DNA of 64,000 bases from an uncultured Lachnospiraceae bacterium. GTDB taxonomy: Bacteria > Bacillota > Clostridia > Lachnospirales > Lachnospiraceae. Position 1 is the first letter of the stretch, and the number at the start of each line of letters is the position of its first letter. Where the stretch lies: the NCBI GenBank assembly GCA_910586555.1, contig CAJUJY010000004.1:12112-76111 (forward strand). The letters are read 5' to 3'. The notes under the pieces are model-generated. The model worked only from the letters and a program-made list of their open reading frames with translations, was not told where the DNA came from and made no database searches. This document shows, one piece after another, positions 1-64,000 of this stretch. The translations under genes and the position numbers were made by a program.

Positions 1-105
1 AAAATGGAAACCATACTCTTCCATTGCTGCACGATACCTTTATCGTGCCTTGGATTCTGGGTTAACCAAAACTGAATTTCACTTATACAAATAGGAGGTA
101 TTATT

Positions 106-1515
106 ATGGCTACAGACGAAAAGCAGTGGCATCAAAGATTTTTAAAGTACATGGAAGGGATTGTCAATAATCCTAACTACAAAGGTTTACCTATCAAGAA
201 AAAACCAGACGGCACCTATGCATGGATAGCCACAGCTAAATCCGATATTGGTCAACAACGCATTGATTGGTGTATCGATAAAGCTCAAGAATTGGACTTT
301 GTAGTAAGACACGAAGCATATCCAGGAATGTATGCTGACGTTATGCTCGAAATCCATCCCACAAAGTGGAAAGTATGCCAGATTTGCGGCAAAGAAATGT
401 CCCTATACTATCACTACCCAAATGCTAATTTTCTTAAATCACTAAACAAAAAATTCGGTACAGATTTCTCTGACTGTGACCATATCAGTGATATTTGGGA
501 TGAACTCATCATTAACGGAATCCGCAAAGTCGATATTGCGTCATTCCTGATTGAAAAAGGTGACTTGGATTTAAATGCGCGTACCGCTGAAAAAGATGAA
601 ATTATTGAGGCATTAGAATACGCTTGCCGTAAAGGGGACAAAAAATGCCTTGGTCCAGGAGCAATGTCAAATTTTCCTGATCGATATGATGGATTCCATA
701 CATACAATCGCTGTTGCAGAGCTACTCAGGACAAAGGTCGTTCAAAAGAAAACCTTAAATCTTACACCAAAGACAGACGCGCCTATGAATATTGGAGTGA
801 CGGAAATATCCATGCGGCCAATCAATTTATGGGAAGTGCTTTCTTCGATGGCACATCTGCCGACCACATCGGTCCGATTTCTTTGGGATTTGTCCACGAC
901 CCACGTTATCTGCAACCTATGCCGGGCGGAGATAATTCCTCTAAGCGCGACCGCTTGCAAATTGTAGATATCGAAAGCATCATTGAAACAGAAAAGCGAA
1001 CAGGCATCTATCCTATGTCTTGGCAATCCAAACTAATTTGGGAATTTATACGAGCAAATTATACTATTCATCCTGAAAAGGTGCCTACTGTTTATCGTGA
1101 TGCACTCAAGCAAAATATGGCTAACTTTATGTTTATCCTATTAACCATACTTGAAACTTGTCCTGAAAATGGCGAAGATTTTCTTGTTGCTGCATTTTTG
1201 GAACCAAACTACGATTATTTCAAATATTCTTACACATTTAATGCCAAAGGGGAAATCGTAGCCAAAGCAGATAGGCACTACACTGACCGCAACCAATATG
1301 AAACCGATAGATATAAGCGAATTGCTATTGAGGCCGTTTATGATTATAGCGCAAAGGATAATCGTCACAACAAGCATGACCTTACTTCGTCTGAAATGGC
1401 TACCCTAAAATCTATCTGCGTTAGCATTGAATCCGGTAGTCCATTTGCGTCCTGCAAACAACTCGTAATCAAGCTTATGGAAACGATTCAGAAAAGAACA
1501 ATCCGCTCATTATAA
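106..1515 (+). CDS. Putative type IIS restriction endonuclease, HNH-type (Alw26I/Eco31I/Esp3I-like by context)
   Basis: 469-aa ORF with a GGAGG RBS 7 nt upstream. It is convergent with, and 45 bp from, a fused m6A+m5C methyltransferase. The stretch SADHIGPISLGF...GGDNSSKRDR (nt ~856-960) is compatible with an HNH/beta-beta-alpha-Me site. Family assignment rests on context and motif memory only. Confidence 0.55.
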   Translation: MATDEKQWHQRFLKYMEGIVNNPNYKGLPIKKKPDGTYAWIATAKSDIGQQRIDWCIDKAQELDFVVRHEAYPGMYADVMLEIHPTKWKVCQICGKEMSLYYHYPNANFLKSLNKKFGTDFSDCDHISDIWDELIINGIRKVDIASFLIEKGDLDLNARTAEKDEIIEALEYACRKGDKKCLGPGAMSNFPDRYDGFHTYNRCCRATQDKGRSKENLKSYTKDRRAYEYWSDGNIHAANQFMGSAFFDGTSADHIGPISLGFVHDPRYLQPMPGGDNSSKRDRLQIVDIESIIETEKRTGIYPMSWQSKLIWEFIRANYTIHPEKVPTVYRDALKQNMANFMFILLTILETCPENGEDFLVAAFLEPNYDYFKYSYTFNAKGEIVAKADRHYTDRNQYETDRYKRIAIEAVYDYSAKDNRHNKHDLTSSEMATLKSICVSIESGSPFASCKQLVIKLMETIQKRTIRSL

Positions 1516-1520
1516 TTGGA

Positions 1521-1558
1521 AAGAGGATGACTATCTCAACGGTAATCATCCTCTTTTT
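1521..1558. terminator. Bidirectional rho-independent terminator between the convergent R and M genes
   Basis: 10-bp perfect stem AAGAGGATGA (1521-1530) / TCATCCTCTT (1546-1555) with a 15-nt loop. TTT(T)C follows on the plus strand and TTTCC follows on the minus strand. Confidence 0.7.
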
Positions 1559-1560
1559 CA

Positions 1561-4500
1561 TCATAATAAGTCGACCAAACTCAGTTGTTCGTATTGTTCT
1601 TCGCCTTGTTCCTTTTCCGTATCTTCAGAATCTGGCGATTTTAAAGACACATATTCTTCATATGTTATATGCCCCTTGAAAAATTCAAGTATATCTGAAC
1701 TGTATCCCTCAACATATTTTGCGTTATCATCACACGGAACTGTTTCCAAATCTGCAATTGTATCCCTGGCAGTGACTTGATTGGATTCTTCCGATGTAAT
1801 CGGTTCAGGAAATAATTCCCCAGGCGTTACCTCCATATCGTTTCTTGTGCAAATAATTATGACCCTTTTTCTTTTTTGAGGAACCGCATAATCACTTGTC
1901 ATCAACGTTCTGCCTTCCGTATTATATCCGAGTTCAGTAAAAAGTGCGTGTACTTCACGGTATGTTTTTCCACCCTGGTAACTTAACAATCCTTCCACAT
2001 TCTCAAAAACAATAACTTTGGGATTTACTCTCTTAACGATATCAACAAATTCCCTGAACAGTTGATTTCTTGGGTCATCATCCGCCCTGAATCCCGCCAT
2101 CGAAAAACCTTGACAAGGTGGACCTCCACATATGATATCAGCACCACCATCTAATGCTGCCCTCTCAATAGCATCTTTTGTTTCAGCTTTTGTTATATCA
2201 CCACAAAGTACATTGATTTCTGGATTATTAATCTTTAATGTCACACACGCACTCTCTTCAATATCATTACTCAACAAAGACTGAATGCCAGCCGCCTTAA
2301 ATCCTGCTGTCATACCTCCCGCACCACAAAACAAATCTATAGACTTGGAACAACCAGTCTTTTTCTTTATTTCACGTGCTATTTGGTATGCTAATAAAGT
2401 CGGTACAGCATTTCCGACCTGTTTCAAATGCTGTGTTTTATTACCATAGAAATAATAATCATCTTTGAAAGCCTGAAATCTTGCTGCTTCCCTTACGGTC
2501 AGAACTCTCTCATGAACAGGATGTACATAGGTTCCGTTTCCCGGTCTGTTAAAGTAGGTTGTTATGGTATAACTTGGTTTGTTATAATCAATTCTACCAT
2601 ATAGAGTTGTTCTACCACCAGTTTGCGTTATTCTTTTCAGTCTCTTTGATTTTTCCACGGTTTCCATCGGAATATCTTTCCAACTTCCTCCTGGTGGCAC
2701 CGCCTTTATCATTTCTAAATCCAAGTCACTTAATTTAAAAGTGGTATGGTTCAGAATCAACCCCTGAAACAGCGACAGATATTTCGACGTTATCCCTTTA
2801 GCAACACTCGTATCGAATTTGCTAAGACCATCAATGAATCCGTCTATTTTTACTTTACCATTTAGAATACTCGCTGCCTCCTCACTCGTAATGTGAGGAA
2901 TGAGATACTTAATCGCATCAGTATACTCTTGGATACATTGCTTCTCGTCCATTCTATGTTCTCCCGTATTTGCTGTAATTCCATATGCCTGATATGTTAA
3001 TTGTTCTATTTCCTCAAGAATTGATTCATCCTGAGTGTCCAAAAACATTTTTGCAAGTGTTGATATTCGTTTCAATTCCGGAGCCTCTACCGGAATTGGG
3101 AAACAGTCAATTTCATAATTATTGACATGATTATTGCTACTGGTTAATTTGAATAACCAGTTAATTATTTTTGTATTGAATAGACCTAATAATGTATATA
3201 TATCTATTCCGTATTGATTTTCGCCCACAGATACAAAATTGCATGAATTCCCTAACACATAATTTTGAGGAGCTAATGCAAATGTTACACGCCTCTCCTT
3301 ATTCATATTTGCGATTTGTTGACAAATAATTCTATCTTGTTCAATGTAGCATTTCTTTTTCGTTGTGTTAACAAATCCTTCTGCTACATATTCATTTTCA
3401 GAGGAAGTCAGCAGAGTGTAATATCCTATATTCCTTCCGCGCACCAGCGGATAGCCTGTATCGACATTAACAATGTTATTCTTGTTGGCTGTCAAGTCAA
3501 GTTCTCCTCTTAAATTGCTCACAAAAGGAAGTTCTTTGACAACCGGAAACTGTCTTAGCTTTCTTAAAATTCGATATTCTTTTGAGGTAACCGCAACAAT
3601 TGCATTTCCGGTATTTTCATTCAAAATGTCTTTAATCGCAACCTCCGCAATGTCATTCGGGTTATTACAATAATCTTTGACAACAGCAACCTTGTCTGTT
3701 TTATGTGATTTTTGTAGAAGAATCGCACTTAAGGCCTGTTGTGCATCTATGAATCCACTTCCTTCGCCGATTACTTTCACCGAAATCATTTTATTATCCT
3801 TAAGCATATGCGTTCTCAATTTCATGCACGTCTTGTCGGACATAATCGATGCTGGAATCAGCAAACTAACAAATGCGGTTTCGCTAGCATATCGGTCGAT
3901 AATTTCTTCTACAAACAACTTGTATAGATTCAAAACACCATCTGTCGAATATTTAAAACGCTTTGCTACAATTTTAGAAATGGCAGAATATTTGTCTTTA
4001 TCTCTGTCGTATTCCTCATCACTACTGTAATGCCCGCGTTCTGCTTTCAAATTTTTATATGGTGGATTTGTTGCAACAATATCAAATCCAGCTCCAACAA
4101 TCTCCTTCGAGAAAACTTCACTGATGTTAATGTAATTCAGTTCTGCTGCAGTTACATCAACCAATAATCCTGTTCCCAAATGTTGCTCGAAGTAATCTTC
4201 TTGTAGCTCGATACCCCAAAATAATGCAGCCATTTTCTTCAAGGACTCTCTGTAACCATTAAGGGCATCTGTATTTACGTCTACGACATAAATATTATCT
4301 AACATAATCATAGCCGTTTCCTTGTCAAGCCCGGTAGCCCTAACAGCTTCAATGTATGAAAAGACAAAGTTTCCGGCACCGACACACGGCTCCAAAAAAC
4401 GGTATTCATATAATTTTTTTGTCGGATTGGCAACTTTAAGATGTTCTACTAATTCACTCATCATTACATCCGTAAGCTTCAAATCCGTATAATAACTTCC

Positions 4501-4596
4501 TGTTCTTTTTCGTGTCAAAGCATCCATTCCCGTTTCAATATGTCTGCTTTTTTCACTCAAGGAAGACCACAGTTCTGTATATTGCGTATCGCTCAT
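1561..4596 (-). CDS. Bifunctional DNA methyltransferase: N-terminal gamma-class N6-adenine MTase fused to a C-terminal circularly permuted C5-cytosine MTase
   Basis: 1011 aa with a GGAG RBS. The N-terminal part has FLEPCVGAGNF (motif I) and ATNPPY (motif IV). The C-terminal part has IDLFCGAGG (I), GGPPCQGFSMAG (IV), FENV (VI) and QKRKR (VIII). TVREAARFQAF (IX) and GNAVP (X) lie upstream of motif I. Confidence 0.9.
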   Translation of the reverse strand: MSDTQYTELWSSLSEKSRHIETGMDALTRKRTGSYYTDLKLTDVMMSELVEHLKVANPTKKLYEYRFLEPCVGAGNFVFSYIEAVRATGLDKETAMIMLDNIYVVDVNTDALNGYRESLKKMAALFWGIELQEDYFEQHLGTGLLVDVTAAELNYINISEVFSKEIVGAGFDIVATNPPYKNLKAERGHYSSDEEYDRDKDKYSAISKIVAKRFKYSTDGVLNLYKLFVEEIIDRYASETAFVSLLIPASIMSDKTCMKLRTHMLKDNKMISVKVIGEGSGFIDAQQALSAILLQKSHKTDKVAVVKDYCNNPNDIAEVAIKDILNENTGNAIVAVTSKEYRILRKLRQFPVVKELPFVSNLRGELDLTANKNNIVNVDTGYPLVRGRNIGYYTLLTSSENEYVAEGFVNTTKKKCYIEQDRIICQQIANMNKERRVTFALAPQNYVLGNSCNFVSVGENQYGIDIYTLLGLFNTKIINWLFKLTSSNNHVNNYEIDCFPIPVEAPELKRISTLAKMFLDTQDESILEEIEQLTYQAYGITANTGEHRMDEKQCIQEYTDAIKYLIPHITSEEAASILNGKVKIDGFIDGLSKFDTSVAKGITSKYLSLFQGLILNHTTFKLSDLDLEMIKAVPPGGSWKDIPMETVEKSKRLKRITQTGGRTTLYGRIDYNKPSYTITTYFNRPGNGTYVHPVHERVLTVREAARFQAFKDDYYFYGNKTQHLKQVGNAVPTLLAYQIAREIKKKTGCSKSIDLFCGAGGMTAGFKAAGIQSLLSNDIEESACVTLKINNPEINVLCGDITKAETKDAIERAALDGGADIICGGPPCQGFSMAGFRADDDPRNQLFREFVDIVKRVNPKVIVFENVEGLLSYQGGKTYREVHALFTELGYNTEGRTLMTSDYAVPQKRKRVIIICTRNDMEVTPGELFPEPITSEESNQVTARDTIADLETVPCDDNAKYVEGYSSDILEFFKGHITYEEYVSLKSPDSEDTEKEQGEEQYEQLSLVDLL

Positions 4597-4607
4597 ACTA
4601 ATCTCCT

Positions 4608-5072
4608 TTATTCCTTGCAGATTTGCTCACTTGTAATGTTCGAAAAATCATGAACAATTTTCTCTCCACAAGGGATTATATTCTTCTCTAAATAAGAAAG
4701 TAATGGTGTTTCATCAATGAAATAATACATTTGTGGCACAACGAACCCAGGCAAATCAATGCGCAACTGTTCTAATGATATCTTGTTTGTATCCTGAAAG
4801 TCAGTTATTTCCATTGCATATTTATGATGCTGCAAATAACTCATAATTCGCTCTACTGCTTTTTCATCGTAGGAATATTTTATTTTCCATTCTTCAATCG
4901 CCGTTTTATTATTCAAGTGCATAATTCCAACCACAGCTTTGACAGGAGTGCTTACATACAAATATGCCTTTATCGGTTCGTCTGGAAACACTTTTCTATG
5001 TTCATATATTTTTTCTCCGGTGATGACCTTTTGATAAACATCGGCTTTAAAACTCAATAGCATTGTTCTCAT
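4608..5072 (-). CDS. ASCH (PUA-like) domain protein
   Basis: 154 aa. LSFKADVYQKVITGEKIYEHRK fits the ASCH N-terminal signature. The stop codon is 11 nt before the MTase ATG on the same strand, and there is a GGAAGAGG RBS. Confidence 0.7.
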   Translation of the reverse strand: MRTMLLSFKADVYQKVITGEKIYEHRKVFPDEPIKAYLYVSTPVKAVVGIMHLNNKTAIEEWKIKYSYDEKAVERIMSYLQHHKYAMEITDFQDTNKISLEQLRIDLPGFVVPQMYYFIDETPLLSYLEKNIIPCGEKIVHDFSNITSEQICKE

Positions 5073-5090
5073 ATAGCTACCTCTTCCAAA

Positions 5091-5285
5091 TCAATCTATT
5101 GCACTTTTCCCGCTTTTAACCCATGCATCCAATTCTGATTTTTTAAACTTCCACAGCTTTCCTATTTTATGAGCAGGAATTCCATTATCTTTACGAATCC
5201 AGTTTCTGATAGTATCTTTATTTACACTCAAGTAATCTGCTGCTTCTTCAAGATTAATCCATTTATCATTATTCTCAATACTCAT
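5091..5285 (-). CDS. Excisionase-family / MerR-like helix-turn-helix DNA-binding protein
   Basis: 64 aa. WINLEEAADYLSVNKDTIRNWIRK...IGKLWKFKKSELDAWV matches the HTH_17/Xis pattern. It has a GGAG RBS and is the first gene of the HTH-ASCH-MTase string. Confidence 0.8.
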   Translation of the reverse strand: MSIENNDKWINLEEAADYLSVNKDTIRNWIRKDNGIPAHKIGKLWKFKKSELDAWVKSGKSAID

Positions 5286-5326
5286 ATCAAATCTCCTCTA
5301 TATACTCAGGGGTTGCATTCCATAAA

Positions 5327-5355
5327 ATTATACCATATCTTTATGTCTTTTTCAA
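5327..5355 (-). promoter_or_regulatory. Sigma-A type promoter for the HTH-ASCH-MTase operon
   Basis: On the minus strand: TTGAAA (5350-5355), a 17-nt spacer, then TATAAT (5327-5332), about 40 nt upstream of the HTH start codon. Confidence 0.6.
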
Positions 5356-5360
5356 GGCGT

Positions 5361-5400
5361 TAATATGAATTGATATGAATTGATATGAATTGATATGAAT
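5361..5400. repeat. Four tandem 10-bp direct repeats (TGATATGAAT; the first copy is TAATATGAAT)
   Basis: Read directly: taatatgaat tgatatgaat tgatatgaat tgatatgaat. Exact 10-bp periodicity, ending 5 nt from the -35 box of the promoter above. Confidence 0.95.
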
Positions 5401-5450
5401 TCAAAAACCGATATAATCACTTTATCCACTCAAACCTACACAAAATCATC

Positions 5451-5492
5451 TTGTCAACTCAACACTGCCCATTTTCAACCTGTCAACTCAAC
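5451..5492. repeat. Two direct copies of TGTCAACTCAAC spaced 29 bp apart
   Basis: tTGTCAACTCAAC at 5451-5463 and cTGTCAACTCAAC at 5480-5492, in the non-coding stretch between the cassette and the rlmD terminator. Confidence 0.8.
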
Positions 5493-5527
5493 CCTCGTTT
5501 TCTCCAAAGCAGCACCCCTGCAAAATG

Positions 5528-5567
5528 AAAAAATCCGAGAGCCGGAAGAACACCTCCAACTCTCGGA
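5528..5567 (-). terminator. Rho-independent terminator of rlmD
   Basis: On the minus strand: TCCGAGAG ... CTCTCGGA (8-bp stem, plus-strand 5534-5541 / 5560-5567) followed by TTTTTTCATTTT, about 30 nt after the rlmD stop. Confidence 0.75.
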
Positions 5568-5597
5568 AATCCTTTATTTTCAAGCCTTTTTCGGTAT

Positions 5598-7268
5598 TCA
5601 GTTCTGTACTTTTGACAGCAATACTACGCACTCGACGTGCCCTGTATGCGGAAACATATCCACACAACACACTCTTTCCACCTTATACCCATATTTCTGT
5701 AATTCTGCAATATCTCTTACAAGACTTGTTGGTTTACAGGAAATGTAAACCATTTCTGGTACTTTAATCTCCTCTCCTATTTTTCTCAATGCCTTAGGGT
5801 TTACGCCTTCTCTTGGCGGATCTAGTATTATAAAACCAGGTTTTTCGTTAATGTTTTCTAAGACTTTTAGTACATCTCCTGCTATAAATTTACAGTTAAA
5901 GAGCTTGTTTTCTGCTGCATTTTGTTTTGCTGCTTCTACTGCTTCTTCTACAATTTCAACTCCTGTCACTTTTTTAGCTATTGGTGCTATTATCTGTGCT
6001 ATTGTGCCAGTGCCGCTATATAAGTCAAAAACCACTTTATCCTTAAGGCATATTCTGGCTTTATTTTCAAAACCAGGTGTTTCCAGGCAGTTTCCAGATA
6101 CTTGCAGGGGTTTATTTTCTGGTTTATCTTCTGTATTCTTATTAGTACCTGGTTCTGTATTTTTTTTTGTATTTATGCCACTATTATATGTTTTATCCTT
6201 TTTTATATCTTTATTTATGTCTTTGATAATATTTTCTTCTATATGCAGTGGCTGTCCTGATATGTAATTTCTTACACATGTATATAGTACTTCTGCGCCT
6301 TTTGTATTTGTCTGGAAGAATGAAAAGACAGAAATCCGGAATTTTAAACCAAGTATTTCTTCCGCAATCCAGTCTTTTCCAAAGATAATATGTGTTTCAT
6401 CACTTTTTACTACATCTCCCAGTCCGTCATTTATAATATGCAAAAATCCTGTAATCCTGCCTTCGAGTTCCAGCTCCTTAAGTTTTATGCCAAGCTTGTC
6501 AAGACAAAGAAAAGCAAGCCCGTTCCCATCTGGCAGGTGTTTGCTAATTTCCTGCTCCAGTGCTGTTCCAGGTGTTTCTTGCACAGATGCTGTTACAAGT
6601 GCTACCAGTATTTCACCCGTTGATGATGAACGGCGTATAAGCAGGTGGCGCAATATGCCAGTATGTGTATTTTTATTGTAATGTGGTATATTTTTATTAA
6701 GAAAATATTCTTGTATGCAGTCTAAAATTTTTGAATAATCATTATTAACTATTTTACAGCCTGACGCATTTATTATATCATGTATGCTTCCCTTTTTATG
6801 AAGCCCAAGTGAAAGCGGGCCGCCTTTATATTCATCACCAAATGAAAATTCCATTTTATTTCTGTAAGCCCAGGCACAAGGGCTTTTTAATATCCCGTCA
6901 AATATATAAGAACCTTCTTCTAGCACGCTGCCAAGCAGTTTGAGTACATGGTTTTTCTTTAATTCAAGCTGTGCCTGGTATGGAAGTGTCTGTAAATTGC
7001 AACCGCCACATTCCCCAAAGTTTGCACATGCAGGCTTTTCTGTTTCAGATTGTGCCCTTTTAATAACTTCAAGCAGACGTCCGCTATATTTTCCGGAACG
7101 TGCCTTTTTAACAATATATTTTACTGTCTGTCCAGGCAGCACACCCTTTACCTCAACATAGTATTTATTTCTAATGCCATTTTTATCTGTTTCTTCTGTT
7201 AAAATTATTGCCTTATCTGGAAAACTTGTTTCTATTGCAGTCCCCTCATATATTTGTCCCTTTTTCAT
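5598..7268 (-). CDS. rlmD: 23S rRNA (uracil-5-)-methyltransferase, RumA/RlmD (TrmA) family
   Basis: It has a TRAM-like N-terminus, the Fe-S cysteine cluster CANFGECGGCNLQ, SAM motif DLYSGTGT and catalytic ISCKP. The start was moved from the track start (7331) to MKKGQIYEG at 7268. An N/K-rich insert of ~60-70 aa precedes the SAM motif. Confidence 0.85.
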   Translation of the reverse strand: MKKGQIYEGTAIETSFPDKAIILTEETDKNGIRNKYYVEVKGVLPGQTVKYIVKKARSGKYSGRLLEVIKRAQSETEKPACANFGECGGCNLQTLPYQAQLELKKNHVLKLLGSVLEEGSYIFDGILKSPCAWAYRNKMEFSFGDEYKGGPLSLGLHKKGSIHDIINASGCKIVNNDYSKILDCIQEYFLNKNIPHYNKNTHTGILRHLLIRRSSSTGEILVALVTASVQETPGTALEQEISKHLPDGNGLAFLCLDKLGIKLKELELEGRITGFLHIINDGLGDVVKSDETHIIFGKDWIAEEILGLKFRISVFSFFQTNTKGAEVLYTCVRNYISGQPLHIEENIIKDINKDIKKDKTYNSGINTKKNTEPGTNKNTEDKPENKPLQVSGNCLETPGFENKARICLKDKVVFDLYSGTGTIAQIIAPIAKKVTGVEIVEEAVEAAKQNAAENKLFNCKFIAGDVLKVLENINEKPGFIILDPPREGVNPKALRKIGEEIKVPEMVYISCKPTSLVRDIAELQKYGYKVERVCCVDMFPHTGHVECVVLLSKVQN

Positions 7269-7402
7269 AAACTTTACCAGGCACAAAACCCCGTTTCCTT
7301 TATATAGCAGTTTAAGGGTAAAAAGTGCCATATTCCTTTCCTAATTAACAAACTTTATACCATGGTTTAAATTGTCAAATATATATCCACAGTCCACAAA
7401 AC

Positions 7403-7432
7403 AACCCCACCGCTTTTAAAGGCTTAAGAAGC
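7403..7432 (-). repeat. Deleted fragment (copy F) of the multi-hairpin intergenic repeat family
   Basis: The reverse complement GCTTCTTAAGC..GCGGTGGGGTTGTTTTGTGG matches modules CGCTTCTTAAGCGGTGGG and GGTTGTTTTG of copies A-D. Confidence 0.6.
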
Positions 7433-7448
7433 ATATATTTAAGTATCT

Positions 7449-7540
7449 GGTTTAATTAATTGTTACAACATTACCAAGTACTTTAAATTTGTAAGCAAGT
7501 TTAGTATATGGCCAATTAATTATTACAACATTTCAAATTT
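7449..7540. repeat. Two degenerate duplicates of the last ~50 nt of pheA, lying downstream of the gene
   Basis: 7449-7500 (ggtttaattaattgttacaacattaccaagtactttaaatttgtaagcaagt) is ~88% identical to 7548-7599, which is the genuine pheA 3' end plus stop. 7510-7540 is a shorter third copy. Confidence 0.85.
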
Positions 7541-7550
7541 AATATTTGGT

Positions 7551-8696
7551 TTAATTAATTGTTACAATATTGCCAAGTACTTTAAATTTGCTTGCAAACT
7601 CATTTATGCATGCCAGTGCATTTCCCACTTCTGGCTGGTTTAAGTTACCTTCTATATCCACAAAAAACCTGTATTCCCAATTTCTGTTTTCTATTGGCCT
7701 TGATTCAATTTTAGTCAGGTTTAAACCATTGTAATAAAAATTGGAAAGCATGTTGTAAAGTGAGCCTGCCTGGTGTTTTATTTCAAATGAAAGGCTTATT
7801 TTATTGGCATCTGGCAAAAATATTTTCTGGTTGGAGATTATTATAAAACGTGTATAATTCATGCTTTCATGGTTTATCTGTTCTTTTATTATATCCAGCC
7901 CGAAAATGCCTGCTGCACGTGTGCTTGCTATTGCTGCCTGTGAGGGATCTGCATCTTCGGAAACTTTTTTAGCTGCGGCTGATGTGCTGGTATATGTTTT
8001 TGTTAAAATTCCAGGATAGTTCTCAAAAAACTTTGAACACTGCATAATCCCCTGCTGGTGGGAATATACTGTTTTAATATCTTCAAGTTTTGCACCTTTA
8101 AGTCCCATAAGTGCCTGTTCAACCTTTACAACATGTTCTGCAACTATTGTTATATCATAATTAAGAAGCAGGTCATAAATATCTGTAATTCCCCCTGTTG
8201 ATGTATTTTCAATCGGAAGGACACCAAACTTTGCTTCACCATTAGCAACGGTTTCCATTACTTCTTTAAATGTATTTTTATTTATTGCTGTTATGTTTTT
8301 GCCAAATACTTCTTCCATTGCCTGCTCTGTGTATGCGCCATGTTCCCCAAAACACACAACCCTTGTGTCAGCATCCACATCAAATGATTCTGCCTGTTTA
8401 AAAACCTGCCTGAAACTGTCACTCGTCCCAAGTACCTGGTACTGGTATTTGCGGCTTATTGACATAATCTGCCTGAAAAGGTCTTCTATGCCTGTTTTAT
8501 TAAATTCACTGTCTGCAAGTTCCCTTAGCACTTTTAACTTTTCTTCTTCGCGTACAGGATCAAATACTTTTTTACCTGTGCTTCTTTTATATGCTGCAAC
8601 ATCTGTTGAAACTTTCATCCTCTCCTCAAATAGTTCTGCAATTTTTTTGTCTATTTTATCAATTTTTTCTCTGCTTTCTTTTAAATCAATAACCAT
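7551..8696 (-). CDS. pheA: Bifunctional chorismate mutase / prephenate dehydratase
   Basis: It has a chorismate mutase N-terminus (MVIDLKESREKIDKIDKKIAELFEERM), a prephenate dehydratase core and an ACT domain with TKIESRPI. The start was moved to M36 of the track ORF, which removes the overlap with the upstream gene. Confidence 0.9.
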   Translation of the reverse strand: MVIDLKESREKIDKIDKKIAELFEERMKVSTDVAAYKRSTGKKVFDPVREEEKLKVLRELADSEFNKTGIEDLFRQIMSISRKYQYQVLGTSDSFRQVFKQAESFDVDADTRVVCFGEHGAYTEQAMEEVFGKNITAINKNTFKEVMETVANGEAKFGVLPIENTSTGGITDIYDLLLNYDITIVAEHVVKVEQALMGLKGAKLEDIKTVYSHQQGIMQCSKFFENYPGILTKTYTSTSAAAKKVSEDADPSQAAIASTRAAGIFGLDIIKEQINHESMNYTRFIIISNQKIFLPDANKISLSFEIKHQAGSLYNMLSNFYYNGLNLTKIESRPIENRNWEYRFFVDIEGNLNQPEVGNALACINEFASKFKVLGNIVTIN

Positions 8697-8751
8697 TTTA
8701 CCACCATTTCCTGTTTTTATCTGATTTTTATTTAAACTTATTAGCCAGTTA

Positions 8752-9642
8752 TCACCTGTACAGTTTTCCATAAAAATACTGTTCCTGGAAGGAAATATCA
8801 CCTAATATTTTTTCATCAGGAATATCATTTCCATCAAGTGATACAATCCATTTATCCTCCGTATCATTAAAACGGTGGAATACTGCTATTACTTTACCCT
8901 GGAAACTGTCTAAAGGCTTGTCCTGTCCAAATATATAAGCATCCTGTCCTTCACCATCCGCCCTGGATATACCTTCTATATATCCATAATTTAACCTCTT
9001 GACTGGGTAAATTATATCTTTATGTTTCGGAGGGCCTGAAAAAACGGGCCTGTCAATTTTACCCTGCACCATCTTGCCAATAATACCGCTATAATCTGGT
9101 TTATATGTACTTTCTGCAAATAATTCATTAAATGCATAAAAAAAGTAATCCAATGTGCCTACAAATTTCCCCTTATCATATAACTTTTTAATTTCTTCCT
9201 TAGATGTAAAATGGCAGGTTTCTACTTCGGCAGTAGTTGCATTTTTAAGTGACTGTATTCCATCAAATGATGTGCCATTGTATTCAAACAGCCATACATC
9301 CATTATATCATTATACTTTATGCCATTAATTTCTGTACGTATTTTACTAAAAAGAAGTTTTCCATCTTCTTTGCACAGGTCAAGGCCAACTTCTTCTTTA
9401 ACCTCCCTTATTGCACCTTCAAGGCTGTTTTCACCCTTTATAACAGAACCGCCTGTTGTTTCCCACATTAAAGGGTGTGCCGGGCGGTCTGCTGCCCTTT
9501 TTGATATAAGGTATTCACCTTTATTATTTCTTATCCATACATGGACTACCAGATGGTAAAACCCATCTGGTATTTTTTCACCACGTATATGTTCCCTCCC
9601 TGTTTTTTCCCTGTACTTTGTATACAAATCCCACTTTTCCAT
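8752..9642 (-). CDS. NUDIX hydrolase fused to an inorganic-pyrophosphatase-like C-terminal domain
   Basis: NUDIX box GGSVIKGENSLEGAIREVKEEVGL. The C-terminal NYGYIEG...DGEGQDAYIFG resembles a family I PPase core. ATG at 9642 is preceded by GGAAGGTG. Confidence 0.75.
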   Translation of the reverse strand: MEKWDLYTKYREKTGREHIRGEKIPDGFYHLVVHVWIRNNKGEYLISKRAADRPAHPLMWETTGGSVIKGENSLEGAIREVKEEVGLDLCKEDGKLLFSKIRTEINGIKYNDIMDVWLFEYNGTSFDGIQSLKNATTAEVETCHFTSKEEIKKLYDKGKFVGTLDYFFYAFNELFAESTYKPDYSGIIGKMVQGKIDRPVFSGPPKHKDIIYPVKRLNYGYIEGISRADGEGQDAYIFGQDKPLDSFQGKVIAVFHRFNDTEDKWIVSLDGNDIPDEKILGDISFQEQYFYGKLYR

Positions 9643-9711
9643 CCTGTCACCTTCCTGCAAAAACCAAATGTCATTAAGTAATGTATATTGCCTGGCAGAA
9701 TTTTAATTTTT

Positions 9712-11091
9712 TTATGCATCTTTAAGAAATGCCATATAACATTTTTTTGTTTCATAAATATCTGCTTTGCTTGTAACTTCCCAAGGTGCATGCATATTTA
9801 GCACTGCCACACCACAGTCAATTACTTCCATTCCATAGAGTGAAAGTATATATGCAATAGTACCGCCGCCGCCAATATCTACTTTGCCAAGTTCTGCCAT
9901 CTGGTAATTTACATTATTATTGTCCATAATATTCCTTAAAACAGCAAGGTACTCAGCATTTGCATCGTTAGAACCTGATTTTCCGCGGCTTCCTGTAAAT
10001 TTACTAAATACTACTCCCTTTCCGCAATATGATGAATTTTTCTTTTCAAATGCATCTGCAAAAAGAGGGTCATATGCAGCGTTTACATCAGAAGAAAGCA
10101 TCCTGCTGTTTTTAAGGCAGCGTTTTAATTTTAATTCTGAATAATTCCCTTCAAGGTTTATAAGTTCTGCAACTGTATTTTCAAAGAAATGTGACTGCAT
10201 TCCGGTTGCACCAACACTTCCTATCTCTTCTTTATCTACAAGCAGGCAGCAGGAGGTCTTGTCCACATTTTCCATTTCAAGCATTGCAGCAAGAGAAGTA
10301 TAAGCACATACCCTGTCGTCCTGGCCATAGGAAATTACCATGCTTTTGTCAAACCCAAGTTCACGTGCCTTCCCTGCTGGCACAATCTCAAGTTCAGCAG
10401 ACATAAAATCTTCTTCTTCAATGCCATAGGAGTCCTTAAGGATTTTAATTACATTTTCCTTTACATTTTCTTTTTCCTCACTATCAAGTGGCATGCTTCC
10501 AATAAGCAGGTCAAGTTTTTCACCTTCTATAACCTTTGCTGCTTTCTTCTCCATCTGTTCCCCGGCAAGGTGTATAAGAAGGTCTGTAATACAAAATACC
10601 GGATCTTCTTCATTTTCACCTATGCAGATATTAATTTTACTTCCATCTTTTTTAACTACTACACCATGTATTGCAAGCGGTATAGTTACCCACTGGTATT
10701 TTTTAATCCCGCCATAATAATGTGTGTCAAAATATGCAAGACCGCCATCTTCATATAAAGGATTCTGTTTTATATCTATACGCGGTGAATCAATATGTGC
10801 ACCAAGAATATTTAACCCTTCTTCCAGCGGCTTTTTACCTATATTAAATAAAATTACTGATTTGCACATACATGCAGCATATATTTTATCACCAGGTTTT
10901 AATTCCCTGCCATTTTCCACTGCTTCTTCAATAGAAATATATCCTTTTTCTTTTGCAAGTTCTATAGTCCTTTTAGTGCACTCCCTTTCTGTCTTACAGC
11001 TTGATAAAAAGTCTATATAACCTGTACAAAGCATATCAATTTCTTTTAAATCTGTACTGCTATAATCTTTCCATGCATTTTTTCTTTCCAT
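9712..11091 (-). CDS. M18-family aminopeptidase
   Basis: GAHIDSPRIDIK, DDRVC and EEIGSVGATG are metalloaminopeptidase motifs. The start was placed at MERKNAW; GGAGG lies 12 nt upstream. Confidence 0.8.
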   Translation of the reverse strand: MERKNAWKDYSSTDLKEIDMLCTGYIDFLSSCKTERECTKRTIELAKEKGYISIEEAVENGRELKPGDKIYAACMCKSVILFNIGKKPLEEGLNILGAHIDSPRIDIKQNPLYEDGGLAYFDTHYYGGIKKYQWVTIPLAIHGVVVKKDGSKINICIGENEEDPVFCITDLLIHLAGEQMEKKAAKVIEGEKLDLLIGSMPLDSEEKENVKENVIKILKDSYGIEEEDFMSAELEIVPAGKARELGFDKSMVISYGQDDRVCAYTSLAAMLEMENVDKTSCCLLVDKEEIGSVGATGMQSHFFENTVAELINLEGNYSELKLKRCLKNSRMLSSDVNAAYDPLFADAFEKKNSSYCGKGVVFSKFTGSRGKSGSNDANAEYLAVLRNIMDNNNVNYQMAELGKVDIGGGGTIAYILSLYGMEVIDCGVAVLNMHAPWEVTSKADIYETKKCYMAFLKDA

Positions 11092-11173
11092 AATATACAT
11101 TATCCTCCATTTCATAAAACAATTTATTCCAATTATACACCTGGCAGGGTATAATGTCTAATGTTAAATGAGG

Positions 11174-12100
11174 TTAAATTTTTATAAAATAAAATATAAC
11201 AGCCGCAAGCATAGCAGCTATAACAGCCTGCCTTAGTTTGGCAAATATATATTTCCTGGTCTGGATTCTGGTTCCTATAAGTGCACTTGATGTCTGTGCC
11301 ACACTTGACATGCCACCAAATGCACAAAATGCACTGGCTAGTATGCATTTATAATATAAAGGCATATCTGATTTTGCAAGTATTTCACCACCTGTTGTTA
11401 TTTCAAGTATTCCTGCCCCCAAAACCTTAAAAATCCCACTTGCTGTTACAAGATCCTGTAAAATCCTTGTAAAAATTGAAAATAATATTATATAACCCCC
11501 TACTTTAACAAGCGTAACCGCAGAACTTAATATGCTTTCATCCAATGCTTCCATCATTGAATAATTTTTTTTAATATTAGCGCTTTCTTTAAAACCTGTT
11601 TCCCCTTCTGTATTACAAAATCCTGCTAGTGCATTGATAAATGCAGACAGGTATATTATTAAAAGCATAATTGCAGGCTTTGAAAGCCCAAGGCATTTTA
11701 TGCCTATATATTCAAGCATAAACATAGGGCTTGCATTATTACAAAAACTTATTATATACTGTGCTTCATTAAGTGAAAATGCCCCTGTTTTATACAGGTC
11801 AGCCGTTGTCTTTGCACCAAGGGGATAACCTGAAAGCATGCCTATTACAGCAGGGTAACATCCGTTTTTTGAAAGCCTGAAGATTTTATGGAACACAGGG
11901 TAAAATATATTACTTATAAAACTTGTTACATTTAGTTTTACTAACATCGATGAAATAATCATAAATGGGCACAATGATGGTATTATAACATTAAACCATA
12001 AAAGAAGCCCGTCTTGTGCTCCCCGGCTTGCAATATCAGGAAATATTACAAAAAGCAGCACAAATAAAGCCAGAAATAAAATAAAAAATTTTCTTCTCAT
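11174..12100 (-). CDS. ylbJ: Sporulation integral membrane protein YlbJ-like (nucleoside-recognition-type membrane protein)
   Basis: 308 aa and polytopic. The N-terminus ...ASRGAQDGLLLWFNVIIPSLCPFMI is typical of YlbJ. Confidence 0.65.
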   Translation of the reverse strand: MRRKFFILFLALFVLLFVIFPDIASRGAQDGLLLWFNVIIPSLCPFMIISSMLVKLNVTSFISNIFYPVFHKIFRLSKNGCYPAVIGMLSGYPLGAKTTADLYKTGAFSLNEAQYIISFCNNASPMFMLEYIGIKCLGLSKPAIMLLIIYLSAFINALAGFCNTEGETGFKESANIKKNYSMMEALDESILSSAVTLVKVGGYIILFSIFTRILQDLVTASGIFKVLGAGILEITTGGEILAKSDMPLYYKCILASAFCAFGGMSSVAQTSSALIGTRIQTRKYIFAKLRQAVIAAMLAAVIFYFIKI

Positions 12101-12202
12101 AAAAACCCTTATAACACAGCTTTTATTCTATGCTATGACAGACAATGCCACATTATTCTTAACCAGCCCTGCCTGCCATGGGTTTTAATTTTATTTGTTT
12201 TA

Positions 12203-13147
12203 TTACCAGAATTTTTTCTTTTTAAAATAATAAAGGCTTGCTGCTATTACAAGTATGCTTGCTGTTATTATAACAGGATATGAATATTTATACCCTATTT
12301 CTGGCATATGTTCAAAATTCATGCCATACCAGCCAGCAATTAATGTAAGTGGAAGGAATGTAGCAGTAACAACTGCCAGCACTTTCATAATATCATTCTG
12401 TTTTATTTCAATTTCTGACTGGTATACCTCTTGTACCTGCATTACATATTCCCTTAATAATTGTGTTTCATCTGCAAGCTGTTCTGTTTTGTTTTTATAC
12501 TGGTTAAAGGCATTTGCACCATTACTGCTAAAAAAGCCATTTTCATTGGCAGATAGTTCTCCTGCTACAACTTTAAGCTGTATATAATAATGATAAAAAC
12601 GTGATATAAGTTTCTTTAAATAAAGCATACGGCAGCTAAATTTCTCTATCCTTCCACAAAGCACGTCTTCTTCAATTACTGCAATATCCCTTTCAATTTT
12701 TTGAAGAAATAAAAGATCTTCATTAATAAATAATAATAAAAAATAATACAAAAAACGTCCAGGGCACATATTTTCCTGTAATGAACCTGCTGCCAGCTTT
12801 TTAACAGCTTCCTCTGCTTCACCGTCATCATCAAGTATAATTATTCTGCTGCCAGTTATATACATTGCAAATGTTATGTCCCTGCTGCCTTTTATTTTTG
12901 ATGGTACTTTAAACGTTCCAAATATATAATCCATATGGGATTCAATCTTACATGAGTGTATCTGTTCAGCTTTGTGCCATATACCTGCCTTTTCACGCAT
13001 CAGCGGGCTTTCATTCCATTCTGAAAGTTTTATGGCACATACACCATTATTACAATTCCAGAAATCCTTTTCCTCTACCTTTTTAATCCCGCTGCCAGTA
13101 ATAATATAGTACACAACTGTACTCCTTTCAAAGTAAATCTTATTCAA
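12203..13147 (-). CDS. corA: CorA-family magnesium/cobalt transporter
   Basis: Two C-terminal TM helices carry the WYGMNF (GMN) motif. Confidence 0.85.
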   Translation of the reverse strand: MNKIYFERSTVVYYIITGSGIKKVEEKDFWNCNNGVCAIKLSEWNESPLMREKAGIWHKAEQIHSCKIESHMDYIFGTFKVPSKIKGSRDITFAMYITGSRIIILDDDGEAEEAVKKLAAGSLQENMCPGRFLYYFLLLFINEDLLFLQKIERDIAVIEEDVLCGRIEKFSCRMLYLKKLISRFYHYYIQLKVVAGELSANENGFFSSNGANAFNQYKNKTEQLADETQLLREYVMQVQEVYQSEIEIKQNDIMKVLAVVTATFLPLTLIAGWYGMNFEHMPEIGYKYSYPVIITASILVIAASLYYFKKKKFW

Positions 13148-13162
13148 TTAATACTTATAATT

Positions 13163-14305
13163 TCAGTTTTTTATTATATTAAAACGGCTTTCGAGAAGTA
13201 CCCAGTTTGCAAGGAAAAGCCTCATTATTTGCCAGTAGCCCATTCCACGCAGCCCAAATTCCTCAAGCAGTGAAAATTTTGCATCCATGCTTCTTACATC
13301 CTCAAACCATACTTCATGCCTTATGCCCTCTGATGTATAATTAAAATAAGGTGTCTGTGCAGTTTCATCAAACTGTATTTGTGCCCCGTTAGCAGCAGCA
13401 ATCTGTACTGCCTGGGTATTTCCAATAGTCGTTGCTGCTGTTTCACCCTGTACATATGGCAGTGGCCAGTCATACCCGTAATTTGGTATGCCAAGATCTA
13501 TTTTATTACGTGGTATCTGTGTAACTGCATATTCAACAACCTGCCTTACTTTATTAATTGGAGCAACTGCCATGGGTTCACTGTATTTATATCCCCATTC
13601 ATATGTCATAAGAAGGCAGCTATTAGCAGCAGCCCCAAGTCCTCCATAATCTTTCCCTTCATATAAAAGCCCCTTTTGCCCAGATGATGTTTTTGGTGCA
13701 AGTGCCACTGAAACCGGGTAACCATAAGCGTTAAGTTCCCTTGTAAGCCTTGCCACAAATGAAGTAAATAAATCCCTGTCTTCTGCCTTTATATATTCAA
13801 AATCAACATCTGCCCCCATAAAGTTCTTTGCCTGTAATGTTTCCAGCATTTCATTTATAAGGTTTTCCTGTGCGCTGTCACTGCTTACAAGTGCTGAAAT
13901 AAGGTTATTATTAAACCTTCCCTGGCTGTCCATTGGCGTAAGGGTAAGTACTGGGGACGTGCCAAACTCCAGTGCTGCATTTATCATTCCTGTATCATCT
14001 GTGGAAGGTGGTATTAAATTGCCTTGTTCTGAAAAACCATAAGAGAAAACTGATAAATCTGTAAGATAAGGAAGCGTTGTCTGTAATACTTTTGAATTAA
14101 TATATGGGTAAGCGTACCCGTTTACATTGACTTCCCGTTTATACTGCTGCAAAATATCCTGTACTGGTATAAGCAGTGCCTGCCCTATTACAAGCGGGTA
14201 AGGATATGAAATCTGGTTTATAAATGCTATTTCAGATGCAGGGACATTAAATTTATCTGAAATCCTGTCAATAGTATCACCTTGTTTTACTACATATATT
14301 TCCAA
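13163..14305 (-). CDS. LysM-domain glycoside hydrolase family 18 (YaaH/YdhD-like spore peptidoglycan hydrolase)
   Basis: N-terminal LysM (VKQGDTIDRISDKFNV) and GH18 catalytic block GADVDFEYI. TTG start with GGAGG 6 nt upstream. Confidence 0.8.
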   Translation of the reverse strand: MEIYVVKQGDTIDRISDKFNVPASEIAFINQISYPYPLVIGQALLIPVQDILQQYKREVNVNGYAYPYINSKVLQTTLPYLTDLSVFSYGFSEQGNLIPPSTDDTGMINAALEFGTSPVLTLTPMDSQGRFNNNLISALVSSDSAQENLINEMLETLQAKNFMGADVDFEYIKAEDRDLFTSFVARLTRELNAYGYPVSVALAPKTSSGQKGLLYEGKDYGGLGAAANSCLLMTYEWGYKYSEPMAVAPINKVRQVVEYAVTQIPRNKIDLGIPNYGYDWPLPYVQGETAATTIGNTQAVQIAAANGAQIQFDETAQTPYFNYTSEGIRHEVWFEDVRSMDAKFSLLEEFGLRGMGYWQIMRLFLANWVLLESRFNIIKN

Positions 14306-14309
14306 AATA

Positions 14310-14375
14310 AACCTCCATGTTTAATATATATTTATATTTTTGTATACTTATATATTATGATTAAACATGGAGGTT
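14310..14375 (-). terminator. 16-bp perfect hairpin: a likely terminator of the yyaL-like gene whose 3' arm contains the SD of the GH18 gene
   Basis: AACCTCCATGTTTAAT (14310-14325) is the exact reverse complement of 14360-14375. On the minus strand the stem is followed by TTTATTTT, and the 3' arm carries the GGAGG used by the TTG start at 14305. Confidence 0.7.
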
Positions 14376-14380
14376 GTTCC

Positions 14381-16384
14381 TTAAAAGGCCATTTCATTTG
14401 AAGGTGGCAGGCAGGAATGGTTTTTGCATACATAATAAGTCGTCCTGCCGTTTAAAAGAAGATGCTCTTTATCTTCCTGTACAAACTGCACATTTGCAAG
14501 AAAAGGCAGCTTTTTTATAACATTAAACTCTGCATTATCCTTTACAACAACTGTAATATGTGCTGGAGGGTTTTCATAAATCAGGCATGCTGTTAAAAAC
14601 ATGCTATGGCCTGCCGGGTTTTTAGAGGCTTCTGGTGCCATAAAACTAAGCTGTTTGTCTGTAAGGCTTTTATAAGTTTCATTTTGTGTAATCTGGAATA
14701 ACCTTACAAGATTATATGCCATAACAGAGTTTGCGCATGGCATTGCCCCGTCATATATTTCCTTAGGGTTTATAAATAATTCATTATTGCCAGGTTCATT
14801 AAGGAAATAGCCATCTTTCCCGCCAGAGGAAAATCTTTTTACGGCCTCATTACAGAAATGTTCTGCTTTGCTAAGATATTTTTTATCAAGCGTGGAATTA
14901 TAAATTTCAATTAAAGCCGTGGTATAAAAAGCATAATCATTTAAAAACCCGCTGCCAGAACACCGCCCATTACGGCAGCTTGTATAAAGCCCTGTGCCAT
15001 TATACAGGTTTTTTTCAATAAATAAATCTGCTTTTAGTGCTGCATCTAAATATTTCTGGTTTTTAGAAACCCTGTAGAGCATTGCTAGTGCTGTTATCAT
15101 CATGGCATTCCATGAAACCAGGTGCTTGTCATCAAGATGCAGGCTTGTACGTTTTTTCCTGTAATTATACAGCTTTTTAATTTCTTCACTAAAGTTATTA
15201 TTTATATTATTTTTTAAAAGGTTTGGTATATTTTCTCCTTCAAAGTTTCCATCGGCAGTAATGTCAAAAGCCTTTGCAAATTCCTCTCCCTTTTTCCCGC
15301 CAAGGATTTCTTTAATTTCATCTAAAGACCATGTATAAAACTTCCCCTCCGTCCCTTTGCTGTCTGCATCTTGTGCGCTATAAAAGCCGCCATCAGAAGA
15401 AACCATTTCCCTTAAGACATAATCTGCTGTTTTAATTGCAGTATCAAGAAATATTTCCTTATCCCTGGCTTCTTTTGTAATATTTTCTTTAATGCTTCCA
15501 TTAATACAGGCACTGCCATTTTCCAGAAAACTATATGCTGCAAGATATGCCATAATTAGCATTGCATTGTCATAAAGCATTTTTTCAAAGTGTGGTACAA
15601 GAAAATATTTATCTGTTGAATATCTTGAAAATCCATAGCCTATATGGTCAAATATACCACCTTTCCTCATCTGGATAAGGGTTTTTGCAGCCATTTCAAA
15701 TGCCAGGCTGTTTTTATTCTGCGCTGCATAAAGAATAAGGAATAAAATATTGTGTGCAGACGGGAATTTTGGTGCAATGCCAAATCCTCCGTTTTTCTGG
15801 TCAAATGTTTCTTTAAATATGCTAAAAGCACTGTTAGAAATACTTTGCAGCCCGGATTTTACATTTACAGTTTCCTGGCCTGTTTGCTGGTTTTTAATAT
15901 GCATAATTACCTGGCCTGCAGATTTAAGAAGGGCATCTTTGTTACTTTCCCACTGTTCTTTTATTTTATATAACAGGCTGTTAAAACCTAAAATGCCATA
16001 ACGTGTATCAGACGGAAAATATGTGCCTGCAAAAAATGGCTTTTTATCCCATGACATAAATATACTTAAAGGCCAGCCCCCGCTTCCTGTAAATGCCTGG
16101 CATACTGACATATACACACTGTCAATATCAGGGCGTTCCTCCCTGTCAACCTTTATTGCAATAAAATTGTTGTTTAAAAGCTTTGCCGTTATATTATTTT
16201 CAAAGCTTTCATGTGCCATAACATGGCACCAGTGGCATGTACTGTACCCTATGCTTAGAAAAACTGGCTTATCCTCTTTCTTTGCCCTGTTAAAAGCTTC
16301 ATCACACCATGGGTACCAGTCCACAGGATTGCCTGCATGCTGCAAAAGATAAGGGCTTGTTTCATTTATAAGATGGTTACCCAT
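14381..16384 (-). CDS. Thioredoxin-domain protein, DUF255/YyaL (SSP411-like)
   Basis: N-terminus [13 protein letters not shown]...[13 protein letters not shown] followed by a long alpha/alpha-barrel-like region; 667 aa. Confidence 0.85.
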
Positions 16385-16618
16385 TATTTATGGTATCCTC
16401 CATTTCTATTGTCTTTTATGTTTACAGCCTTTAGTATGCCCATAAAAATTATATATATCCAGGTAATTACAATACATGAATTATTATATTACTTACGTTT
16501 TCTATTTATTTTTTTGTTGTATATTCTTTCCTTTAAAATGCATATAAAAAACCTTACTAGTTTTCCTGCTGGAACCTGTAAGGCCTTTATATAACCAACT
16601 TATAAATATGCTTTAATA

Positions 16619-17044
16619 TTACCAGTCTTCAACCCCTTCAAATGCATTTACTGCATTTGCTGGTGCCAGGTTATCATCACTGGCAGGAGGTGCGGCATTA
16701 TCTTTTAAAAGTGTTTTTATCTGCTCCTGTGTAATGCCCTGTTCCTCCCTTTTGCTTTTGCCCGTTTGCTTCTTTTCAGGCATTGCCATCCTTTTTGCTT
16801 CATTTTTTTGTGCAACTGCAAGTATCTCTTCTATCTCATCATCATGGTTGCCTACTTCATAAGCATCTTCATGGTTAAGGCAAAGATAATACTTAATAAT
16901 ATGCCCGCTGTATAAAGAAACCTGCTGTATGCCACAGAAATCAGAATCCCTTCTGTATGGCAGGTTATCATACATTGTAATATGGTAATCCATTGCTTCA
17001 TCATACTTCTGGCTTACCAGCTTTGGCAGATATATATTACCCAT
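16619..17044 (-). CDS. Hypothetical protein with an acidic C-terminus
   Basis: An ORF of ~141 aa with no motif I recognise. The start was placed at the second ATG, 7 nt after GGGGG. Confidence 0.5.
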   Translation of the reverse strand: MGNIYLPKLVSQKYDEAMDYHITMYDNLPYRRDSDFCGIQQVSLYSGHIIKYYLCLNHEDAYEVGNHDDEIEEILAVAQKNEAKRMAMPEKKQTGKSKREEQGITQEQIKTLLKDNAAPPASDDNLAPANAVNAFEGVEDW

Positions 17045-17142
17045 TTGCATACCCCCTTTTTCTTGTTGCTTTATATTTACATTATTATTATAAGTATACT
17101 CTTTTTCTTCATATTGTTCAAGGAAAAATATTTCTAATAATA

Positions 17143-18624
17143 TTAACCAGGCAGGTTTAGTGATTTACATAAAAGTTTTACTGTTTTTTCTACGTCTTCA
17201 AGCCTGATTCCTGAATAGTCCATTATTATAATATGCTGTCTTTCTTTATTGTTTTTATTTTCTTTATCATGGTTTTTCTCTTCTCCGGTATAGTACTGTG
17301 AAAGACATGATACATTAATTTTATTTTTCCTGCATATTTCTATATATTCACTGTCAGGCATGTCTGTATGGATTTTTAAAAGGAAATGAAGTCCTGAACC
17401 TTCTTCTGATATTTCACTTATACCCGAAAGGCTGCTGTTTTTAATTTCTTTTAAAAGCCCGTCACGCACTTTCCTGTAATAATTCCTCATTCTGTTTATA
17501 TGTTTTTCAAAATAGCCATCATTTATAAATTTTGCAAGGGTATATTGTTCAAAGTTTGATACTGTACAGGAATAAAAGCTTAATTTGCTGTGGAATTTTT
17601 CAAGCAATGTTACAGGAAGTACCATATAGCTTATCCTTATTGTTGGGGCAAGGCTTTTTGTAAATGTGTTAATATATATTACCCTTTCCATTATATCTAT
17701 GCTTTGTAATGTAGGCATCTGTTTTCCTGCCAGTCGGAACTCTGAGTCATAGTCATCTTCTATAATATAACGGTCTGGTTCTTCTGCTGCCCAGGCAAGT
17801 ATTTCATAGCGCCTGCTTACTGGTGTGGCTATTCCTGTAGGGTAATGGTGTGATGGTGATATATGTGCTACATCTGCATTATGCCTTTCAAGTTCTTCTA
17901 TAATTATCCCTGAATTATCAACTGGTATATATTCACATGCTACATTATTGCTTTTATATATCTGTGCTATCTTTTTATAGCCTGGTGTTTCAACGGCATA
18001 AATTTTATCATAACCTAAAAGCTGTATTATAAGGGTATAAAGATACTCTGTGCCAGCCCCTGTTATTATCTGCCCTGGTGATACTTCCATATTGCGGAAC
18101 TGCTTTAAATTCAGGCTTATTGCACTTCTAAGTTCCATTATGCCTCCCCAGGGTGATTTTTTCATTAATTCACTGCTTTTTTCAGATATTACTTCCCTCA
18201 TTAACCTTGCCCATATGGAAAATGGGAATTTGCCTGGTGGTGCTGTGTTACTTACCAGATCTATTTCAAACTGGCTGCCCTCTTCTTTGCTGCTTTCTAT
18301 TTTGCTGCCATGCCATTTTGTGCCATATTCTGTATTTTTGTTTTCTGTCCTTATGGAATTAAATGGCATCACCCCTTTATCTGGCAGTTCTGTTACATAA
18401 AAACCTTTTTTAGGGACTGAATAAATAAATCCTTCTGCCTGTAACTGTGCATAAGCATTTTCAACTGTAATATTGCTTATACCCAGATTTTTAGCAAAAC
18501 TTCTCTTTGACGGAAGTTTTGTACCAGGCAGCAAAATACTGTCTAATATATCATTTTTAATGCATTTATATAAATGGATATAGAGCGGTTCTGGCCCTGT
18601 ATCTGCAAAAGAATATGTAAGCAT
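17143..18624 (-). CDS. pdxR: MocR/PdxR-type regulator (GntR wHTH fused to an aminotransferase-like domain)
   Basis: GntR HTH KLPSKRSFAKNLGISNITVENAYAQLQAEGFIYS plus a fold-type I PLP domain. It is divergent from pdxS-pdxT. Start MLTYSF follows AAGGAG. Confidence 0.8.
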   Translation of the reverse strand: MLTYSFADTGPEPLYIHLYKCIKNDILDSILLPGTKLPSKRSFAKNLGISNITVENAYAQLQAEGFIYSVPKKGFYVTELPDKGVMPFNSIRTENKNTEYGTKWHGSKIESSKEEGSQFEIDLVSNTAPPGKFPFSIWARLMREVISEKSSELMKKSPWGGIMELRSAISLNLKQFRNMEVSPGQIITGAGTEYLYTLIIQLLGYDKIYAVETPGYKKIAQIYKSNNVACEYIPVDNSGIIIEELERHNADVAHISPSHHYPTGIATPVSRRYEILAWAAEEPDRYIIEDDYDSEFRLAGKQMPTLQSIDIMERVIYINTFTKSLAPTIRISYMVLPVTLLEKFHSKLSFYSCTVSNFEQYTLAKFINDGYFEKHINRMRNYYRKVRDGLLKEIKNSSLSGISEISEEGSGLHFLLKIHTDMPDSEYIEICRKNKINVSCLSQYYTGEEKNHDKENKNNKERQHIIIMDYSGIRLEDVEKTVKLLCKSLNLPG

Positions 18625-18824
18625 ATTGTTTTTTCTCCTTAATCTGGCATTACTGGCTATATTCATTCTGGGTATTTTGATATGGCCAATTTTGATTATA
18701 ATTTAATATGTTGTTTTAGTAAATAGTATTTTATAGAAAACTTGATGTATTAGATTTGTGCCTGTGTGCTGCCTGGCACAATTTATGTACAATATAAAAA
18801 GCAGCGCAGAAAAGAGGATTAAAT

Positions 18825-19700
18825 ATGGACCAGAAACAATATGCACTTAACAGGGAACTTGCACAAATGCTTAAAGGTGGCGTTATTATGGACGTTACTA
18901 CTCCAGAGCAGGCTAAGATTGCAGAAGAAGCAGGGGCATGTGCTGTTATGGCACTTGAACGTATACCAGCCGATATACGTGCGGCAGGTGGTGTTTCACG
19001 TATGAGTGACCCTGCTATGATAAACGGGATACAGGAAGCGGTTTCAATTCCTGTTATGGCAAAATGCAGGATAGGGCACTTTGTTGAAGCACAGGTTCTT
19101 GAAGCTATAGAAATTGATTATATTGATGAAAGTGAAGTCCTCTCACCGGCTGACGATGTTTACCATATTGACAAGACACGTTTTAAAGTGCCTTTTGTAT
19201 GTGGGGCTAAAAACCTTGGTGAAGCTTTAAGGCGCATAAATGAAGGTGCTGCTATGATAAGGACAAAAGGTGAACCTGGAACTGGTGATGTTGTGCAGGC
19301 TGTAAGCCATATGCGCATGATGAACAGTGCAATCGCTAAAATCACTTCCATGCGTGAAGATGAACTTTTCAATGAAGCTAAAGAATTACAAGTTCCTTAT
19401 GACCTTGTGCTGTATGTGCATGATAATGGGAAACTTCCTGTAGTAAACTTTGCTGCTGGTGGTGTTGCTACCCCTGCTGATGCTGCTCTTATGATGCAGC
19501 TTGGGGCTGACGGGGTTTTTGTAGGCTCTGGCATATTTAAGTCAGGTGATCCTGCAAAAAGGGCTGAAGCCATTGTAAAGGCTGTTACTAATTACACAGA
19601 TGCCAAAATGATTGCAGAACTTTCTAAAAACCTTGGTGAAGCAATGGTTGGAATTAATAAAGATGAAATTACACTGCTTATGGCAGAACGCGGAAAATAG
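18825..19700 (+). CDS. pdxS: Pyridoxal 5'-phosphate synthase, lyase subunit
   Basis: A canonical PdxS sequence ([35 protein letters not shown]...). Confidence 0.95.
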
Positions 19701-19709
19701 GAGGAATTT

Positions 19710-20267
19710 ATGGTAATAGGCATACTATCTGTCCAGGGGGCATTTATTGAACATGAGGAAATATTTAAAGAACTTGGGGCAGATACTATACAGTTAAGGC
19801 AGAAAAAAGATTTAGACAGGCATTTTGACAGGCTTGTGCTCCCTGGAGGTGAAAGCACTGTACAAGGCAAGCTTCTAAAAGACCTTGGAATGTTTAATAT
19901 ATTAAAAGAAAAAATAGAAGAAGGCATGCCTGTACTTGGTACATGTGCCGGTCTTATACTTCTTGCAGAAAATATTTCAAATGATACAAGATCCTATTTT
20001 AAGACACTTCCTGTAACTGTAAAAAGAAATGCTTATGGCAGGCAGCTTGGAAGCTTCCACTATGACGGGGACATTAAAGGGCTTGGCGTATTTCCAATGG
20101 AATTTATACGTGCTCCTTATATTGAAAATATATCCGGGGATGTGGAAGTACTCTCCCAGGTTAATGGTAAAACCACAGCAGTAAAATATAAAAAACAGCT
20201 AGGGCTTTCATTCCACCCTGAATTATGTGGAGATTACAGGATACATAAAATGTTTATGGAAATATAA
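19710..20267 (+). CDS. pdxT: Pyridoxal 5'-phosphate synthase, glutaminase subunit
   Basis: A class I amidotransferase with GTCAG, starting 10 nt after pdxS. Confidence 0.9.
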   Translation: MVIGILSVQGAFIEHEEIFKELGADTIQLRQKKDLDRHFDRLVLPGGESTVQGKLLKDLGMFNILKEKIEEGMPVLGTCAGLILLAENISNDTRSYFKTLPVTVKRNAYGRQLGSFHYDGDIKGLGVFPMEFIRAPYIENISGDVEVLSQVNGKTTAVKYKKQLGLSFHPELCGDYRIHKMFMEI

Positions 20268-20291
20268 TTAATATTTTTTATTATACAAAAA

Positions 20292-20339
20292 CTAACACAG
20301 GCAGGAACTGCATATGCGGCTCCTGCCTGTGTTAGTTTT
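20292..20339 (+). terminator. Rho-independent terminator of pdxST
   Basis: CTAACACAGGCAGGA (20292-20306) pairs with TCCTGCCTGTGTTAG (20321-20335), followed by TTTT. Confidence 0.85.
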
Positions 20340-20417
20340 AACCAGATAATACTTTTAAATGCCAGTGTATGTCCTATAAAAAACCAGCATTTTTCGTGCT
20401 TAGGTTTTTACAGGACT

Positions 20418-21100
20418 GGTTCATAAATTATAATGTAAATAAAAGATAATTTATAGTTATCTGTGGTTTGTTTTAAAGGAGGTATATAGAAATTTTTATG
20501 CCCTGGCAGTTCCAAAGTGTCCCATGTACAGCCCGCTTGCGCTTGGACTTACACGCAGCGGTGCATAAAGCCCTTATGCTTCAAAGAAAAAACTTCTTTG
20601 AAGCATTTAAGACAGGGCTTAAACACCGGCGGCTGCGTACATCTGTCCATTGGGAGCACATTTGGAACTTGCCAGGTAATATACGTTTTGGCAGTTTATA
20701 AAAATATTTTTTGTACATCTCCTTAACTTATGGGAATTAAAAGTTTTCTTGCTTGTATTTTAATTTCTTGGTAAAATTTTATATTTCTCTTAAAGATGGA
20801 AAACCAGAGTATACAACATTCTCTGGTTATTACCTGTAACTTGTATTTTTCCATAGTGTTTAAACCATGTGGAAAATTTTTATGTCCTGTGTAAAAGGCA
20901 TTTTTGCACCGTCAGTGCTTAAACCTGGTATTTTCAGGTTTTATGCACTGTTACGTGTGCAATCATAGCGGAAGCGGGCCTTTTACCGGGACATAAAAAT
21001 TTCCACATGTACAACCTCCTTAAAACAAACCACAGATAACTATAAATTATCTCCTGTTTATATATAATTAAAAATTTATGAAATGGACTTGGGATTTTTA
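20418..21100 (+). repeat. Composite ~0.68-kb repeat element E1, with long terminal inverted repeats and no credible ORF
   Basis: TIR core AGATAATTTATAGTTATCTGTGGTTTGTTTTAA(A)GGAGGT at 20444-20483 recurs inverted at 21012-51. Homology to E2 extends ~25-50 bp beyond both cores. Contents: a covarying hairpin (20501-20676), a 60-bp module S (20731-20790) and a second long hairpin (20871-21004). Boundaries are approximate. Confidence 0.8.
20501..20676 (+). ncRNA. Candidate structured RNA (or ssDNA hairpin), ~175 nt, unassigned family
   Basis: A long imperfect hairpin closed by CCTGGCA.GTTCCAAA / TTTGGAACTTGCCAGG, with a 13-bp apical stem ATGCTTCAAAGAA / TTCTTTGAAGCAT. Two helices differ from the E2 copy by paired, compensatory changes. 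No transcript evidence is available. Confidence 0.45.
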
Positions 21101-21109
21101 CAAAAAAGG

Positions 21110-21155
21110 TTGACAACTGTATACCTTGCTGTTATTATAGGTATACAACTATATA
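21110..21155 (+). promoter_or_regulatory. blaI-blaR1 promoter with overlapping dyad operator
   Basis: TTGACA (21110-21115), a 17-nt spacer, then TATTAT (21133-21138). The inverted ACTGTATACC ... GGTATACAAC(T) repeats flank the -10, as expected for BlaI/MecI-type TACA/TGTA operators. Confidence 0.6.
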
Positions 21156-21184
21156 CCATTTAACTAATAAGGGGGTAAATATTA

Positions 21185-21568
21185 TTGAATATATCAAAAC
21201 AGGAATGGAAAATTATGCATCTTTTATGGAAAGACCCGCCACAGACAATTACACAGCTTACAAAGACTTTAGGGGAGAAAAAAGGCTGGAATAAAAATAT
21301 TATTATTACATATCTTAAGCGTCTTGAAGAAAAGGGGGCTGTTTATTATGAAAGTGGAACAAAGGCTAAACAGTACTTTCCTAAAATTACAAAAGAAGAA
21401 GCAGAACAAACTGAAATACGCTCACTTTTAGATAAAGTTTTCCATGGTAATGCAGGAATACTTGTAAATACAATGGTTAAAAATGAAATGCTGCAAGAAG
21501 AAGAAATTACACAGTTATACAATCTGCTGCATGGAGGAAATAATGATAAGAATAACGGTTTCAGTTAG
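21185..21568 (+). CDS. BlaI/MecI/CopY-family transcriptional repressor
   Basis: Winged-helix N-terminus ISKQEWKIMHLLW...TITQL. TTG start with an AAGGGGG RBS; it overlaps the downstream M56 gene. Confidence 0.85.
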   Translation: MNISKQEWKIMHLLWKDPPQTITQLTKTLGEKKGWNKNIIITYLKRLEEKGAVYYESGTKAKQYFPKITKEEAEQTEIRSLLDKVFHGNAGILVNTMVKNEMLQEEEITQLYNLLHGGNNDKNNGFS

Positions 21569-23588
21569 TATTTTAATATTGTTAATTTTATTTATCCGTA
21601 AGTGTTTTTATTACCGGATAAGCAGGAAACTGCAATATGCATTATGGATTCTTGTACCTTTATACCTGGCATTTGCACCATTTGTACATATTAAAATACC
21701 TGCCTGTAATATTAAAATGCCTGTAATTAACGAAAACCAGAGCCAGTACAAAAATAAACAAAAAGAAATAAATACAGTTAAAGATATTTATAAAAATAAA
21801 AAAGGCCAGAAGGGATTATACAGTTTTTTTAAAACAGGTGGCAAGTATATACAAGATAATATAAACATAGAAAAAACCAGTGCAAAAATCAATAAAAAAG
21901 GAATTAATATTTTATTCCTGGCAATTAAGGTTTCTAAAATGTTATATTGCACTATAGTGGCTGTCATTATCCTTTTTATAATTATAAAAAATATAATATT
22001 TATTTCTTATTGTGTAAAAAACCGCAGGTATTATAAAACAGATTCCTTAACAGGAATGGCAATCTATATATTAGAACATGCCACTGCACCATTTTTACTT
22101 GGTAAATGCATTTATATATCAAGTGAAAATGCAGAACAAAAACAATATTTAAAATATATAATACTACATGAATACTGCCATTTAAAACATATGGATGCAT
22201 TGTGGGGCATTATAAGGTGTATTATTAAGGCGTTTTTATGGTTTAACCCGCTTGTATGGCTGGCATCATGCTATGAGGAATGTGACTGTGAACTTGCATG
22301 TGATGAAGCTGTTATCTGTATTTCTGGCAAAGACAGCATACCACAGTATGGTAATACATTGCTGTATATTGCCTTAAAACAGGCCAGAAACAATAAAAAT
22401 CTTATTATAACAGCTATGGGAGGTAAAAGGAATATGTTAAAAGAAAGAATTTCATATATTGTATCGGAGAAAAAGAACAAAAAAACTGCTGCTATAGGAG
22501 CGGTTCTGGCAATATGTGCACTTGCCTTTGGATTATTTATATCATTTGCAGATAACAATAAAGCAATGGAAAATAATAAAAATTTATCTGCTTTAAATAC
22601 TGCACCTGGTACAGATATTAAAATACCATACAAAGAAGAAAAGGAAAACTTTCCAGAAAATAATTACTATAACTGTATGAAATCAGACGGAAAATATATT
22701 TATTTTGCAGCAAGCAATGGTTTATACAGGACTAACGTAAAAACTGGCGGGAATGAAAAAATTGCAGATGGTTCTTTCTGGCTTGGGGATATTACAGATA
22801 AATACTTATATTATACAAAAACCCTGCCAGAAGATTTAACTAAAACACAAAAAGGTTCTGTTATAACTGGAAGGATATTATTAAAAGACCTTTCAGAAGA
22901 AACCATATATAAAGAAGAAAGCACAAATTTTATGGGTTTTTCACCACTGTATACAACAGATGATAATACCGTTTATATAAAGGAAGGCATGGGTACAATA
23001 AACAACTGCCATAAATATGTATTAAATAAAGGCACAAATAAATGGGAGAAAAAAAGCAGCAGGGCATATACAGATAAAATTAAAAACCTGCCAGAAAACA
23101 TTTCTGGTAACTTATCTTTACTTGGCAGCAGCAGTTATATAAAAAATACTATAAAAGAAGAAAGGGTTTTCTTGGAAACACCAGTAAGTTCCAGTCTTTT
23201 TATGGCTGATGCCAGCGGAGAAATATTAAAAGAAATAAATAATTATTACTTTGGGTTTATGCTTACAGATAATGGTTTTTTGTATACAGACAAAGAATTG
23301 GATATCCATTTATGCAGTTATCAAAAGCCATATAGTGATAACATAATATTTAGGCCAGATGAAAAATTTTCATATATAAATTATGGGGTATATGATAAAA
23401 ATGGGATATATGGCTTCCATAATAATAAAAACGGAAAAACTGAAATAACCCGTTTATCCTGGGACGGCAAAATAACAGTATTATATACATCAGAAAAAAC
23501 ACCACCAAAAGATTTATATGCACTTAGTGCTTTTGGGGACAGTATAGCATTTCTTGAAGAAGGAGAATTTAAATTAATAAACTATTAG
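21543..23588 (+). CDS. BlaR1/M56-family membrane metalloprotease with a non-canonical extracytoplasmic C-terminal domain
   Basis: Multi-TM N-terminus with HEYCHLKHMD (HExxH). The start was placed at ATG 21543 after GGAGGA. The C-terminal ~340 aa lack SxxK/KTG and look like repeated beta-strand units (GKYIYFAASNGLYRTN..., DKYLYYTK...). Confidence 0.8.
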   Translation: MIRITVSVSILILLILFIRKCFYYRISRKLQYALWILVPLYLAFAPFVHIKIPACNIKMPVINENQSQYKNKQKEINTVKDIYKNKKGQKGLYSFFKTGGKYIQDNINIEKTSAKINKKGINILFLAIKVSKMLYCTIVAVIILFIIIKNIIFISYCVKNRRYYKTDSLTGMAIYILEHATAPFLLGKCIYISSENAEQKQYLKYIILHEYCHLKHMDALWGIIRCIIKAFLWFNPLVWLASCYEECDCELACDEAVICISGKDSIPQYGNTLLYIALKQARNNKNLIITAMGGKRNMLKERISYIVSEKKNKKTAAIGAVLAICALAFGLFISFADNNKAMENNKNLSALNTAPGTDIKIPYKEEKENFPENNYYNCMKSDGKYIYFAASNGLYRTNVKTGGNEKIADGSFWLGDITDKYLYYTKTLPEDLTKTQKGSVITGRILLKDLSEETIYKEESTNFMGFSPLYTTDDNTVYIKEGMGTINNCHKYVLNKGTNKWEKKSSRAYTDKIKNLPENISGNLSLLGSSSYIKNTIKEERVFLETPVSSSLFMADASGEILKEINNYYFGFMLTDNGFLYTDKELDIHLCSYQKPYSDNIIFRPDEKFSYINYGVYDKNGIYGFHNNKNGKTEITRLSWDGKITVLYTSEKTPPKDLYALSAFGDSIAFLEEGEFKLINY

Positions 23589-23599
23589 AATATATAAAT

Positions 23600-23795
23600 T
23601 TTAACCTCATTAAGTAAGCCCTTTAAAATACACGCTTCTTAAGCGGTGGGTTTGGTTTACCAGGGCTTACTTAGTCTGGCAGGGGTTCAAGCTCCTGACA
23701 GACTGCCACAAAGCGGCAATGAGGTTGTTTTGCAAGTGGGCAAGTAGCCAATGCCTGCTTTGCAGGCGAAGCGGATTGCGAATATCCGCTTGAAT
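23600..23795 (+). repeat. Multi-hairpin intergenic repeat, copy A (full length)
   Basis: AACCTCAT-TAAGTAAGCCC...GGGCTTACTTA-GTCTGGCAGGGG..CTCCTGACAGAC-TGCCACAAAGCGGCA-ATGAGGTT, followed by hairpins GCCTGCTTTGCAGGC and AAGCGGATTGCGAATATCCGCTT. It lies between the convergent blaR1 and trxB. Confidence 0.85.
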
Positions 23796-23828
23796 ACACA
23801 ATGGCTGTATTTTTCCTCTGGTTTTACA

Positions 23829-24746
23829 TTATTTTCCTGTATTAAGGTATTCTTCTATTGATGCAATGCAGTTTGCGCCGTCAGATACTGCGGTTATTAA
23901 CTGCCTTAAATTTTTCTGGCGTATATCGCCTGCTACAAATAAACCGCTGGTATTTGTCCTGCCGTCTTCACCTGCTATTACATAGCCATACTGGTCAATA
24001 TCTGCAATCCCTTTTAATATAGCTGTATCAGGTTTCATTCCTATTGCTATAAATACACCACTTACAGAAATAGTTTTTTTTGTGCCATCTGTTTTATTAT
24101 GGTATAATAATGAAGTTACTTTGTCTTCACCTTTTATTTCATCAATTATGGCATTGCCTATAAATTCTATATTTTCTTTTTCTGCTATTTTATCCTGGTA
24201 TGCCTGGCTTCCCCTTAGTTTATCCCTTCTGTGTACAAGATAGACTTTACTGCATATATTTGAAAGGTAAAGGGCTTCTGAAAGTGCAGTATCCCCACCG
24301 CCTGCCACAGCCACTTCTTTATCTTTATAAAATGCACCATCACAGGTAGCACAGTATGATACGCCTTTGCCTGTAAATTCTTCCTCTCCTTTTACACCAA
24401 GGTGGTTATGGACTGCCCCTGTAGCTATTACAACTGTTTTTGATTTTATTTCACTTCCATCTGACAGTTTTATAATAAAAACCCCGTCCTTTTTTTCAAT
24501 GCCAAGAACCTCACCTTCTACAAACTCTGCCCCGCCAGTGGCATGTTCTTTAAACTTATTTGCAAGTTCAAAGCCAGTGGCTGATGGTATACCAAGGTAG
24601 TTGTCAACTTCACTTGTATATATTATCTGGCTTCCTGTAATATTGTATTTTTCAATTACAAGTGCTTTAAGTTTTGCCCTGCCTGCATAAAGGGCGGCTG
24701 AAAGACCTGCTGCCCCTCCTCCTGCAATAACTACATCATACACCAT
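23829..24746 (-). CDS. trxB: Thioredoxin-disulfide reductase
   Basis: GGGAAG FAD motif, CATCDG redox centre and GGGDTA NADPH motif. Start at MVYDVV after GGGGG. Confidence 0.9.
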   Translation of the reverse strand: MVYDVVIAGGGAAGLSAALYAGRAKLKALVIEKYNITGSQIIYTSEVDNYLGIPSATGFELANKFKEHATGGAEFVEGEVLGIEKKDGVFIIKLSDGSEIKSKTVVIATGAVHNHLGVKGEEEFTGKGVSYCATCDGAFYKDKEVAVAGGGDTALSEALYLSNICSKVYLVHRRDKLRGSQAYQDKIAEKENIEFIGNAIIDEIKGEDKVTSLLYHNKTDGTKKTISVSGVFIAIGMKPDTAILKGIADIDQYGYVIAGEDGRTNTSGLFVAGDIRQKNLRQLITAVSDGANCIASIEEYLNTGK

Positions 24747-24860
24747 TATATATTTACCCCCGTTTTCCATTTATAATAGAAACTGTTCTGCTTTTACAAT
24801 GACTCAAAGACAGTGCATGTTTTTGGAATTTAACTTTTATTATATCTGATTTAGATAAAT

Positions 24861-26234
24861 TTATGTAAGAAGGTCTGCTATTAATACTGCTTCTTCTTTG
24901 TTAATCTGGTGCAGTACATCAGTTATTTCTATATTTGCCATTGCACCAGAAAGGTAAAGCTTTGCTATTTTTTTCTGTTCATTTATATCAAAACTGCCTG
25001 TATTTTCAAGTGAACTTATTATATTTAGTTCATTATCTGTTAATTCCCCACTGCCTGTTCCTATACTGCTGCCTGTTACTATGCTGCTTCCTGTACTGCT
25101 GCCATTATACCGGACAGCAGCAAGACCTGCAACACTAAGGCGGCTTTCTGTGCCTTTATCCAGTGAAAGCCCTGATATCTTATTTATAAGTTTAATTGTA
25201 TATTCTGCATCTTTTACTGTTTCAGGATTAAACCTGCCATCTTCCTGCATTGGGATAGCACCTGATGTTGCATGTTTGCAGATAATTTTTTCACTGCCCC
25301 GGAACCTTGTGTCCCAGAAGCCTGCTGCTAATGTTATTTTCTCATTGGAATACTGTTTATATGCATAATCTAACAATTTTTCTATGCCACTGTATACATT
25401 GGCTGATGATTTTCCTCCAAAGTATGCGCATATAAGTTCATGGCCTTCTTTGTCCCTTGCTGTAGCTATAAGTGAATGGCCTGATGCACTTGTTGTACCT
25501 GTTTTAGAACCTATTATTTTATATTCTTTATTCTTAAGCTTATACCGGGAATAAAACCCATTTGTATTTTTTATTGTAAATGAAGGCTTCCCTTTTCTTG
25601 CTGGCACTTTATATGTTTTTCTTGCAACTATATTGCGTATAAGCCCGTATGACATTGCATGTCTTGCCAGCAATGCATAATCATATGCCGAAGTATACAT
25701 TTTCTTATATCCATTGCCTGTATCAAGCCCCATTGGGTTGTCAAAACTTGTTTTGTCCATTCCATAGCTTTTGGCTGTGCTGTTCATAAGTTCTATAAAC
25801 TTACCATATTCTATCCCTGAACCTGCTGCCAGTGCCATTGCAGAATCAGCATCTGAAGCAACTAAAAGCATTGTAAGATACTGTTTTATCCTGTATGATG
25901 TCCCTGCCTTAAGGTAAAGCCTTGAAGCATCTGACGGTACCATTTTTTGTATTTTCTTAGTATATTTTACACTCTGGTCAAGGTCTTTAATATTATCAAT
26001 TATAACTATTGCCGTCATAAGTTTGGCAGTACTTGCCGGGTATATCTTTTTATTCATGCCTTTTTTATAAATAACATCACCTGAATTGGCGTCCATTAAA
26101 ACATATGCCGACGCCTGCACAGACGGTACTGCTGCACTTGCCTTTACTGGCATTGTAATGCCAGGCGGCAGTATGCCTGTTATAAATGCTGCTATTACAA
26201 ACGCTGTTATTACTTTTTTAATTTTATCTGCCAT
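24861..26234 (-). CDS. D-alanyl-D-alanine carboxypeptidase (S11, PBP5-like) with a C-terminal extension
   Basis: Signal/TM segment, SxxK (ASTAK) and KTG (SKTGTT). Start at MADKIKK after GGAGG, which avoids overlap with dusB. Confidence 0.8.
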   Translation of the reverse strand: MADKIKKVITAFVIAAFITGILPPGITMPVKASAAVPSVQASAYVLMDANSGDVIYKKGMNKKIYPASTAKLMTAIVIIDNIKDLDQSVKYTKKIQKMVPSDASRLYLKAGTSYRIKQYLTMLLVASDADSAMALAAGSGIEYGKFIELMNSTAKSYGMDKTSFDNPMGLDTGNGYKKMYTSAYDYALLARHAMSYGLIRNIVARKTYKVPARKGKPSFTIKNTNGFYSRYKLKNKEYKIIGSKTGTTSASGHSLIATARDKEGHELICAYFGGKSSANVYSGIEKLLDYAYKQYSNEKITLAAGFWDTRFRGSEKIICKHATSGAIPMQEDGRFNPETVKDAEYTIKLINKISGLSLDKGTESRLSVAGLAAVRYNGSSTGSSIVTGSSIGTGSGELTDNELNIISSLENTGSFDINEQKKIAKLYLSGAMANIEITDVLHQINKEEAVLIADLLT

Positions 26235-26238
26235 TAGT

Positions 26239-27210
26239 TTAACCTCCAGACATAATCTTACACAGCTCTTCAAGCTGCTTGTATGTTTCAATTTTATTTG
26301 CCATGCGCCTTAACTGTGATGAATTTCTATAGCCTGTGGTATACCATGCTATATGTTTGCGCATTTCCCTTATTCCCGTTAATTCACCTTTAAATTCTTT
26401 AAGCATCCTGCCATGTCTTAATACCATATCTGCCACTTCTTTTATTCCAGGCTTTTCTAGTAATTCCCCTGTTTCCATAAATGTTTTTATCTGTACAAAA
26501 ATCCAGGGGTTTCCTCTTGCCCCGCGGGCTAGCATAAGTGCGTCACAATTTGTTTCTTCCATGCATCTTAGTGCGTCTTTGGGGCTAAATATATCACCAC
26601 TTGCTATTACAGGAATTTTTACTGCTTCTTTCACTTTCCTTATAATATCCCAGTCTGCTTTTCCTCCATAATACTGTTGTCTTGTCCTGCCATGCACTGC
26701 TATTGCTTTTGCACCATTTTCTTCTGCCATTATAGCAAATTCCACGGCATTAGTGCTGCTGTCATCAAATCCCTTGCGTATCTTTACTGTAACTGGTTTT
26801 CCTGCTGCACCTGAAACAGCTTTTATTATTTTGCCTGCAAGCTTTTGGTTCTTCATAAGCGCAGAACCTTCACCATTATTTACTATTTTGGGGACAGGAC
26901 AGCCCATGTTAATATCCAGTATATCAAAGTCTTTGTCCTTAATTCTTTCTGCAATTAGTGCCATAAGTTCTGGTTCACTGCCAAAAAGCTGTACTGCTAC
27001 AGGGTGTTCAGATTTACTTGTTTCCAAGAGAGAGGCAGTATTTTTATTATTATAATAAATTCCCTTGGCACTTATCATTTCTGTATATACCAGATTTGCG
27101 CCCTGCTCCTTGCATAAAATACGGAATGGCAGGTCAGTTACCCCTGCCATCGGCCCTAGTACTAAATTACCATTTATCCTTACATTACCTATATTAAATC
27201 CCTGCATCAT
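26239..27210 (-). CDS. dusB: tRNA-dihydrouridine synthase
   Basis: LGPMAGVTDLPFR, the NMGCP catalytic Cys region and a TIM-barrel Dus pattern. Confidence 0.9.
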   Translation of the reverse strand: MMQGFNIGNVRINGNLVLGPMAGVTDLPFRILCKEQGANLVYTEMISAKGIYYNNKNTASLLETSKSEHPVAVQLFGSEPELMALIAERIKDKDFDILDINMGCPVPKIVNNGEGSALMKNQKLAGKIIKAVSGAAGKPVTVKIRKGFDDSSTNAVEFAIMAEENGAKAIAVHGRTRQQYYGGKADWDIIRKVKEAVKIPVIASGDIFSPKDALRCMEETNCDALMLARGARGNPWIFVQIKTFMETGELLEKPGIKEVADMVLRHGRMLKEFKGELTGIREMRKHIAWYTTGYRNSSQLRRMANKIETYKQLEELCKIMSGG

Positions 27211-27295
27211 TCTTTCCTTTTACCATGTATATGTACCATTACAATTAATATAAGTTACTGGCAGATAAAAACTTTTATAATTACCAGAAGTTTTA

Positions 27296-28066
27296 TTACT
27301 TTTTCTGCTTGCTGTATATAAGCTGTAACCCTTTTAATGTAAGGTCTGCATCATATATATCTATTTCTTCTGTGCTCTCTGATATTATTTTGCCAAGGCC
27401 GCCTGTTGCTACTACACGCGCTTCTTTTATGCCTGCTTCTTCTTTTATCCGCCTTATTATATATTCAGTCTGCCCTATTGTACCATAAAACAGCCCTGCC
27501 TGCATTGAAGATATTGTTTCTTTAGCAATTATGCTGCCAGGACATTTTATCTCTATTTCTGGAAGGTTTGCTGTATTATTACATAGTGCGTCGGCAGATA
27601 TCCTTATGCCAGGGCTTATAACACCGCCCTGGAATGCGCCGTCTTTTGTTACATAGTCATATGTAGTTGCAGTGCCATAGTCTACTACTATTATAGGTCC
27701 TCCATACTGGCCGTATGCGCCTACTGCATCTACAATACGGTCTGCGCCTATTTGTTTAGGATCTGTAGTATCTATCCTTATGCCTGTTTTAATGCCTGCA
27801 CCTACTATAATAGGCTGGCAGCCAAGGTATTTTATTATGCCGCTTGTAAATGAATACATCATTTTTGGTACAACTGATGCAATAATTACCTCTGTAATAT
27901 CCAAAGGTTTATAACCTTTCTGTTCAAGGATATTGCAGAGAAGTTCCCCGTATTCATCTGAAGTCCTTGGCACTTTTACGGTAAAACGGAACCTTGCTGC
28001 AAGAGTGCTTCCACAAAAAACTCCAAATGTAATATCAGTATTTCCCACATCAACTGCTAATAACAT
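27296..28066 (-). CDS. coaX: Type III pantothenate kinase
   Basis: [17 protein letters not shown] and the ...GADR.. and ATGG motifs typical of CoaX. Confidence 0.9.
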
Positions 28067-28092
28067 GTTTTTATCCTCATCTTTCTACCCTT

Positions 28093-28464
28093 TTAATCCA
28101 TTAAAGAAGTACTTGCTGTAACCTGGTGTTTAAGGAATTTTACACGGTAATACAGTTCAAGTGCTTCTAATAACTCCCTTTTTGCAGACTGTATCTGTTT
28201 AATTTTAAGCACACTGCCTATTTCATCAAATAAAAAATCATCTTCTGATGAAGTTACATTAATAAAAAGGCTTCCGCTTTTATCAAACTGTAATGTAAGT
28301 ATACCGCCTACATCAGCAGTATACAATACACACATAATTTGCAGTTCCTCTTTTACAGCTTCTGGAAGGCCTGCAAAATCCTGGTTAAAATAATATTTTT
28401 CTTCATATGCACTTGATGCGCAGAGTACTACCATACCATCTGGATTATTACCAGGCATAACCAT
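28093..28464 (-). CDS. Hypothetical protein between birA and coaX
   Basis: An ORF of ~123 aa overlapping the birA stop by a few nt. I recognise no motif. The start is uncertain (M13 or M15 of the track ORF). Confidence 0.5.
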   Translation of the reverse strand: MVMPGNNPDGMVVLCASSAYEEKYYFNQDFAGLPEAVKEELQIMCVLYTADVGGILTLQFDKSGSLFINVTSSEDDFLFDEIGSVLKIKQIQSAKRELLEALELYYRVKFLKHQVTASTSLMD

Positions 28465-29446
28465 ATAACCCCCTGACTGAAACTTCACCTGACAATACAT
28501 GCCTTGTCCCGCTTTTAGTATCTACTATTAATGCACCATTTTTATCAATGCCCCTTGCAATGCCTGTTTCTGTCTTTTTGGCATTTTCTGCCATTCCATA
28601 AAGAATTTTAACTTCCTTATCCCTGTTTGCAAGTGCATTGTTATATTCATTTGTAAAAGGCTCTATGCTTTTTGCTTTCTCAAATTTTTTGTAATACCTT
28701 CCAAAATAGTCTATAGTACAGGCAGCAAGCTGTGCCCTGTCTGTCTTTTTTCTTGTCTGTATAAACAGGGATGTTGCAGTTTCCTCTATTTCTTCCGGAA
28801 AATATTTATTATTGGCATTAATCCCTATACCAGTAACTACATAATTTATAAAATCCATCTCTGAACTCATTTCTGTAAGTATTCCACAAATCTTTTTGCC
28901 TCCAAGCACAATGTCATTAGGCCACTTTATAAGGGGACTTGCATTGCATGTTTCTTTAATTGCCCCTACAAGCGCAAGTGCAGTTACTAATGTTATGCCT
29001 GGTACATATACAGGGCTTATATCCGGCCTTAAAACCATAGACATATAAATTCCTGCACCTGGTTCTGATTCCCAGTGCCTGCCCATCCTTCCTTTGCCTG
29101 CTGTCTGTTTTTCCGCTATTATAATTGTTCCTTCTTCTTCACCAAATTCAGCAAGCTGTTTTGCGCGTATATTTGTTGAATCTGTAACTTCAAGGCTTTC
29201 TATTTTCTTACATATTGTACCAGAAGAAAGCCTGCTGCCAATATTGTATGAATACATTTTATCTGGTGATGACACCAGCCTGTACCCTTTGTTTGGTACA
29301 GAATCTATTACAAAACCACAGTCCTTAAGCTGTGCAATATTTTTCCAGACTGCCTGTCTTGTAACCCCTGCCTTTTCACATAATGCCTGCCCTGAAACAA
29401 AACTGTCCCCGGCCTGCCTTAATGCCCTTAATATTCCACTTTTCAT
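28448..29446 (-). CDS. birA: Bifunctional biotin-[acetyl-CoA-carboxylase] ligase / biotin operon repressor
   Basis: N-terminal wHTH, the GRGRxGR-type loop (QTAGKGRMGRHW) and a C-terminal SH3-like domain. Confidence 0.9.
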   Translation of the reverse strand: MKSGILRALRQAGDSFVSGQALCEKAGVTRQAVWKNIAQLKDCGFVIDSVPNKGYRLVSSPDKMYSYNIGSRLSSGTICKKIESLEVTDSTNIRAKQLAEFGEEEGTIIIAEKQTAGKGRMGRHWESEPGAGIYMSMVLRPDISPVYVPGITLVTALALVGAIKETCNASPLIKWPNDIVLGGKKICGILTEMSSEMDFINYVVTGIGINANNKYFPEEIEETATSLFIQTRKKTDRAQLAACTIDYFGRYYKKFEKAKSIEPFTNEYNNALANRDKEVKILYGMAENAKKTETGIARGIDKNGALIVDTKSGTRHVLSGEVSVRGLYGYAW

Positions 29447-29464
29447 AATCCGCCCTGTAAGCTT

Positions 29465-30460
29465 TTACTCCCCAAGAGTTGACATCATAACCGCTTTAAT
29501 TGTATGCATGCGGTTTTCTGCCTCATCAAATACAACTGACTGGGGGCTTTCAAATACTTCATCTGTTACTTCAAGCTCCTCTATGCCAAATTTTTCATAT
29601 ACTTGCATGCCAATCTTTGTTTTAAAGTTATGGAAGGCAGGCAGGCAGTGCATAAATATAGCATTATCTTTTGCATTATCCATTACTTTTTTATTGACCT
29701 GGTAAGGCAGAAGCTTCTCTATACGTTCTGCCCACACTTCATCTGGTTCACCCATTGAAACCCATACATCTGTATAAATTACATCTGCATCTTTAGTCCC
29801 GCTTTTTACATCTTCTGTAAGGGTAATAGAACCTTCTGATTCCTTTGCGTATCCATTACAAAGTTCTACAAGGCCTGCATCTGGGAAATAATCCTTTGAT
29901 GTGCATGCTGTAAATTCCATTCCCATTTTAGAGCATAGAACCATAAGCGAATTGCCCATATTATAACGTGCATCACCCATATAAGTTAATTTCACACCTT
30001 TTACCCTGCCAAGGTATTCATATATTGTAAGCAGGTCTGCAAGCATCTGTGTAGGGTGGAACTCATTGGTAAGCCCGTTCCACACAGGCACACCTGCATA
30101 TTTTGCAAGTTCTTCTACTATTTCCTGGCCATACCCGCGGTATTCAATCCCGTCATACATACTCCCAAGAACCCTTGCAGTATCTGCAATGCTTTCTTTA
30201 TTGCCAATCTGTGAACCAAGGGAATCAAGGTATGTTACACCCATTCCCATATCATGCGCTGCCACTTCAAATGAGCAGCGTGTACGTGTACTTGTCTTTT
30301 CAAATACCAGGGCAATATTTTTACCCTGGTAATGGTTTACTGGTATTTTCTTTTTCTTTTTATCCTTAACATCTGCTGCAAGTGTTACAAGATATTCTAT
30401 CTCATCAGGTGTAAAATCCTTTAATGTTAAGAAATTACGCCCCTTTAAATTAATATCCAT
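29465..30460 (-). CDS. argF: Ornithine carbamoyltransferase
   Basis: STRTR, HPTQ and HCLP motifs. Start placed at [10 protein letters not shown], 8 nt after AAGGTGG. Confidence 0.9.
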
Positions 30461-30487
30461 TGTATATTCCACCTTTCATATGTTATT

Positions 30488-31405
30488 CTATTCTTTTGAT
30501 AATTCTACTGCGGATTTAACAAGCCCTGCCATACCCTGTATTTCAGATGGTATAATAATCTTTGTGGCTTTTCCGTCTGCTGCCTTTGCAAATGCTTCAA
30601 GGCTTTTAAGTTTAATAACGTTCTGTGAAGCTGTAGCAGATGCTTCATTAAGCATACGTATACCGTCTGCATTGGCCTGCTGTACGGCACGTATTGCCTG
30701 TGCCTGGCCTTCTGCCTCACGTATTGTAGCCTCTTTCTTTGCTTCTGCCCTAAGGATTGCTGCCTGTTTCTCTGCTTCTGCATCAAGTATTGCTGCTGCT
30801 TTTTTTCCTTCTGCTACAAGTATTGCAGACTCCTTATCCCCTTGTGAACGCAGTATTGCTTCCCTCTTTTCACGTTCTGCCTTCATCTGCTTCTCCATAG
30901 CGTCCTGTATTGCTGCCGGCGGGATAATGTTTTTAAGCTCTACCCTGTTTACCTTAATGCCCCATGGGTCTGTTGCACTGTCAAGTGATGCCCTCATCTT
31001 GGCATTTATAATTTCACGTGATGTAAGTGTTTCATCAAGTTCAAGTTCACCTATTATATTACGCAGGGTTGTTGCCGTAAGGTTTTCTATAGCCATAATA
31101 GGATTTTCAACACCATAAGTATAAAGCTTTGCATCAGTAATCTGGTAAAATATTACAGTATCAATGCGCATTGTAACATTATCCTTTGTAATAACGGGCT
31201 GTGGGGGAAAGTCTGCTACCTGCTCTTTTAAGTCTACCTTTCTTGCAACCCGGTCTATAAATGGCACTTTAAAATGTATGCCAACTTCCCATGTTGTCTG
31301 GTAACCGCCAAGCCTTTCCATAACATATGCCCTTGCCTGTGGCACTACTTTTATGCACGATACAAGTACCACTGCTACAATAGCCAGTAAAATTAAAACT
31401 GCCAT
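30488..31405 (-). CDS. SPFH/Band-7 (stomatin-like) membrane protein
   Basis: N-terminal TM, an SPFH core and an A/E/K-rich coiled-coil tail. ATG at 31405 after GAAGGAGG. It is paired with the NfeD gene upstream. Confidence 0.85.
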   Translation of the reverse strand: MAVLILLAIVAVVLVSCIKVVPQARAYVMERLGGYQTTWEVGIHFKVPFIDRVARKVDLKEQVADFPPQPVITKDNVTMRIDTVIFYQITDAKLYTYGVENPIMAIENLTATTLRNIIGELELDETLTSREIINAKMRASLDSATDPWGIKVNRVELKNIIPPAAIQDAMEKQMKAEREKREAILRSQGDKESAILVAEGKKAAAILDAEAEKQAAILRAEAKKEATIREAEGQAQAIRAVQQANADGIRMLNEASATASQNVIKLKSLEAFAKAADGKATKIIIPSEIQGMAGLVKSAVELSKE

Positions 31406-31438
31406 CTGTCCTCCTTCTGGCACTTTATGCCATAAAAC

Positions 31439-31876
31439 TTATTTGTCTTTAAGCGGGGTTACAAATACTTTTACCCCTTTAACTTCATTAATGGTTACTC
31501 TTGAACCTTCAGGTATAATTAAGCCATCTTCGCTGCTGCGTGCAGTCCATTCAAGCCCGTTTACTACAACTGTCCCTTTCTGGTTAAAATTATCTATTGT
31601 TTCTGTAACCTTGCCTTCCTTTCCTGCCATGCCGTTTACATTGGTCTTTGTTCTGCTTTCATTAAGCTTCTTTTCTATAACAGGACGCGTAAATATTAAC
31701 AGGAGTATTGATACTACAAGGAAAACTGCAATCTGTACAGGCCATGGTACGCCAAACAGTGAAAGTATAAATGCAACTAATGCACCACCTGCAAACCAGA
31801 TTGTTGTAAGCCCTAACGTAATAATTTCAATTACTAGTAAAACAGCTAATGCCACAAGCCAGTAAAAAGGTATCAT
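31439..31876 (-). CDS. NfeD-family membrane protein
   Basis: 145 aa with an N-terminal TM bundle plus a C-terminal OB-like domain. This is the classic NfeD-SPFH gene pair. Confidence 0.8.
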   Translation of the reverse strand: MIPFYWLVALAVLLVIEIITLGLTTIWFAGGALVAFILSLFGVPWPVQIAVFLVVSILLLIFTRPVIEKKLNESRTKTNVNGMAGKEGKVTETIDNFNQKGTVVVNGLEWTARSSEDGLIIPEGSRVTINEVKGVKVFVTPLKDK

Positions 31877-31930
31877 AACAATCCCCTCCTCCCTTATATA
31901 ATACTATGCCCTGGTTTATATTATTTTATA

Positions 31931-32749
31931 TTATTTATTATAATTGTGCAAGGAAATATTAATACAGCCTCTTTTCTGCCTTGCTGCCTCATACATTATT
32001 ACTGCTGCTGCTACTGCTGCATTTAATGACTCAAGCTTCCCTTCCATTGGTATATGTATTTTTTCTGTTACATATCCAAGAACCCGGCCTGATATGCCAT
32101 TTGCTTCATTGCCTATTACAATCCCTGCTCCTTTTGTATAATCTGCCTGGTCGTAGGCCTTGCTTCCTTCCATGGCAGCCCCATATATATTAAAGCCTTT
32201 ATTCTTTATTATTTTTATGGTTTCTGTAATGTCATCTGTATATATAAATGGCATCCGGAATATTGCCCCCATTGTGGAACGCACAGTTTTAGGGTTAAAT
32301 AAATCAGCAGTCCCCTTTCCCATTATTACAGCAGACATTCCCGCACCTTCAGCAGTACGCATTATTGTACCAAGGTTGCCTGGATCCTGTATATTGTCAA
32401 GCAAAAGCCACATATGTTTCTTGCAGTTTAATATATCTGTAATATTATAAGAAGGCTGTTTTATAATTCCAAGTACGCCCTGTGTGGTAACCGTATCTGA
32501 TAACTGTTTAAATATATTATCTGTAACAGTTTCAAAGGAACAGGACATGCAAAGTTTTTCTAATCTTTCATTATCTTTACCTGCCACTGTCCCTGATATA
32601 TATAATTTTACAAGGCAGCCGTTTTCTGCTGCCTCTGTAAGCATTTTTAAGCCTTCTGCCACAAATAAGCCTGTACTGCGCCTGTATTTTGGCTGTTTCT
32701 GGAGCTTTAATATTTCTTTAACCTGCCTGTTTGATATGCTGTTAATCAT
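31931..32749 (-). CDS. TrmH/SpoU-family RNA 2'-O-methyltransferase
   Basis: LLDNIQDPGNLGTIMRTAEGAG and GNEANGIS...IPMEGKLESLNAAVAAAV are SPOUT motifs. Confidence 0.85.
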   Translation of the reverse strand: MINSISNRQVKEILKLQKQPKYRRSTGLFVAEGLKMLTEAAENGCLVKLYISGTVAGKDNERLEKLCMSCSFETVTDNIFKQLSDTVTTQGVLGIIKQPSYNITDILNCKKHMWLLLDNIQDPGNLGTIMRTAEGAGMSAVIMGKGTADLFNPKTVRSTMGAIFRMPFIYTDDITETIKIIKNKGFNIYGAAMEGSKAYDQADYTKGAGIVIGNEANGISGRVLGYVTEKIHIPMEGKLESLNAAVAAAVIMYEAARQKRGCINISLHNYNK

Positions 32750-32877
32750 TTATTCCTGCTTCCTGTTAATGTTTTTACATTTCCATGTAAAATAATGATA
32801 TTCATCCCCTGCTTACATTTTGCCTGGAAAATGGGCATTCTGCCGGTAATCAAATAAAAACCTGGCAGAATTTTTGT

Positions 32878-34623
32878 TTATTTTAAGTGGAACTTTCCTA
32901 CAAGTTCTTTCATTATTGCTGCCTGCCTGCTTAATTCTTCACTTGATGCTGCACTTTGCTGGACTGTTGCGGAATTAGACTGTGTAGCAGAGGAAATATT
33001 TTCCATCTGTTTGTTAATATATCCTGAATCTGCTGCCTGTTTTTCTGAGTCTTCTGCAATTTCCATAACAAGTTTATGTATTTTCTTATTTTCCCCTAAT
33101 ATTTCTGATAATGCTTTTTCTGTATCTGCTGCAATCTGTGTCCCCCTGTCTACAGCTTTAATACAGTTTTCTACAAGTTTATGTGTAGTATTTGCGGAAT
33201 CCCCTGATTTCTGTGCAAGGTTCCTTACCTCAGATGCAACAACAGAAAACCCCTTTCCTGCTTCGCCTGCACGTTCTGCCTCTACAGAAGCATTAAGTGA
33301 AAGCAAGTTTGTCTGGAAAGAAATATCATCAATGGTTTTAATAATCTTTTCAATATCATGTGATGCTTCTGATATGCTTTTTATGGCTTCTGTAAGTTTC
33401 TCCATCATTTTTACGCCATTTTCTGTATGTATGCCTGACTGCATAGCAAATTCCTTTGCATCGCCTGCATTTTGTGAATTGCGTAATGCATTGCCAGAAA
33501 TATCCTTCATAAGATTTGAAACATCTTGTATGCTTTCTGCCTGCTGCATTGTTGACTGTGCAAGCTGTTGTGACATATTTGCCATCTGCCCTGAGCTAAA
33601 AGCAACATGCCCTGCTGCATCATCAATTTTTGATAATGTATAATTCATTGAACTAACAATTTGTTTAAGGGAATTATATATTTTTATAAATTCCCCTTCA
33701 TAGCTTACTTCTGCATGTATTTCAAAATTTCCATCTGCCATTTCACTGATAAGCCTTGATATATCATTTATATATGATTTTAGTATGTCCTGTGCCTGGT
33801 TTAATGTTTCTGCTGTCTGGCCAAACTCATTTTTTGACTTTATTTCTACTGGCTTTGAAAAATCACATTTTGACAGGCGCATGGCAAGGTCACGTATATT
33901 ACGCAGTGGCACTGTAAATTTCCTTGCATATATAACAGAAATAATAACAGAAACAACAATCATTATAAAAACACAAAGGTTTGTCATCTGTAACTGCCAT
34001 CGGAGCTCTTTATCTATCTGTTTTTCACGCCCTTCGTAAACACTTTCTATTTCATCAATATAATTCCCTGTGCTTACAATCCAGCCCCACGGCTTAAAAA
34101 GCATGGAATATGCCCTTTTAGGTGCAACTGTAGTACCATCAGACTTTGTATAATAAAACTCATTAAAACCGCCTTCTTCTGATGACTGTACTGTTTCCAT
34201 TATTTCCTGGATAATCTTTACACCATTCTGGTCTTCAAGATTATAACGGTTATCACCTTCCTGTTCTTCAAGAATTGGGTGCGCAACTAATATATAGTCT
34301 GTATTGTCAATCCAGAAATATCCGCTTCCATTATCACCATAACGCAGTGTTTTTATATAATCTGCTGCCTCCCTTTGTGCAGCTTCTTCTGTAAGTTTCC
34401 CTGCCTCCTGCCTTTGGTATATTCCCTGTAACAGCGTTATAACGCTTTGTACCTGGTACTTTACAGCATTATCATAACCTTCATGCAGTGTTTCTTTATA
34501 AACATTAAGGGATTCTGTTATCTGGTTTAACATGTTGTCCCTTGCAGTAAAACCAATTACTGCTGCAACAGCAATTACAATAAATATATTTACACTAAGT
34601 AATAATGTTTTTACACTTTTCAT
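32878..34623 (-). CDS. Methyl-accepting chemotaxis protein with a Cache-type sensor domain
   Basis: TM, periplasmic Cache-like region (GSGYFWI..), TM, HAMP, then an MCP signalling domain ([34 protein letters not shown]). Start at MKSVKTLL. Confidence 0.9.
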
Positions 34624-34754
34624 AAATTTCACCAGGCACAAAAACCCACTGCCCTGGGTGGTGGAAAGAGTGCCGTTCTCCTTTCTGTCTTAGCATATAT
34701 TATTGCCAATGTAAAATTTTAAACGCATAAAACCGGTTGCATGGTATGGAAAGA

Positions 34755-35831
34755 CTATACACTTTCATTCATTTTTGCAAGCCTTGCTGCCTGGTCTGCT
34801 GCTATTATATTATCAAGTACTTCATTTATATCACCATTTAATATCTCGTTAAGCCTGTGGCTTGTGTATTTTATACGGTGGTCTGTAACACGCCCCTGTG
34901 GGAAGTTATATGTTCTTATTTTCTCCGAACGGTCACCTGTACCAACCTGGCTTCTTCTTTCTGCTGCCTGTTCACTGTCTGCCTTTTCCTGTTCCATGTC
35001 ATATATTCTTGAACGCAGTACTTTCATTGCCTTGTCTTTATTTTTAAGCTGTGATTTCTCGTCCTGGCATGTTACTACTATCCCTGTAGGGATATGTGTA
35101 ATCCTTACGGCAGAGTCTGTTGTATTTACACACTGGCCGCCATTGCCAGAGGCACGGTAAACATCTATTTTACAATCATTGGGATCTATATGCACATCAA
35201 CTTCCTCTGCTTCTGGCATTATCGCAACTGTAGCTGTTGAAGTATGGATACGCCCGCCTGATTCTGTTGAAGGTATACGCTGTACACGGTGCACTCCGCT
35301 TTCATATTTAAGCTTTGAATATACACCTGTGCCAGTCACCATAAATACAATTTCCTTAAACCCGCCTATCCCGTTTTCATTGGCACTCATAACTTCAACT
35401 TTCCAGTGGTTATTTTCTGCAAACTTGGAATACATGCGGAATAAATCTGCTGCAAAAAGTGCTGCTTCATCACCACCTGCACCGCCACGTATTTCAACAA
35501 CAACATTTTTGCCATCATCAGGGTCTTTAGGAAGCATAAGCACCTTAAGTTCCTGTTCACATAAAGCCACTTTTTCCTTGCATGAATTAAGTTCCTCCTT
35601 GGCAAGTTCTTTAAGTTCCTCATCGCTTTCTTCATCAAGGATTGCAAGGCTGTCTTCTATGCCTTCTTTTGCTTCTTTATATTCTTTATATTTATCTGCA
35701 ATAGGTAACAGTTCACTCTGTTCCATCATAAGTTCCCTGTATTTGTTCTGGTCATTAATAATTCCAGGCTCTGTAAGCAGCATATTTACCTCTTCAAGCC
35801 TTCTTGCTAAATCTTCTAATTTATCAAACAT
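34755..35831 (-). CDS. prfA: Peptide chain release factor 1
   Basis: The GGQ motif ([16 protein letters not shown]) and the PxT-region are typical of RF1. Confidence 0.95.
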
Positions 35832-35890
35832 ATCTTATTTCCTTTCATGCCTATAAAATTAACAACACATACCTTGCCAGTAATTCCTTT

Positions 35891-36730
35891 TTATGGCATT
35901 ACTGCCGCTACAACCCTGTTATTGCCACATAAATCCTTTTGTATGCAGACATCTTTATAACCACTCTCCTCAAATATACTTTTAACCCATTCCCCCTGGT
36001 CATGCCCTGTTTCAACAGCTATAATGCCCCCAGGTTCCAGGTGTTTTTTTGCCTGGCTTGTAATAATCCTGTAAAAGAAAAGCCCGTCTTTTCCACCGTC
36101 AAGTGCCATGCGCGGCTCATGTTCCCTTACTTCAGGCATAAGTGTATCTATAACACCAGTCCTTATATACGGCGGGTTTGAAACAATTACGCCATAATTT
36201 CCTGTTATATTTTCAAACATATCACCCTGGACAAACTTAATATTAACACCATTAAGCCTGGCGTTAAGCCTGGCAGTTTCCAGTGCTTTTACTGAATAAT
36301 CAGCCGCAGTACATAAAGCAGGGCTTCCAAGCTTTGCTAAAGATATGGCTATGCACCCTGAGCCTGTACACATATCAAGTATATGCCTGTCTTTTACAAA
36401 TGGAAGCACATATTCCACAAGTGTTTCTGTATCCTGCCTTGGCACAAGCACATCTTCTGAAACTTTAAATATAAGCCCCATAAATTCCTGGCTGCCAGTA
36501 ATATACTGTAATGGCATATGCGATGCCCTGGTATCTATAAGTTCCTGGTACTTTTTTACAGCCCATAAAGGTGCAGCATCATTTTTCTTAAGGAAATATT
36601 CTGCCCTGTCCATGCCTGTAACGTATTCAAGCAGATACCATGCATCTGTTCCAGAACAGTTTATTCCGGCCTGTTTTAATATTTCCCCGCCTTTATGTAA
36701 TATATCCTGGAAGCTTAATTTATCCTGCAT
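35891..36730 (-). CDS. prmC: Release factor glutamine N5-methyltransferase
   Basis: SAM motif DMCTGSGCI and NPPY (VSNPPYI), directly downstream of prfA. Confidence 0.9.
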   Translation of the reverse strand: MQDKLSFQDILHKGGEILKQAGINCSGTDAWYLLEYVTGMDRAEYFLKKNDAAPLWAVKKYQELIDTRASHMPLQYITGSQEFMGLIFKVSEDVLVPRQDTETLVEYVLPFVKDRHILDMCTGSGCIAISLAKLGSPALCTAADYSVKALETARLNARLNGVNIKFVQGDMFENITGNYGVIVSNPPYIRTGVIDTLMPEVREHEPRMALDGGKDGLFFYRIITSQAKKHLEPGGIIAVETGHDQGEWVKSIFEESGYKDVCIQKDLCGNNRVVAAVMP

Positions 36731-36754
36731 GGCTTTTTACCCTCCATATGCCTG

Positions 36755-38155
36755 TTATTTATAATCTGATAAATTTATTACCTTAGCCCCGCTTTTTCTG
36801 GCTGTATTATTCTTTTTATCTTCTTTGGCTGCACTTACACCTGCTGGTTTTGTTTCCTCTGTCTTCTGCCCGTTTTGCTTTTTCTCCATTTCCTGCCCGT
36901 CTGTGGCAGCAGATAAATCAAAAAAATGGTCAAGCTTTGCCAGGTTTTCATCTTTTAAATCCGTTTTAAGTGTTACTGCTTTCCTTGCTTCTTTGCGTTT
37001 CCTTGCTTCTTCTGCTATTCTTTCAAGTTCAGCTTCTTTCTCTTCCATTTCCCTTATCCGGCGTGCACGTTCTGTTGCACGCTGTTTATTTTCAAGTTCC
37101 CTTTTAAGCAGTTCTTCTTTAATTTGTGCACGTGATTTTTTAGAAGCACCAGATTTTGCCCTTCTTGCCTTTTCTTCCTGCCTTGCCTTTTCTATCCTTA
37201 ACCATCTTTGGTAGGCTTCCCAGTCAAATATTTCTTCAATGGAAGCAATGGCAACTTCTATCATTTTATCATCAGGTTCCCTGGTAGTTATTCTTTGAAG
37301 CAATATTCCCGGCATACTTAAAAATGTAATTATTTTATTATCCCTGCTTCCTGCAAAAAGTATAAATTCATAAGAAACCCCTGCAATTACAGGCACAAGC
37401 AGAAAACGTGACAGTATGCGCAGCCATATATTTTCAAAGTGTATAAACATAAAACATACAATGCTTATAAATACTACAATAAAAATAAAACTTGTACCAC
37501 ACCTTTTATGGTGTTTTGACTGTTTACGTACATTTTCTACGGTAAGTTCAAGCCCGTTTTCCACGCAGTTTATGGATTTATGTTCTGCACCGTGGTACAT
37601 AAGCACCCTTTTTACATCTGGCACCATTGAAACCATAAGTATATATCCCATAAACAAAACAATGCGCATAACCCCCTCTGCTATGGAAAGCAGGGCAGGT
37701 GAAGTAATTAAGGGGTTTAAAAGCTGTGATAAAAAAAATGGCAGCACTATAAATATAACTGTTGCCATTATCACTGGAAAAGCAACAGCCAGTATAACCC
37801 CCAGGTTGTTTTTGCCTCCATTATCCTGTTTTTGTTCTATATTATTGCCATTATTATTATCTGTGTTATTTATGGCATTATTCTTTACCATGTCTGCCTT
37901 ATCTTCTTCCTCTTCAATGAAATCAGCAGAATATGTAAGTGTTTTAGCACCCAATATTAATGTATTGATAAAACTTGTTATCCCTCTTATTATAGGCAGC
38001 CTTAAAAAAACTGGCCTGTCAGATATGCTTTTGCATTTGCCATGAATAACATTAATACCACCATCAGGCTTTCTGACTGCAACAGAATAATTGGATTTAT
38101 ACTTCATCATTACTCCTTCTAATACAGCCTGGCCTCCAATTTGCGATGGTTTCAT
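36755..38155 (-). CDS. DUF1385 (YqhQ-like) membrane protein with a ~165-aa K/E/R-rich C-terminal extension
   Basis: MKPSQIGGQAVLEGVMM... and YHGAEHK are DUF1385 hallmarks. It is followed by EKARQEEKARRAK...REMEEKEAELERIAEEARKRKEARK. It sits in the conserved position after prmC. Confidence 0.8.
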   Translation of the reverse strand: MKPSQIGGQAVLEGVMMKYKSNYSVAVRKPDGGINVIHGKCKSISDRPVFLRLPIIRGITSFINTLILGAKTLTYSADFIEEEEDKADMVKNNAINNTDNNNGNNIEQKQDNGGKNNLGVILAVAFPVIMATVIFIVLPFFLSQLLNPLITSPALLSIAEGVMRIVLFMGYILMVSMVPDVKRVLMYHGAEHKSINCVENGLELTVENVRKQSKHHKRCGTSFIFIVVFISIVCFMFIHFENIWLRILSRFLLVPVIAGVSYEFILFAGSRDNKIITFLSMPGILLQRITTREPDDKMIEVAIASIEEIFDWEAYQRWLRIEKARQEEKARRAKSGASKKSRAQIKEELLKRELENKQRATERARRIREMEEKEAELERIAEEARKRKEARKAVTLKTDLKDENLAKLDHFFDLSAATDGQEMEKKQNGQKTEETKPAGVSAAKEDKKNNTARKSGAKVINLSDYK

Positions 38156-38207
38156 AACATTCCTCCATTCAATGATAAACGGTAAACAAATAATATTTAT
38201 TAACAAG

Positions 38208-38252
38208 GTAAAAATGGCTACAACATCCGCCTGACGGGTGCTGCAGCCATTT
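38208..38252 (-). terminator. Rho-independent terminator of rpmE
   Basis: The minus-strand RNA AAUGGCUGCAGCACCC..GGCGGAUGUUGUAGCCAUU forms a stem of ~13 bp. Its two non-Watson-Crick positions are G-U only on this strand. The stem is followed by UUUUACC. Confidence 0.7.
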
Positions 38253-38273
38253 ATAATGCCGGCAGGCCGGCTT

Positions 38274-38480
38274 TTAATCAGCCTTTATGCCGTACTTACG
38301 GTTGAACTTGTCAATCGCACCACGGGCCTGTACATTCTTCTGCTGGCCTGTGTAGAAAGAATGGCATTTTGAGCAGATTTCTACATGTATCTCTTCCTTT
38401 GTAGAACCTGTTACAAATTCGTTGCCACAGTTACATACAACTTTTGCCTGGTAATAATTTGGATGAATTCCTTCTTTCAT
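38274..38480 (-). CDS. rpmE: 50S ribosomal protein L31 (Cys-containing type A)
   Basis: [10 protein letters not shown]...CNCGNEF...[10 protein letters not shown]. Confidence 0.95.
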
Positions 38481-38583
38481 TATTATAGCCTCCATTCTGC
38501 CGCCGCTATTTATAAATTGTTCCTGGCAGCCCGCCGCTTAAAATAAGGGGGACTGCTGTTTTATATCAAAAAACAACTCCCTA

Positions 38584-38612
38584 AGTATAGCATACAAAAT
38601 ATCTTAATGCAA
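38584..38612 (-). promoter_or_regulatory. Sigma-A type promoter of rpmE with a ~100-nt GC-rich leader
   Basis: On the minus strand: TTGCAT (38607-38612), 17 nt, then TATACT (38584-38589). The leader contains GCGGCGGGCUGCC / GGCGGCAG complementary segments. Confidence 0.55.
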
Positions 38613-38630
38613 TATTTTTCTATTGAAATT

Positions 38631-40124
38631 CTACACAATTTTTATTTTCTTTATTGTGTGGATAAACTCCATATTGCTTTTAGTCCTGCGGAAAGTATCA
38701 ATAATATGCTCTACTGCTTCATCTGCCCTGCTGCCGTTAAAGGCTTTCCTTATAAGGAAATTTGCTTCTATCTCGTCCTGTGTAAGTAAAAGGTCATCAC
38801 GCCTTGTACTGGACTTTGGCAGGTCAATAGCAGGAAATACACGTTTTTCAGAAAGCTTTCTGTCAAGGACTATCTCCATATTGCCAGTGCCCTTAAACTC
38901 TTCAAATACAACATCATCCATTTTGCTGCCAGTATCAACAAGTGCTGTTGCAAGTATTGTAAGGCTTCCTCCTTCACGCATATTCCTTGCTGCACCGAAA
39001 AACCTTTTTGGCATATGGAGCGCAGCAGGGTCAAGCCCTCCTGACAATGTACGCCCGCTAGGCTGTACAGTAAGGTTGTATGCCCTTGCAAGCCTTGTAA
39101 TGCTGTCAAGCAGTATCATAACATCTTCACCATGTTCAACAAGGCGTTTTGCCCTTTCAATAACCATTTCTGACACCCTTTTATGGTTTTCAGGAAGTTC
39201 ATCAAATGTTGAATATATTACATCTACATTATTTCCCATAATAGACTCTTTTATATCTGTAACTTCCTCTGGACGTTCATCAATAAGAAGCACAATAAGG
39301 TGCATCTTTGGATGGTTTGTTTTAACAGCCTTTGCAACCTGCTTTAATAGTGTGGTTTTGCCAGTCTTTGGCTGTGATACAATCATGCCGCGCTGTCCTT
39401 TGCCAATAGGTGAAATTAAATCCATCATACGCATGGAAACAGGCCCTCCCTGGATTTCAAGCCTTATCCTTTCATTAGGGAATATTGGTGTAAGCTGTTC
39501 AAACTTAACCCTGCGTATAATCCTGTCAGGATTAACACCATTTACTGTACGGATATATAAAAGTGCACCAAATTTTTCATTCTGGTTACGTACCCTTACA
39601 TTGCCCTTAAGTATATCCCCTGTACGGAGATGGTACTTTCTTATAAGCGCTGGCGAAACATAGACATCTTCATCACCTGGAAGGTAATTATCACACCTTA
39701 TAAAGCCATACCCCTCCTGCATAACTTCAAGTATGCCTTCACGCACTTCACCACTGTCAAGCTGTTCCATATCACTTGGCTGTATGCCATTCTGGTCATT
39801 CCTGTTATTATTATTGCTATTACTGCTATTGTTATTATTGCTGCTGCCACTGTTTTTAGCTGTACCCCTGTTACGTTCAGCCCTTCTTGTCTTCTCCTCT
39901 TCATTCTCTGTCCTGTTGTCTTTAGGTGCTTTTTTTGCTGCCTTATTATTTCTGTCACTACTTCCAGGCTCTTCTGTAAGCGTGCCATTATTACTGCTAT
40001 TCTTTGCCATTTCAAGAATTTTTTCAAGAAGTTCCTGCTTTTTGTATGTAGTTACATTCTTTATGCCCAGTTTCTTCCCTTCAATACGCAATTCTACAAG
40101 TGACATTTTCCCAAAATCTGACAT
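38631..40124 (-). CDS. rho: Transcription termination factor Rho with an Asn-rich N-terminal insertion
   Basis: Rho N-terminal domain, RNA-binding CSD-like region, Walker A (PKTGKTTLL), and Q and R loops. An insert of ~70 aa includes NSGSSNNNNSSNSNNNNRNDQNG. Confidence 0.95.
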   Translation of the reverse strand: MSDFGKMSLVELRIEGKKLGIKNVTTYKKQELLEKILEMAKNSSNNGTLTEEPGSSDRNNKAAKKAPKDNRTENEEEKTRRAERNRGTAKNSGSSNNNNSSNSNNNNRNDQNGIQPSDMEQLDSGEVREGILEVMQEGYGFIRCDNYLPGDEDVYVSPALIRKYHLRTGDILKGNVRVRNQNEKFGALLYIRTVNGVNPDRIIRRVKFEQLTPIFPNERIRLEIQGGPVSMRMMDLISPIGKGQRGMIVSQPKTGKTTLLKQVAKAVKTNHPKMHLIVLLIDERPEEVTDIKESIMGNNVDVIYSTFDELPENHKRVSEMVIERAKRLVEHGEDVMILLDSITRLARAYNLTVQPSGRTLSGGLDPAALHMPKRFFGAARNMREGGSLTILATALVDTGSKMDDVVFEEFKGTGNMEIVLDRKLSEKRVFPAIDLPKSSTRRDDLLLTQDEIEANFLIRKAFNGSRADEAVEHIIDTFRRTKSNMEFIHTIKKIKIV

Positions 40125-40344
40125 AATTAACCTCTTTCTTTTATTAGTATATATTAACCAGCAGTACTGTTACTGTGGTTGTTACCGTTGCTTACGCAAT
40201 AATAGGAATTGTATAACTCTTGAAAATTCAATAGAATTAATAGAAATAATCTATAATATCCGGATGTTAAACGTGGTACTTTAAATTTCTGCTCTTATAA
40301 ATAATATACACAATAACTTCCATATTGTAAAGTAAATTCTTACA

Positions 40345-41010
40345 TCTGTTCCAGAAATTTATAATATAAATAATAGATAATTTATAGTTATCCAAGGTTT
40401 GTTGTATATATTGTAGTCTGTGTACATGCAGCAGTTTTATATATTTTCTGTAGCAGGCACGTTCCCACTACGATAGTGCCTTTTACAGAAAATATATAAA
40501 ACTGCTTGCATGTTACTATGTTTCATTGGGAATTAAAAGTTTTCCTGTTTGTATTTTAACTTTTTGACAAAATTTTATATTTGTCTGGAAGACTTTTATG
40601 TCCCATGTAAAAAGTACTTTTCACCGTTATTAAACACTATCACATGTGCAAGTGCAGTACAATGCCATTGAACCAGGGAAATCCACAGGAAATATTTTTA
40701 TAAACTGCCAAAACGTATATTACCTGGCAAAGGCCAGATGTAATCCTAAAAGGCAACTGTACGGGGCCGCCGGCGTTTAAACCTGGTTTTAAATGCTTCA
40801 AAGAAATTTTTTCTTTGAAGCATACAGGTTTTACGCGCCGTTGCGTGAACCCGTCCAAGCGGAAGCGGGTTGCCTGTAGGATTACTTTGGACTTGCCAGG
40901 GTATAACATTCTGGTCTATTATTTAAAATAAACCGTGGATAACTATAAATTATCTTTTGTTTGCGAACAATTAAAAATTTATGCAACAGACATGGATTCT
41001 ATTATTTTTT
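40345..41010 (-). repeat. Composite ~0.67-kb repeat element E2, same family as E1 with the hairpin on the opposite strand
   Basis: TIR cores AGATAATTTATAGTTATCCAAGGTTTGTT (40375-40403) and its inverted partner at 40927-40955. Contents: a 95-nt near-perfect palindrome (40425-40519), module S (40527-40586) and the covarying hairpin (40723-40901). Boundaries are approximate. Confidence 0.8.
40723..40901 (-). ncRNA. Second copy of the candidate ~175-nt structured RNA/hairpin
   Basis: It has the same architecture as 20501-20676. The apical 13-bp stem is identical (40793-40805 / 40811-40823). Helix GTAATCCTA/TAGGATTAC replaces E1's GTGTCCCA/TGGGAGCAC, and ACCTG/CAGGT replaces GCCC/GGGC. Confidence 0.45.
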
Positions 41011-41011
41011 A

Positions 41012-41039
41012 TTGATTTTTTTATTTTGCACGTTATACT
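41012..41039 (+). promoter_or_regulatory. Putative promoter of the 179-aa hypothetical gene
   Basis: TTGATT (41012-41017), 16 nt, then TATACT (41034-41039), about 45 nt upstream of ATG 41086. Confidence 0.45.
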
Positions 41040-41085
41040 ATAAATGGATTTAGAGTAAACCAGTTTAATATCCAGGAGATAAAAT

Positions 41086-41625
41086 ATGCCAGGTAGTCCG
41101 GAATTTCCTAATATAGATATGGAATTTTATGAAACAGATACAGATATACTGCAAAACTTTATTACCACTGTAAAGACAGATGGACAGTTTACAGAAGAGT
41201 ATTTAATTTTATATGATTTTGCAACAGACTTAAAATACCAGGTATATATAAATCCTGGTTTAATTAAATACCTGTTGCCATTTTATTTAAAAACTATGGA
41301 AGAAGCAGTTGTTTTGAACAATAAAACTGCAATGGATATTTATTGTGCATTTAATGAAGCGTTGTTTTTTAACAGGCAGAATTTTATTTCTGCCATGGGA
41401 AATGAACCTTTTAATTATATAATAAATGAAAAGTACATTAAAAGCTTATTTAAAGAAACAAAAAACCTGGTATATAAGTACATTGGAAAAGAAATTGCCA
41501 GCCTTTTTTGTGAGGAAATAGATAGAAGTTTTAACACAGGTATTTTTTACAGCAGAAAAAAGGAGTTCCTGGAAAAAATAAGCAGTGCACAAAAAAAAGA
41601 GTTTTACTGGGATAATACTTTTTGA
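41086..41625 (+). CDS. Hypothetical protein (179 aa)
   Basis: An ORF with an AGGAG RBS and no recognisable motif. It is bracketed by repeat E2 on the left and multi-hairpin repeat copy B on the right. Confidence 0.6.
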   Translation: MPGSPEFPNIDMEFYETDTDILQNFITTVKTDGQFTEEYLILYDFATDLKYQVYINPGLIKYLLPFYLKTMEEAVVLNNKTAMDIYCAFNEALFFNRQNFISAMGNEPFNYIINEKYIKSLFKETKNLVYKYIGKEIASLFCEEIDRSFNTGIFYSRKKEFLEKISSAQKKEFYWDNTF

Positions 41626-41658
41626 TGTGCCCTGCTGCTTAAAAAGTCCAGGCTGTTT

Positions 41659-41841
41659 GTCAAACGGATATTCGCGATCCGCTTCGCCTGCAAGCAGGCA
41701 TTGGCTACTTGCCCACTTGCAAATCAACCTCATTGCCGCTTTGCGGCAGTCTGGCAGGAGCTTGAACTCCTGCCAGACTAAGTAAGCCCTGGTAAATCAA
41801 ACCCACCGCTTAAGAAGCGGGGACTTACTTAATGAGGTTAA
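41659..41841 (-). repeat. Multi-hairpin intergenic repeat, copy B (full length, inverted)
   Basis: Its reverse complement aligns module-for-module with copy A. It lies between the convergent 41086-41625 ORF and argG. Confidence 0.85.
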
Positions 41842-41860
41842 ACAGTTTTCCTGTAAAAAT

Positions 41861-43087
41861 TTATTTATCTTTTAACTCTGTAAATGGCCCTTGTTTCATT
41901 GCACGTACTTTTGATGAAAGCCCAAAGAGGTTTATAAAGCCTTCTGCATCTTTGTGGTTATATAATTCACCTGTTGTAAATGACGCGATTGATTCACTGT
42001 ATATTGAATATGGTGATGTTGTGCCCATTTTTATTATATTTCCCTTATAAAGCTTAAACTTTACTTCACCTGTAACATACTTCTGTGTTGACTCAATAAA
42101 TGCCTGTGCAGCTTCACGCAGAGGTGTAAACCATTTCCCCTCATATACAATATCTGCAAATTTATTGCCCATATCCTTTTTAGCTGTATATGTGTCACGG
42201 TCAAGTATTAATTCTTCAAGCTGCTGGTGTGCTTCCATAAGGATTGTCCCACCAGGTGTTTCATATACACCACGTGATTTCATGCCTACTACACGGTTTT
42301 CAACAATATCAACAATGCCAATTCCATGCTTGCCTCCAAGGCTGTTTAAGGCACGTATAATATCAGAAACTTTCATTGCCTGCCCATTAAGGGTTTTTGG
42401 AACACCTTTTTCAAATGTCATTGTAACCACTTCACCTTCATCTGGTGCATTTTCAGGCGTTGTTCCAAGTACAAGAAGATGCCCGTAATCAGGTGCATTA
42501 GCAGGGTCTTCAAGTTCTAAACCTTCATGGCTTATATGCCATAAATTCCTGTCACGGCTGTAACTGTTATCAGCAGAAAATGGAAGGTTAATCCCATGTG
42601 CCTTGCAATATTCAATTTCAGATTCGCGGGAATCAAGAGTCCATTTGTCATCCCTCCAGGCAGCAATAATCTTTAAATCAGGAGCAAGTGCCTTAATCCC
42701 AAGTTCAAAACGTACCTGGTCATTGCCCTTGCCTGTTGCACCGTGGCATATAGCACTTGCGCCTTCAATACGCGCAATTTCAACAAGCCTTTTAGCTATA
42801 AGCGGACGTGCCATAGATGTGCCAAGCAGGTATTTATTTTCATATATAGCATTAGCCTGTACACAAGGTACAATATATTCATCACAAAATTCATCTGTTA
42901 CATCTTCAATATACAACTTTGCAGCCCCGCATGCCTTTGCCCTTTCCTCAAGGCCGTCAAGTTCGCTTTCCTGTCCTACGTCAATACATACACATATAAC
43001 TTCATAATCATAATTTTCCTTTAACCATGGGATTATGGCTGTTGTGTCTAATCCGCCAGAATAAGCGAGAATAACTTTTTCTTTCAT
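41861..43087 (-). CDS. argG: Argininosuccinate synthase
   Basis: [16 protein letters not shown] (ATP PPi-loop) and a canonical ArgG body. Start at M18 of the track ORF after AGGAGG. Confidence 0.95.
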
Positions 43088-43123
43088 TGTAATTCCTCCT
43101 AAAATTAAAATATTATACAGCAT

Positions 43124-43152
43124 ATTATACAGCCACATTTATATTTATGCAA
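43124..43152 (-). promoter_or_regulatory. Putative argG promoter
   Basis: On the minus strand: TTGCAT (43147-43152), 17 nt, then TATAAT (43124-43129). A second TATAAT lies at 43112-43117. Confidence 0.5.
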
Positions 43153-43281
43153 TAGCAAATTTCCCTTATTATTACCACTTTTCAAACCTTTATAACCAGT
43201 ACTGCTACTTAATAAATTAAAAAAGAACCCTGGTTAATAATATTAAAGCATACAGGTTTTTTAAAGCATAAGCAGATACAA

Positions 43282-43312
43282 AGAATATTTATTCAAAATT
43301 ATGTATATTTAT
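43282..43312. promoter_or_regulatory. Tandem ARG-box-like operator (ArgR/AhrC site)
   Basis: AGAATATTTATTCA (reverse complement TGAATAAATATTCT) at 43282-43295 and TTATGTATATTTAT at 43299-43312 are separated by 3 bp. This matches the TGAAT-N4-ATTCA ARG-box pattern. Confidence 0.5.
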
Positions 43313-43424
43313 TAATTTATCCCGTCAAACCGGTCCATAAAGCTCTTTAAAAGCAGCAGCAGCTTAAATGTGGATTGCGGATATCTATTTGACAACCAGT
43401 ACATATTGTAATTTTACAGGATTC

Positions 43425-43453
43425 TTGACACTTTCCACATGCCATGTTAAAAT
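43425..43453 (+). promoter_or_regulatory. Putative glmS promoter
   Basis: TTGACA (43425-43430), 17 nt, then TAAAAT (43448-43453), about 60 nt upstream of the ribozyme. Confidence 0.6.
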
Positions 43454-43516
43454 CTTTCAAGGAAATAAAAGACCAGGCTTTTTGTTAATTTCCTGGCAGA
43501 AATGCCATAAAACATT

Positions 43517-43715
43517 AGCGCCAGACCCTTAACATGCATTTTTAGATATTACCTGGAAGCATTGTGATACAGCCCTGCCCTTTAAACCAGTGCAGGCAGT
43601 AAGGGTGACGAGGTAAAAGGTTATCGGAATTCCGGCGGATGCCTTTTTGTATTCTTTGCATGCAGAGGTATGGGCAGACACCTGGGTAACCAGGGAACAA
43701 ATCCTGTACCAGCAA
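43517..43715 (+). ncRNA. glmS ribozyme: glmS glucosamine-6-phosphate-activated ribozyme
   Basis: It has the cleavage-site/core sequence AGCGCCAGA (43517-), then GACGAGG and GGTTATCGGAATTCCGGCGGATGCC. These match the conserved glmS ribozyme core, and it sits directly upstream of glmS. The 3' boundary is approximate. Confidence 0.85.
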
Positions 43716-43782
43716 AGGGATATTTTAATATAATATACCATATTGTAAATAACAGGCAGAAAGTGCAGAAAAGAGGTAAATT

Positions 43783-45603
43783 ATGTGCGGAATTATTGGA
43801 TTTACAGGTAATATCAATGCAAAAGAGGTATTACTACAAGGACTTAAAGCCCTTGAATACCGTGGTTATGACAGTGCCGGCATTTCTTATTTTACAGAAA
43901 GCGGCATTAAAACAATTAAAGCAGTTGGCAAGGTTTCAGGCCTTGCAGAAAAAGTTGCACTATCAGATGGTGACATACCAAAGTGCGGAATAGGCCATAC
44001 ACGGTGGGCAACACATGGCGGTGTTTCTGAAATTAACTGCCACCCTCACCATTTTGGCAAGGTAACACTTATCCATAATGGCATTATTGAAAATTACAAA
44101 GAATTACAAGAAGAACTTGCCCTTGATGGTAAAGAACCTGTTTCACAGACAGATTCAGAGATTGCTGCTATGGTGATTGATTCATGTTATAAATCAAATC
44201 CCGTAAGGGCTATTAAAAAAGCTGTTAAAAAACTACACGGTGCATATGCATTCTGTATAATGTTTGAAGACCACCCTGGAAGCATATATGCAATAAGGAA
44301 TGGCAGCCCGCTTGTTGCCACTGCTACTAAAGAAGGGGCTGTTATTGCATCAGACATGGTTGCACTTATAAAATATTCTAAAGATTATTTTGTACTGCCT
44401 GAACACCATATAGCCCACCTTACAGCAGGAAGCATTAATATTACAGACCTTGACCAGAATGAAATTGAACCGGATATGCTCCATGTAAACTGGGATATGG
44501 CAGCAGCAAGAAAAGGCGGTTATGAGTATTTTATGCTCAAAGAAATACATGAACAGCCAGAAGCACTCCATAATACAATATCACCAAGAATAAAAGACGG
44601 GCTTCCTGACTTTTCGGCAGATAATATACCTGACAGCCTGTTTGAAAATACAGACAGGATAATAATAACAGCCTGTGGTACTGCAATGCATGCAGGGCTT
44701 ATTGGCAAAAACATGATTGAAAAACTTTCAAGGGTTCCTGTTACTGTGGATATTGCTTCGGAGTTCCGTTACCAGAACCCTGTAATTGATAGCAATACAC
44801 TTGTTATAACTATATCCCAGTCAGGCGAAACCGCAGACACGCTTGCTGCATTAAGGCTTGCCAAAGAATGTGGTGCTAAAACATTGTCAATAGTTAATGT
44901 TAAGGGTTCTTCCATTGCACGTGAAAGTGATTATGTGCTTTATACACATGCAGGCCCTGAAATAGCTGTTGCAAGCACTAAAGCTTATACTGTACAGCTT
45001 GCCACAATCTATCTTTTTGCATTCAGGTTTGCACTTTTAAAAGACATTGTACCAGAAGCAGAAATAAGAAATTTAACAAGCATACTTCTGAAGATGCCTG
45101 GCTTTGTGGAAAATATGCTTTCATGTGACAAGGCTATAGAAAAAATAAGCAATAAACTTAAAAAGACTAAAAACCTTTTCTTTATCGGGCGCGGGCTTGA
45201 TTATGCACTTTCATGTGAAGGTTCAATTAAATTAAAAGAAGTAAGTTATATACATTCAGAGGCATATGCAGCAGGTGAACTTAAACATGGCACTATATCA
45301 CTTATTACAGATAATGTGCCAGTAATTGCACTTGCTACCCAGGACAATGTTTTTACTAAAATGATTTCCAATATACGGGAGGTACGTTCCCGTGGTGCAA
45401 AGGTTATAATGATTACAGGCGCTGATACAGGGGTTGATGCATCACTTTGTGACCACCTTATCACACTCCCGCCAGTAAATGATTTATTTGCGCCATTCGG
45501 GGCAGCAATAGTATTACAGTATATTGCATACTATACAGCTGTTGCAAAGGGGCTTAATGTAGACCAGCCAAGAAACCTTGCTAAATCAGTAACTGTAGAG
45601 TAA
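43783..45603 (+). CDS. glmS: Glutamine--fructose-6-phosphate aminotransferase
   Basis: MCGIIGF N-terminal nucleophile, two SIS domains and a C-terminal ...KSVTVE. Confidence 0.97.
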   Translation: MCGIIGFTGNINAKEVLLQGLKALEYRGYDSAGISYFTESGIKTIKAVGKVSGLAEKVALSDGDIPKCGIGHTRWATHGGVSEINCHPHHFGKVTLIHNGIIENYKELQEELALDGKEPVSQTDSEIAAMVIDSCYKSNPVRAIKKAVKKLHGAYAFCIMFEDHPGSIYAIRNGSPLVATATKEGAVIASDMVALIKYSKDYFVLPEHHIAHLTAGSINITDLDQNEIEPDMLHVNWDMAAARKGGYEYFMLKEIHEQPEALHNTISPRIKDGLPDFSADNIPDSLFENTDRIIITACGTAMHAGLIGKNMIEKLSRVPVTVDIASEFRYQNPVIDSNTLVITISQSGETADTLAALRLAKECGAKTLSIVNVKGSSIARESDYVLYTHAGPEIAVASTKAYTVQLATIYLFAFRFALLKDIVPEAEIRNLTSILLKMPGFVENMLSCDKAIEKISNKLKKTKNLFFIGRGLDYALSCEGSIKLKEVSYIHSEAYAAGELKHGTISLITDNVPVIALATQDNVFTKMISNIREVRSRGAKVIMITGADTGVDASLCDHLITLPPVNDLFAPFGAAIVLQYIAYYTAVAKGLNVDQPRNLAKSVTVE

Positions 45604-45619
45604 CAACAGAATAAACTGG

Positions 45620-45671
45620 CGGCTTGCCCCCCACAAAACAACCTTATTGCCACTTTGTGGCAATCTGGCAG
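45620..45671 (-). repeat. Multi-hairpin intergenic repeat, fragment E
   Basis: AACCTTATTGCCACTTTGTGGCAATCTGGCAG corresponds to AACCTCATTGCCGCTTTGCGGCAGTCTGGCAG of copy B. The small stem has changed GCCGC/GCGGC to GCCAC/GTGGC on both sides. Confidence 0.7.
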
Positions 45672-45715
45672 AATAATAAAACCCCCGCTTTTAAACGGGG
45701 GTCTTCTGGATTTTT
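45671..45715. terminator. Bidirectional terminator shared by the convergent glmS and spoIVA
   Basis: Stem ACCCCCG (45681-45687) / CGGGGGT (45696-45702). On the minus strand it is followed by TTTTATTATT; on the plus strand a T-run begins 8 nt after the stem. Confidence 0.65.
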
Positions 45716-45845
45716 AACAGAAGTCCGGCGTCCCTGCAAAATAAAATGGCGTCATTCCTTTACTTTGCCAGGATTACGCCATTTTTAAAGTATATATAAA
45801 TTTTATTTTAAAGCTGTGTTTTTGTAAAATTATACCAGTATTGTT

Positions 45846-47324
45846 TTAAATTATAATGCAGACAAGCCCGCCGTTACTATCGTTAATAACTTTTTGTATG
45901 GTTTCCTGTAGTTTAAGCTGGCTTTCATCGGTAAGCTTTCCTACTTTGCTTTCCATGCCTTCTTCTACAAGCTGGCGTACCGTTTTGCCAAATATATTGG
46001 TATCCCATATCCCGCCGTCACTGCTGTCGGAATTTTGCCCTGAAATATATTCTATAAGGTCTTCTGCCTGCTGCTGTGTACCAACTATAGGTGCAATTTC
46101 TGTTTCAATATTTGCCTGTATAAGATGGACTGAAGGGCTTGTTGCTTTAAGCTTAACACCGTATTTACTGCCGTGGCGTATAAGTTCAGGCTGGTCTATT
46201 GTAATTTCATCAACTGAAGGTGTTATTACACCATATCCCTTTCTGTGGACTTCATTCCATGCATCACTTATTTTACCTATTTCATTCTTTTTGGCAGCAT
46301 ATTCTTTAAGCAGGTGTATAAGCTGGTACTCCCCTTCCACCGGTACCCCCACAAGTTCGCTTAAAACCTGGTAATACCTGCTGTCATCAAATACAACTGA
46401 TATTTTTACCCTGCCATTTTCCATTCCAATATGTTCAATCCTGAATTCTTTTATGTATTCACTTTCAGAGGCAAAATTATCAGATGTAATATCATTTATA
46501 ATGGAAATTTTATTAAGGATGCTGCGCACATTATCTATAAGTTCCTTTTTAAGCCAGTGGGAAGGTTTAAGCATTTCAACCCACTTTGGCATATGAAATT
46601 CCACCTGGCTTACAGGAAATGATGCAAGAAGCTTTTCCATAATTTTCTGTATATCTTCCATGCGTAGCTGGTTACAGTTAAGTGCCGTTGCCTGTACCTG
46701 GTATTTGCTGTTAATATCTTTTACAACTTCCTGTGCTTCACTGCTAAATGGCTTTGATGAATTAACTATTACAATAAATGGCTTGCCTATTGATTTAAGT
46801 TCCTGTATAGTCCTTTCTTCAGGCCCTGTATATGCCTCCCTTGCAATATCCCCGAAACTTCCGTCTGTAGTCACTACTATGCCTATGGTTGAATGGTCAT
46901 ATATAACTTTGCGTGTGCCAAGCTCTGCTGCCTGTGTAAATGGCATAGGCTTATCAGACCACGGTGTCATAACCATTCTTTCCCCGTCACCTTCTTCAAG
47001 CCCTCCCGCACCCTTTACAATATATCCTACACAGTCTATAAGCCTTACTTTTACCTGGTGGTCACCGTAAAGGTTTATTAAAGCTGCCTCCTTTGGTATA
47101 AACTTAGGCTCTGTGGTCATAATTGTTTTGCCAGCAGCAGACTGTGGCAGTTCATCAACTGCCCTTTCCTTATCATGTTCATCTTTAATCCCCGGCAATA
47201 CAAGCAGTTCCATAAACCTCTTAATAAATGTAGATTTGCCGGTTCTTACAGGACCACATACACCTAGATAAAATTCACCATTTGTACGTTCTGCAATATC
47301 CTTATATACCTGAAACCCGTTCAT
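45846..47324 (-). CDS. spoIVA: Stage IV sporulation protein A (spore coat morphogenetic ATPase)
   Basis: MNGFQVYKDIAERTNGEFYLGVCGPVRTGKSTFIKRFM (Walker A). About 490 aa, ending in the conserved ...GGLVCIII. Start follows GGAGG. Confidence 0.95.
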   Translation of the reverse strand: MNGFQVYKDIAERTNGEFYLGVCGPVRTGKSTFIKRFMELLVLPGIKDEHDKERAVDELPQSAAGKTIMTTEPKFIPKEAALINLYGDHQVKVRLIDCVGYIVKGAGGLEEGDGERMVMTPWSDKPMPFTQAAELGTRKVIYDHSTIGIVVTTDGSFGDIAREAYTGPEERTIQELKSIGKPFIVIVNSSKPFSSEAQEVVKDINSKYQVQATALNCNQLRMEDIQKIMEKLLASFPVSQVEFHMPKWVEMLKPSHWLKKELIDNVRSILNKISIINDITSDNFASESEYIKEFRIEHIGMENGRVKISVVFDDSRYYQVLSELVGVPVEGEYQLIHLLKEYAAKKNEIGKISDAWNEVHRKGYGVITPSVDEITIDQPELIRHGSKYGVKLKATSPSVHLIQANIETEIAPIVGTQQQAEDLIEYISGQNSDSSDGGIWDTNIFGKTVRQLVEEGMESKVGKLTDESQLKLQETIQKVINDSNGGLVCIII

Positions 47325-47392
47325 ATGCTCCTCCAATCCCCGGACACATTTTTATCCTGCAATAAGCACAGGAAACACCACCTTTTGTCTTT

Positions 47393-47400
47393 AATGTATG
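47393..47400 (-). promoter_or_regulatory. Possible sigma-E-type -10 element (CATACATT) upstream of spoIVA
   Basis: The minus strand reads CATACATT about 70 nt upstream of the spoIVA start. In Bacillus subtilis, spoIVA is sigma-E dependent and the sigma-E -10 consensus is CATACA-T. I could not place a convincing -35 element. Confidence 0.3.
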
Positions 47401-47463
47401 CCTTTATCCGGTTTATCTATTTATATGAAATGCAGGATAATATTAGAACATATAAAAAAGCGT

Positions 47464-47597
47464 TTAACCTCATTAAGTAAGTCCCCCGCTTCTTAAGCGG
47501 TGGGTTTAGGACTTACTTAATGAGGTTGTTTTGCAGGTGGGCAAGTAGCAAATGCCTGCTTTGCAGGCAATGCAGATTGCGAATATCCGCTTGACTA
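47464..47597 (+). repeat. Multi-hairpin intergenic repeat, copy C (short form)
   Basis: AACCTCATTAAGTAAGTCC ... GGACTTACTTAATGAGGTT forms a perfect 19-bp stem enclosing CCGCTTCTTAAGCGG. It lacks the 45-nt two-hairpin insert of copies A, B and D, and the same 3' hairpin modules follow. Confidence 0.85.
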
Positions 47598-47604
47598 AGG
47601 ACAT

Positions 47605-47631
47605 AAAAAAGACCACTCCTAAGAAGTGGCC
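47605..47631 (-). terminator. Rho-independent terminator of rpsU
   Basis: On the minus strand: GGCCACT TCTTAGG AGTGGTC followed by TTTTTTAT. Confidence 0.75.
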
Positions 47632-47655
47632 ATAACTATGGAAATACACTATTTT

Positions 47656-47829
47656 TTAATATTTGCGCTTACGAGCTGCTTCCGACTTTTTCTTACGGCG
47701 TACACTTGGCTTCTCATAATGCTCTCTTTTACGGATTTCCTGCTGGATACCTGCTTTAGCACAATTTCTTTTAAAACGACGTAAAGCGTTATCCAATGTC
47801 TCATTCTCTTTTACGATTACATTTGACAT
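47656..47829 (-). CDS. rpsU: 30S ribosomal protein S21
   Basis: [28 protein letters not shown]...KRKY. Start at M34 of the track ORF after GGAGGGAGG. Confidence 0.95.
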
Positions 47830-47955
47830 AGTCTCACACCTAACCTCCCTCCAGTTGTAAATTATGCTTCCAATACACAACTGTACAGGGTAATATTTTA
47901 CGCAGAACTGCCTTAGTTTGTAAAACAACCCCTCTGTTCTGCTTGCACAAAGAAT

Positions 47956-47983
47956 ATTATATCATATTATGGATATTAGTCAA
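47956..47983 (-). promoter_or_regulatory. Sigma-A type promoter of rpsU
   Basis: On the minus strand: TTGACT (47978-47983), 16 nt, then TATAAT (47956-47961). The leader of ~120 nt contains two 7-bp hairpins. Confidence 0.6.
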
Positions 47984-48008
47984 CCATTTTTTTGCCATAA
48001 ACTATCCA

Positions 48009-49718
48009 TTAACAAATTCCCCTGTACCTGTTAAGGCATGAAAGTATATCCTGTTTCCTTACCTGCGCCAGGTAAACAGGCAGGTATGCGCCAGGGCACA
48101 GTGATTCTAACCCTTTTTCCTGTATCTGTTTTAACAGGCTGTCTGTTTCATTTACTGCATCAGCCCCCTTTATCTCCATCTGTTCTATAAGTGCTTTTAA
48201 ACAGTAAGAAAGAGTTGTTGTCTGTTCATAGTCCATAATCTGTTCTACATATTTAATATCAACTGTTTCTTTGCCAATTAAAAAGCTGTCTTTGCCAGAC
48301 TGCTTAATTTTAACCTGTCCTCTTTTCCTGTCTGCCTTTTTTACTTTAAGCACCCGCTTATCCCCGTTAAAAAGAATATTTACAGGCACAGGCACTTCCT
48401 GGCTTTGGCATCTGTTTTCCCTTCTATTTAACAGTTCCTTTACTTTGCCTGTTATATCATATGCATTGTAATTATCCATTTGTATTATTTTATCTGCAAT
48501 ATAAAAATAAGAACCTGAACTTCCTGCTACAATTATTATTGATATGCCATGTTCTTCATACATCTTCCTTGCCTGCATTATAAATGGCGTAATTGGCTCA
48601 TGCTTTCCTGAAATTACTTCCTGCATAAGTGCATCCCTGTCCATAAAGTTAGTTGCACAGGTGTCTTCATCTATTAAAAGCACATCCGCCCCTGCCTGTA
48701 CTGCTTCTGCAACATTTGCTGCCTGTGAAGTAGAACCGCTGGCATTTTCTGTAGAAAAGTCTGTTGTATCTTTTCCATTTGGCAGGTTATTAATAAATGG
48801 TGAAATATTTACATGTGAAACTGCGCGCCCGTCCTCTGCCCGGATTTTAACTGCTGTTTCCAGTGATGCCACATATTCCCTGCCATCTCCTGCTATATGG
48901 TTATAAATTCCCTGCTCAAGTGCTTTTAAAAGCGTGGACTTGCCGTGGTAGCCGCCACCAGCCACAAGCGTTATGCCTTCTGGTATTCCCATTCCTTTAA
49001 TACTTCCCTTATATGGAAGGTCTATAATAACTTCCATACTTTCTGGTGATTTAAAAGGTATAGCATTTTTCATAGGTTTTTGTGAAACGCCGCTTTCCCT
49101 TGGCAGTATTGCACCATTTGCCACAAATGCAGCAAGCTTCCTTTTTTTAAGCTCTTTCCTTAAAACATGCTGGTCTTCTGAAAGTTCTATAACACTTTTT
49201 ATTTTTGTCTGGCCAAGGTTCTTATAATAAAGCGAACTGCTTACAATCTCTGGAAGATAACTAAATAATATTTCCCTAAGCCCCTCTGCATTAATTGTCC
49301 TTCCAAATGCCGGGAAACCTGCTTCAAAACGTATAAGGACATTACCATCTTTTATAACAGCGGCTGTCCTTTTAAGAATTTCCTGCCCGCACCTGCTTAT
49401 ACTTATAAGACCACTTTTGCCAGAGCCCTCCGCCTTTAAAGTATACCTTTTAACAGCCTGTCCAAAAAGTCTTGTTAAATGGTCACAAAGCGCCGTATTC
49501 TTATAGCCTGTACTATAATACTGCTCTGGAAAACCTGCCTGTTCCTTTTTAACATATACACTTAACTTTGAAGGCGCAGCAAATGGATCACCCTGTACAT
49601 GGCATATATCAAGCTGGTAACCATCAAACTGGTAAACACCCTGCAAACTTTTATATGCAGGGTAGCTTTTTCTGTTAATGCCCTTTAGAAGTTTGTCTAA
49701 TTCAGTCTGTGTTTTCAA
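48009..49718 (-). CDS. ABC-ATPase-domain protein (predicted ATPase of the ABC class)
   Basis: 569 aa. The N-terminus KSYPAYKSLQGVYQFDGYQLDICHVQGDPFA and P-loop GGGYHGKSTLLKALE match my memory of this family. Confidence 0.7.
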   Translation of the reverse strand: MKTQTELDKLLKGINRKSYPAYKSLQGVYQFDGYQLDICHVQGDPFAAPSKLSVYVKKEQAGFPEQYYSTGYKNTALCDHLTRLFGQAVKRYTLKAEGSGKSGLISISRCGQEILKRTAAVIKDGNVLIRFEAGFPAFGRTINAEGLREILFSYLPEIVSSSLYYKNLGQTKIKSVIELSEDQHVLRKELKKRKLAAFVANGAILPRESGVSQKPMKNAIPFKSPESMEVIIDLPYKGSIKGMGIPEGITLVAGGGYHGKSTLLKALEQGIYNHIAGDGREYVASLETAVKIRAEDGRAVSHVNISPFINNLPNGKDTTDFSTENASGSTSQAANVAEAVQAGADVLLIDEDTCATNFMDRDALMQEVISGKHEPITPFIMQARKMYEEHGISIIIVAGSSGSYFYIADKIIQMDNYNAYDITGKVKELLNRRENRCQSQEVPVPVNILFNGDKRVLKVKKADRKRGQVKIKQSGKDSFLIGKETVDIKYVEQIMDYEQTTTLSYCLKALIEQMEIKGADAVNETDSLLKQIQEKGLESLCPGAYLPVYLAQVRKQDILSCLNRYRGIC

Positions 49719-49808
49719 ATTTCAGCCCCCTGTCCATTCCCTTACCATTTCCACAAAATAGCTAACACCCTGTGCAAATTTTTCAGTTATTATTTTGTTT
49801 ATATATAT

Positions 49809-50338
49809 TTATACCTGTTTCATAAATTTTTGTTCCATTTCTATGATATCTCCTTCATCTAACTGTGGAAAAAGTTCCCTGATTTCATCAATAGAACATT
49901 TTCCCATCTTTAATAATTTTATAGCTGTTTCTTTTTTTGCTTCCCTTACTTCACTTTTTACATATTCCCTGTATAAACCACATAAAGTTCAGGTTCTGGC
50001 ATTACAGCTTTTTTGCTTCTGTAAAGGTCTGTGCCGTTCCCTTTAAAATATTCATGGTATGTCTGTGCCAGGTATATAAACATCCTTATAATGACATTTA
50101 CGCTCCATGTAGACTGTGCTTCCAGCATTAAAATTAACCTGCCGCCAGCAATAAAACAAAGGTCATTATAAAGGCCATTTGTAAATACATGGTTTATTGT
50201 GACGTTTTTAAGACCGTCTTCTGTCATGCTTAAATCTTCCGGGTGGAGTGCCTGGTATAACTGCAACAGGTATTTCTTAATCCTGAACAGGTTACAGAAA
50301 ATGCTGTCCTTAACAGTGCCTTTAACATTTCCCTGCAT
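49809..50338 (-). pseudogene. Remnant of a PD-(D/E)XK (Rpn/YhgA-like) nuclease / putative transposase gene
   Basis: A 126-aa N-terminal part (…NDLCF…LILMLEAQS…) stops at 49958. The typical C-terminal tail (REAKKETAIKLLKMGKCSIDEIRELFPQL...) continues in a different frame down to TAA at 49809-49811. The combined length is well below the ~300 aa I recall for intact members, which implies an internal deletion plus a frameshift. Confidence 0.55.
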
Positions 50339-50446
50339 TGTACTTCCCTTTTCCTTTCCGTTTTGTAATGTACTGTCCTTATTATATATAAAAAAAACAT
50401 ATTGTTCAAGGTTTAATCTGTATACTGGCAGTGTAACTTCAAAATA

Positions 50447-50499
50447 TTAAAAAATATCTGGATTACTTGTACTTAAATATATACAAATATAATCCAGAT
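50447..50499 (-). terminator. Rho-independent terminator after the interrupted surface-protein gene
   Basis: On the minus strand: ATCTGGATTA (reverse complement of 50490-50499) ... TAATCCAGAT (reverse complement of 50456-50465), a 10-bp stem, followed by ATTTTTT. Confidence 0.7.
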
Positions 50500-50544
50500 A
50501 AAATATTTTATTTCTTATAATCCGGGTATAGAAATTTTATTTTT

Positions 50545-53500
50545 CTATTTTTTTGTTTTTACAGCTTTAGATTTAGACCATCTGGAATAATATTTCTTTC
50601 CTTTAACGGTTTTATAAGTCCTTACCCTTACATAATACTTTTTCTTTGCCTTTAATTTACTGGTTTTAAGCTTTGTAACAGACTTTTTCTTAATAGTTTT
50701 TATAACAGCCTTCTTGTCTTTAAAATTCTTATCTGTAGAATATTGTACCTGGTAGCCAGTAATAGACTTTGGCTGTTTCTTCCATTTTACAATAAAGCCC
50801 TTATGTTTTGGCTTTACCTTGCCTGTAACTGGCGTTCCCTTTGGAATTATCTTAAAGATTTTAGTAACACTTCCATAATAATCCCCTTTACCATAAACAG
50901 TTACATATGCAGTACCAATATTTATATTATTATAATATGAAACTATATAATCTTTATTTTTTGTAAGTTCTAATGAATTATTTAAAACCGTTATTTTTGG
51001 CTTTTTATCCTTGCCATTATAAATAATTCATTTTTTATTTAATGTAACATCAGCGGACATAATTTACTTTTTACTGCTGTTAAAACTGTTATCTGCACCA
51101 GAGCCAGGATTTAGGCTGGCAGATGGTTCAGGCTGGCTTGTTGCTTGTAATGGTTCTTTAGTTGCTGTAGTAACAGGTGACGGACTTGGAGTTAAAGTTG
51201 TAGCAGGCGCAGGGGTTGGAGTTATTACAGTTATGCCACCACCGCCACCAGCAGAACTACCGCCGCCAGAACCAGTACTTCCTCCTGTACCAGAACCTGA
51301 TGGTTTTGTACTAGGTGACGGGCTAGGTGAATTACCACCTGATGGTTTTACACTAGGTGACGAAGATACTTCTGGTTTGTTTGTACCTGTACTTGTACCT
51401 TTAACACTAAAACCCTTTGTTACTTCCCCTGTATAAAGACCTGTACCAGATATTTTGACTAAATAATCCCCTGCCTCTGTTACATTAAAATCACCTGAAA
51501 CAATATAATCATCGCCTTCAGACAATATATTGCCTTTGTAGGAAACCTTTGGATAAATATATTGTTCTGCTCCATTATAAATTAAATCTGGAACTTCAAT
51601 TTGTGCATCAGATAAATTTGGTTTTGACATTCCAACAACAAATGGTTCATCATATCCAGAAGTTTCATTTAATTGGTATGTAACATTAATATTCCCATTA
51701 CTATCTGAAACATACTGCTTTAAATAAAGCAAATTATCTGGTGATAATAATTTTTCTACAGAACGTGATTTTAATATATAAAAATTATAAGCTGCATTTG
51801 GTAAAAGACCTGTAAAATTCTTTGACTGTATAGCAGCACCTTTAAGTGGTGTATCTGCATTAACTGCTGTATACAAGTTATCCATGCCAGGTGACTTTGC
51901 CCTTATAGAATTATTAGCACTGGCTAAAGACAAACTTCTATAAGACACATCTGGTACAGGAATTTCAACTTTTACCATTTTTTTATTACCTAACTGTCCG
52001 TAATAATTATACCCCCACATATACAGGCTGCCATTTTTTGTTACTGCTCCACTATAAGAACTTCCAAGACTTACAGATGCAACATTATCAAGTACCTTTA
52101 CTGGGGTAGCCTTATTTTCTTTAGTCCCATCTCCTAACTGGCCAGAAGAATTACTGCCCCACATATACAGGCTGCCATCTTTTGTTACTGCTCCACTTAT
52201 TTCACCATAGTACTGTGGTGTCGTTGTAAGGTTTCCAAGTCCTGTTTCTGTTGAAGCATATGCCCCAACTGTTCCTGACAGTTTTCCATTTAATTCTATT
52301 TTGCCGCTGGCTTCTATAGTAAAATATGGTATTAAACCTATTCCAATTCCTGGAACTGGGTCTAAAGCTATATAGCCAAGAGGTATATTACGTGGGTTAA
52401 TTTCTCCTGTCACATATGCGTTTATATTGGCTATGTAATCTACTTTCAGTTCGCAATACTGGTAAAATAATGATATATTTATTTTAAATGCAAAATTAAG
52501 TTTTAGTTCCATGCTGCCAGAAATTTTTACATTTCCAGAAGCAAATTCCAATTTACTAAAGTCATATGATAAAGATTTGCTTATACTTTCATCTACATCA
52601 AGCTTACGCAGCCTGCTTTCATTACTATCATCAACAAGACCATTATATATAAGTCCTTCTTCCATTTTTGATGTATCAACTGTTACATCTTCTGTTCCTG
52701 CTTTTGTGTCAATTTTTACATAATCAAACACTTCTTCCAGTGATGTATTCTCTCCTGTTATTGTAACGGTTGTCCCATCTTTTGTAATTGATGCTATTTT
52801 TACAACCAGGACTTCCCCATTATATTTATAAGAAAATATATCCCCTTTTTGTAAAGATGTTATATCTGTATCTGCATTTTCAATTACATAAATAAGATTT
52901 GTATTATCTGATTTTGTAATTTTATTTACATCTTTTTTTTCAGGAATTATAATTGTTTTATCATTATATACAGCAAAATTGTTCGTTTTATCATTATCAA
53001 GGTTTAAAACCTTTTCCTGTTCAAAGTCATCTGTTGTTTTAGCCAGAAATTCCTGCATTTCCTTTGTATAATTTGGCGTTTCATATGACGTGCACAACGG
53101 TCTTAGTGTTCCGCTGTTTACTAAAAAACTTCACAAGTAAAAATATTCTGGCAGTTTTTCTTCAATAACAGCCTTAGCTTCTGTCTGCCCGGTTTTTACA
53201 TCACTTGTAGCAGATGTAAGCATTTCTTCCCCGTCTTAACTATAAATACATACAACAAGTGTGGCATCTTCTGTTGTTTCAAAAGAAACATTTGCTGTCT
53301 GCCCTTCCATTTCAACAGAAAAAATATTATTACCTTCATTTTCCGTTTGTTCAGCGGCTTTCCCTGTTAATTCTTTTCCAAGCAGGTTTCCAAAAGTATT
53401 TTTGCCTTCTATGGATATTCCATTCTGTACATTTTGTGTACTGGAAACACTTGATGAAATATCTTTTACATCTGATGTTATTGCCTGTACCGTTTCTGGC

Positions 53501-53574
53501 GGTAAAAAAACACCAAATATTAAAATTATTGCCATAATAACAGCAATTTTTTGTTTAAATGGTTTTTTATTCAT
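50545..53574 (-). pseudogene. Cell-surface protein gene (signal peptide, RCC1-like repeats, P/T/G/S linker, Ig/FN3-like C-terminal modules) interrupted by four in-frame stop codons
   Basis: A single frame of 1010 codons runs from ATG 53574 to TAG 50545-47. Internal stops: TAA 53236-38, TGA 53131-33, TAA 51064-66 and TGA 51028-30. I walked the frame codon by codon across all four stops and found no frameshift. The track shows only pieces 53236..53574 and 51064..53097; the last 160 codons have no ATG. Confidence 0.8.
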
Positions 53575-53876
53575 TCTTTTTCTCCTCTCAAATATTTAAT
53601 AGTTTTAAAATTGTTAATTTTTATTTATCCCTTCTGCCCCTTGTCTTTTTTGTCTAAACTGAAAAAGTATACTTTTCCGGTTTTTATATTAAATCCAACC
53701 AGGATTTTCTAGCACTTCCGTTTTATCAAAGAATATGCTTACTGGTATTCCATATTTTTTAGCTGTTTAATTTTTATATAAAGTGAAAAAGCCTATACTT
53801 ATTACCAGGAAGTTTATAAATAACCAGTTATTATAAATGACCATTTACAGGATTTATTATAAAAATTCTATTATAA

Positions 53877-53921
53877 ATAAAAAAGTACACGGAATAATAC
53901 TGTAATGTATTTTCCATGTAC
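53877..53921 (-). terminator. Rho-independent terminator of ppiB
   Basis: On the minus strand: GTACATGGAA ... TTCCGTGTAC (10-bp stem with one mismatch) followed by TTTTTTATTT. Confidence 0.65.
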
Positions 53922-54059
53922 CATATATATTGTTTTTTTATTATTTATATTTTATAAATCTTTGATTTTGTATAAATAGTAAATAACTTATAATCATGTT
54001 TTCTATTCCACACGTCCTTAAAGAAGCAGGCTTTTCATACATTTATTGTAAGTTATAAA

Positions 54060-54575
54060 TCAGCATTTTTCTGGTTCGCTATATTCTTTCCCTTTTGTGT
54101 CTATTGTTGCTTTTATAATGACCTGTGGTTCTTTTGGCCTGTCGCTTCTGTCTGTGTCTGTTTCTGCGATTTCATTAACTACTTCCATGCCTTCTATAAC
54201 CATGCCAAATGCTGCATATGCCCCATCAAGGTGTGGTGCTGCTTTATGCATTATAAAAAACTGTGAACCAGCGGAATCGGGCATTTGTGAACGTGCCATT
54301 GAAAGGACGCCTTCTGTATGCATTAAATTATTGTCAAAACCATTTTGTGCAAATTCCCCTTTAATTGAATATCCTGGCCCTCCCATGCCGTTTCCTTCAG
54401 GACAGCCGCCTTGTATCATAAACCCGTTTATTACCCTGTGGAAGGTTAAGCCGTCATAAAACCCCTTTTTAACAAGGGAAATAAAGTTGTTTACTGTGTT
54501 TGGTGCTATATCTGGATATAACTCTGCCTTTATTATACCCTTTGATGTTTCAAAAGTTACTATTGGATTATCCAT
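54060..54575 (-). CDS. ppiB: Peptidyl-prolyl cis-trans isomerase, cyclophilin type
   Basis: FHRVINGFMIQGG...GSQFFI... are cyclophilin signatures. Confidence 0.92.
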   Translation of the reverse strand: MDNPIVTFETSKGIIKAELYPDIAPNTVNNFISLVKKGFYDGLTFHRVINGFMIQGGCPEGNGMGGPGYSIKGEFAQNGFDNNLMHTEGVLSMARSQMPDSAGSQFFIMHKAAPHLDGAYAAFGMVIEGMEVVNEIAETDTDRSDRPKEPQVIIKATIDTKGKEYSEPEKC

Positions 54576-54599
54576 AATAATACCCCTGCCTCTCTTATT

Positions 54600-54983
54600 T
54601 TAAAGTTTCTTGTCTGTTTTTTCCTGGAATTTCCCACTTTCAACTATAAAGCGCTCATGTGTGCCTTTGCCTATTAAACCTTTGCTGTCGTAAGCTTCTA
54701 CTTTAAATACAAGTTTCCTGCCTTCTATTTCTACAAGTTCACTGTCACATGTTATTTTCATGCCAACAGGTGAAGAAGCAACATGTTCTATACAGACTTT
54801 AGTGCCAACGCTTCCGCAGCCTTCATTAAGGTATGGCATTACACTTGTAAATGCTGTTTTCTCCATAAGGGCAAGCATTGCAGGTGTTGCAAATACATCC
54901 ATTACGCCGCTTCCCATGCTTTTAGCTGTAAGTGCGTCTGTTACAGTAATTTCCTGGTGGCCTTTAATTCCTGTTTCTAACAT
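54600..54983 (-). CDS. Hotdog-fold thioesterase family protein
   Basis: 127 aa. The pattern GSGVMDVFATPAMLALME...VEIEGRKLVFKVEAYD is typical of small hotdog thioesterases. Confidence 0.7.
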   Translation of the reverse strand: MLETGIKGHQEITVTDALTAKSMGSGVMDVFATPAMLALMEKTAFTSVMPYLNEGCGSVGTKVCIEHVASSPVGMKITCDSELVEIEGRKLVFKVEAYDSKGLIGKGTHERFIVESGKFQEKTDKKL

Positions 54984-55003
54984 TTTAAATTTCTCCTTTT
55001 TAT

Positions 55004-55621
55004 TTAATCTTCAAGGAATAATTCCTTAAAATATGGAAGGTGGCATATCCAGTCACAGAATATATGCCATTCTTCAAGCTTATGGTTCTTTCTTGCATTA
55101 TATATTGATACTGCATTTTCATAGGAAAATGTACATGTGCGCATCTGGTTATAACTTTCTGGCAGAAGCTGTATAATGCTGTACCATAAGGATTTGTCTT
55201 CTGTATTAATATATTCTTTCCTTAGATTTTCAAGGGCAAGAACCATGTTTTCCATATGTAAAAGGGCAGCAGGAACCATATGGTCTGTGCTGAAATCACC
55301 AATTACAAATGGTTTGCTGTGTATTTTATGCATTGTGCTTGTGGAATTAGCTACTGTGCCCACTTTATATGTGTCATACTCTTTCCACCAGTAAATTGGC
55401 GCTGTTATATCAACTGAAATAAAAACCTGCCGTATAAACTTGCGGTGGTCACTTCCTGCATGGCATAGTTTTTTAGCAAGCTTTAAATCATTTGCACCAA
55501 ATATAAAATTCCCGTCTTTATCTGTGCTGCTATCATATTTGTTCCAGCTATTAAGCGGGTTTCTTGCACCACGCATGGCATTTTCAAAGTTCATTACACT
55601 TGTTCTTTCCAGCCTGATCAT
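55004..55621 (-). CDS. ThyX-fold (Thy1-superfamily) protein lacking the RHRxxS signature
   Basis: [32 protein letters not shown] parallels ThyX [28 protein letters not shown]. The RHR...S..S.RY motif is replaced by [16 protein letters not shown]. Confidence 0.5.
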   Translation of the reverse strand: [205 protein letters not shown]

Positions 55622-55648
55622 AATTTTTTATCCTTCCATTATGCAGTT

Positions 55649-55879
55649 CTATTCCTCAAATTCTACAACTACATAATATCCTCTTTCATTGTGTTCAACA
55701 TTTTTAACAATGCCTTTATCTGATTTAATACGTTCATTAACCTTATAGCAGCCAGACATTGCTACTGCTGGTTCAATTATATAACTGTAATTAAGGGCTG
55801 TTTTCTTTTCGCTTACATGTACCCTGTCACCTGCTTTAACAAGCCCTGGACGTTCCATTTTAAATGTAATCTCACGCAT
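55649..55879 (-). CDS. Small hypothetical protein (76 aa)
   Basis: Start MREITFKM follows AAAGGAA. It lies between the J-domain gene and the ThyX-like gene on the same strand. Confidence 0.5.
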   Translation of the reverse strand: MREITFKMERPGLVKAGDRVHVSEKKTALNYSYIIEPAVAMSGCYKVNERIKSDKGIVKNVEHNERGYYVVVEFEE

Positions 55880-55898
55880 TACAGATATTCCTTTCTTT

Positions 55899-56573
55899 CT
55901 ACCAGTACGGCGGATAGTAATGCCCCATATTGCAGCACATGCTGCCACTCATACATATATTACATGCCATATAAGCCATACACAGTTTTGCACATGCATT
56001 ACTGCCTGAACCTGCGGGTGTTCCATAAGGGCTCTGCATACTCTGGTACCACATACCGCCAGATTCAAGACGTGCTACAAGCTGTGCAAACTGGGGGTTT
56101 TGTGGCTCCATTAAAGCCGCCTGCTTTGCATGTTCAAGTGCCAGTATATTATTGCCAAGCCCCATATTAGCTATTGCGCTAAGATAGTACCACTGCCCGT
56201 TCTTCTCTTCCATCTGTGCAAGTACATTAAGTGCCTCTTTATAATACCTGCTGTTTATATAATTAGCGGCAGCCTTTAAATGCATTGAATTTACATCATT
56301 TGCGGATGAATTATAGCCGCCCATGCCCTGCCCGTTATACGAATATCCGCCATAGGTCTGGTTATAGCTGCCATAACTGCCATTTTCCCTCTCCTCCATT
56401 ATCTGCCTGTATGCCTGCTGTATCTCTTTAAAGCGTTCTTCTGCCTGGGACTTATTGGGGTTATTAATATTAGCATCAGGGTGGTATTTCCTGCTTAAAT
56501 TCCTGTATGCCCTCTTTATCTCATCAGAAGAAGCAGACCTGCCAATTCCAAGCACCTGGTATGGGTCATTCAT
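55899..56573 (-). CDS. J-domain protein with TPR-like middle region and Cys-rich C-terminal tail
   Basis: DPYQVLGI...[15 protein letters not shown] (the HPD motif), then Y/G-rich and TPR-like segments. The tail [31 protein letters not shown] has 7 Cys. Confidence 0.85.
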
Positions 56574-56582
56574 AATAAAACC

Positions 56583-57428
56583 TCATTCCTGCGCTGCCTT
56601 CTGCGCATTATATATCTTGTCCTTTACATTCTCATAACGGCACCATACGCCTGAATATATAATATTCCTTAAAATTCCTGCATTTTGTACAACTGGCAGC
56701 CGTTCAAAAGCCCTTCCGGTTTCTGACATCATCATAAGAAGTATCTGGTATATCCTTTCCTGTGTCATGTTTCCATTTTCTGGTGCAAGGAACGGGTTAT
56801 AGCAGTTTTTCTTTCTATCTTCTTCCATATCCTCATATGCATCAAGAAGATATATAAATTTGCCAAGAAAATACCCCATTTTACTAAGGTCATCTGCCCA
56901 TAAATCATTATGGCATACAAATAAAGCAGCACATATTTCACCAAAACAGCCTGATATATAATCAATATCACTACAACCGTCTTTTTCAGCAGCAGCAAGT
57001 TTATCAAGGCTTTCTTTAATAGTTTTTGCCTTATCCGGGTATTTCTTTTTTACTTTCTTCGCTTTAAACCATAAAAGCCTGCCATAAAGTGCTTTTAAAA
57101 TTTTATGCTCATCATTCCAGTCATCCACACACTTATAATATGACAGCAAAATATTCATATCTGCTGCATATTTTAAATAAACAGGCTTTTTTACCATATG
57201 TTTATGTGCCAGGTGCGCTATGCACCTTACTGTCTGTATGGGTATATCTGGTTCATATAATGAAGTAAGAAGCAGTCCAAGAAAAGCCATATCATAATTT
57301 AAGGATAACTGCCCGGTAAAGCCATAGCCTTCTTTAAGACACCTGCAAAGTCCGCAGTAATATGCCTTGTATTCCCTTAATTCGCATACTTTAAGCACGT
57401 CCTGGAATGGAAGTACATAACCAAACAA
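56583..57428 (-). CDS. DUF5685-like protein
   Basis: The N-terminus MFGYVLPFQDVLKVCELREYKAYYCGLCRCLKEGYGFTGQLSLNYDMAFL matches my memory of the DUF5685 family. Confidence 0.6.
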   Translation of the reverse strand: MFGYVLPFQDVLKVCELREYKAYYCGLCRCLKEGYGFTGQLSLNYDMAFLGLLLTSLYEPDIPIQTVRCIAHLAHKHMVKKPVYLKYAADMNILLSYYKCVDDWNDEHKILKALYGRLLWFKAKKVKKKYPDKAKTIKESLDKLAAAEKDGCSDIDYISGCFGEICAALFVCHNDLWADDLSKMGYFLGKFIYLLDAYEDMEEDRKKNCYNPFLAPENGNMTQERIYQILLMMMSETGRAFERLPVVQNAGILRNIIYSGVWCRYENVKDKIYNAQKAAQE

Positions 57429-57432
57429 TTCT

Positions 57433-57840
57433 TTAACTCCTTTTTATAAACTCTGTATGGCACTTAGGACAGGTAATTGCAATACGCCCTTTTCCCTTTG
57501 GCACCCTTATGGACTGCCGGCAGGACGGGCATTTATAAATATGGTGGGTCCTGCGCTGCTGCATATGGCTTTTCTGGCGTAAAATAAAAAACTTTATGCC
57601 ATTGTGGAACTTCATATACCGTTCATTTTCTGAGTACCTTTTGCTATGGTTTCTTGATAACATACGGAAATAAGCATAAATAATTGCTGCAACTGATAAT
57701 ATGTTAAACAGGAAATGTATAAAAGGAGCTTTTATAAACATTTCCAGTATAACCATTATAAGGGCACTAAAAACCAGAAAATTTGTAAACTGGTCAACAC
57801 CATACCTGCCCTGCATAAACCTTGCTAATCTTTCCCTCAT
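57433..57840 (-). CDS. Membrane protein with C-terminal zinc-ribbon
   Basis: Two predicted TM helices followed by CPSCRQSIRVPKGKGRIAITCPKCH. It is the first gene of the string that continues through DUF5685 and the J-domain gene. Confidence 0.65.
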   Translation of the reverse strand: MRERLARFMQGRYGVDQFTNFLVFSALIMVILEMFIKAPFIHFLFNILSVAAIIYAYFRMLSRNHSKRYSENERYMKFHNGIKFFILRQKSHMQQRRTHHIYKCPSCRQSIRVPKGKGRIAITCPKCHTEFIKRS

Positions 57841-57895
57841 AAGAATCCCCCATTCTAAAACCTGCTTATAGAAACATGCTGTTAAAGGCCGCCTT

Positions 57896-58052
57896 TTAAC
57901 CTCATTAAGTAAGTCCCACGCTTCTTAAGCGGTGGGTTTAGGACTTACTTAGTCTGGCAGGAGTTTAAGCTCCTGCCAGACTGCCGCAAAGCGGCAATGA
58001 GGTTATGAGCAAGTAGCGAAGCGGATTGCGAATATCAGTTTGACTACTTGCT
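57896..58052 (+). repeat. Multi-hairpin intergenic repeat, copy D
   Basis: AACCTCAT / TAAGTAAGTCC..GGACTTACTTA / GTCTGGCAGGAG..CTCCTGCCAGAC / TGCCGCAAAGCGGCA / ATGAGGTT, then GCAAGTAG...CTACTTGC. Confidence 0.85.
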
Positions 58053-58234
58053 GCAAAAATCTGCTGTTAAGTCCTGCTTGCAAAATTTTACTTGCAAGAC
58101 TTTGTTTACAAAAAGCACTTTTATTCTTCAAATTCTAATAAACAATTTTAAATCATTTTCCGGAAAATTCAATGCAGTAATTTATGAACAATTATAAAAT
58201 ATCTATAAAATTATTACAAAATTATTAAAATTCA

Positions 58235-59923
58235 TTATGATACAGGCGTGTTTGTGGCCTGTACACCCTCTGTACCTGTATATCCACCGCCTACAGGCAC
58301 AAATTCATATAAGGAAAGATAGTTTATCCCATCTTCTGATGGTTCATAGGACACCTTTATTGTGTCACCTGCCGTAATTTTTATAAGCTGTTCATTATCT
58401 TCAAACTTCTGCTTATAAACATTATGGTTTTCATCTTTAATATATACAATATTGCCATCTTCTGTATTAATAAACTGTATATCTGTAACTTTAATTATTT
58501 CTGTTTTGCTTGCTGCGGAATTATCTGGTGTAACACTGCCACCTTTTGTTTTAACCAGCTTTTTATAATTAGCAAATACTTCAGACTGGGTAGATGCTGT
58601 TGCAACTATATTGTACTGTTCTACATTTACCATTGCATACATTTTAACAAGCCCGCCGTCATCTTTAAGCACCATTATATAAGTTGGCACACCACCAACA
58701 TTTATAAGGCTTGGAAATGCGGCATCATAGCCTTTTTCCTGTACCTCACCTTCTGCTGCTGCCATTGCAGAGTGTTCTTCTGCACCTGACACTTTATAGT
58801 ATTTTGCCTCTGATGTGCGCTGGTTCATCATTACAAATCCTATATTAGACTGGTCACCATTTACAGAGGTTACACCTGTATAAATCCATACATCATCACC
58901 AATAATCTTATAGCCGAAATCGTTTGTAACCTGCTTACAGTCTTTTTGTCCAAATATGCTGTTAATAAAACCACCTGATAATGTTCCAAACCAGTTGTAT
59001 TTATCACATAAAAGATGCCCGTCATATGCATTGTCAACCCATGAAGGTATATTATCAATTTTATAATAGTTACATGAACCATCTACAGGATTGCATATAA
59101 TAATTCCATTTACATCCATGCCGCCAAACAGCCCTACGCGTGCTGATACTGTAGGACAGATATAATAAGGGTTTCCTTCATCATCAATTTCAAAATTATA
59201 CCCTGATATAATTTTCGTTGGATATTTAAACTGTACATGGCGCATAAGGTTATAATTAAAGTATGCAGACGGGACATATTTCATGCCTTGTGCCAGTTCA
59301 ACATATTCAGCATTGGAATTAACAGGGTTTACCTTTACATATCCTGGAATACCCTTGTCCCTGTTATTCCACCACTTAAAAAAGCTTGCATACTTAAGTG
59401 CGGAAACCTTATATGGCATTTTCTGTATACTTATCTGTGTATAATCCCTTTCCACTTCATACTGGCTTACCACCTCTGAAAGCGAACCAATCTTCCTGTT
59501 GCCAAAAATCCTCGCACTCTCTGTATCCATAAGCGCAAGGTCCGTTATATGTTCTGTTTCCTCAAGGTCAGAAGCAAAATCCTTATTTTCCACTGTTAAA
59601 AGTGAAGCATACTTTTTAGCCCTTAAAAGCGGTGAGCCAATTATATTTCCGGTAAATGCCACTAAAAAAAGGATTACAGCAAGGATTCCAAAAGTTTTAC
59701 TTATAAATGGCAGATAACCCCAGTTTTTCATTTTCTTATTCCTGTCAAACTTATACCTTATGCTGTTAATCCCTGATATAACCCCAAGTACAAGGCATAT
59801 TGCAACTATGCCTGCCCAGAATGAAGGTTTGTGTATATTTATAACAGGATAATTTATATAATAATACCCTCCTGTAAATAAAACAAAAGCCAGCAAAAGA
59901 AATACATATATTTTTTTCTTCAT
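58235..59923 (-). CDS. Conserved membrane-anchored protein of unknown function
   Basis: About 562 aa with three N-terminal TM helices and a large extracytoplasmic domain. No motif recognised. Start taken as MKKKIYVF. Confidence 0.65.
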   Translation of the reverse strand: MKKKIYVFLLLAFVLFTGGYYYINYPVINIHKPSFWAGIVAICLVLGVISGINSIRYKFDRNKKMKNWGYLPFISKTFGILAVILFLVAFTGNIIGSPLLRAKKYASLLTVENKDFASDLEETEHITDLALMDTESARIFGNRKIGSLSEVVSQYEVERDYTQISIQKMPYKVSALKYASFFKWWNNRDKGIPGYVKVNPVNSNAEYVELAQGMKYVPSAYFNYNLMRHVQFKYPTKIISGYNFEIDDEGNPYYICPTVSARVGLFGGMDVNGIIICNPVDGSCNYYKIDNIPSWVDNAYDGHLLCDKYNWFGTLSGGFINSIFGQKDCKQVTNDFGYKIIGDDVWIYTGVTSVNGDQSNIGFVMMNQRTSEAKYYKVSGAEEHSAMAAAEGEVQEKGYDAAFPSLINVGGVPTYIMVLKDDGGLVKMYAMVNVEQYNIVATASTQSEVFANYKKLVKTKGGSVTPDNSAASKTEIIKVTDIQFINTEDGNIVYIKDENHNVYKQKFEDNEQLIKITAGDTIKVSYEPSEDGINYLSLYEFVPVGGGYTGTEGVQATNTPVS

Positions 59924-59975
59924 AAAAGTACCCATGCCTTTCTAATGCCCGCAGACTTTGGGCCGCAGGCACAAA
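59924..59975 (-). promoter_or_regulatory. Conserved 5' leader hairpin (copy 1), directly upstream of the SD
   Basis: The minus strand reads UGUGCCUGCGGCCCAAAGUCUGCGGGCAUUAGAAAGGCAUGG, with stem UGCCUGC/GCGGGCA. A second copy lies at 61776-61830. Confidence 0.5.
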
Positions 59976-60000
59976 TCCTAAACTCTTGCTTTGCAAGAGT
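59970..60000 (-). terminator. Rho-independent terminator of pncB
   Basis: On the minus strand: ACTCTTGC AAA GCAAGAGT followed by TTTAGGATTT. It is preceded by a second hairpin, GTGAAAAAAC...GTTTTTTCAC (60002-60032). Confidence 0.65.
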
Positions 60001-60051
60001 TGTGAAAAAACTTTCGTGTATGGTTTTTTCACACTATCCCCTTTAAATATA

Positions 60052-61503
60052 TTATTCCCTGACAGCAGCCAGAAGGTTACGTTTCATATTATAATAGCCT
60101 GGTGTCATGTCAAGGTAATGCCTGTGCGGGTTCTCAAAACGCTGTTCTTCCACCCATATTTCATTATCAAGCTGCCTGCGGACATATGCTGCAATCTCCT
60201 GTACACTGCGCTTTGTGCCTGTAAACCTGCCATCTTTAAATATTTGTTTCTGTAATTTTACAAAACGGCATCCTTTAAAGCTCCTTCTTTTCCACGGCTT
60301 TAATGGATCAATATAATCTGTTTCACTTAAACCTTCAAGTTCTTCATTATATTCTGCAATAATATCTGCGATAGCTTTATTATTTTCATCATAAACCCTG
60401 TAAAGTTTTTTAAGCCCTGGGTTGGTAATTTTTTCTATATTTTCAGAAACCTTAATCCTTGGTTCAAATACCCCGTTGTTTTCTACGGCAGATATTTTAT
60501 ATACTGCACCAAATACAGGTTCAGACTTTGATGTTATAAGCCTTTCACCAACACCGAAACTGTCAATGCATGCCCCCTGTGTTATAAGTGACTGTATTGT
60601 AAACTCATCAAGGCTGTTTGAGGCAACTATCATACAGTCATTAAGCCCTGCATTATCAAGCATTTTCCTTGCTTTTTTTGAAAGGTAGGCAAGATCGCCA
60701 CTGTCAAGCCTTATACCCTTAAGCCTCTTCCCCATTGGTTCTAAAACTTCTTTTGCTGTTTTTATTGCATTAGGTATGCCGCTTCTTAATACATCATATG
60801 TATCAACAAGCAATACAGTCATATCAGGATATGTCTGTGCATATTTCTTAAATGCCAGGAACTCATCCTCAAAAAACATAACCCAGCTATGAGCCATAGT
60901 TCCGCTTAATGGTATTCCAAACATCTGCCCTGCAAGCACAGTTGCTGTAGAAGAAGCCCCGCCAATAAACGCTGCCCTTGCGCCATATACAGCAGCGTCC
61001 ATATTATGCGCCCTGCGTGCCCCAAAGTCAGAAACAAGCCTGTTTCCTGCTGCATAACATATCCTCCTTGTTTTAGTTGCTATAAGTGACTGGTGGTTTA
61101 CTTCAAGAAGGATTGCTGTTTCTATAAGCTGTGCATCTATAAGAGGCGCAATAACTGTAATTACAGGTTCGCCAGGGTACATAACAGTACCCTCTTCAAG
61201 TGCATATATATCACCTTTAAACTTAAAGTTTCTAAGGTATTCAAGAAAATCTTCATTAAATATCCCAAGGCTTTTTAAGTAAGCAATGTCGTTATCATCA
61301 AAATGAAGGTTTTCAATGTATTCTATAATCTGCCCAAGCCCTGCAAATATTGAAAAACCGCCTTTATCCGGATTATTCCTGTAAAATACATCAAATACAA
61401 CCCTTCCGTCTTTATTTCCATCTGTAAAATAACCATTACCCATTGTAAGTTCATACAGATCCATTACCATGCTTAAATTCCTTGCTTCATTCTGTGTCTT
61501 CAT
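60052..61503 (-). CDS. pncB: Nicotinate phosphoribosyltransferase
   Basis: MDLYELTMGNGYF... plus a canonical NAPRTase body. Start at M15 of the track ORF after GGAGGA. Confidence 0.92.
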   Translation of the reverse strand: MKTQNEARNLSMVMDLYELTMGNGYFTDGNKDGRVVFDVFYRNNPDKGGFSIFAGLGQIIEYIENLHFDDNDIAYLKSLGIFNEDFLEYLRNFKFKGDIYALEEGTVMYPGEPVITVIAPLIDAQLIETAILLEVNHQSLIATKTRRICYAAGNRLVSDFGARRAHNMDAAVYGARAAFIGGASSTATVLAGQMFGIPLSGTMAHSWVMFFEDEFLAFKKYAQTYPDMTVLLVDTYDVLRSGIPNAIKTAKEVLEPMGKRLKGIRLDSGDLAYLSKKARKMLDNAGLNDCMIVASNSLDEFTIQSLITQGACIDSFGVGERLITSKSEPVFGAVYKISAVENNGVFEPRIKVSENIEKITNPGLKKLYRVYDENNKAIADIIAEYNEELEGLSETDYIDPLKPWKRRSFKGCRFVKLQKQIFKDGRFTGTKRSVQEIAAYVRRQLDNEIWVEEQRFENPHRHYLDMTPGYYNMKRNLLAAVRE

Positions 61504-61577
61504 CTGTCTATCCTCCATTATGCCATGCCAGGCAGTTATACACAATACCTGGCCCGCAATGCAGATTACAAATGTAT

Positions 61578-61775
61578 TTAACCTGCAATAACTGAATTTA
61601 ATTTTTCAATAACAGCATCAAGATCTATGCCATGCACCCCACATGCCTGTTCTAAAGTTTCCCTTGCTGATGAAGGACATCTTACACAGCTAAGCCCCAT
61701 TTCATTAAATACCTTAATAGTTTCTGGATGGTACTGTAAAATAGCGCCAACCAGTGAATATTTTGAAATAACCAT
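61578..61775 (-). CDS. DUF1858 / hybrid-cluster-protein-associated redox disulfide domain protein
   Basis: 65 aa: ILQYHPETIKVFNEMGLSCVRCPSSARETLEQACGVHGIDLDAVIEKLN. Confidence 0.7.
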   Translation of the reverse strand: MVISKYSLVGAILQYHPETIKVFNEMGLSCVRCPSSARETLEQACGVHGIDLDAVIEKLNSVIAG

Positions 61776-61830
61776 ATAAACCATACCTTTCTAATGCCTG
61801 TACTTTTTGCCACAGGCACAGGCCCATATA
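61776..61830 (-). promoter_or_regulatory. Conserved 5' leader hairpin (copy 2)
   Basis: The minus strand reads UGUGCCUGUGGCAAAAAGUACAGGCAUUAGAAAGGUAUGG, with stem UGCCUGU/ACAGGCA. One base pair differs from copy 1 on both strands. Confidence 0.5.
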
Positions 61831-61901
61831 ACGGGCATATGCCAGAACTTTTATAATAATATTTATTATAAATAATACTTATTCTGGTTTCTTAGATAAA
61901 T

Positions 61902-61929
61902 ATTATACCAGATATTACAGGTTTTTCAA
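61902..61929 (-). promoter_or_regulatory. Sigma-A type promoter of the DUF1858-pncB unit
   Basis: On the minus strand: TTGAAA (61924-61929), 16 nt, then TATAAT (61902-61907). Confidence 0.6.
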
Positions 61930-61992
61930 GATTTTTGACAAATTGGCAATAAGGTTGTATGGTTTTTAGCTCTCTTTTACTTTGGCAAATAT

Positions 61993-63159
61993 TTACCCTG
62001 CACACTTTTTTAATGCCCGTTCATGCATTATTATCATTATAACAAGTATTATTATTAAATATAATGGAAACAGAGAGGCACTATAATGGTTTGCCACAAG
62101 CCCAAACAAAAATGGCATAAGGCATGTTCCTGTATATGCCGCTGCCATTTGTACTCCTATCATTGACTGTGATTTGTCTGCACCAAAATGCCGTGGTGTA
62201 GAATGTATAATGCAAGGATAAACCGGTGCGCACCCAAAACCCATTATTACAAGGCCAATAAGCGGTATTATATTCCCATATGGCATAAATAGCATTAAAA
62301 TGCCAGAAAATGCTACTATCTGTCCAATACGTACTAACTTTAAACAACTAATTTTAACTGCTATAAAACCGCTTAATGCCCTGCCTGCTGTAATCCCCAT
62401 AAAAAACAGTCCTGCAAGCCCTGCGGCAGTTTCTGCAGGTATATTTTTACTAAGCACAAGGTAACTTCCAGCCCATAGACCTGCTGTCTGTTCTAAAGCA
62501 CAATAACAGAAAAATGTAACCATTATTTCACTAGCACCTGGTATTTTAATAACCTGGCGTAGTGAAAGATGTTTACCACTGCCTGGGTTACATGCAGCCT
62601 TGCCACATGTAATAGTTTTTTTCCACAATGGAAGGAAAATTATCAAAATTATAGAAAGAAATGCCTGTAATATACTTATATACCCATATCCTGCGCTCCA
62701 GTTTTTTCCACAAGCAAGTACATATCCCATAATATATGGCCCTGCTGATGCACCAATCCCCCACATGCAGTAGAGCCAGTTCATATGCCTGTTTGCATAA
62801 TGCAGTGCAATATAATTATTTAATGAAGCATCTACACTTCCTGCTCCAAGCCCATAAGGGACAGCCCACAGGCAAAGGACAAAAAAAGAATGGCTAAAAG
62901 AAAAACCCGCCAGTGCAATAGCAGTTATTGTTACACTTATTGATGTGACCCTTCCTGTTCCAAGGCTTTTTTCAAGCCTGTCACTTTGCAAGCTTGAAAA
63001 AATTGTGCCTGCTGCAATTATCATTGAAATAATTCCTGCATATGAAACAGGCATGCCAAATTCCTTATACATAACTGGCCATGCAGAGCCAAGCAGTGAG
63101 TCAGGAAGCCCCATGCTTATAAATGCAATATAAATTATTATTAAAAGCAGATGCGTCAT
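61993..63159 (-). CDS. MFS transporter
   Basis: 388 aa with ~12 predicted TM helices and MFS-like loop motifs. Confidence 0.8.
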   Translation of the reverse strand: MTHLLLIIIYIAFISMGLPDSLLGSAWPVMYKEFGMPVSYAGIISMIIAAGTIFSSLQSDRLEKSLGTGRVTSISVTITAIALAGFSFSHSFFVLCLWAVPYGLGAGSVDASLNNYIALHYANRHMNWLYCMWGIGASAGPYIMGYVLACGKNWSAGYGYISILQAFLSIILIIFLPLWKKTITCGKAACNPGSGKHLSLRQVIKIPGASEIMVTFFCYCALEQTAGLWAGSYLVLSKNIPAETAAGLAGLFFMGITAGRALSGFIAVKISCLKLVRIGQIVAFSGILMLFMPYGNIIPLIGLVIMGFGCAPVYPCIIHSTPRHFGADKSQSMIGVQMAAAYTGTCLMPFLFGLVANHYSASLFPLYLIIILVIMIIMHERALKKCAG

Positions 63160-63439
63160 ATTTAACCCCTTTTCTGCGCTACTATCTGCGCATTTACAAA
63201 TTTAAATTATTAAAAAAGCCAAGCTCTTTCTGGCAGGATTTAAACAGCCAGGCAGCAATAAAGGCTGAAGATATCCACTTGACTTACACAAAAAAATTGT
63301 ATAATATAAAACAGCGGTTACTATAAAAGCCAGCCAGTATCTTCCATCTGATATATAATATTAAAATTTGTTAAATTGGTTATTGGTTTTTGTTAAATTT
63401 ATAATTTTTTAACCCCATTAACCAGAAAAAGGAGAAAAT

Positions 63440-63940
63440 ATGTTTTATGAAATGAGAAGAAAACGCCAGTTATTAACATTAGATGAATGTAATAATATTT
63501 TAAAAAATGGCACTTCTGGTGTACTTGCCTTGTCTGGCGGTGACAGCTTTCCATATGCTGTACCATTAAGTTATGTATACAGTGGCAGTTCTATTTACTT
63601 CCACAGCGCATTAACAGGACATAAAACCAGCTTAATACAGAAATTTCCTAAAGCTTCTTTTTGTGTTATAGGAAGTGATAATGTAATGCCTCTGGAATAT
63701 ACTACATATTTTAGCAGTGTAATTGTATTTGGGGAAATACATATAGTAGAAGATAAAGATAAAAAAATGGCAGCAATAAAAGAACTTGCTGTTAAATATG
63801 CACCTTTAGAAGAAGAAAATAAAATGCAGTCTGTTATTAATAATGAATGGGAACGCTTTTGTATAATTGAGCTTGCAATAAAGCATATAAGCGGTAAAAA
63901 AGCAAAAGAACTTATTAACCCTGGCAACATAAAAAAATAA
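63440..63940 (+). CDS. Pyridoxamine 5'-phosphate oxidase-family (FMN-binding split-barrel) protein
   Basis: 166 aa. MRRKRQLLTLDECNNILKNGTSGVLAL...YAVPLSYVY...IYFHSA is typical of NimA/PNPOx-like proteins. AAGGAG RBS. Confidence 0.75.
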   Translation: MFYEMRRKRQLLTLDECNNILKNGTSGVLALSGGDSFPYAVPLSYVYSGSSIYFHSALTGHKTSLIQKFPKASFCVIGSDNVMPLEYTTYFSSVIVFGEIHIVEDKDKKMAAIKELAVKYAPLEEENKMQSVINNEWERFCIIELAIKHISGKKAKELINPGNIKK

Positions 63941-64000
63941 GCACGAGACGGGATTCGAACCCGCGGCCCCCGCCTTGGCAAGGCGGTACTCCACCACTGA
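63940..64000 (-). tRNA. tRNA-Gly (anticodon GCC), 3' two-thirds; the 5' end lies beyond the window
   Basis: The reverse complement is TCAGTGGTGGAGTACCGCCTTGCCAAGGCGGGGGCCGCGGGTTCGAATCCCGTCTCGTGC-T. It shows a D-loop, anticodon stem-loop CCGCC-UUGCCAA-GGCGG, a T-arm with GGTTCGAATCC, and an acceptor 3' strand. No CCA is encoded. Confidence 0.9.

Follow-up and report, generated by a model that had tools for sequence, protein, structure and literature searches.

Among the closest described counterparts of the element reported here are the REPIN/RAYT systems, in which two inverted REP arms of ~25–35 nt form a long hairpin that is extragenic, dispersed and present in multiple copies. REP arms carry a conserved 5′ motif of the GTAG type. 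The hairpin that we term H1 was found in a 64,000-nt stretch of DNA from an uncultured Lachnospiraceae bacterium (GCA_910586555.1, contig CAJUJY010000004.1; the whole stretch is called the window below). It has the same form of a long hairpin of two inverted arms in extragenic, dispersed copies, and compensatory changes in the stem are common in H1 as they are in REPIN hairpins (PMC3116915). It differs from REPINs in that its arms are ~85 nt long, its termini vary (CTGGCAATTCC..., GTGTATAAC..., CATGTGGAAA...) and carry no GTAG-type motif, its most conserved part is an asymmetric central core and not the ends, and its host is a Firmicute. No RAYT (Y1 HUH transposase) gene was found in the neighborhoods examined (~100 kb of the source species).

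The ERIC/IRU elements of enterobacteria and other stem-loop families (Cozzuto et al., 2008, PMC2267715) offer a second comparison. H1 resembles these intergenic, often transcribed, imperfect palindromes of ~130–190 nt, in which size variants arise by internal indels (the H1 apex may be present or absent) and a shared fold defines the family. However, its sequence is unrelated to theirs, it occurs in another taxon, and copies of it lie inside composite blocks with 44-nt inverted repeats. Classical MITEs (Correia/NEMIS, RUP, bcr1) are likewise non-coding, short, dispersed and hairpin-folding, can adjoin promoters, and show presence/absence polymorphism at orthologous sites, which we also observed for H1. 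Set against this likeness, H1 has variable termini, no known parent insertion sequence and no clear target-site duplication: the inverted termini are inherent in the palindrome, a 3-nt GGA repeat was seen at one clean junction, and the block ends are ambiguous.

With integron attC sites H1 shares a conservation of structure above that of sequence, unpaired or bulged bases conserved on one arm, and a variable terminal structure, features that would fit the recognition of folded single-stranded DNA. It is far longer than attC, is flanked by housekeeping genes, and has no RYYYAAC/GTTRRRY core sites, cassette array or integrase. 6S RNA is also a ~180-nt hairpin with asymmetric internal loops, but H1 has no match to 6S in Rfam, is multi-copy and polymorphic, and includes one copy devoid of loops. 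From these comparisons and the evidence below we consider, with a probability of roughly 0.6, that H1 belongs to a family of interspersed repeats, long and imperfectly palindromic, that occurs in a Lachnospiraceae lineage, has not been described before and is of the REPIN, ERIC or hairpin-forming MITE kind. The family is probably mobile, and is best read as being selected or maintained as folded DNA.

H1 copies in and beyond the window

An initial annotation of this DNA, made from its letters, had proposed a hairpin present twice as a candidate structured RNA. Both hairpins were found where it had placed them, each with a 3′ tail.

20501..20678, + strand: H1A hairpin (from its fold; 180 bits with covariance model R1)
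40721..40902, − strand: H1B hairpin, the second copy (from its fold; 178 bits with R1)
20679..20709, + strand: 3′ tail of H1A (identical in H1B, ~70% similar in copy L026)
40690..40720, − strand: 3′ tail of H1B (from sequence identity with the H1A tail)

H1A and H1B are 83% identical (177/213), each is an imperfect hairpin of ~180 nt, and on either strand each folds much more stably than its dinucleotide shuffles (z −6.7 to −7.9). The differences between them include those described in the initial annotation: the helix formed by GTGTCCCA (20517–24) and TGGGAGCAC (20651–59) in H1A is replaced by GTAATCCTA and TAGGATTAC in H1B, and the helix flanking the apex changes from GCCC/GGGC to ACCTG/CAGGT. 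As stated there, the two copies do not differ in the 13-bp apical stem or in the closing stem CCTGGCA/TGCCAGG. They also share the 3′ tail, which starts CCAGGTAATATACG...; its identity extends over 38 nt (20672–20709 = 40690–40727), with 0 chance matches in shuffles.

The earlier statement that H1 belongs to no known RNA family also held when Rfam 15 was searched. Over the hairpins there was no match at the gathering score, and at E ≤ 10 none beyond chance-level matches to eukaryotic miRNAs and snoRNAs; across the entire window the gathering threshold returned only a tRNA and the glmS ribozyme (43506–43720, + strand, 66 bits). The ribozyme lies upstream of glmS (43783–45603) and is an ordinary Firmicute feature. 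The genes around H1A and H1B are pdxS/pdxT, blaI/blaR1, rho, a 179-aa ORF without a Pfam match, and argG, in agreement with the reported absence of nuclease, recombinase and reverse transcriptase genes beside either copy. At the left edge of the window, 106–4596 encodes an Alw26I-like restriction enzyme and a 1011-aa methylase of the Eco57I/TaqI_C type. These form the edge of a mobile-element-like gene set that extends leftwards (contigs L094/L095), where it includes a family A DNA polymerase, an Enc34 ssDNA-binding protein, a PD-(D/E)XK nuclease and a helicase, and that has two different right-hand neighborhoods in different samples.

The picture of two copies was correct as far as it went, in that both are present, but it had missed that H1 belongs to a multi-copy family, together with two further members and the inverted repeats that bound the surrounding blocks. 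The further members were recovered by alignment and with covariance model R1, which was built from five copies.

20866..21009, − strand: H2A, a shorter H1 homologue (from its self-palindrome, alignments, and 125 bits with R1)
L092:432-609 and L093:398-575, − strand: H1C, the fourth copy (from R1; both contigs end inside its block)

H2A shares the conserved core of H1 but not its 13-bp apical stem, and its outer stem differs. H1C, found with R1 in two assemblies of the same species, lies ~2 kb past the right end of the window; it is 98% identical to H1A, with 3 differences over the 178 positions of the hairpin, whereas the arms that surround it are only ~80–94% identical. There are thus four copies in ~66 kb of the source genome (H1A, H2A, H1B and H1C), all of them intergenic. 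Taken over all members, the unit is a hairpin of 145–190 nt with a conserved, asymmetric core (5′ arm CCCGCTTSCGCT...CACGYARCGGYRCATAAAGCCC, 3′ arm GRGCTTAAAYRCCGRCGGC), a variable apex, an outer stem that is always paired but variable in sequence, and usually a 3′ tail of ~35 nt.

Mosaic blocks and distribution of the family

A repeat search showed that every hairpin copy in the source genome sits in an intergenic mosaic block of ~650–690 bp bounded by 44-nt inverted repeats.

20405..21098, no strand assigned: block A, a mosaic repeat block of ~690 bp (from similarity to block B), in the interval from the pdxT terminator to the blaI promoter
40337..40997, no strand assigned: block B, a mosaic repeat block of ~660 bp upstream of rho, between rho and the 179-aa ORF
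20433..20476, + strand: left 44-nt inverted repeat of block A, containing AGATAATTTATAGTTATC (repeat pair)
21020..21063, − strand: right 44-nt inverted repeat of block A (repeat pair)
40368..40410, + strand: left inverted repeat of block B (repeat pair)
40920..40962, − strand: right inverted repeat of block B (repeat pair)
20731..20796, + strand: central module D6 (86% identical family, in direct orientation with blocks B and C)
40527..40627, + strand: D6 module with a remnant of an H2-like 3′ half at 40586–40627 (direct matches to 20731–20796 and 20870–20912)
40424..40513, no strand assigned: H3, an AT-rich 90-nt palindrome unrelated to H1 (self-palindrome; fold)

Blocks A and B are collinear on the + strand at their left flanks, in the central module (20731–20796 with 40527–40592) and at their right flanks. 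H1 occupies the left arm in block A and the right arm in block B; the other arms hold H2A (right arm of block A) and H3, which takes the slot of H1A in the left arm of block B. H3 is an almost perfect palindrome (−52 kcal/mol on either strand) and also occurs in block C, the third block, which carries H1C, is built like block B, and lies upstream of a DUF4317 gene. In blocks A and B the right end directly adjoins the −35 box of the downstream gene.

The 18-mer AGATAATTTATAGTTATC occurs exactly four times in the window (20444–20461, 21035–21052, 40375–40392 and 40938–40955) against 0.29 expected. This invariant core of the inverted repeat is itself a dyad, GATAA-N7-TTATC, and lies ~20 nt before AAGGAGG in both arms of block A. 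Judged by its letters, it has the look of an operator, of a site bound by a transposase, or of the promoter-proximal end of an insertion sequence; at its outer end the block arm may resemble the ends of IS6-family elements. A Fur box and a DnaA box in the inverted repeat were rejected on reading the sequence, as the spacing or the bases did not fit.

Long inverted repeats on both sides of each block raise the possibility that the ~650-bp blocks are invertible, phase-variable promoter cassettes, flipped at the 44-nt repeats by a recombinase whose gene lies elsewhere, with the hairpin as cargo. All three blocks contain, by eye, a weak promoter-like site at their center that points toward the right-hand gene (in D6 of block A, TTGCTT-17-TAAAAT, below the scan threshold), and all three have their right end ~120–170 nt upstream of a gene start. 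Contigs also break at the inverted repeats: several assemblies do so at the left repeat of block A (L089–L091), and contigs L079 and L080 terminate within the inverted repeat of block B. Many contigs, L004 and L005 as well as these, end inside blocks, as is expected of repeat sequence, and four copies of a 44–70-nt repeat would cause such breaks anyway. Block A has the same orientation in three independent assemblies, no recombinase gene lies nearby, and blocks A and B differ by the exchange of modules and not by a simple flip. Inversion would also leave the lone hairpins of other species unexplained, and we regard it as very improbable.

The source genome also carries R2, a second modular family of interspersed repeats of ~140–200 nt, which contains the hairpin AGTCTGGCAGGAGYTYRAGCTCCTGCCAGACT and whose modules are variably present among the copies.

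23626-23800 (+), 41650-41850 (−), 47463-47600 (+) and 57895-58050 (+): R2 copies in the window
L092:195-372: R2 copy beyond the window
L084:3956-3982: R2 fragment in a sister species

The R2 copy inside block C stands between two direct copies of the 7-bp TGGCATT, of which block B has a single one, so this R2 copy looks like a MITE insertion with a target-site duplication. We count this active-looking co-resident family, with its 7-bp duplication in block C, in favor of reading H1 as an interspersed repeat.

Comparison with relatives showed that the blocks are present or absent at orthologous sites. In a sister species (L084; PdxT 93% identical) the gene order pdxS-pdxT-blaI-blaR1 is the same and the pdxT-blaI spacer measures 256 nt, against 917 nt here. 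Block A is absent between pdxT and blaI in L084–L086, and homology to the sister species in this interval stops at 20345 and resumes at 21102. The rho leader likewise matches relatives with Rho 86–89% identical (L081–L083) only as far as 40341, the edge of block B, and in 60 kb these relatives contained neither H1 nor the inverted repeat. Contigs of the same species, retrieved by exact-protein look-ups, are essentially identical throughout block A.

The cleanest case concerns two assemblies of one species with PdxT 89% identical, which carries a more diverged copy. Between the two there is an indel of 181 nt, which consists of the hairpin itself and falls at the base of its stem. The empty form (L087) reads GCAAGCGGAAGCCCTG, and the filled form (L088) reads GCAAGCGGA, followed by the hairpin (CGCAGGGCTTCC...36-bp stem...core...GTTATACACGGA) and AGCCCTG. 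A GGA direct repeat flanks the ends of the indel, which is asymmetric: the last bases of the 3′ arm, GGAAGCCCTG, stay, and the complementary 5′ end, CAGGGCTTCC, is removed. In this one filled/empty pair the footprint is the same as that of REPIN excisions (Bertels and Rainey, PMC3116915). Insertion, excision and slippage deletion could each account for the indel, and L087 may have lost the hairpin instead of never having had it, because the 3-nt GGA could be deletion microhomology. L088 also lacks ~120 nt, including the start of the downstream acyltransferase-3 gene (L088:1154-1400 vs L087:1400-1560), so the filled allele goes with a second rearrangement. Homology between the H1 tail and the flank in L087/L088 was suggestive, but no better than the chance level for AT-rich sequence.

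A scan of 185,579 species genomes with the core motif found relatives in only two MAGs, MGBC103936, a mouse-gut Lachnospiraceae with relatives on two contigs (one of which ends within the element), and Lachnoclostridium sp. UBA7097. Together with L088, H1 relatives are present in three other Lachnospiraceae genomes. The copies in all three lack the 44-nt inverted repeat, which indicates that the hairpin is a separable unit. Model R1 detected nothing beyond the listed copies in ~360 kb of retrieved loci, and there were no H1 relatives in ~180 kb of other close relatives. Viral contigs queried with the tail and with the 18-mer of the inverted repeat gave 0 matches and 19 chance matches in coding sequence, respectively. 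A scan of JGI metagenomes with the core pattern returned 51 matches, none of them related, blastn of block A against plasmids and phages returned nothing, and the inverted-repeat motif GATAATTTATAGTTATCNNNGGTTT had 0 matches in genome contigs.

Base pairing, coding potential and orientation

The claim in the initial annotation that pairing and not sequence is conserved was upheld across eight aligned copies (alignment A8), in which 34 of 52 pairs are changed on both sides. Standard pairs fill 92% of the 370 cells, against 30–42% with the partners slid, and these values were reached by 0 of 500 shuffles; they refer to eight model-guided rows, hence fitted to the model, that stand for only about six independent copies, and the two L025 rows give the two strands of a single locus. 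Covariation in the core is clean, with two forms of the helix CGY/RCG and four of CGGYR/YRCCG, and one-sided (wobble) states are rare among the changes. A “clover” fold within one arm (CCGCTTSCG with CGYARCGG) was also considered and set aside, as it is good only where S is G and has no support from covariation.

Very strong covariation in every helix, including those of the core, speaks for a structured non-coding RNA family, either an sRNA or a cis-acting element of the 3′ or 5′ UTR, with the copies as paralogous genes. It would be a new one, being absent from Rfam. The unpaired core nucleotides are conserved between species while the stems drift, and in four copies the antisense strand folds 8–10 kcal/mol better than the sense strand. 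Furthermore, the L025, L026 and L088 hairpins lie 18–50 nt past the stop codons of dnaK, a potD-like gene and a gene for a YkuD-domain protein, with hairpin and gene co-oriented in both orientable cases, a placement that is compatible with an RNA role too.

The mispairs in A8 point the other way. G·U and A·C each account for 10 cells (and C·T for 9), so there is no preference for wobble, and G·U pairs are absent altogether when H1A, H1B and H2A are folded as the sense strand. In a transcript under selection G·U is normally tolerated and A·C is not; the symmetry between the two therefore argues for complementarity at the level of DNA. Scans for sigma-70 promoters and terminators found no more sites than in shuffles and none common to the copies. 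Orientation to genes is inconsistent as well: H1A is co-oriented with its flanking genes, H2A is antisense to these same genes, and H1B and H1C point away from the nearest right-hand (downstream) gene. The copies are nested among other repeats, and their presence varies within a species and between sister species. The discrete structured RNA gene that had been suggested is thus not supported: dispersed copies, presence/absence polymorphism and inconsistent gene and promoter orientation speak against it, as do the lack of a wobble preference and the symmetrized copy described next, and an RNA family of this kind appears unlikely.

That copy, L025, has no internal loop. Its 3′ arm has turned into the reverse complement of the 5′ arm, giving a near-perfect palindrome (−138 kcal/mol) in which the normally one-sided CCCGCTTGCGCTTG is duplicated and every internal loop is erased. 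Such a change arises in DNA, in the manner of a template switch, a process documented as both producing and preserving the pairing of hairpins (PMC8794818). One arm copied wholesale onto the other is what would be seen if H1 were a functionless quasi-palindrome whose arms stay complementary only through template switching or gene conversion between them, the fold itself being under no selection. That almost all changes run from one Watson–Crick pair to another, with few one-sided intermediates, suits it equally. Yet unconstrained homogenization of the arms should erase the bulge (CGCTTSCGCT) and the loops, and five of the six independent copies keep this asymmetric bulge and the internal loops at ~60–83% identity, with outer stems that are unrelated in sequence. 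Homogenization alone is therefore not the whole story, and something selects for a particular imperfect hairpin. Spread to unrelated loci in several species would, in addition, need a copying mechanism. A functionless palindrome seems improbable to us, about as likely as a stand-alone RNA gene.

Small ORFs of 67–89 aa overlap the hairpins (20498–20701, 20517–20726 and 40640–40909), and the ATG at 20498 is preceded, at a distance of 15 nt, by AGGAGG, as in a small protein gene. None of these frames is conserved. The ATG at 20498 is ATA in H1B, 1- and 2-nt indels shift the frame, and AGGAGG is absent from block B. The frame shared by 20517–20726 and 40640–40909 has 7 synonymous against 14 non-synonymous differences, ACG-CAG-CGG is replaced by ACG-TAA or ACG-TAG in L026, H2A and L088, and the other frame reaches TGA in L026. 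With its start lost, frameshifts, and in-frame stops in homologues, the hairpin is therefore not a protein gene, and we give a small protein practically no weight. Three further candidates were rejected on reading the sequence: a sigma-54 promoter in the CTGGCA motifs, a retron (no reverse transcriptase gene) and a type I toxin-antitoxin system (no conserved small hydrophobic ORF).

A probable hairpin-forming DNA repeat and its meaning

The initial annotation had argued for selection on a folded nucleic acid, either RNA or single-stranded DNA. Selection on a fold has stood up, and the single-stranded DNA half of that statement fits best with H1 as an interspersed repeat. Gain or loss of H1 can occur with the base of its stem as the exact boundary. 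Its pairing would be kept because an enzyme with its gene at another locus can copy or excise the element only in the form of folded single-stranded DNA, and the conserved bulge and internal loops may be the recognition features for that enzyme, by the same logic as in REP/RAYT, the ends of IS200/IS605 elements, and attC sites. Template switching between the arms would contribute part of the “compensatory” changes. Where the element is co-transcribed it would also form an RNA hairpin, possibly stabilizing or attenuating the neighboring mRNAs, which would be a by-product and not its raison d’être.

Several observations count against H1 as a repeat of this kind, among them the lack of clear target-site duplications, the placement of three copies shortly past stop codons and the small number of independent copies. 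In addition, no transposase or recombinase gene was present near any H1 copy in the neighborhoods examined, and the termini are the least conserved part of the element and the core the most. Classical MITEs have the opposite pattern, and a conserved core is expected of a functional folded molecule, possibly an RNA. We also put forward, tentatively and as a bolder proposal than the repeat itself, that the family may be the substrate of a hairpin-recognizing single-strand DNA transposase or recombinase in Clostridia, a Firmicute counterpart of REPIN-RAYT, for which the bulge and loops would serve as a recognition code; each integration would rebuild the variable outer stem from flanking target sequence.

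Strong “covariation” within a hairpin is commonly taken to prove a functional RNA, and here the same signal appears in an element with the behavior of a dispersed DNA repeat, which therefore provides a useful caution for non-coding RNA screens. The family breaks metagenome assemblies of an uncultured gut Lachnospiraceae and could act as a strain marker. It inserts beside the promoters of housekeeping and regulatory genes (rho, blaI/blaR1), and, if an enzyme partner exists, it would extend REPIN-like systems to the Firmicutes.

What the first reader, a model, noticed from the sequence alone, without database searches (positions are those of the whole stretch)
40345..41010. 0.65-kb ORF-less composite element in two copies, with long terminal inverted repeats and an internal module whose orientation differs between copies
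E1 (~20418-21100) and E2 (~40345-41010) share inverted-repeat termini: core AGATAATTTATAGTTATC(TGTGG/CAAGG/CACGG)TTTGTT plus flanking CATAAATT...AATTAAAAATTTATG homology.

They share three things: the covarying hairpin, a 35-nt invariant segment, and a 60-bp module S (TGGGAATTAAAAGTTTTC.TG.TTGTATTTTAA...AAAATTTTATATTT.TCT, at 20731-20790 and 40527-40586).

In E1 the hairpin and S read in the same direction. In E2, S is on the plus strand and the hairpin is on the minus strand, so S is inverted relative to the hairpin and TIR frame.

Each element also carries a second long hairpin of unrelated sequence: E1 20871-21004, and E2 40425-40519 (28 bp plus a GGCAC/GTGCC clamp). In E1, short inverted copies of GAAATTTTTATG(T)CC occur at 20488-20503, 20873-20889 and 20987-21004, which could be recombination sites.

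The pattern suggests either a non-autonomous mobile element (MITE-like) with nested rearrangements, or a site-specific invertible segment. E1 sits just upstream of the blaI-blaR1 promoter. E2 lies between the rho upstream region and a hypothetical gene.
Basis: seen in the sequence. Interest (0 to 1): 0.65.

Follow-up and report, generated by a model that had tools for sequence, protein, structure and literature searches.

The report
High-copy MITE of mouse-gut Lachnospiraceae
The two 0.65-kb ORF-less elements are real copies of a previously undescribed, high-copy, non-autonomous transposable element (a large MITE) of rodent-gut Lachnospiraceae, built of two long hairpin "arms"; this is an ordinary kind of selfish repeat, not a regulated DNA switch.

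Summary
E1 (20411-21091) and E2 (about 40342-40994) are homologous and ORF-less, with 45-70-nt terminal inverted repeats around an invariant core, AGATAATTTATAGTTATC. A central module, S, has opposite orientation in the two copies.

They are not a two-copy curiosity. Six more copies lie at unrelated intergenic sites in related MAGs and metagenome contigs. In mouse-gut DNA metagenomes, element parts reach 30-250 times the depth of the unique flanks, with many different flanking sequences.

One copy has a perfect 10-bp target-site duplication, and E1 has a 9/10 one. Homology to sister species stops exactly at E2's left end.

Each end carries a long hairpin arm: 97% of cells paired, 11 pairs with changes on both sides.

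S plus a half-arm is inverted in E1 relative to four other copies. In those copies it is flanked by inverted half-arms, so recombination between arms explains the inversion. Independent assemblies show one fixed orientation per locus.

The window holds no transposase or invertase. A co-resident ISAs1-family IS shares only the CACGG terminus, so the mobilising transposase is unidentified.

Verdict: a new member of a known kind (MITE). Interest is low to moderate.

The parts
40342..40994 (.). E2, a complete MITE copy (about 653 bp) between the rho upstream region and a 179-aa hypothetical gene
   Evidence: TIRs. Termini were set by comparison with 6 other copies. Sister-species homology ends at 40341/40342. 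Related-strain contigs break at 40341.
40342..40410 (+). E2 left TIR, with the palindromic core AGATAATTTATAGTTATC at 40375-40392
40425..40519 (.). E2 minimal hairpin arm: a shortened homologue of the arm module, keeping the outer stem and the loop motif GGCACGTTCCCACTACGAT
   Evidence: 31-nt arms at 94%. Homologous to the second arm of L054 (z=26.6) and of E1 (z=4.5). This is the most abundant piece in metagenomes.
40527..40592 (+). Module S in E2
   Evidence: 86% identical to 20731-20796 on the same strand.
40586..40627 (+). Orphan half-arm next to S (GGAAGACTTTTATGTCCCATGTAAAAAGTAC...). It is homologous to the 5' half of E1's second hairpin, and in E2-type copies it is inverted relative to the neighbouring arm's outer stem.
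   Evidence: 81% over 43 nt to 20870-20912; block comparison.
40690..40730 (-). 41-nt stretch identical in E1 and E2
40723..40901 (-). E2 full-length arm: a long imperfect hairpin of about 180 nt with a tip hairpin at 40793-40823
   Evidence: Consensus fold and pair counts. The tip is replaced in other strains at this same locus.
40920..40994 (-). E2 right TIR, core at 40938-40955
20411..21091 (.). E1, the second MITE copy (681 bp) between pdxT and the blaI-blaR1 promoter
   Evidence: A 9/10 direct repeat G(G/A)TTTTTACA lies within 2 nt of both ends. Identical in two independent assemblies.
20502..20676 (+). E1 full-length arm hairpin, tip hairpin at 20576-20606
20731..20796 (+). Module S in E1. 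Relative to the full arm it is inverted compared with E2 and the L054 and L059 copies.
20866..21009 (-). E1 shortened arm: a medium hairpin with the conserved loop motif CCCGCTTCCGCT
   Evidence: I5, I7; z=9.1 against the E1 full arm.

Best explanation
E1 and E2 are two copies of a multi-copy, non-autonomous cut-or-copy DNA transposon: a large MITE of 650-715 bp found in rodent-gut Lachnospiraceae.

Each end consists of three parts:
- a TIR of about 65-70 nt with the terminus 5'-CA(C/T)G.C.GTTTCATAAATT;
- a subterminal palindrome, AGATAA-N7-TTATC;
- an inward-lying long hairpin arm.

A central module S lies between the arms.

Inferred: a DDE transposase supplied in trans binds the TIRs and inserts the element into AT-rich intergenic DNA, making a duplication of about 10 bp.

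Shown: the copies evolve as a mosaic.
- Arms are shortened from the tip while staying hairpins.
- Patches are exchanged between copies.
- The S segment, flanked by inverted half-arms, has flipped in the E1 lineage.

The hairpins' pairing is maintained through many double substitutions. Whether selection on RNA or DNA structure does this, or templated correction within the palindrome, is not resolved.
For: Copies at unrelated loci
- L054 9912-10625 lies between fic and a 145-aa gene.
- L059 4402-5097 lies upstream of rplJ.
- L060 is beside murB and a tRNA.
- L061, L062 and L063 hold further copies.

Copy number
- In four DNA metagenomes the unique flanks have depth 5-55, while element parts reach 200-13,800.
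- Eight to nine different sequences follow the right terminus in each run.
- Two copies in 64 kb fits a genome-wide count of several tens.

Insertion signatures
- L054 has a perfect abutting 10-bp duplication, ATATGTTTAT (0 of 3000 random controls).
- E1 has a 9/10 repeat within 2 nt of its ends (p about 0.004).
- The rho upstream region of sister species (Rho 86-89% identical) is homologous up to 40341 and unrelated beyond.

Non-autonomy
- The elements carry no conserved ORF.
- None of the 38 ORFs of 180 aa or more in the window is a transposase or recombinase.

Arm structure
- 67 pairs, with 97% of cells paired.
- 11 pairs changed on both sides, against 1-4 when the partners are slid.

Mosaic evolution
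- At the E2 locus, other strains differ only by replacement of the 32-nt tip plus a compensatory stem change.
- Contigs with other tips (TT, CTTTC, CTTTCAA) are common.
- S plus a half-arm is inverted in E1 relative to E2, L054 and L059.
Against: - No autonomous partner with matching TIRs was found.
- E2 and the L059 copy have no significant target-site duplication.
- At 650-715 bp with TIRs of about 65 nt, the element is larger than the usual prokaryotic MITE, which is under 500 bp with TIRs of 4-30 bp (PMC10969869).
- No clean empty site was recovered. The sister species has a different gene on the far side of the break.
- Depths come from Logan contigs summed over all organisms in a sample, so the per-genome copy number is an estimate.
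Confidence: 0.8

Rival explanations
1. This is a site-specific invertible DNA switch (inverton or shufflon). The TIRs or the short inverted repeats are recombinase sites, and the S segment flips to control neighbouring genes such as blaI-blaR1.
For: - Long inverted repeats flank the element.
- S is inverted between E1 and the other copies and is flanked by inverted half-arms.
- Some metagenome contigs join 20730 to 20912 on opposite strands.
- Assemblies break at the repeats.
Against: - There are tens to hundreds of copies with different flanks, which fits a mobile repeat and not a locus-specific switch.
- E1 and E2 are collinear and in one orientation in all independent assemblies.
- No recombinase is present in the 64-kb window.
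- The opposite-strand contigs are explained by paralogous copies such as L063, which has that junction.
- No conserved outward promoter was found.
Confidence: 0.05
2. The repeats are primarily genes or cis-elements for a structured RNA. The long hairpin arm would be the functional product, for example an sRNA, an mRNA stabiliser or terminator, or a ligand- or protein-binding RNA. The TIR-like ends would be its promoter and operator.
For: - Pairing is strongly maintained, with 11 double-changed pairs.
- An unpaired motif, CCCGCTT(C/G)CGCT, and a 41-nt block are conserved.
- A promoter-like TTTACA-16-TATAAT reads into E1.
- Pieces are present in RNA-labelled rat-gut runs.
Against: - There is no Rfam match, even at E<=10.
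- Both strands fold equally well: -83.8 and -86.3 kcal/mol.
- Wobble-compatible mismatches show no significant strand bias, at 7 vs 3 cells.
- The promoter is not conserved at the other three ends.
- The depth profile in the RNA-labelled runs mirrors the DNA copy-number profile, and a true metatranscriptome shows almost nothing.
- Orientation relative to neighbouring genes varies.
Confidence: 0.1
3. The repeats are hairpin-dependent elements moved by a single-strand (HUH) transposase, of the REP/REPIN or IS200/IS605-derived PATE type.
For: The architecture is dominated by long conserved hairpins. The hairpin piece at 40410-40511 is more abundant than the TIRs.
Against: - Long TIRs of 45-70 nt and a 10-bp target duplication are hallmarks of DDE transposition, not of HUH elements, which make no TSD and have no TIRs (established knowledge).
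- No tnpA, RAYT or tnpB gene was found in the window or beside any copy.
Confidence: 0.03
4. The two elements are ancient, immobile duplicated DNA.
For: E1 and E2 are only 65% identical, and both are fixed in all sampled strains of the species.
Against: - Copy number is high and flanks are diverse.
- Additional copies share 80-84% identity at other loci.
- One copy has a perfect TSD.
- The site is absent from sister species.
Confidence: 0.02

Closest known systems
Prokaryotic MITEs in general (for example Coxiella QMITE1/2, Geobacter Chunjie, Neisseria Correia elements; review PMC10969869)
   Same: - No transposase.
- TIRs, with target duplications in younger copies that decay in older ones.
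- AT-rich intergenic targets and tens of copies.
- Size and sequence variants, including truncated copies.
- Strongly folding sequence.
   Different: - About 650-715 bp, against a typical size under 500 bp.
- TIR similarity extends about 65-70 nt, against 4-30 nt.
- Each end carries its own hairpin arm of about 100-180 nt, whose pairing is kept by many double substitutions.
- The parent IS is not identified.
Bacillus cereus-group interspersed repeats bcr1-bcr18 (recalled from memory, not checked here)
   Same: Firmicute intergenic repeat families. Some are MITE-like with a TSD, and some have conserved secondary structure supported by compensatory changes.
   Different: Different sequence and host, and mostly 100-400 bp. 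No sequence relationship was tested.
ISAs1-family insertion sequences (the IS in L061 and L064; NCBIfam NF033564)
   Same: - The IS co-occurs with the MITE in assembly GCA_964018445.1 and lies 9 nt from a MITE copy in L061.
- Its 22-nt TIR begins with CACGG, as several MITE termini do.
- The family is said to make 8-10-bp duplications and to end in CAGGG (my recollection of ISfinder).
   Different: - TIR similarity beyond the first 5 nt is not above chance (z below 2).
- The IS lacks the AGATAA-N7-TTATC palindrome in that form.
- Its own duplication could not be read from the two contigs.
Invertible promoters (invertons) of gut bacteria
   Same: Inverted repeats flank a few hundred bp of intergenic DNA next to a resistance-related operon (blaI-blaR1).
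   Different: The element is multi-copy and dispersed. No recombinase is present, orientation is fixed in assemblies, and no conserved promoter lies inside.

Membership tests
MITE (non-autonomous DDE-type transposon) | No transposase or other conserved ORF inside | tested here: met
   ORFs of at most 89 aa have no Pfam hit. Frames and start codons are not conserved between copies, and 1-nt indels are tolerated.
MITE (non-autonomous DDE-type transposon) | Terminal inverted repeats | tested here: met
   Arms of 43-44 nt at 86-91%. The 18-nt core is invariant at all 4 ends. The terminus consensus is shared by 8 copies.
MITE (non-autonomous DDE-type transposon) | Target-site duplication flanking the ends | tested here: inconclusive
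   L054 has a perfect 10/10 duplication and E1 has 9/10 within 2 nt (p about 0.004). E2 and L059 are not significant. Only 4 complete copies were available.
MITE (non-autonomous DDE-type transposon) | Many dispersed copies with different flanks | tested here: met
   Eight loci have distinct neighbours. Depth is 30-250 times the flanks, with multiple flank consensus sequences.
MITE (non-autonomous DDE-type transposon) | Small size (typical, not strictly defining: under 500 bp; PMC10969869) | tested here: inconclusive
   Full copies are 652-714 bp, above the typical range but far below an IS with a transposase. Shorter derivatives exist: L063 and contigs that skip 574 nt between the cores.
MITE (non-autonomous DDE-type transposon) | A cognate autonomous element with matching TIRs | tested here: inconclusive
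   None is present in the window, plasmids, phages or viral contigs.
ISAs1-derived MITE | TIRs similar to those of an ISAs1-family IS | tested here: not met
   For the one co-resident ISAs1 IS, only CACGG is shared, and alignment z-scores range from -1.6 to 1.7 against shuffles. Other ISAs1 members were not examined.
Invertible DNA switch (inverton) | Both orientations present at one locus within a population | tested here: inconclusive
   All spanning assemblies have one orientation. Only contigs were available, not raw reads.
Invertible DNA switch (inverton) | A cognate invertase or recombinase | tested here: not met
   No recombinase domain occurs in any ORF of 180 aa or more in the window. 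A recombinase acting in trans from elsewhere is not excluded.
Described structured RNA family (Rfam 15) | Covariance-model match | tested here: not met
   There is no hit on the elements at gathering score and none better than E=0.018 with a permissive search. All hits are far below their thresholds.
REP/REPIN or IS200/IS605-derived PATE | Hairpin ends without TIRs or TSD, plus an associated HUH transposase | tested here: not met
   Long TIRs and a 10-bp TSD are present. No such gene lies near any copy.

The most novel reading that the evidence does not exclude
The element may be more than junk. One possibility is that the invariant palindrome AGATAA-N7-TTATC is the binding site of a host or element-encoded dimeric regulator. 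Another is that the hairpin arms, kept by compensatory change, make a functional RNA.

Either way, the MITE would disperse a regulatory module next to dozens of genes, here rho and blaI-blaR1. The same palindrome lies about 60-75 nt upstream of two convergent operons in a 4.6-kb inverted-repeat-bounded cassette of Lachnospiraceae bacterium 10-1 (L019). That is compatible with an operator role.
Probability: 0.12. Interest if true: 0.6.

Novelty: new member of a known kind. Interest (0 to 1): 0.3.

Why it matters
At several tens of copies, this family may make up 1-2% of the genome of an uncultured mouse-gut Lachnospiraceae lineage. That figure is an inference from metagenome depth.

Practical consequences:
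- It fragments MAG assemblies. Contigs end in its TIRs or hairpins.
- It seeds spurious small 'proteins' in gene catalogues.
- It marks sites of rearrangement between sister species.
- It sits directly upstream of regulatory genes.

Recognising the family helps annotation, assembly and strain typing of murine gut Clostridia. It is also a natural system for studying how long palindromic arms persist and diversify in a bacterial genome. It does not reveal a new kind of mechanism.

Tried and rejected
1. Rfam, at gathering thresholds and with a permissive search, found nothing on the elements.
2. The 18-nt core scan of genome contigs returned 42 loci, mostly chance hits in unrelated phyla. Only L019, and perhaps L020, L002, L023, L024 and L027, share more than the core, and none holds the internal modules.
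3. A degenerate arm-motif scan of metagenome contigs gave one chance hit in a coding region. The same motif scanned against viral contigs found nothing.
4. Searches of plasmids and phages (blastn) and two more viral scans found no homologue.
5. Promoter and terminator scans showed no enrichment over shuffles, and nothing was conserved at all four ends.
6. The ISAs1 IS as partner: the termini share CACGG only, which is not significant. An IS1182-like gene in L064 has no matching end.
7. The empty-site search through Rho orthologues found that sister species have a different upstream neighbour (malic enzyme). This gave a boundary but no clean empty site.
8. Protein coding for the 67-90-aa ORFs was rejected, because frames and starts differ between copies.
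The family-level assignment rests on the nearest named Rho homologues, at 67-79% identity and labelled Lachnospiraceae.
10. A full-text search for the TIR sequences found no paper.

Full report

Yes. The repeat finder reports a 44-nt (91%) inverted repeat at 20433-20476 and 21020-21063, and a 43-nt (86%) one at 40368-40410 and 40920-40962. The core AGATAATTTATAGTTATC occurs exactly four times in 64 kb, once at each of these ends in inverted pairs. About 0.29 matches are expected by chance.

E1 and the reverse complement of E2 align over their whole length at about 65% identity. They share a 41-nt identical block (20669-20709 and 40690-40730). The 66-nt module S (20731-20796 and 40527-40592) is 86% identical on the same strand, so relative to everything else it is inverted.

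No ORF is conserved. The open frames over the arm differ between copies, E2 has ATA where E1 has ATG, and single-base indels are tolerated. None of these ORFs has a Pfam hit.

One sub-claim is wrong. The 'second hairpins of unrelated sequence' are homologous to each other and to the main arm. z-scores against shuffles are:
- 9.1 for the E1 arm against E1's second hairpin;
- 30 for the second hairpins of E1 and L054;
- 26.6 for the second hairpin of L054 against E2's 40425-40519 hairpin.

**2. Anatomy**

Every element is nearly symmetric. Each end has a TIR followed inward by a hairpin arm.

The full arm (20502-20676 in E1; 40723-40901, minus strand, in E2) is an imperfect hairpin of about 180 nt. 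It has a perfect 13-14-bp tip hairpin (ATGCTTCAAAGAA...) and a conserved internal-loop motif, CCCGCTT(C/G)CGCT.

The other end carries a shortened version. E1, L054 and L059 have a medium version, and E2 has a minimal one. Between the arms lie the 41-nt block, a variable stretch, an orphan half-arm and S.

**3. It is a large repeat family**

Translating the spurious 89-aa ORF of E2 and searching the protein catalogue returned six 'proteins'. Their contigs carry further copies at unrelated intergenic sites:
- L054 9912-10625, between fic and a 145-aa gene;
- L059 4402-5097, upstream of rplJ;
- L060, beside murB and a tRNA;
- L061, L062 and L063.

All share the terminus 5'-CA(C/T)G.C.GTTTCATAAATT and the core.

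Contigs of mouse-gut DNA metagenomes were laid on both loci. The unique flanks have depth 5-8 (55 in X36), while element parts reach 200-800 (up to 13,800 in X36). Hundreds of distinct variant contigs align, and 8-9 different sequences follow the right terminus in each run. Two copies in 64 kb agrees with several tens per genome. That number is an inference, because the depths sum over all organisms in a sample.

Assemblies of the same species regularly end inside the TIR or the hairpins.

**4. Insertion signatures**

- The L054 copy is flanked by a perfect, directly abutting 10-bp duplication, ATATGTTTAT. None of 3000 random position pairs reached this.
- E1 has G(G/A)TTTTTACA, 9/10, within 2 nt of its ends (p about 0.004).
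- E2 and L059 show nothing significant. This is expected for old copies, since direct repeats decay with time (PMC10969869).

Sister species with Rho 86-89% identical keep a nearly identical rho leader up to window position 40341. Beyond that point they are unrelated, with malic enzyme as the neighbour. The homology break therefore coincides with E2's terminus. Because the far side differs too, this is a boundary and not a clean empty site.

A strain with 98% identical Rho has the TIR at the same place.

**5. Non-autonomy**

All 38 ORFs of 180 aa or more in the window are housekeeping, restriction-modification or sporulation genes. None is a transposase or recombinase.

**6. The arms**

RNAalifold on eight arms gives the same long hairpin on either strand, at -83.8 and -86.3 kcal/mol. 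Counting the 67 pairs gives:
- 97% of cells paired;
- 11 pairs changed on both sides, against 1-4 in the slid controls;
- no shuffle reaching the observed values.

Almost all double changes separate the E1/L063 subfamily from the others.

Mismatches that would be G-U on the opposite strand (7 cells) do not significantly outnumber G-U on the given strand (3 cells). There is therefore no strand signal for an RNA. Two explanations remain open: selection on a DNA or RNA hairpin, and templated correction within a quasi-palindrome.

**7. Mosaic evolution and the S inversion**

At the E2 locus itself, other strains (L047, L048, L050, L051) are identical to the window over about 1 kb apart from one further substitution. 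The difference is that the 32-nt tip hairpin is replaced by a short loop, together with a compensatory change in the adjoining stem: CCTGG/CAGG becomes CTTGG/CCAAG. That is a conversion patch from a paralogue, not a simple deletion. Contigs with other tips (TT, CTTTC, CTTTCAA) are common.

Block comparison shows that S plus the adjacent half-arm is inverted in E1 relative to E2, L054 and L059. L060 and L061 also read as E2-type. In those E2-type copies, S is bracketed by inverted half-arm sequences (GTACCTTTTACA ... TGTAAAAGGCAC). Recombination between them gives E1's arrangement, in which the half-arm now forms the 5' side of E1's second hairpin. This step is inferred.

The opposite-strand contigs at 20730/20912 match the junction seen in the paralogue L063. 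They do not show flipping at E1. E1 is 99.9-100% identical and collinear in two independent assemblies, and E2 is collinear in three.

**8. Which transposase?**

This is unknown.

In L061 an ISAs1-family IS lies 9 nt from a MITE copy. It matches NCBIfam NF033564 at E=9.5e-80 and has 22-nt TIRs, CACGGAAATCAATTTTCAAAAA. An identical transposase is in assembly GCA_964018445.1, which also holds the L054 copy. From my recollection of ISfinder, the ISAs1 family ends in CAGGG and makes 8-10-bp duplications, which would fit.

Beyond CACGG, however, the TIRs are not similar above chance. I treat this as a lead only.

**9. Comparison with known things**

The element meets the working definition of a prokaryotic MITE: no transposase, TIRs, direct repeats in young copies, AT-rich intergenic sites, many copies, size variants and stable folding (PMC10969869). 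It is larger than usual and has unusually long TIRs and two structured arms.

It has no Rfam match and no plasmid, phage or viral homologue. No paper contains its TIR sequences. General searches on MITEs in Lachnospiraceae or Clostridia found no description of such a family.

**10. Verdict**

This is a real feature, correctly seen. The mobile-element reading is right and the invertible-switch reading is not supported. It is a new family of a known kind, of modest interest. Its main value is for annotation and assembly of murine gut Lachnospiraceae, and as an example of long palindromic arms maintained in a repeat family.

Noticed in passing
L019 2001-2060 and 6565-6624 (Lachnospiraceae bacterium 10-1, KE159822.1): A 4.6-kb cassette is bounded by a 52-nt inverted repeat that contains the same palindrome, AAAGATAATTTATAGTTATCT. 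Each repeat lies about 60-75 nt upstream of an inward-reading operon. One operon encodes a pentapeptide-repeat protein and a membrane protein. The other encodes a 779-aa ATP-grasp/radical-SAM-like protein (domains judged by eye only). An XRE/HipA-like gene pair lies next door. It could be a cargo-carrying relative of the MITE or a shared operator.
   Followed up: partly
window 40787-40828 vs L047 3277-3945 and L048: Strains of the same species differ at the E2 locus almost only in the hairpin tip. A 32-nt tip is replaced by a short loop, with a compensatory stem change (one further substitution also differs). This looks like gene conversion between MITE copies.
   Followed up: yes
L061 77-1257 and L064 1-1255: An ISAs1-family insertion sequence of about 1.18 kb has 22-nt TIRs, CACGGAAATCAATTTTCAAAAA. 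It is very abundant in gut metagenomes, with 2383 homologues at E<=1e-20. In L064 two IS ends abut with a 9-nt spacer (GGCTTAAAA), which suggests a tandem dimer, a circle junction or an assembly artefact.
   Followed up: partly
window 40124-40341 vs L095 and L096 3673-4001: The rho leader (about 215 nt) is almost identical between species whose Rho proteins are only 86-89% identical. This suggests a conserved cis-regulatory leader upstream of rho. Synteny breaks exactly at the MITE end.
   Followed up: partly
window 43506-43720 (+): A glmS ribozyme/riboswitch (66 bits, E=5.7e-13) lies upstream of the glmS gene at 43783-45603.
   Followed up: no
window 106-4596: A restriction-modification pair: an Alw26I-type endonuclease (106-1515, +) and a 1011-aa fusion methylase with Eco57I/TaqI_C and C-5 cytosine methylase domains (1561-4596, -).
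   Followed up: no
L059 4278-4400: A degenerate TIR-like end (CACATCAGTTTAATATAAATTTAATTG) and a core-like GATATAACTATATACTAATT lie about 125 nt upstream of the complete L059 copy. This may be the remnant of an older, mostly deleted copy at the same site.
   Followed up: no
L020 1-18 and 5675-5692; L002, L023, L024, L027 contig ends: Several MAG contigs from other Clostridia and Bacilli end at the same 18-nt core, followed by CTTTATT. This hints at related repeat families that share the palindrome. It could also be chance, since about 17 or more chance hits are expected in 596 Gb.
   Followed up: partly
window 63940-64000 (-): A tRNA gene is cut by the window end (43 bits).
   Followed up: no

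Follow-up and report, generated by a model that had tools for sequence, protein, structure and literature searches.

What kind of element is the multi-hairpin sequence that lies around position 57900 of the window, and does its fold belong to an RNA or to DNA? The window, the whole 64,000-nucleotide stretch analysed, is ordinary chromosome of a spore-forming Lachnospiraceae with 36.8% G+C, encoding SpoIVA, GlmS with its ribozyme, ArgG, S21 and RF1. The first-pass annotation had listed six copies or fragments of a dispersed, modular, multi-hairpin intergenic repeat and compared it to REP/BIME or MITE elements. Every one of the six is confirmed in the sequence, far above chance, and the repeat is mobile and MITE- or REP-like in the broad sense. 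It is not a classical REP/BIME or a MITE with terminal inverted repeats (TIRs), as inverted pairs, TIRs and target duplications are all missing. Our reading is that it is probably a small, non-autonomous, gene-less element of 130-190 bases from the IS200/IS605 family that targets TTTAA, similar to the palindrome-associated transposable elements (PATEs).

The window contains four full copies and three decayed fragments, a density of one copy per 9 kb, where about 0 would be expected by chance. Copy D, which raised the question, occupies 57900-58044 on the plus strand, directly 3' of its TTTAA target motif (TAM, 57895-57899), and is flanked on each side by minus-strand genes. It is made up of the stems P1, P2, P3, P4 and P5 and a short 3' tail, and scores 156 bits against a covariance model (CM) derived from 21 copies. 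Copy A (23605-23794, plus strand, TTTAA at 23600-23604, 223 bits) is the longest form, with every optional module, and is found 12 nt past the stop codon of a BlaR1-like gene with convergent genes either side. Copy B (41659-41837, minus strand, 212 bits), with its TTTAA at 41838-41842 on the minus strand, also sits between convergent genes, 19 nt past the argG stop, in an intergenic region of identical length in other strains. Copy C (47468-47595, plus strand, TTTAA at 47463-47467, 125 bits) is a short form without P4 and P5. It lies antisense in the rpsU / spoIVA intergenic region and is found in all strains sampled. GCA_949113145.1, GCA_964018445.1 and GCA_965646015.1 are among the assemblies that contain these loci.

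The fragments are at various stages of decay. Fragment E (45615-45671, minus strand), just past the spoIVA terminator, spans the 3' arm of P4 through the beginning of the tail, is truncated at both ends, and is covered by a CM match at 45589-45727 with an E value of 7.5e-5. Fragment F (about 7374-7443, minus strand) has heavy internal deletions and retains pieces of the P3 region, of the linker and of the right-end hairpin, with the terminus TTTGAC; it is assigned by visible alignment only, since the CM misses it at E<=1. Beside it, downstream of a pheA-like gene, there is a 60-nt direct repeat (7439-7498 and 7538-7597, 87% identity, 99 nt apart). Fragment G (43370-43393, plus strand) is a remnant of the right-end hairpin, GTGGATTGCGGATATCTATTTGAC, with a weak CM match at 43306-43393 (E 0.22), 110 nt upstream of the glmS ribozyme. 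That ribozyme (RF00234, 66 bits) is at 43506-43720 on the plus strand, upstream of glmS (43783-45603), and is preceded by a good sigma-70-like promoter at about 43425-43455.

The family stands well clear of background. In the window, the 5'-end 18-mer TTAACCTCATTAAGTAAG is present 5 times where 0.17 would be expected, and the inner-hairpin 21-mer CGCTTCTTAAGCGGTGGGTTT 4 times where 0.00 would be, while the CM recovers copies A, B, C and D there with E values of 1e-36 to 1e-66. All the hairpins described at first pass were found, and the folds are far more stable than those of shuffled sequences (z -6 to -11). The units, 45-190 nt long, have no coding capacity: no ORF of 80 aa or more lies inside a copy, and one 95-aa ORF (41446-41733, minus strand) overlaps part of copy B.

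The window also has a second repeat family, with two members of ~650 bp each at about 20425-21092 and 40356-40995. They have blocks 79-86% identical, long palindromes around GCTTCAAAGAA..TTCTTTGAAGC and 32-bp inverted repeats (AGATAATTTATAGTTATCTGTGGTTTGTTTTA and its complement). Contigs L022 and L026 give weaker matches to the family, and one copy has an 89-aa ORF that has no Pfam match. The 3' part of a tRNA gene (63940-64000, minus strand, RF00005, 43 bits) is cut by the window end.

The repeat is mobile: it is present or absent between strains and between species, with exact boundaries. Copy D is precisely missing from strain contig L037 and carried by L038, L039 and L040. The filled site reads TTTTAA-element-TACTTGC and the empty one TTTTAA-GACTTGC, differing by one SNP; L037 has a single TTTAA with the right flank directly after it. 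The other two pairs come from two species represented by metagenome-assembled genomes (MAGs), L003 and L009, whose flanks are about 96% identical and each of which is filled where the other is empty. L003 has AAAGTATTTAA-element-TAAATTTTAACC where L009 has AAAGTATTTAA joined to TAAATTTTAACC, and L009 has CGCTTTTTAA-element-CTTAATAGG where L003 has CGCTTTTTAA joined to CTTAATAGG. From the junctions of these three orthologous filled/empty sites, the unit is 5'-CCTCATT...CTTGAC-3'. In 3/3 pairs the insertion is exactly 3' of TTTAA, the empty site retains TTTAA once, and it equals left flank plus right flank with no target-site duplication. In principle, precise excision, and not an ancestral lack of the element, could account for the empty sites; mobility is indicated either way.

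The ends are asymmetric, with no terminal inverted repeats in the alignments: the 5' end starts CCTCATTAAG..., the 3' end finishes ...ATCCGCTTGAC, and the right end of the element reads GAAGCGGATTGCGAATATCCGCTTGAC. The loci listed at first pass stand, with their ends corrected from the empty sites. The outer stem AACCTCAT had been started two bases too early, as its 'AA' is part of the TTTAA target and outside the element, and the end of copy D had been set at 58052, eight bases too late, 58045-58052 being flank. TTTAA precedes 24/24 copies found via an internal anchor. Position -5 is T in 54/57 distinct sites chosen by a left-end pattern that fixed positions -4 to -1 and left -5 free; variant motifs such as TTTGA, GATAA and AATGA precede a minority of human-gut copies, which this pattern did not capture. 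Some copies form head-to-tail tandems, ...CTTGAC followed by CCAAATCAAG..., as expected for insertion beside a right end. At L090 (about 5222-5400), L155 and L158, the new left end begins directly after the TTGAC of the preceding copy. These tandems suggest that the right-end motif is usable as a substitute target. We also considered the terminal TTGAC as a mobile -35 box and rejected this, as the spacing to a downstream -10 is inconsistent and many copies face no gene.

Further copies, which the first-pass annotation had named as a check, are abundant beyond the window. The 21-mer of the inner hairpin has 24 copies in four mouse-gut Lachnospiraceae genomes (MAGs), plus two more matches, in Betaproteobacteria, that are put down to chance. 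The last 22 bases of the element match 5 viral contigs and at least 120 metagenome contigs, mostly from human gut among the matches listed. Those matches belong to a diverged subfamily built on the same plan: TTTAA, then CCGAATCAAGTAAGTCCCC...GGGGACTTGCTTG-TATCAGGAGGAG...CTCCTTCTGATA-AACTGC...GCAGTT-ATTCGG-TTATGAGCAAGTAGCGAAGCGGATTGCGAATATCCGCTTGAC to the right end. The repeat is abundant and previously uncatalogued. Copy B gave no BLAST match to plasmid and phage records, and the left-end pattern gave none to viral contigs. When neighbouring ORFs were clustered, the neighbours of the copies were housekeeping genes. A look-up by S21 was uninformative because the protein is too conserved, and one by ArgG led to one contig, which breaks inside the repeat. 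Many short-read contigs of this species (L044-L050, L054 and L055) likewise stop inside copies A and B. In L057 (about 2180-2260), the spoIVA side of copy C is kept, the other side has unrelated genes, and the repeat is D-type; the switch of synteny inside copy C could reflect recombination between copies or a chimeric assembly. In L144 (632-2873), two direct copies bracket a gene for a 464-aa AAA-type ATPase and a 174-aa gene, which together resemble an anti-phage gene pair.

The fold is a conserved property of the family. The four-way junction described at first pass is real and perfect, with a branch point that has no unpaired bases: P1 closes P2 (with P3 at its tip), P4 and P5. After the junction comes a near-invariant tail of 40 nt with an 8-bp hairpin 5 nt from the terminus; since the tail is almost invariant, that hairpin is beyond covariation testing. 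In copy C, which has lost arms P4 and P5, P1 and P2 stack into a 19-bp stem. The double changes cited at first pass as preserving pairing come to a single covarying pair among the 21 close copies, with a score within shuffles, but the support becomes overwhelming once the diverged subfamily is added. Over 42 copies of both subfamilies, the paired fraction of cells is 97.7%, compared with 88.4% in shuffles, and double changes are seen in 23/55 pairs (229 cells), a level reached by 0/500 shuffles and approached by no slid register. Covariation is therefore far above background. Much of it is one split between the two subfamilies; independent changes within the human-gut set include CCGAAT/ATTCGG, CCAAAT/ATTTGG and CCTCAT/ATGAGG in P1 and several more in P4. 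G-T pairs outnumber A-C mismatches 90 to 30, which points to one strand as the folded, functional one. A G-T (G-U) pair had been taken as acceptable only in RNA, but hairpins of single-stranded DNA tolerate wobble equally, and the copies occur in both gene orientations (30 co-oriented, 19 opposed); the excess fits single-stranded DNA as well as RNA.

Five optional segments separate the copies from one another. The 45-nt double hairpin of P4 and P5 had been proposed as a nested insertion. Both arms are kept and covary in every subfamily, which makes them ancestral and the short form a deletion. In other strains of the same species, copy A has internal deletions of 41 nt and 39 nt, and at one site two metagenomes have different deletion derivatives (L075 and L091). 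The minimal forms of 45-50 nt have at least 3 different junctions within an internal direct repeat, CAAGTAAGT / GCAAGTAGC. From the strain deletions and the presence of P4 and P5 in all subfamilies, we regard the modular variants as losses in place rather than nested insertions. Copies would decay where they sit, by deletion of hairpins or by deletion between the direct repeats CAAGTAAGT / GCAAGTAGC, and such deletions would yield both the 'modular' variants and the 45-nt minimal forms.

We then asked what enzyme might move the repeat. No transposase was found in the window (Pfam on 20 of ~55 proteins, and a motif scan in all six frames), none was found adjacent to the roughly 170 copies examined, and these copies with their 1.4 Mb of flanks yielded no autonomous copy. 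The search for an autonomous copy covered left ends without a near right end, clusters of neighbouring ORFs, genes between paired copies and a TnpB motif scan, and turned up only decayed copies plus housekeeping or defence genes. In one context (L066, L079 and L080), a gene for a Y1 transposase (Pfam Y1_Tnp, 1.6e-45) starts 143 nt downstream of a copy and has a disrupted tnpB behind it; in L066, this gene and the tnpB remnant share an intergenic region with the repeat. The tnpB of L066 (1159-3294) is interrupted about 150 codons in, by a segment that looks like an inserted prophage or integrative element and encodes a large serine recombinase of 539 aa. Relatives of the L066 TnpA, with 68-81% identity, sit in intact tnpA+tnpB IS605 elements, insertion sequences (ISs) of related bacteria.

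The IS left ends read TTTAA, then CC(T/A)AATCAGCGACAGAAGTCG, a hairpin TCCACTTCTATAAGTGGGTGA and TGAAT, in outline TTTAA, then CC..AAGTC and a hairpin CCNCNCTTCT..AAGNGGNGG. The left end of the repeat aligns with them. Common to both are the TTTAA target, the CC start, AAGTC and the hairpin CCCGCTTCTTAAGCGGTGGG, and one IS right-end hairpin, CCATCCGCTTCTATAAGCGGTGG, is nearly identical in sequence to that shared hairpin. The IS right ends read ...GAAGCC, a hairpin and GTAGTTCAC at the terminus. Compared as GAAGC-hairpin-..TTCAC for the IS and GAAGC-hairpin-GCTTGAC for the repeat (7 nt ending TTGAC), the right ends have in common just GAAGC, a hairpin and TTNAC. Studied IS200/IS605 elements have similar hairpins at the two ends. 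The repeat has hairpins near both ends, with the sense strand favoured by the G-T excess, and its right-end hairpin, AAGCGGAT-TGCGAAT-ATCCGCTT, is unlike its left-end hairpin and unlike those of the IS clade; it is the same 6-bp duplex as the left one with the loop on the opposite side. None of the tnpA- or tnpB-bearing loci searched has the 40-nt tail, and a parent IS sharing the right end was not found either. We know of no role for P4 and P5 in transposition, or of any TnpA that needs the tail or the arms. The pairing of a TTTAA target with a TTCAC end is documented for IS605/TnpB elements (PMC11043419), and gene-less PATEs mobilised in trans are documented in Geobacillus (PMC10055086). A tyrosine HUH transposase, as suggested at first pass, is judged the likely partner, and we infer the enzyme and a single-strand mechanism from the left-end homology and the family signature.

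In the movement that we propose, a Y1 (HUH) TnpA encoded elsewhere in the genome would bind the subterminal hairpins on the single-stranded top strand, cut 3' of the TTTAA on the left and 3' of the terminal TTGAC, and free a single-stranded circle. The circle would then be pasted 3' of another TTTAA that is single-stranded at a replication fork ('peel and paste'). Since TTTAA often contains a TAA stop codon, copies would pile up just past genes. The upstream gene is co-oriented with the copy at 30 sites and opposed at 19, and for eleven copies a co-oriented gene has its stop codon no more than 12 nt away; in the window, copies C and D are antisense to both neighbours. The top strand is the G-rich strand at 34/49 sites (p 0.009), a bias confounded with gene orientation and TAA stops. 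Insertion into the lagging-strand template would be expected to give a bias in this direction. The bias is not seen in the window itself, where 3/4 full copies are on the C-rich strand.

A different reading is that the repeat is primarily a structured RNA (an sRNA gene, 3'-UTR stabiliser or terminator), copied because it is useful and with its fold selected as RNA. The covariation is strong, G-U-compatible pairs are in excess on the sense strand, the sense fold is more stable than the antisense fold, and the eleven copies close behind co-oriented stop codons also speak for it. A helix / tandem G-A / helix motif (AUGAGCA...UGCGAAUAU) is moreover common to the tail and an Rfam candidate sRNA, Clostridiales-1. 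However, G-T pairs suit single-stranded DNA equally, the repeat is found in both orientations to flanking genes (30 vs 19 upstream, with C and D antisense), and the unit travels without promoter or terminator. Its exact ends are tied to a DNA target motif and to presence/absence polymorphism, truncated and internally deleted copies are common, and the left end shows homology to the end of a transposon. We consider a primarily RNA role improbable.

The likeness to Clostridiales-1 (RF01699) was followed further. Its authors describe a large structure of four stems, of unknown function and very common among Clostridiales of the human gut (Weinberg 2010, PMC2864571), and it is also multi-copy in genomes (PMC2864571). 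With gathering and with permissive thresholds, the repeat matches no Rfam family, giving only sub-threshold hits to RF01699: 21.0 bits for copy D and 22-29 bits for the human-gut subfamily, against a gathering score of 48, and no match for copies A, B and C. The Rfam check called for at first pass thus reached no catalogued family (21-29 bits against 48). The two are alike in a local motif, AUGAGCA-(hairpin)-CGGAnUGCGAAUAU, that forms helix / tandem G-A / helix, and unlike in overall sequence, stem order and termini. TTTAA is at the 5' edge of 0/4 RF01699 members read with flanks, whereas the repeat has it. We rejected membership in RF01699 on the different termini, the lack of a TTTAA flank in the members read and the score below threshold. 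The tail of all copies (e.g., window 58004-58036) has an alternative fold, UUAU-GA-GCAA...UUGC-GA-AUAU, again helix / tandem G-A / helix, which competes with P1 and the 8-bp end hairpin and is lost in the GUAGAGCYRCGUAGC tail variant.

About equally improbable, in our view, is that the repeat is of the REP/BIME type and kept by a domesticated RAYT instead of an IS-borne TnpA. RAYTs are themselves Y1 HUH enzymes, the 45-nt minimal forms are REP-sized, and no IS with a matching right end was found. REPs follow a rule of GTAG plus a palindrome, and the tail resembles this in having GTAG a few bases 5' of a hairpin (CAAGTAGCGAAGCGGAT...). Yet there are no inverted REP pairs: copies are solitary or head-to-tail, and copies at the same locus are all direct. 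A motif scan of 1.4 Mb of flanks found no RAYT-like gene flanked by copies, and Y1 genes only in the one IS605 context, and REPs have not been described with an IS605-type left end and a fixed TTTAA target. With their three or more junctions and the L075 and L091 derivatives at one site, the minimal forms look like decay products. Hardly credible at all is a conventional MITE moved by a DDE transposase, with the 19-bp P1+P2 stem of the short form serving as its TIRs. In copy C, AACCTCATTAAGTAAGTCC / GGACTTACTTAATGAGGTT is indeed a perfect inverted repeat, but it is internal, with a conserved 45-75 nt tail behind it in every copy. Target-site duplication is absent at 3/3 empty sites, and these sites refute a DDE-transposase MITE.

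The TTTAA-targeting, IS605-related element that we favour is most readily compared with the PATEs of haloarchaea and Geobacillus stearothermophilus (PMC10055086). Like them, it has no genes, has asymmetric ends with subterminal hairpins, inserts 3' of a fixed pentanucleotide without duplication, has many copies per genome and is presumed to be mobilised in trans by a Y1 TnpA. It differs from the PATEs in its body, which folds as a perfect four-way junction and has P4 and P5 as additional covarying arms, in a right-end hairpin unlike the left-end one with no parent IS found that has the same right end, in a 40-nt right end that is almost invariant across otherwise diverged subfamilies, and in its hosts, gut Lachnospiraceae. 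With the IS605 group (loci L187-L201, and IS605/TnpB7 of Sulfolobus islandicus, PMC11043419), it shares the TTTAA target, a homologous left end (CC start, AAGTC, hairpin CCNCNCTTCT-loop-AAGNGGNGG) and a right-end layout of GAAGC, hairpin and 7-8 nt ending TT(C/G)AC. IS605 elements carry tnpA and tnpB, and their right end doubles as the TnpB guide-RNA scaffold, whereas the repeat is gene-less, ends in TTGAC rather than TTCAC and has no scaffold upstream of the right-end hairpin. REP/BIME elements with their RAYTs and the BOX elements of Streptococcus pneumoniae are also comparable, as short, intergenic, modular hairpin repeats. REPs depend on a Y1 HUH enzyme, and BOX elements have optional modules. 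The repeat differs from both in lacking inverted doublets and in having exact ends with a TTTAA target and a left end homologous to IS605.

We think it doubtful that the element is more than a passive hitch-hiker, with an RNA role or a protein partner for its tail and arms. Were it so, the 40-nt tail with P4 and P5 could, by analogy, encode an RNA that reads into the right flank and acts in trans, guide-like, with a TnpB-family or other protein. This reading is modelled on PATEs that reportedly carry omega-RNAs. Alternatively, the tandem G-A hairpin could mark a protein partner common to the repeat and to the orphan Clostridiales-1. If true, a shared partner would unite two abundant gut 'RNA motifs' as one class of mobile element.

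For the gut Lachnospiraceae, the analysis provides exact boundaries and a probable mechanism for an abundant, unannotated repeat with at least 120 metagenome matches. It explains the placement of copies just past stop codons and the assembly breaks at copies, several contigs ending inside the repeat. Presence/absence, together with the variants deleted in place, is a possible strain marker. There is also a warning here, that strong covariation in a multi-copy intergenic motif can mean a single-stranded DNA transposition substrate and not an RNA. For the IS605 family, the TTTAA/TTNAC subgroup would be extended to a gene-less form with an unusual four-way-junction body.
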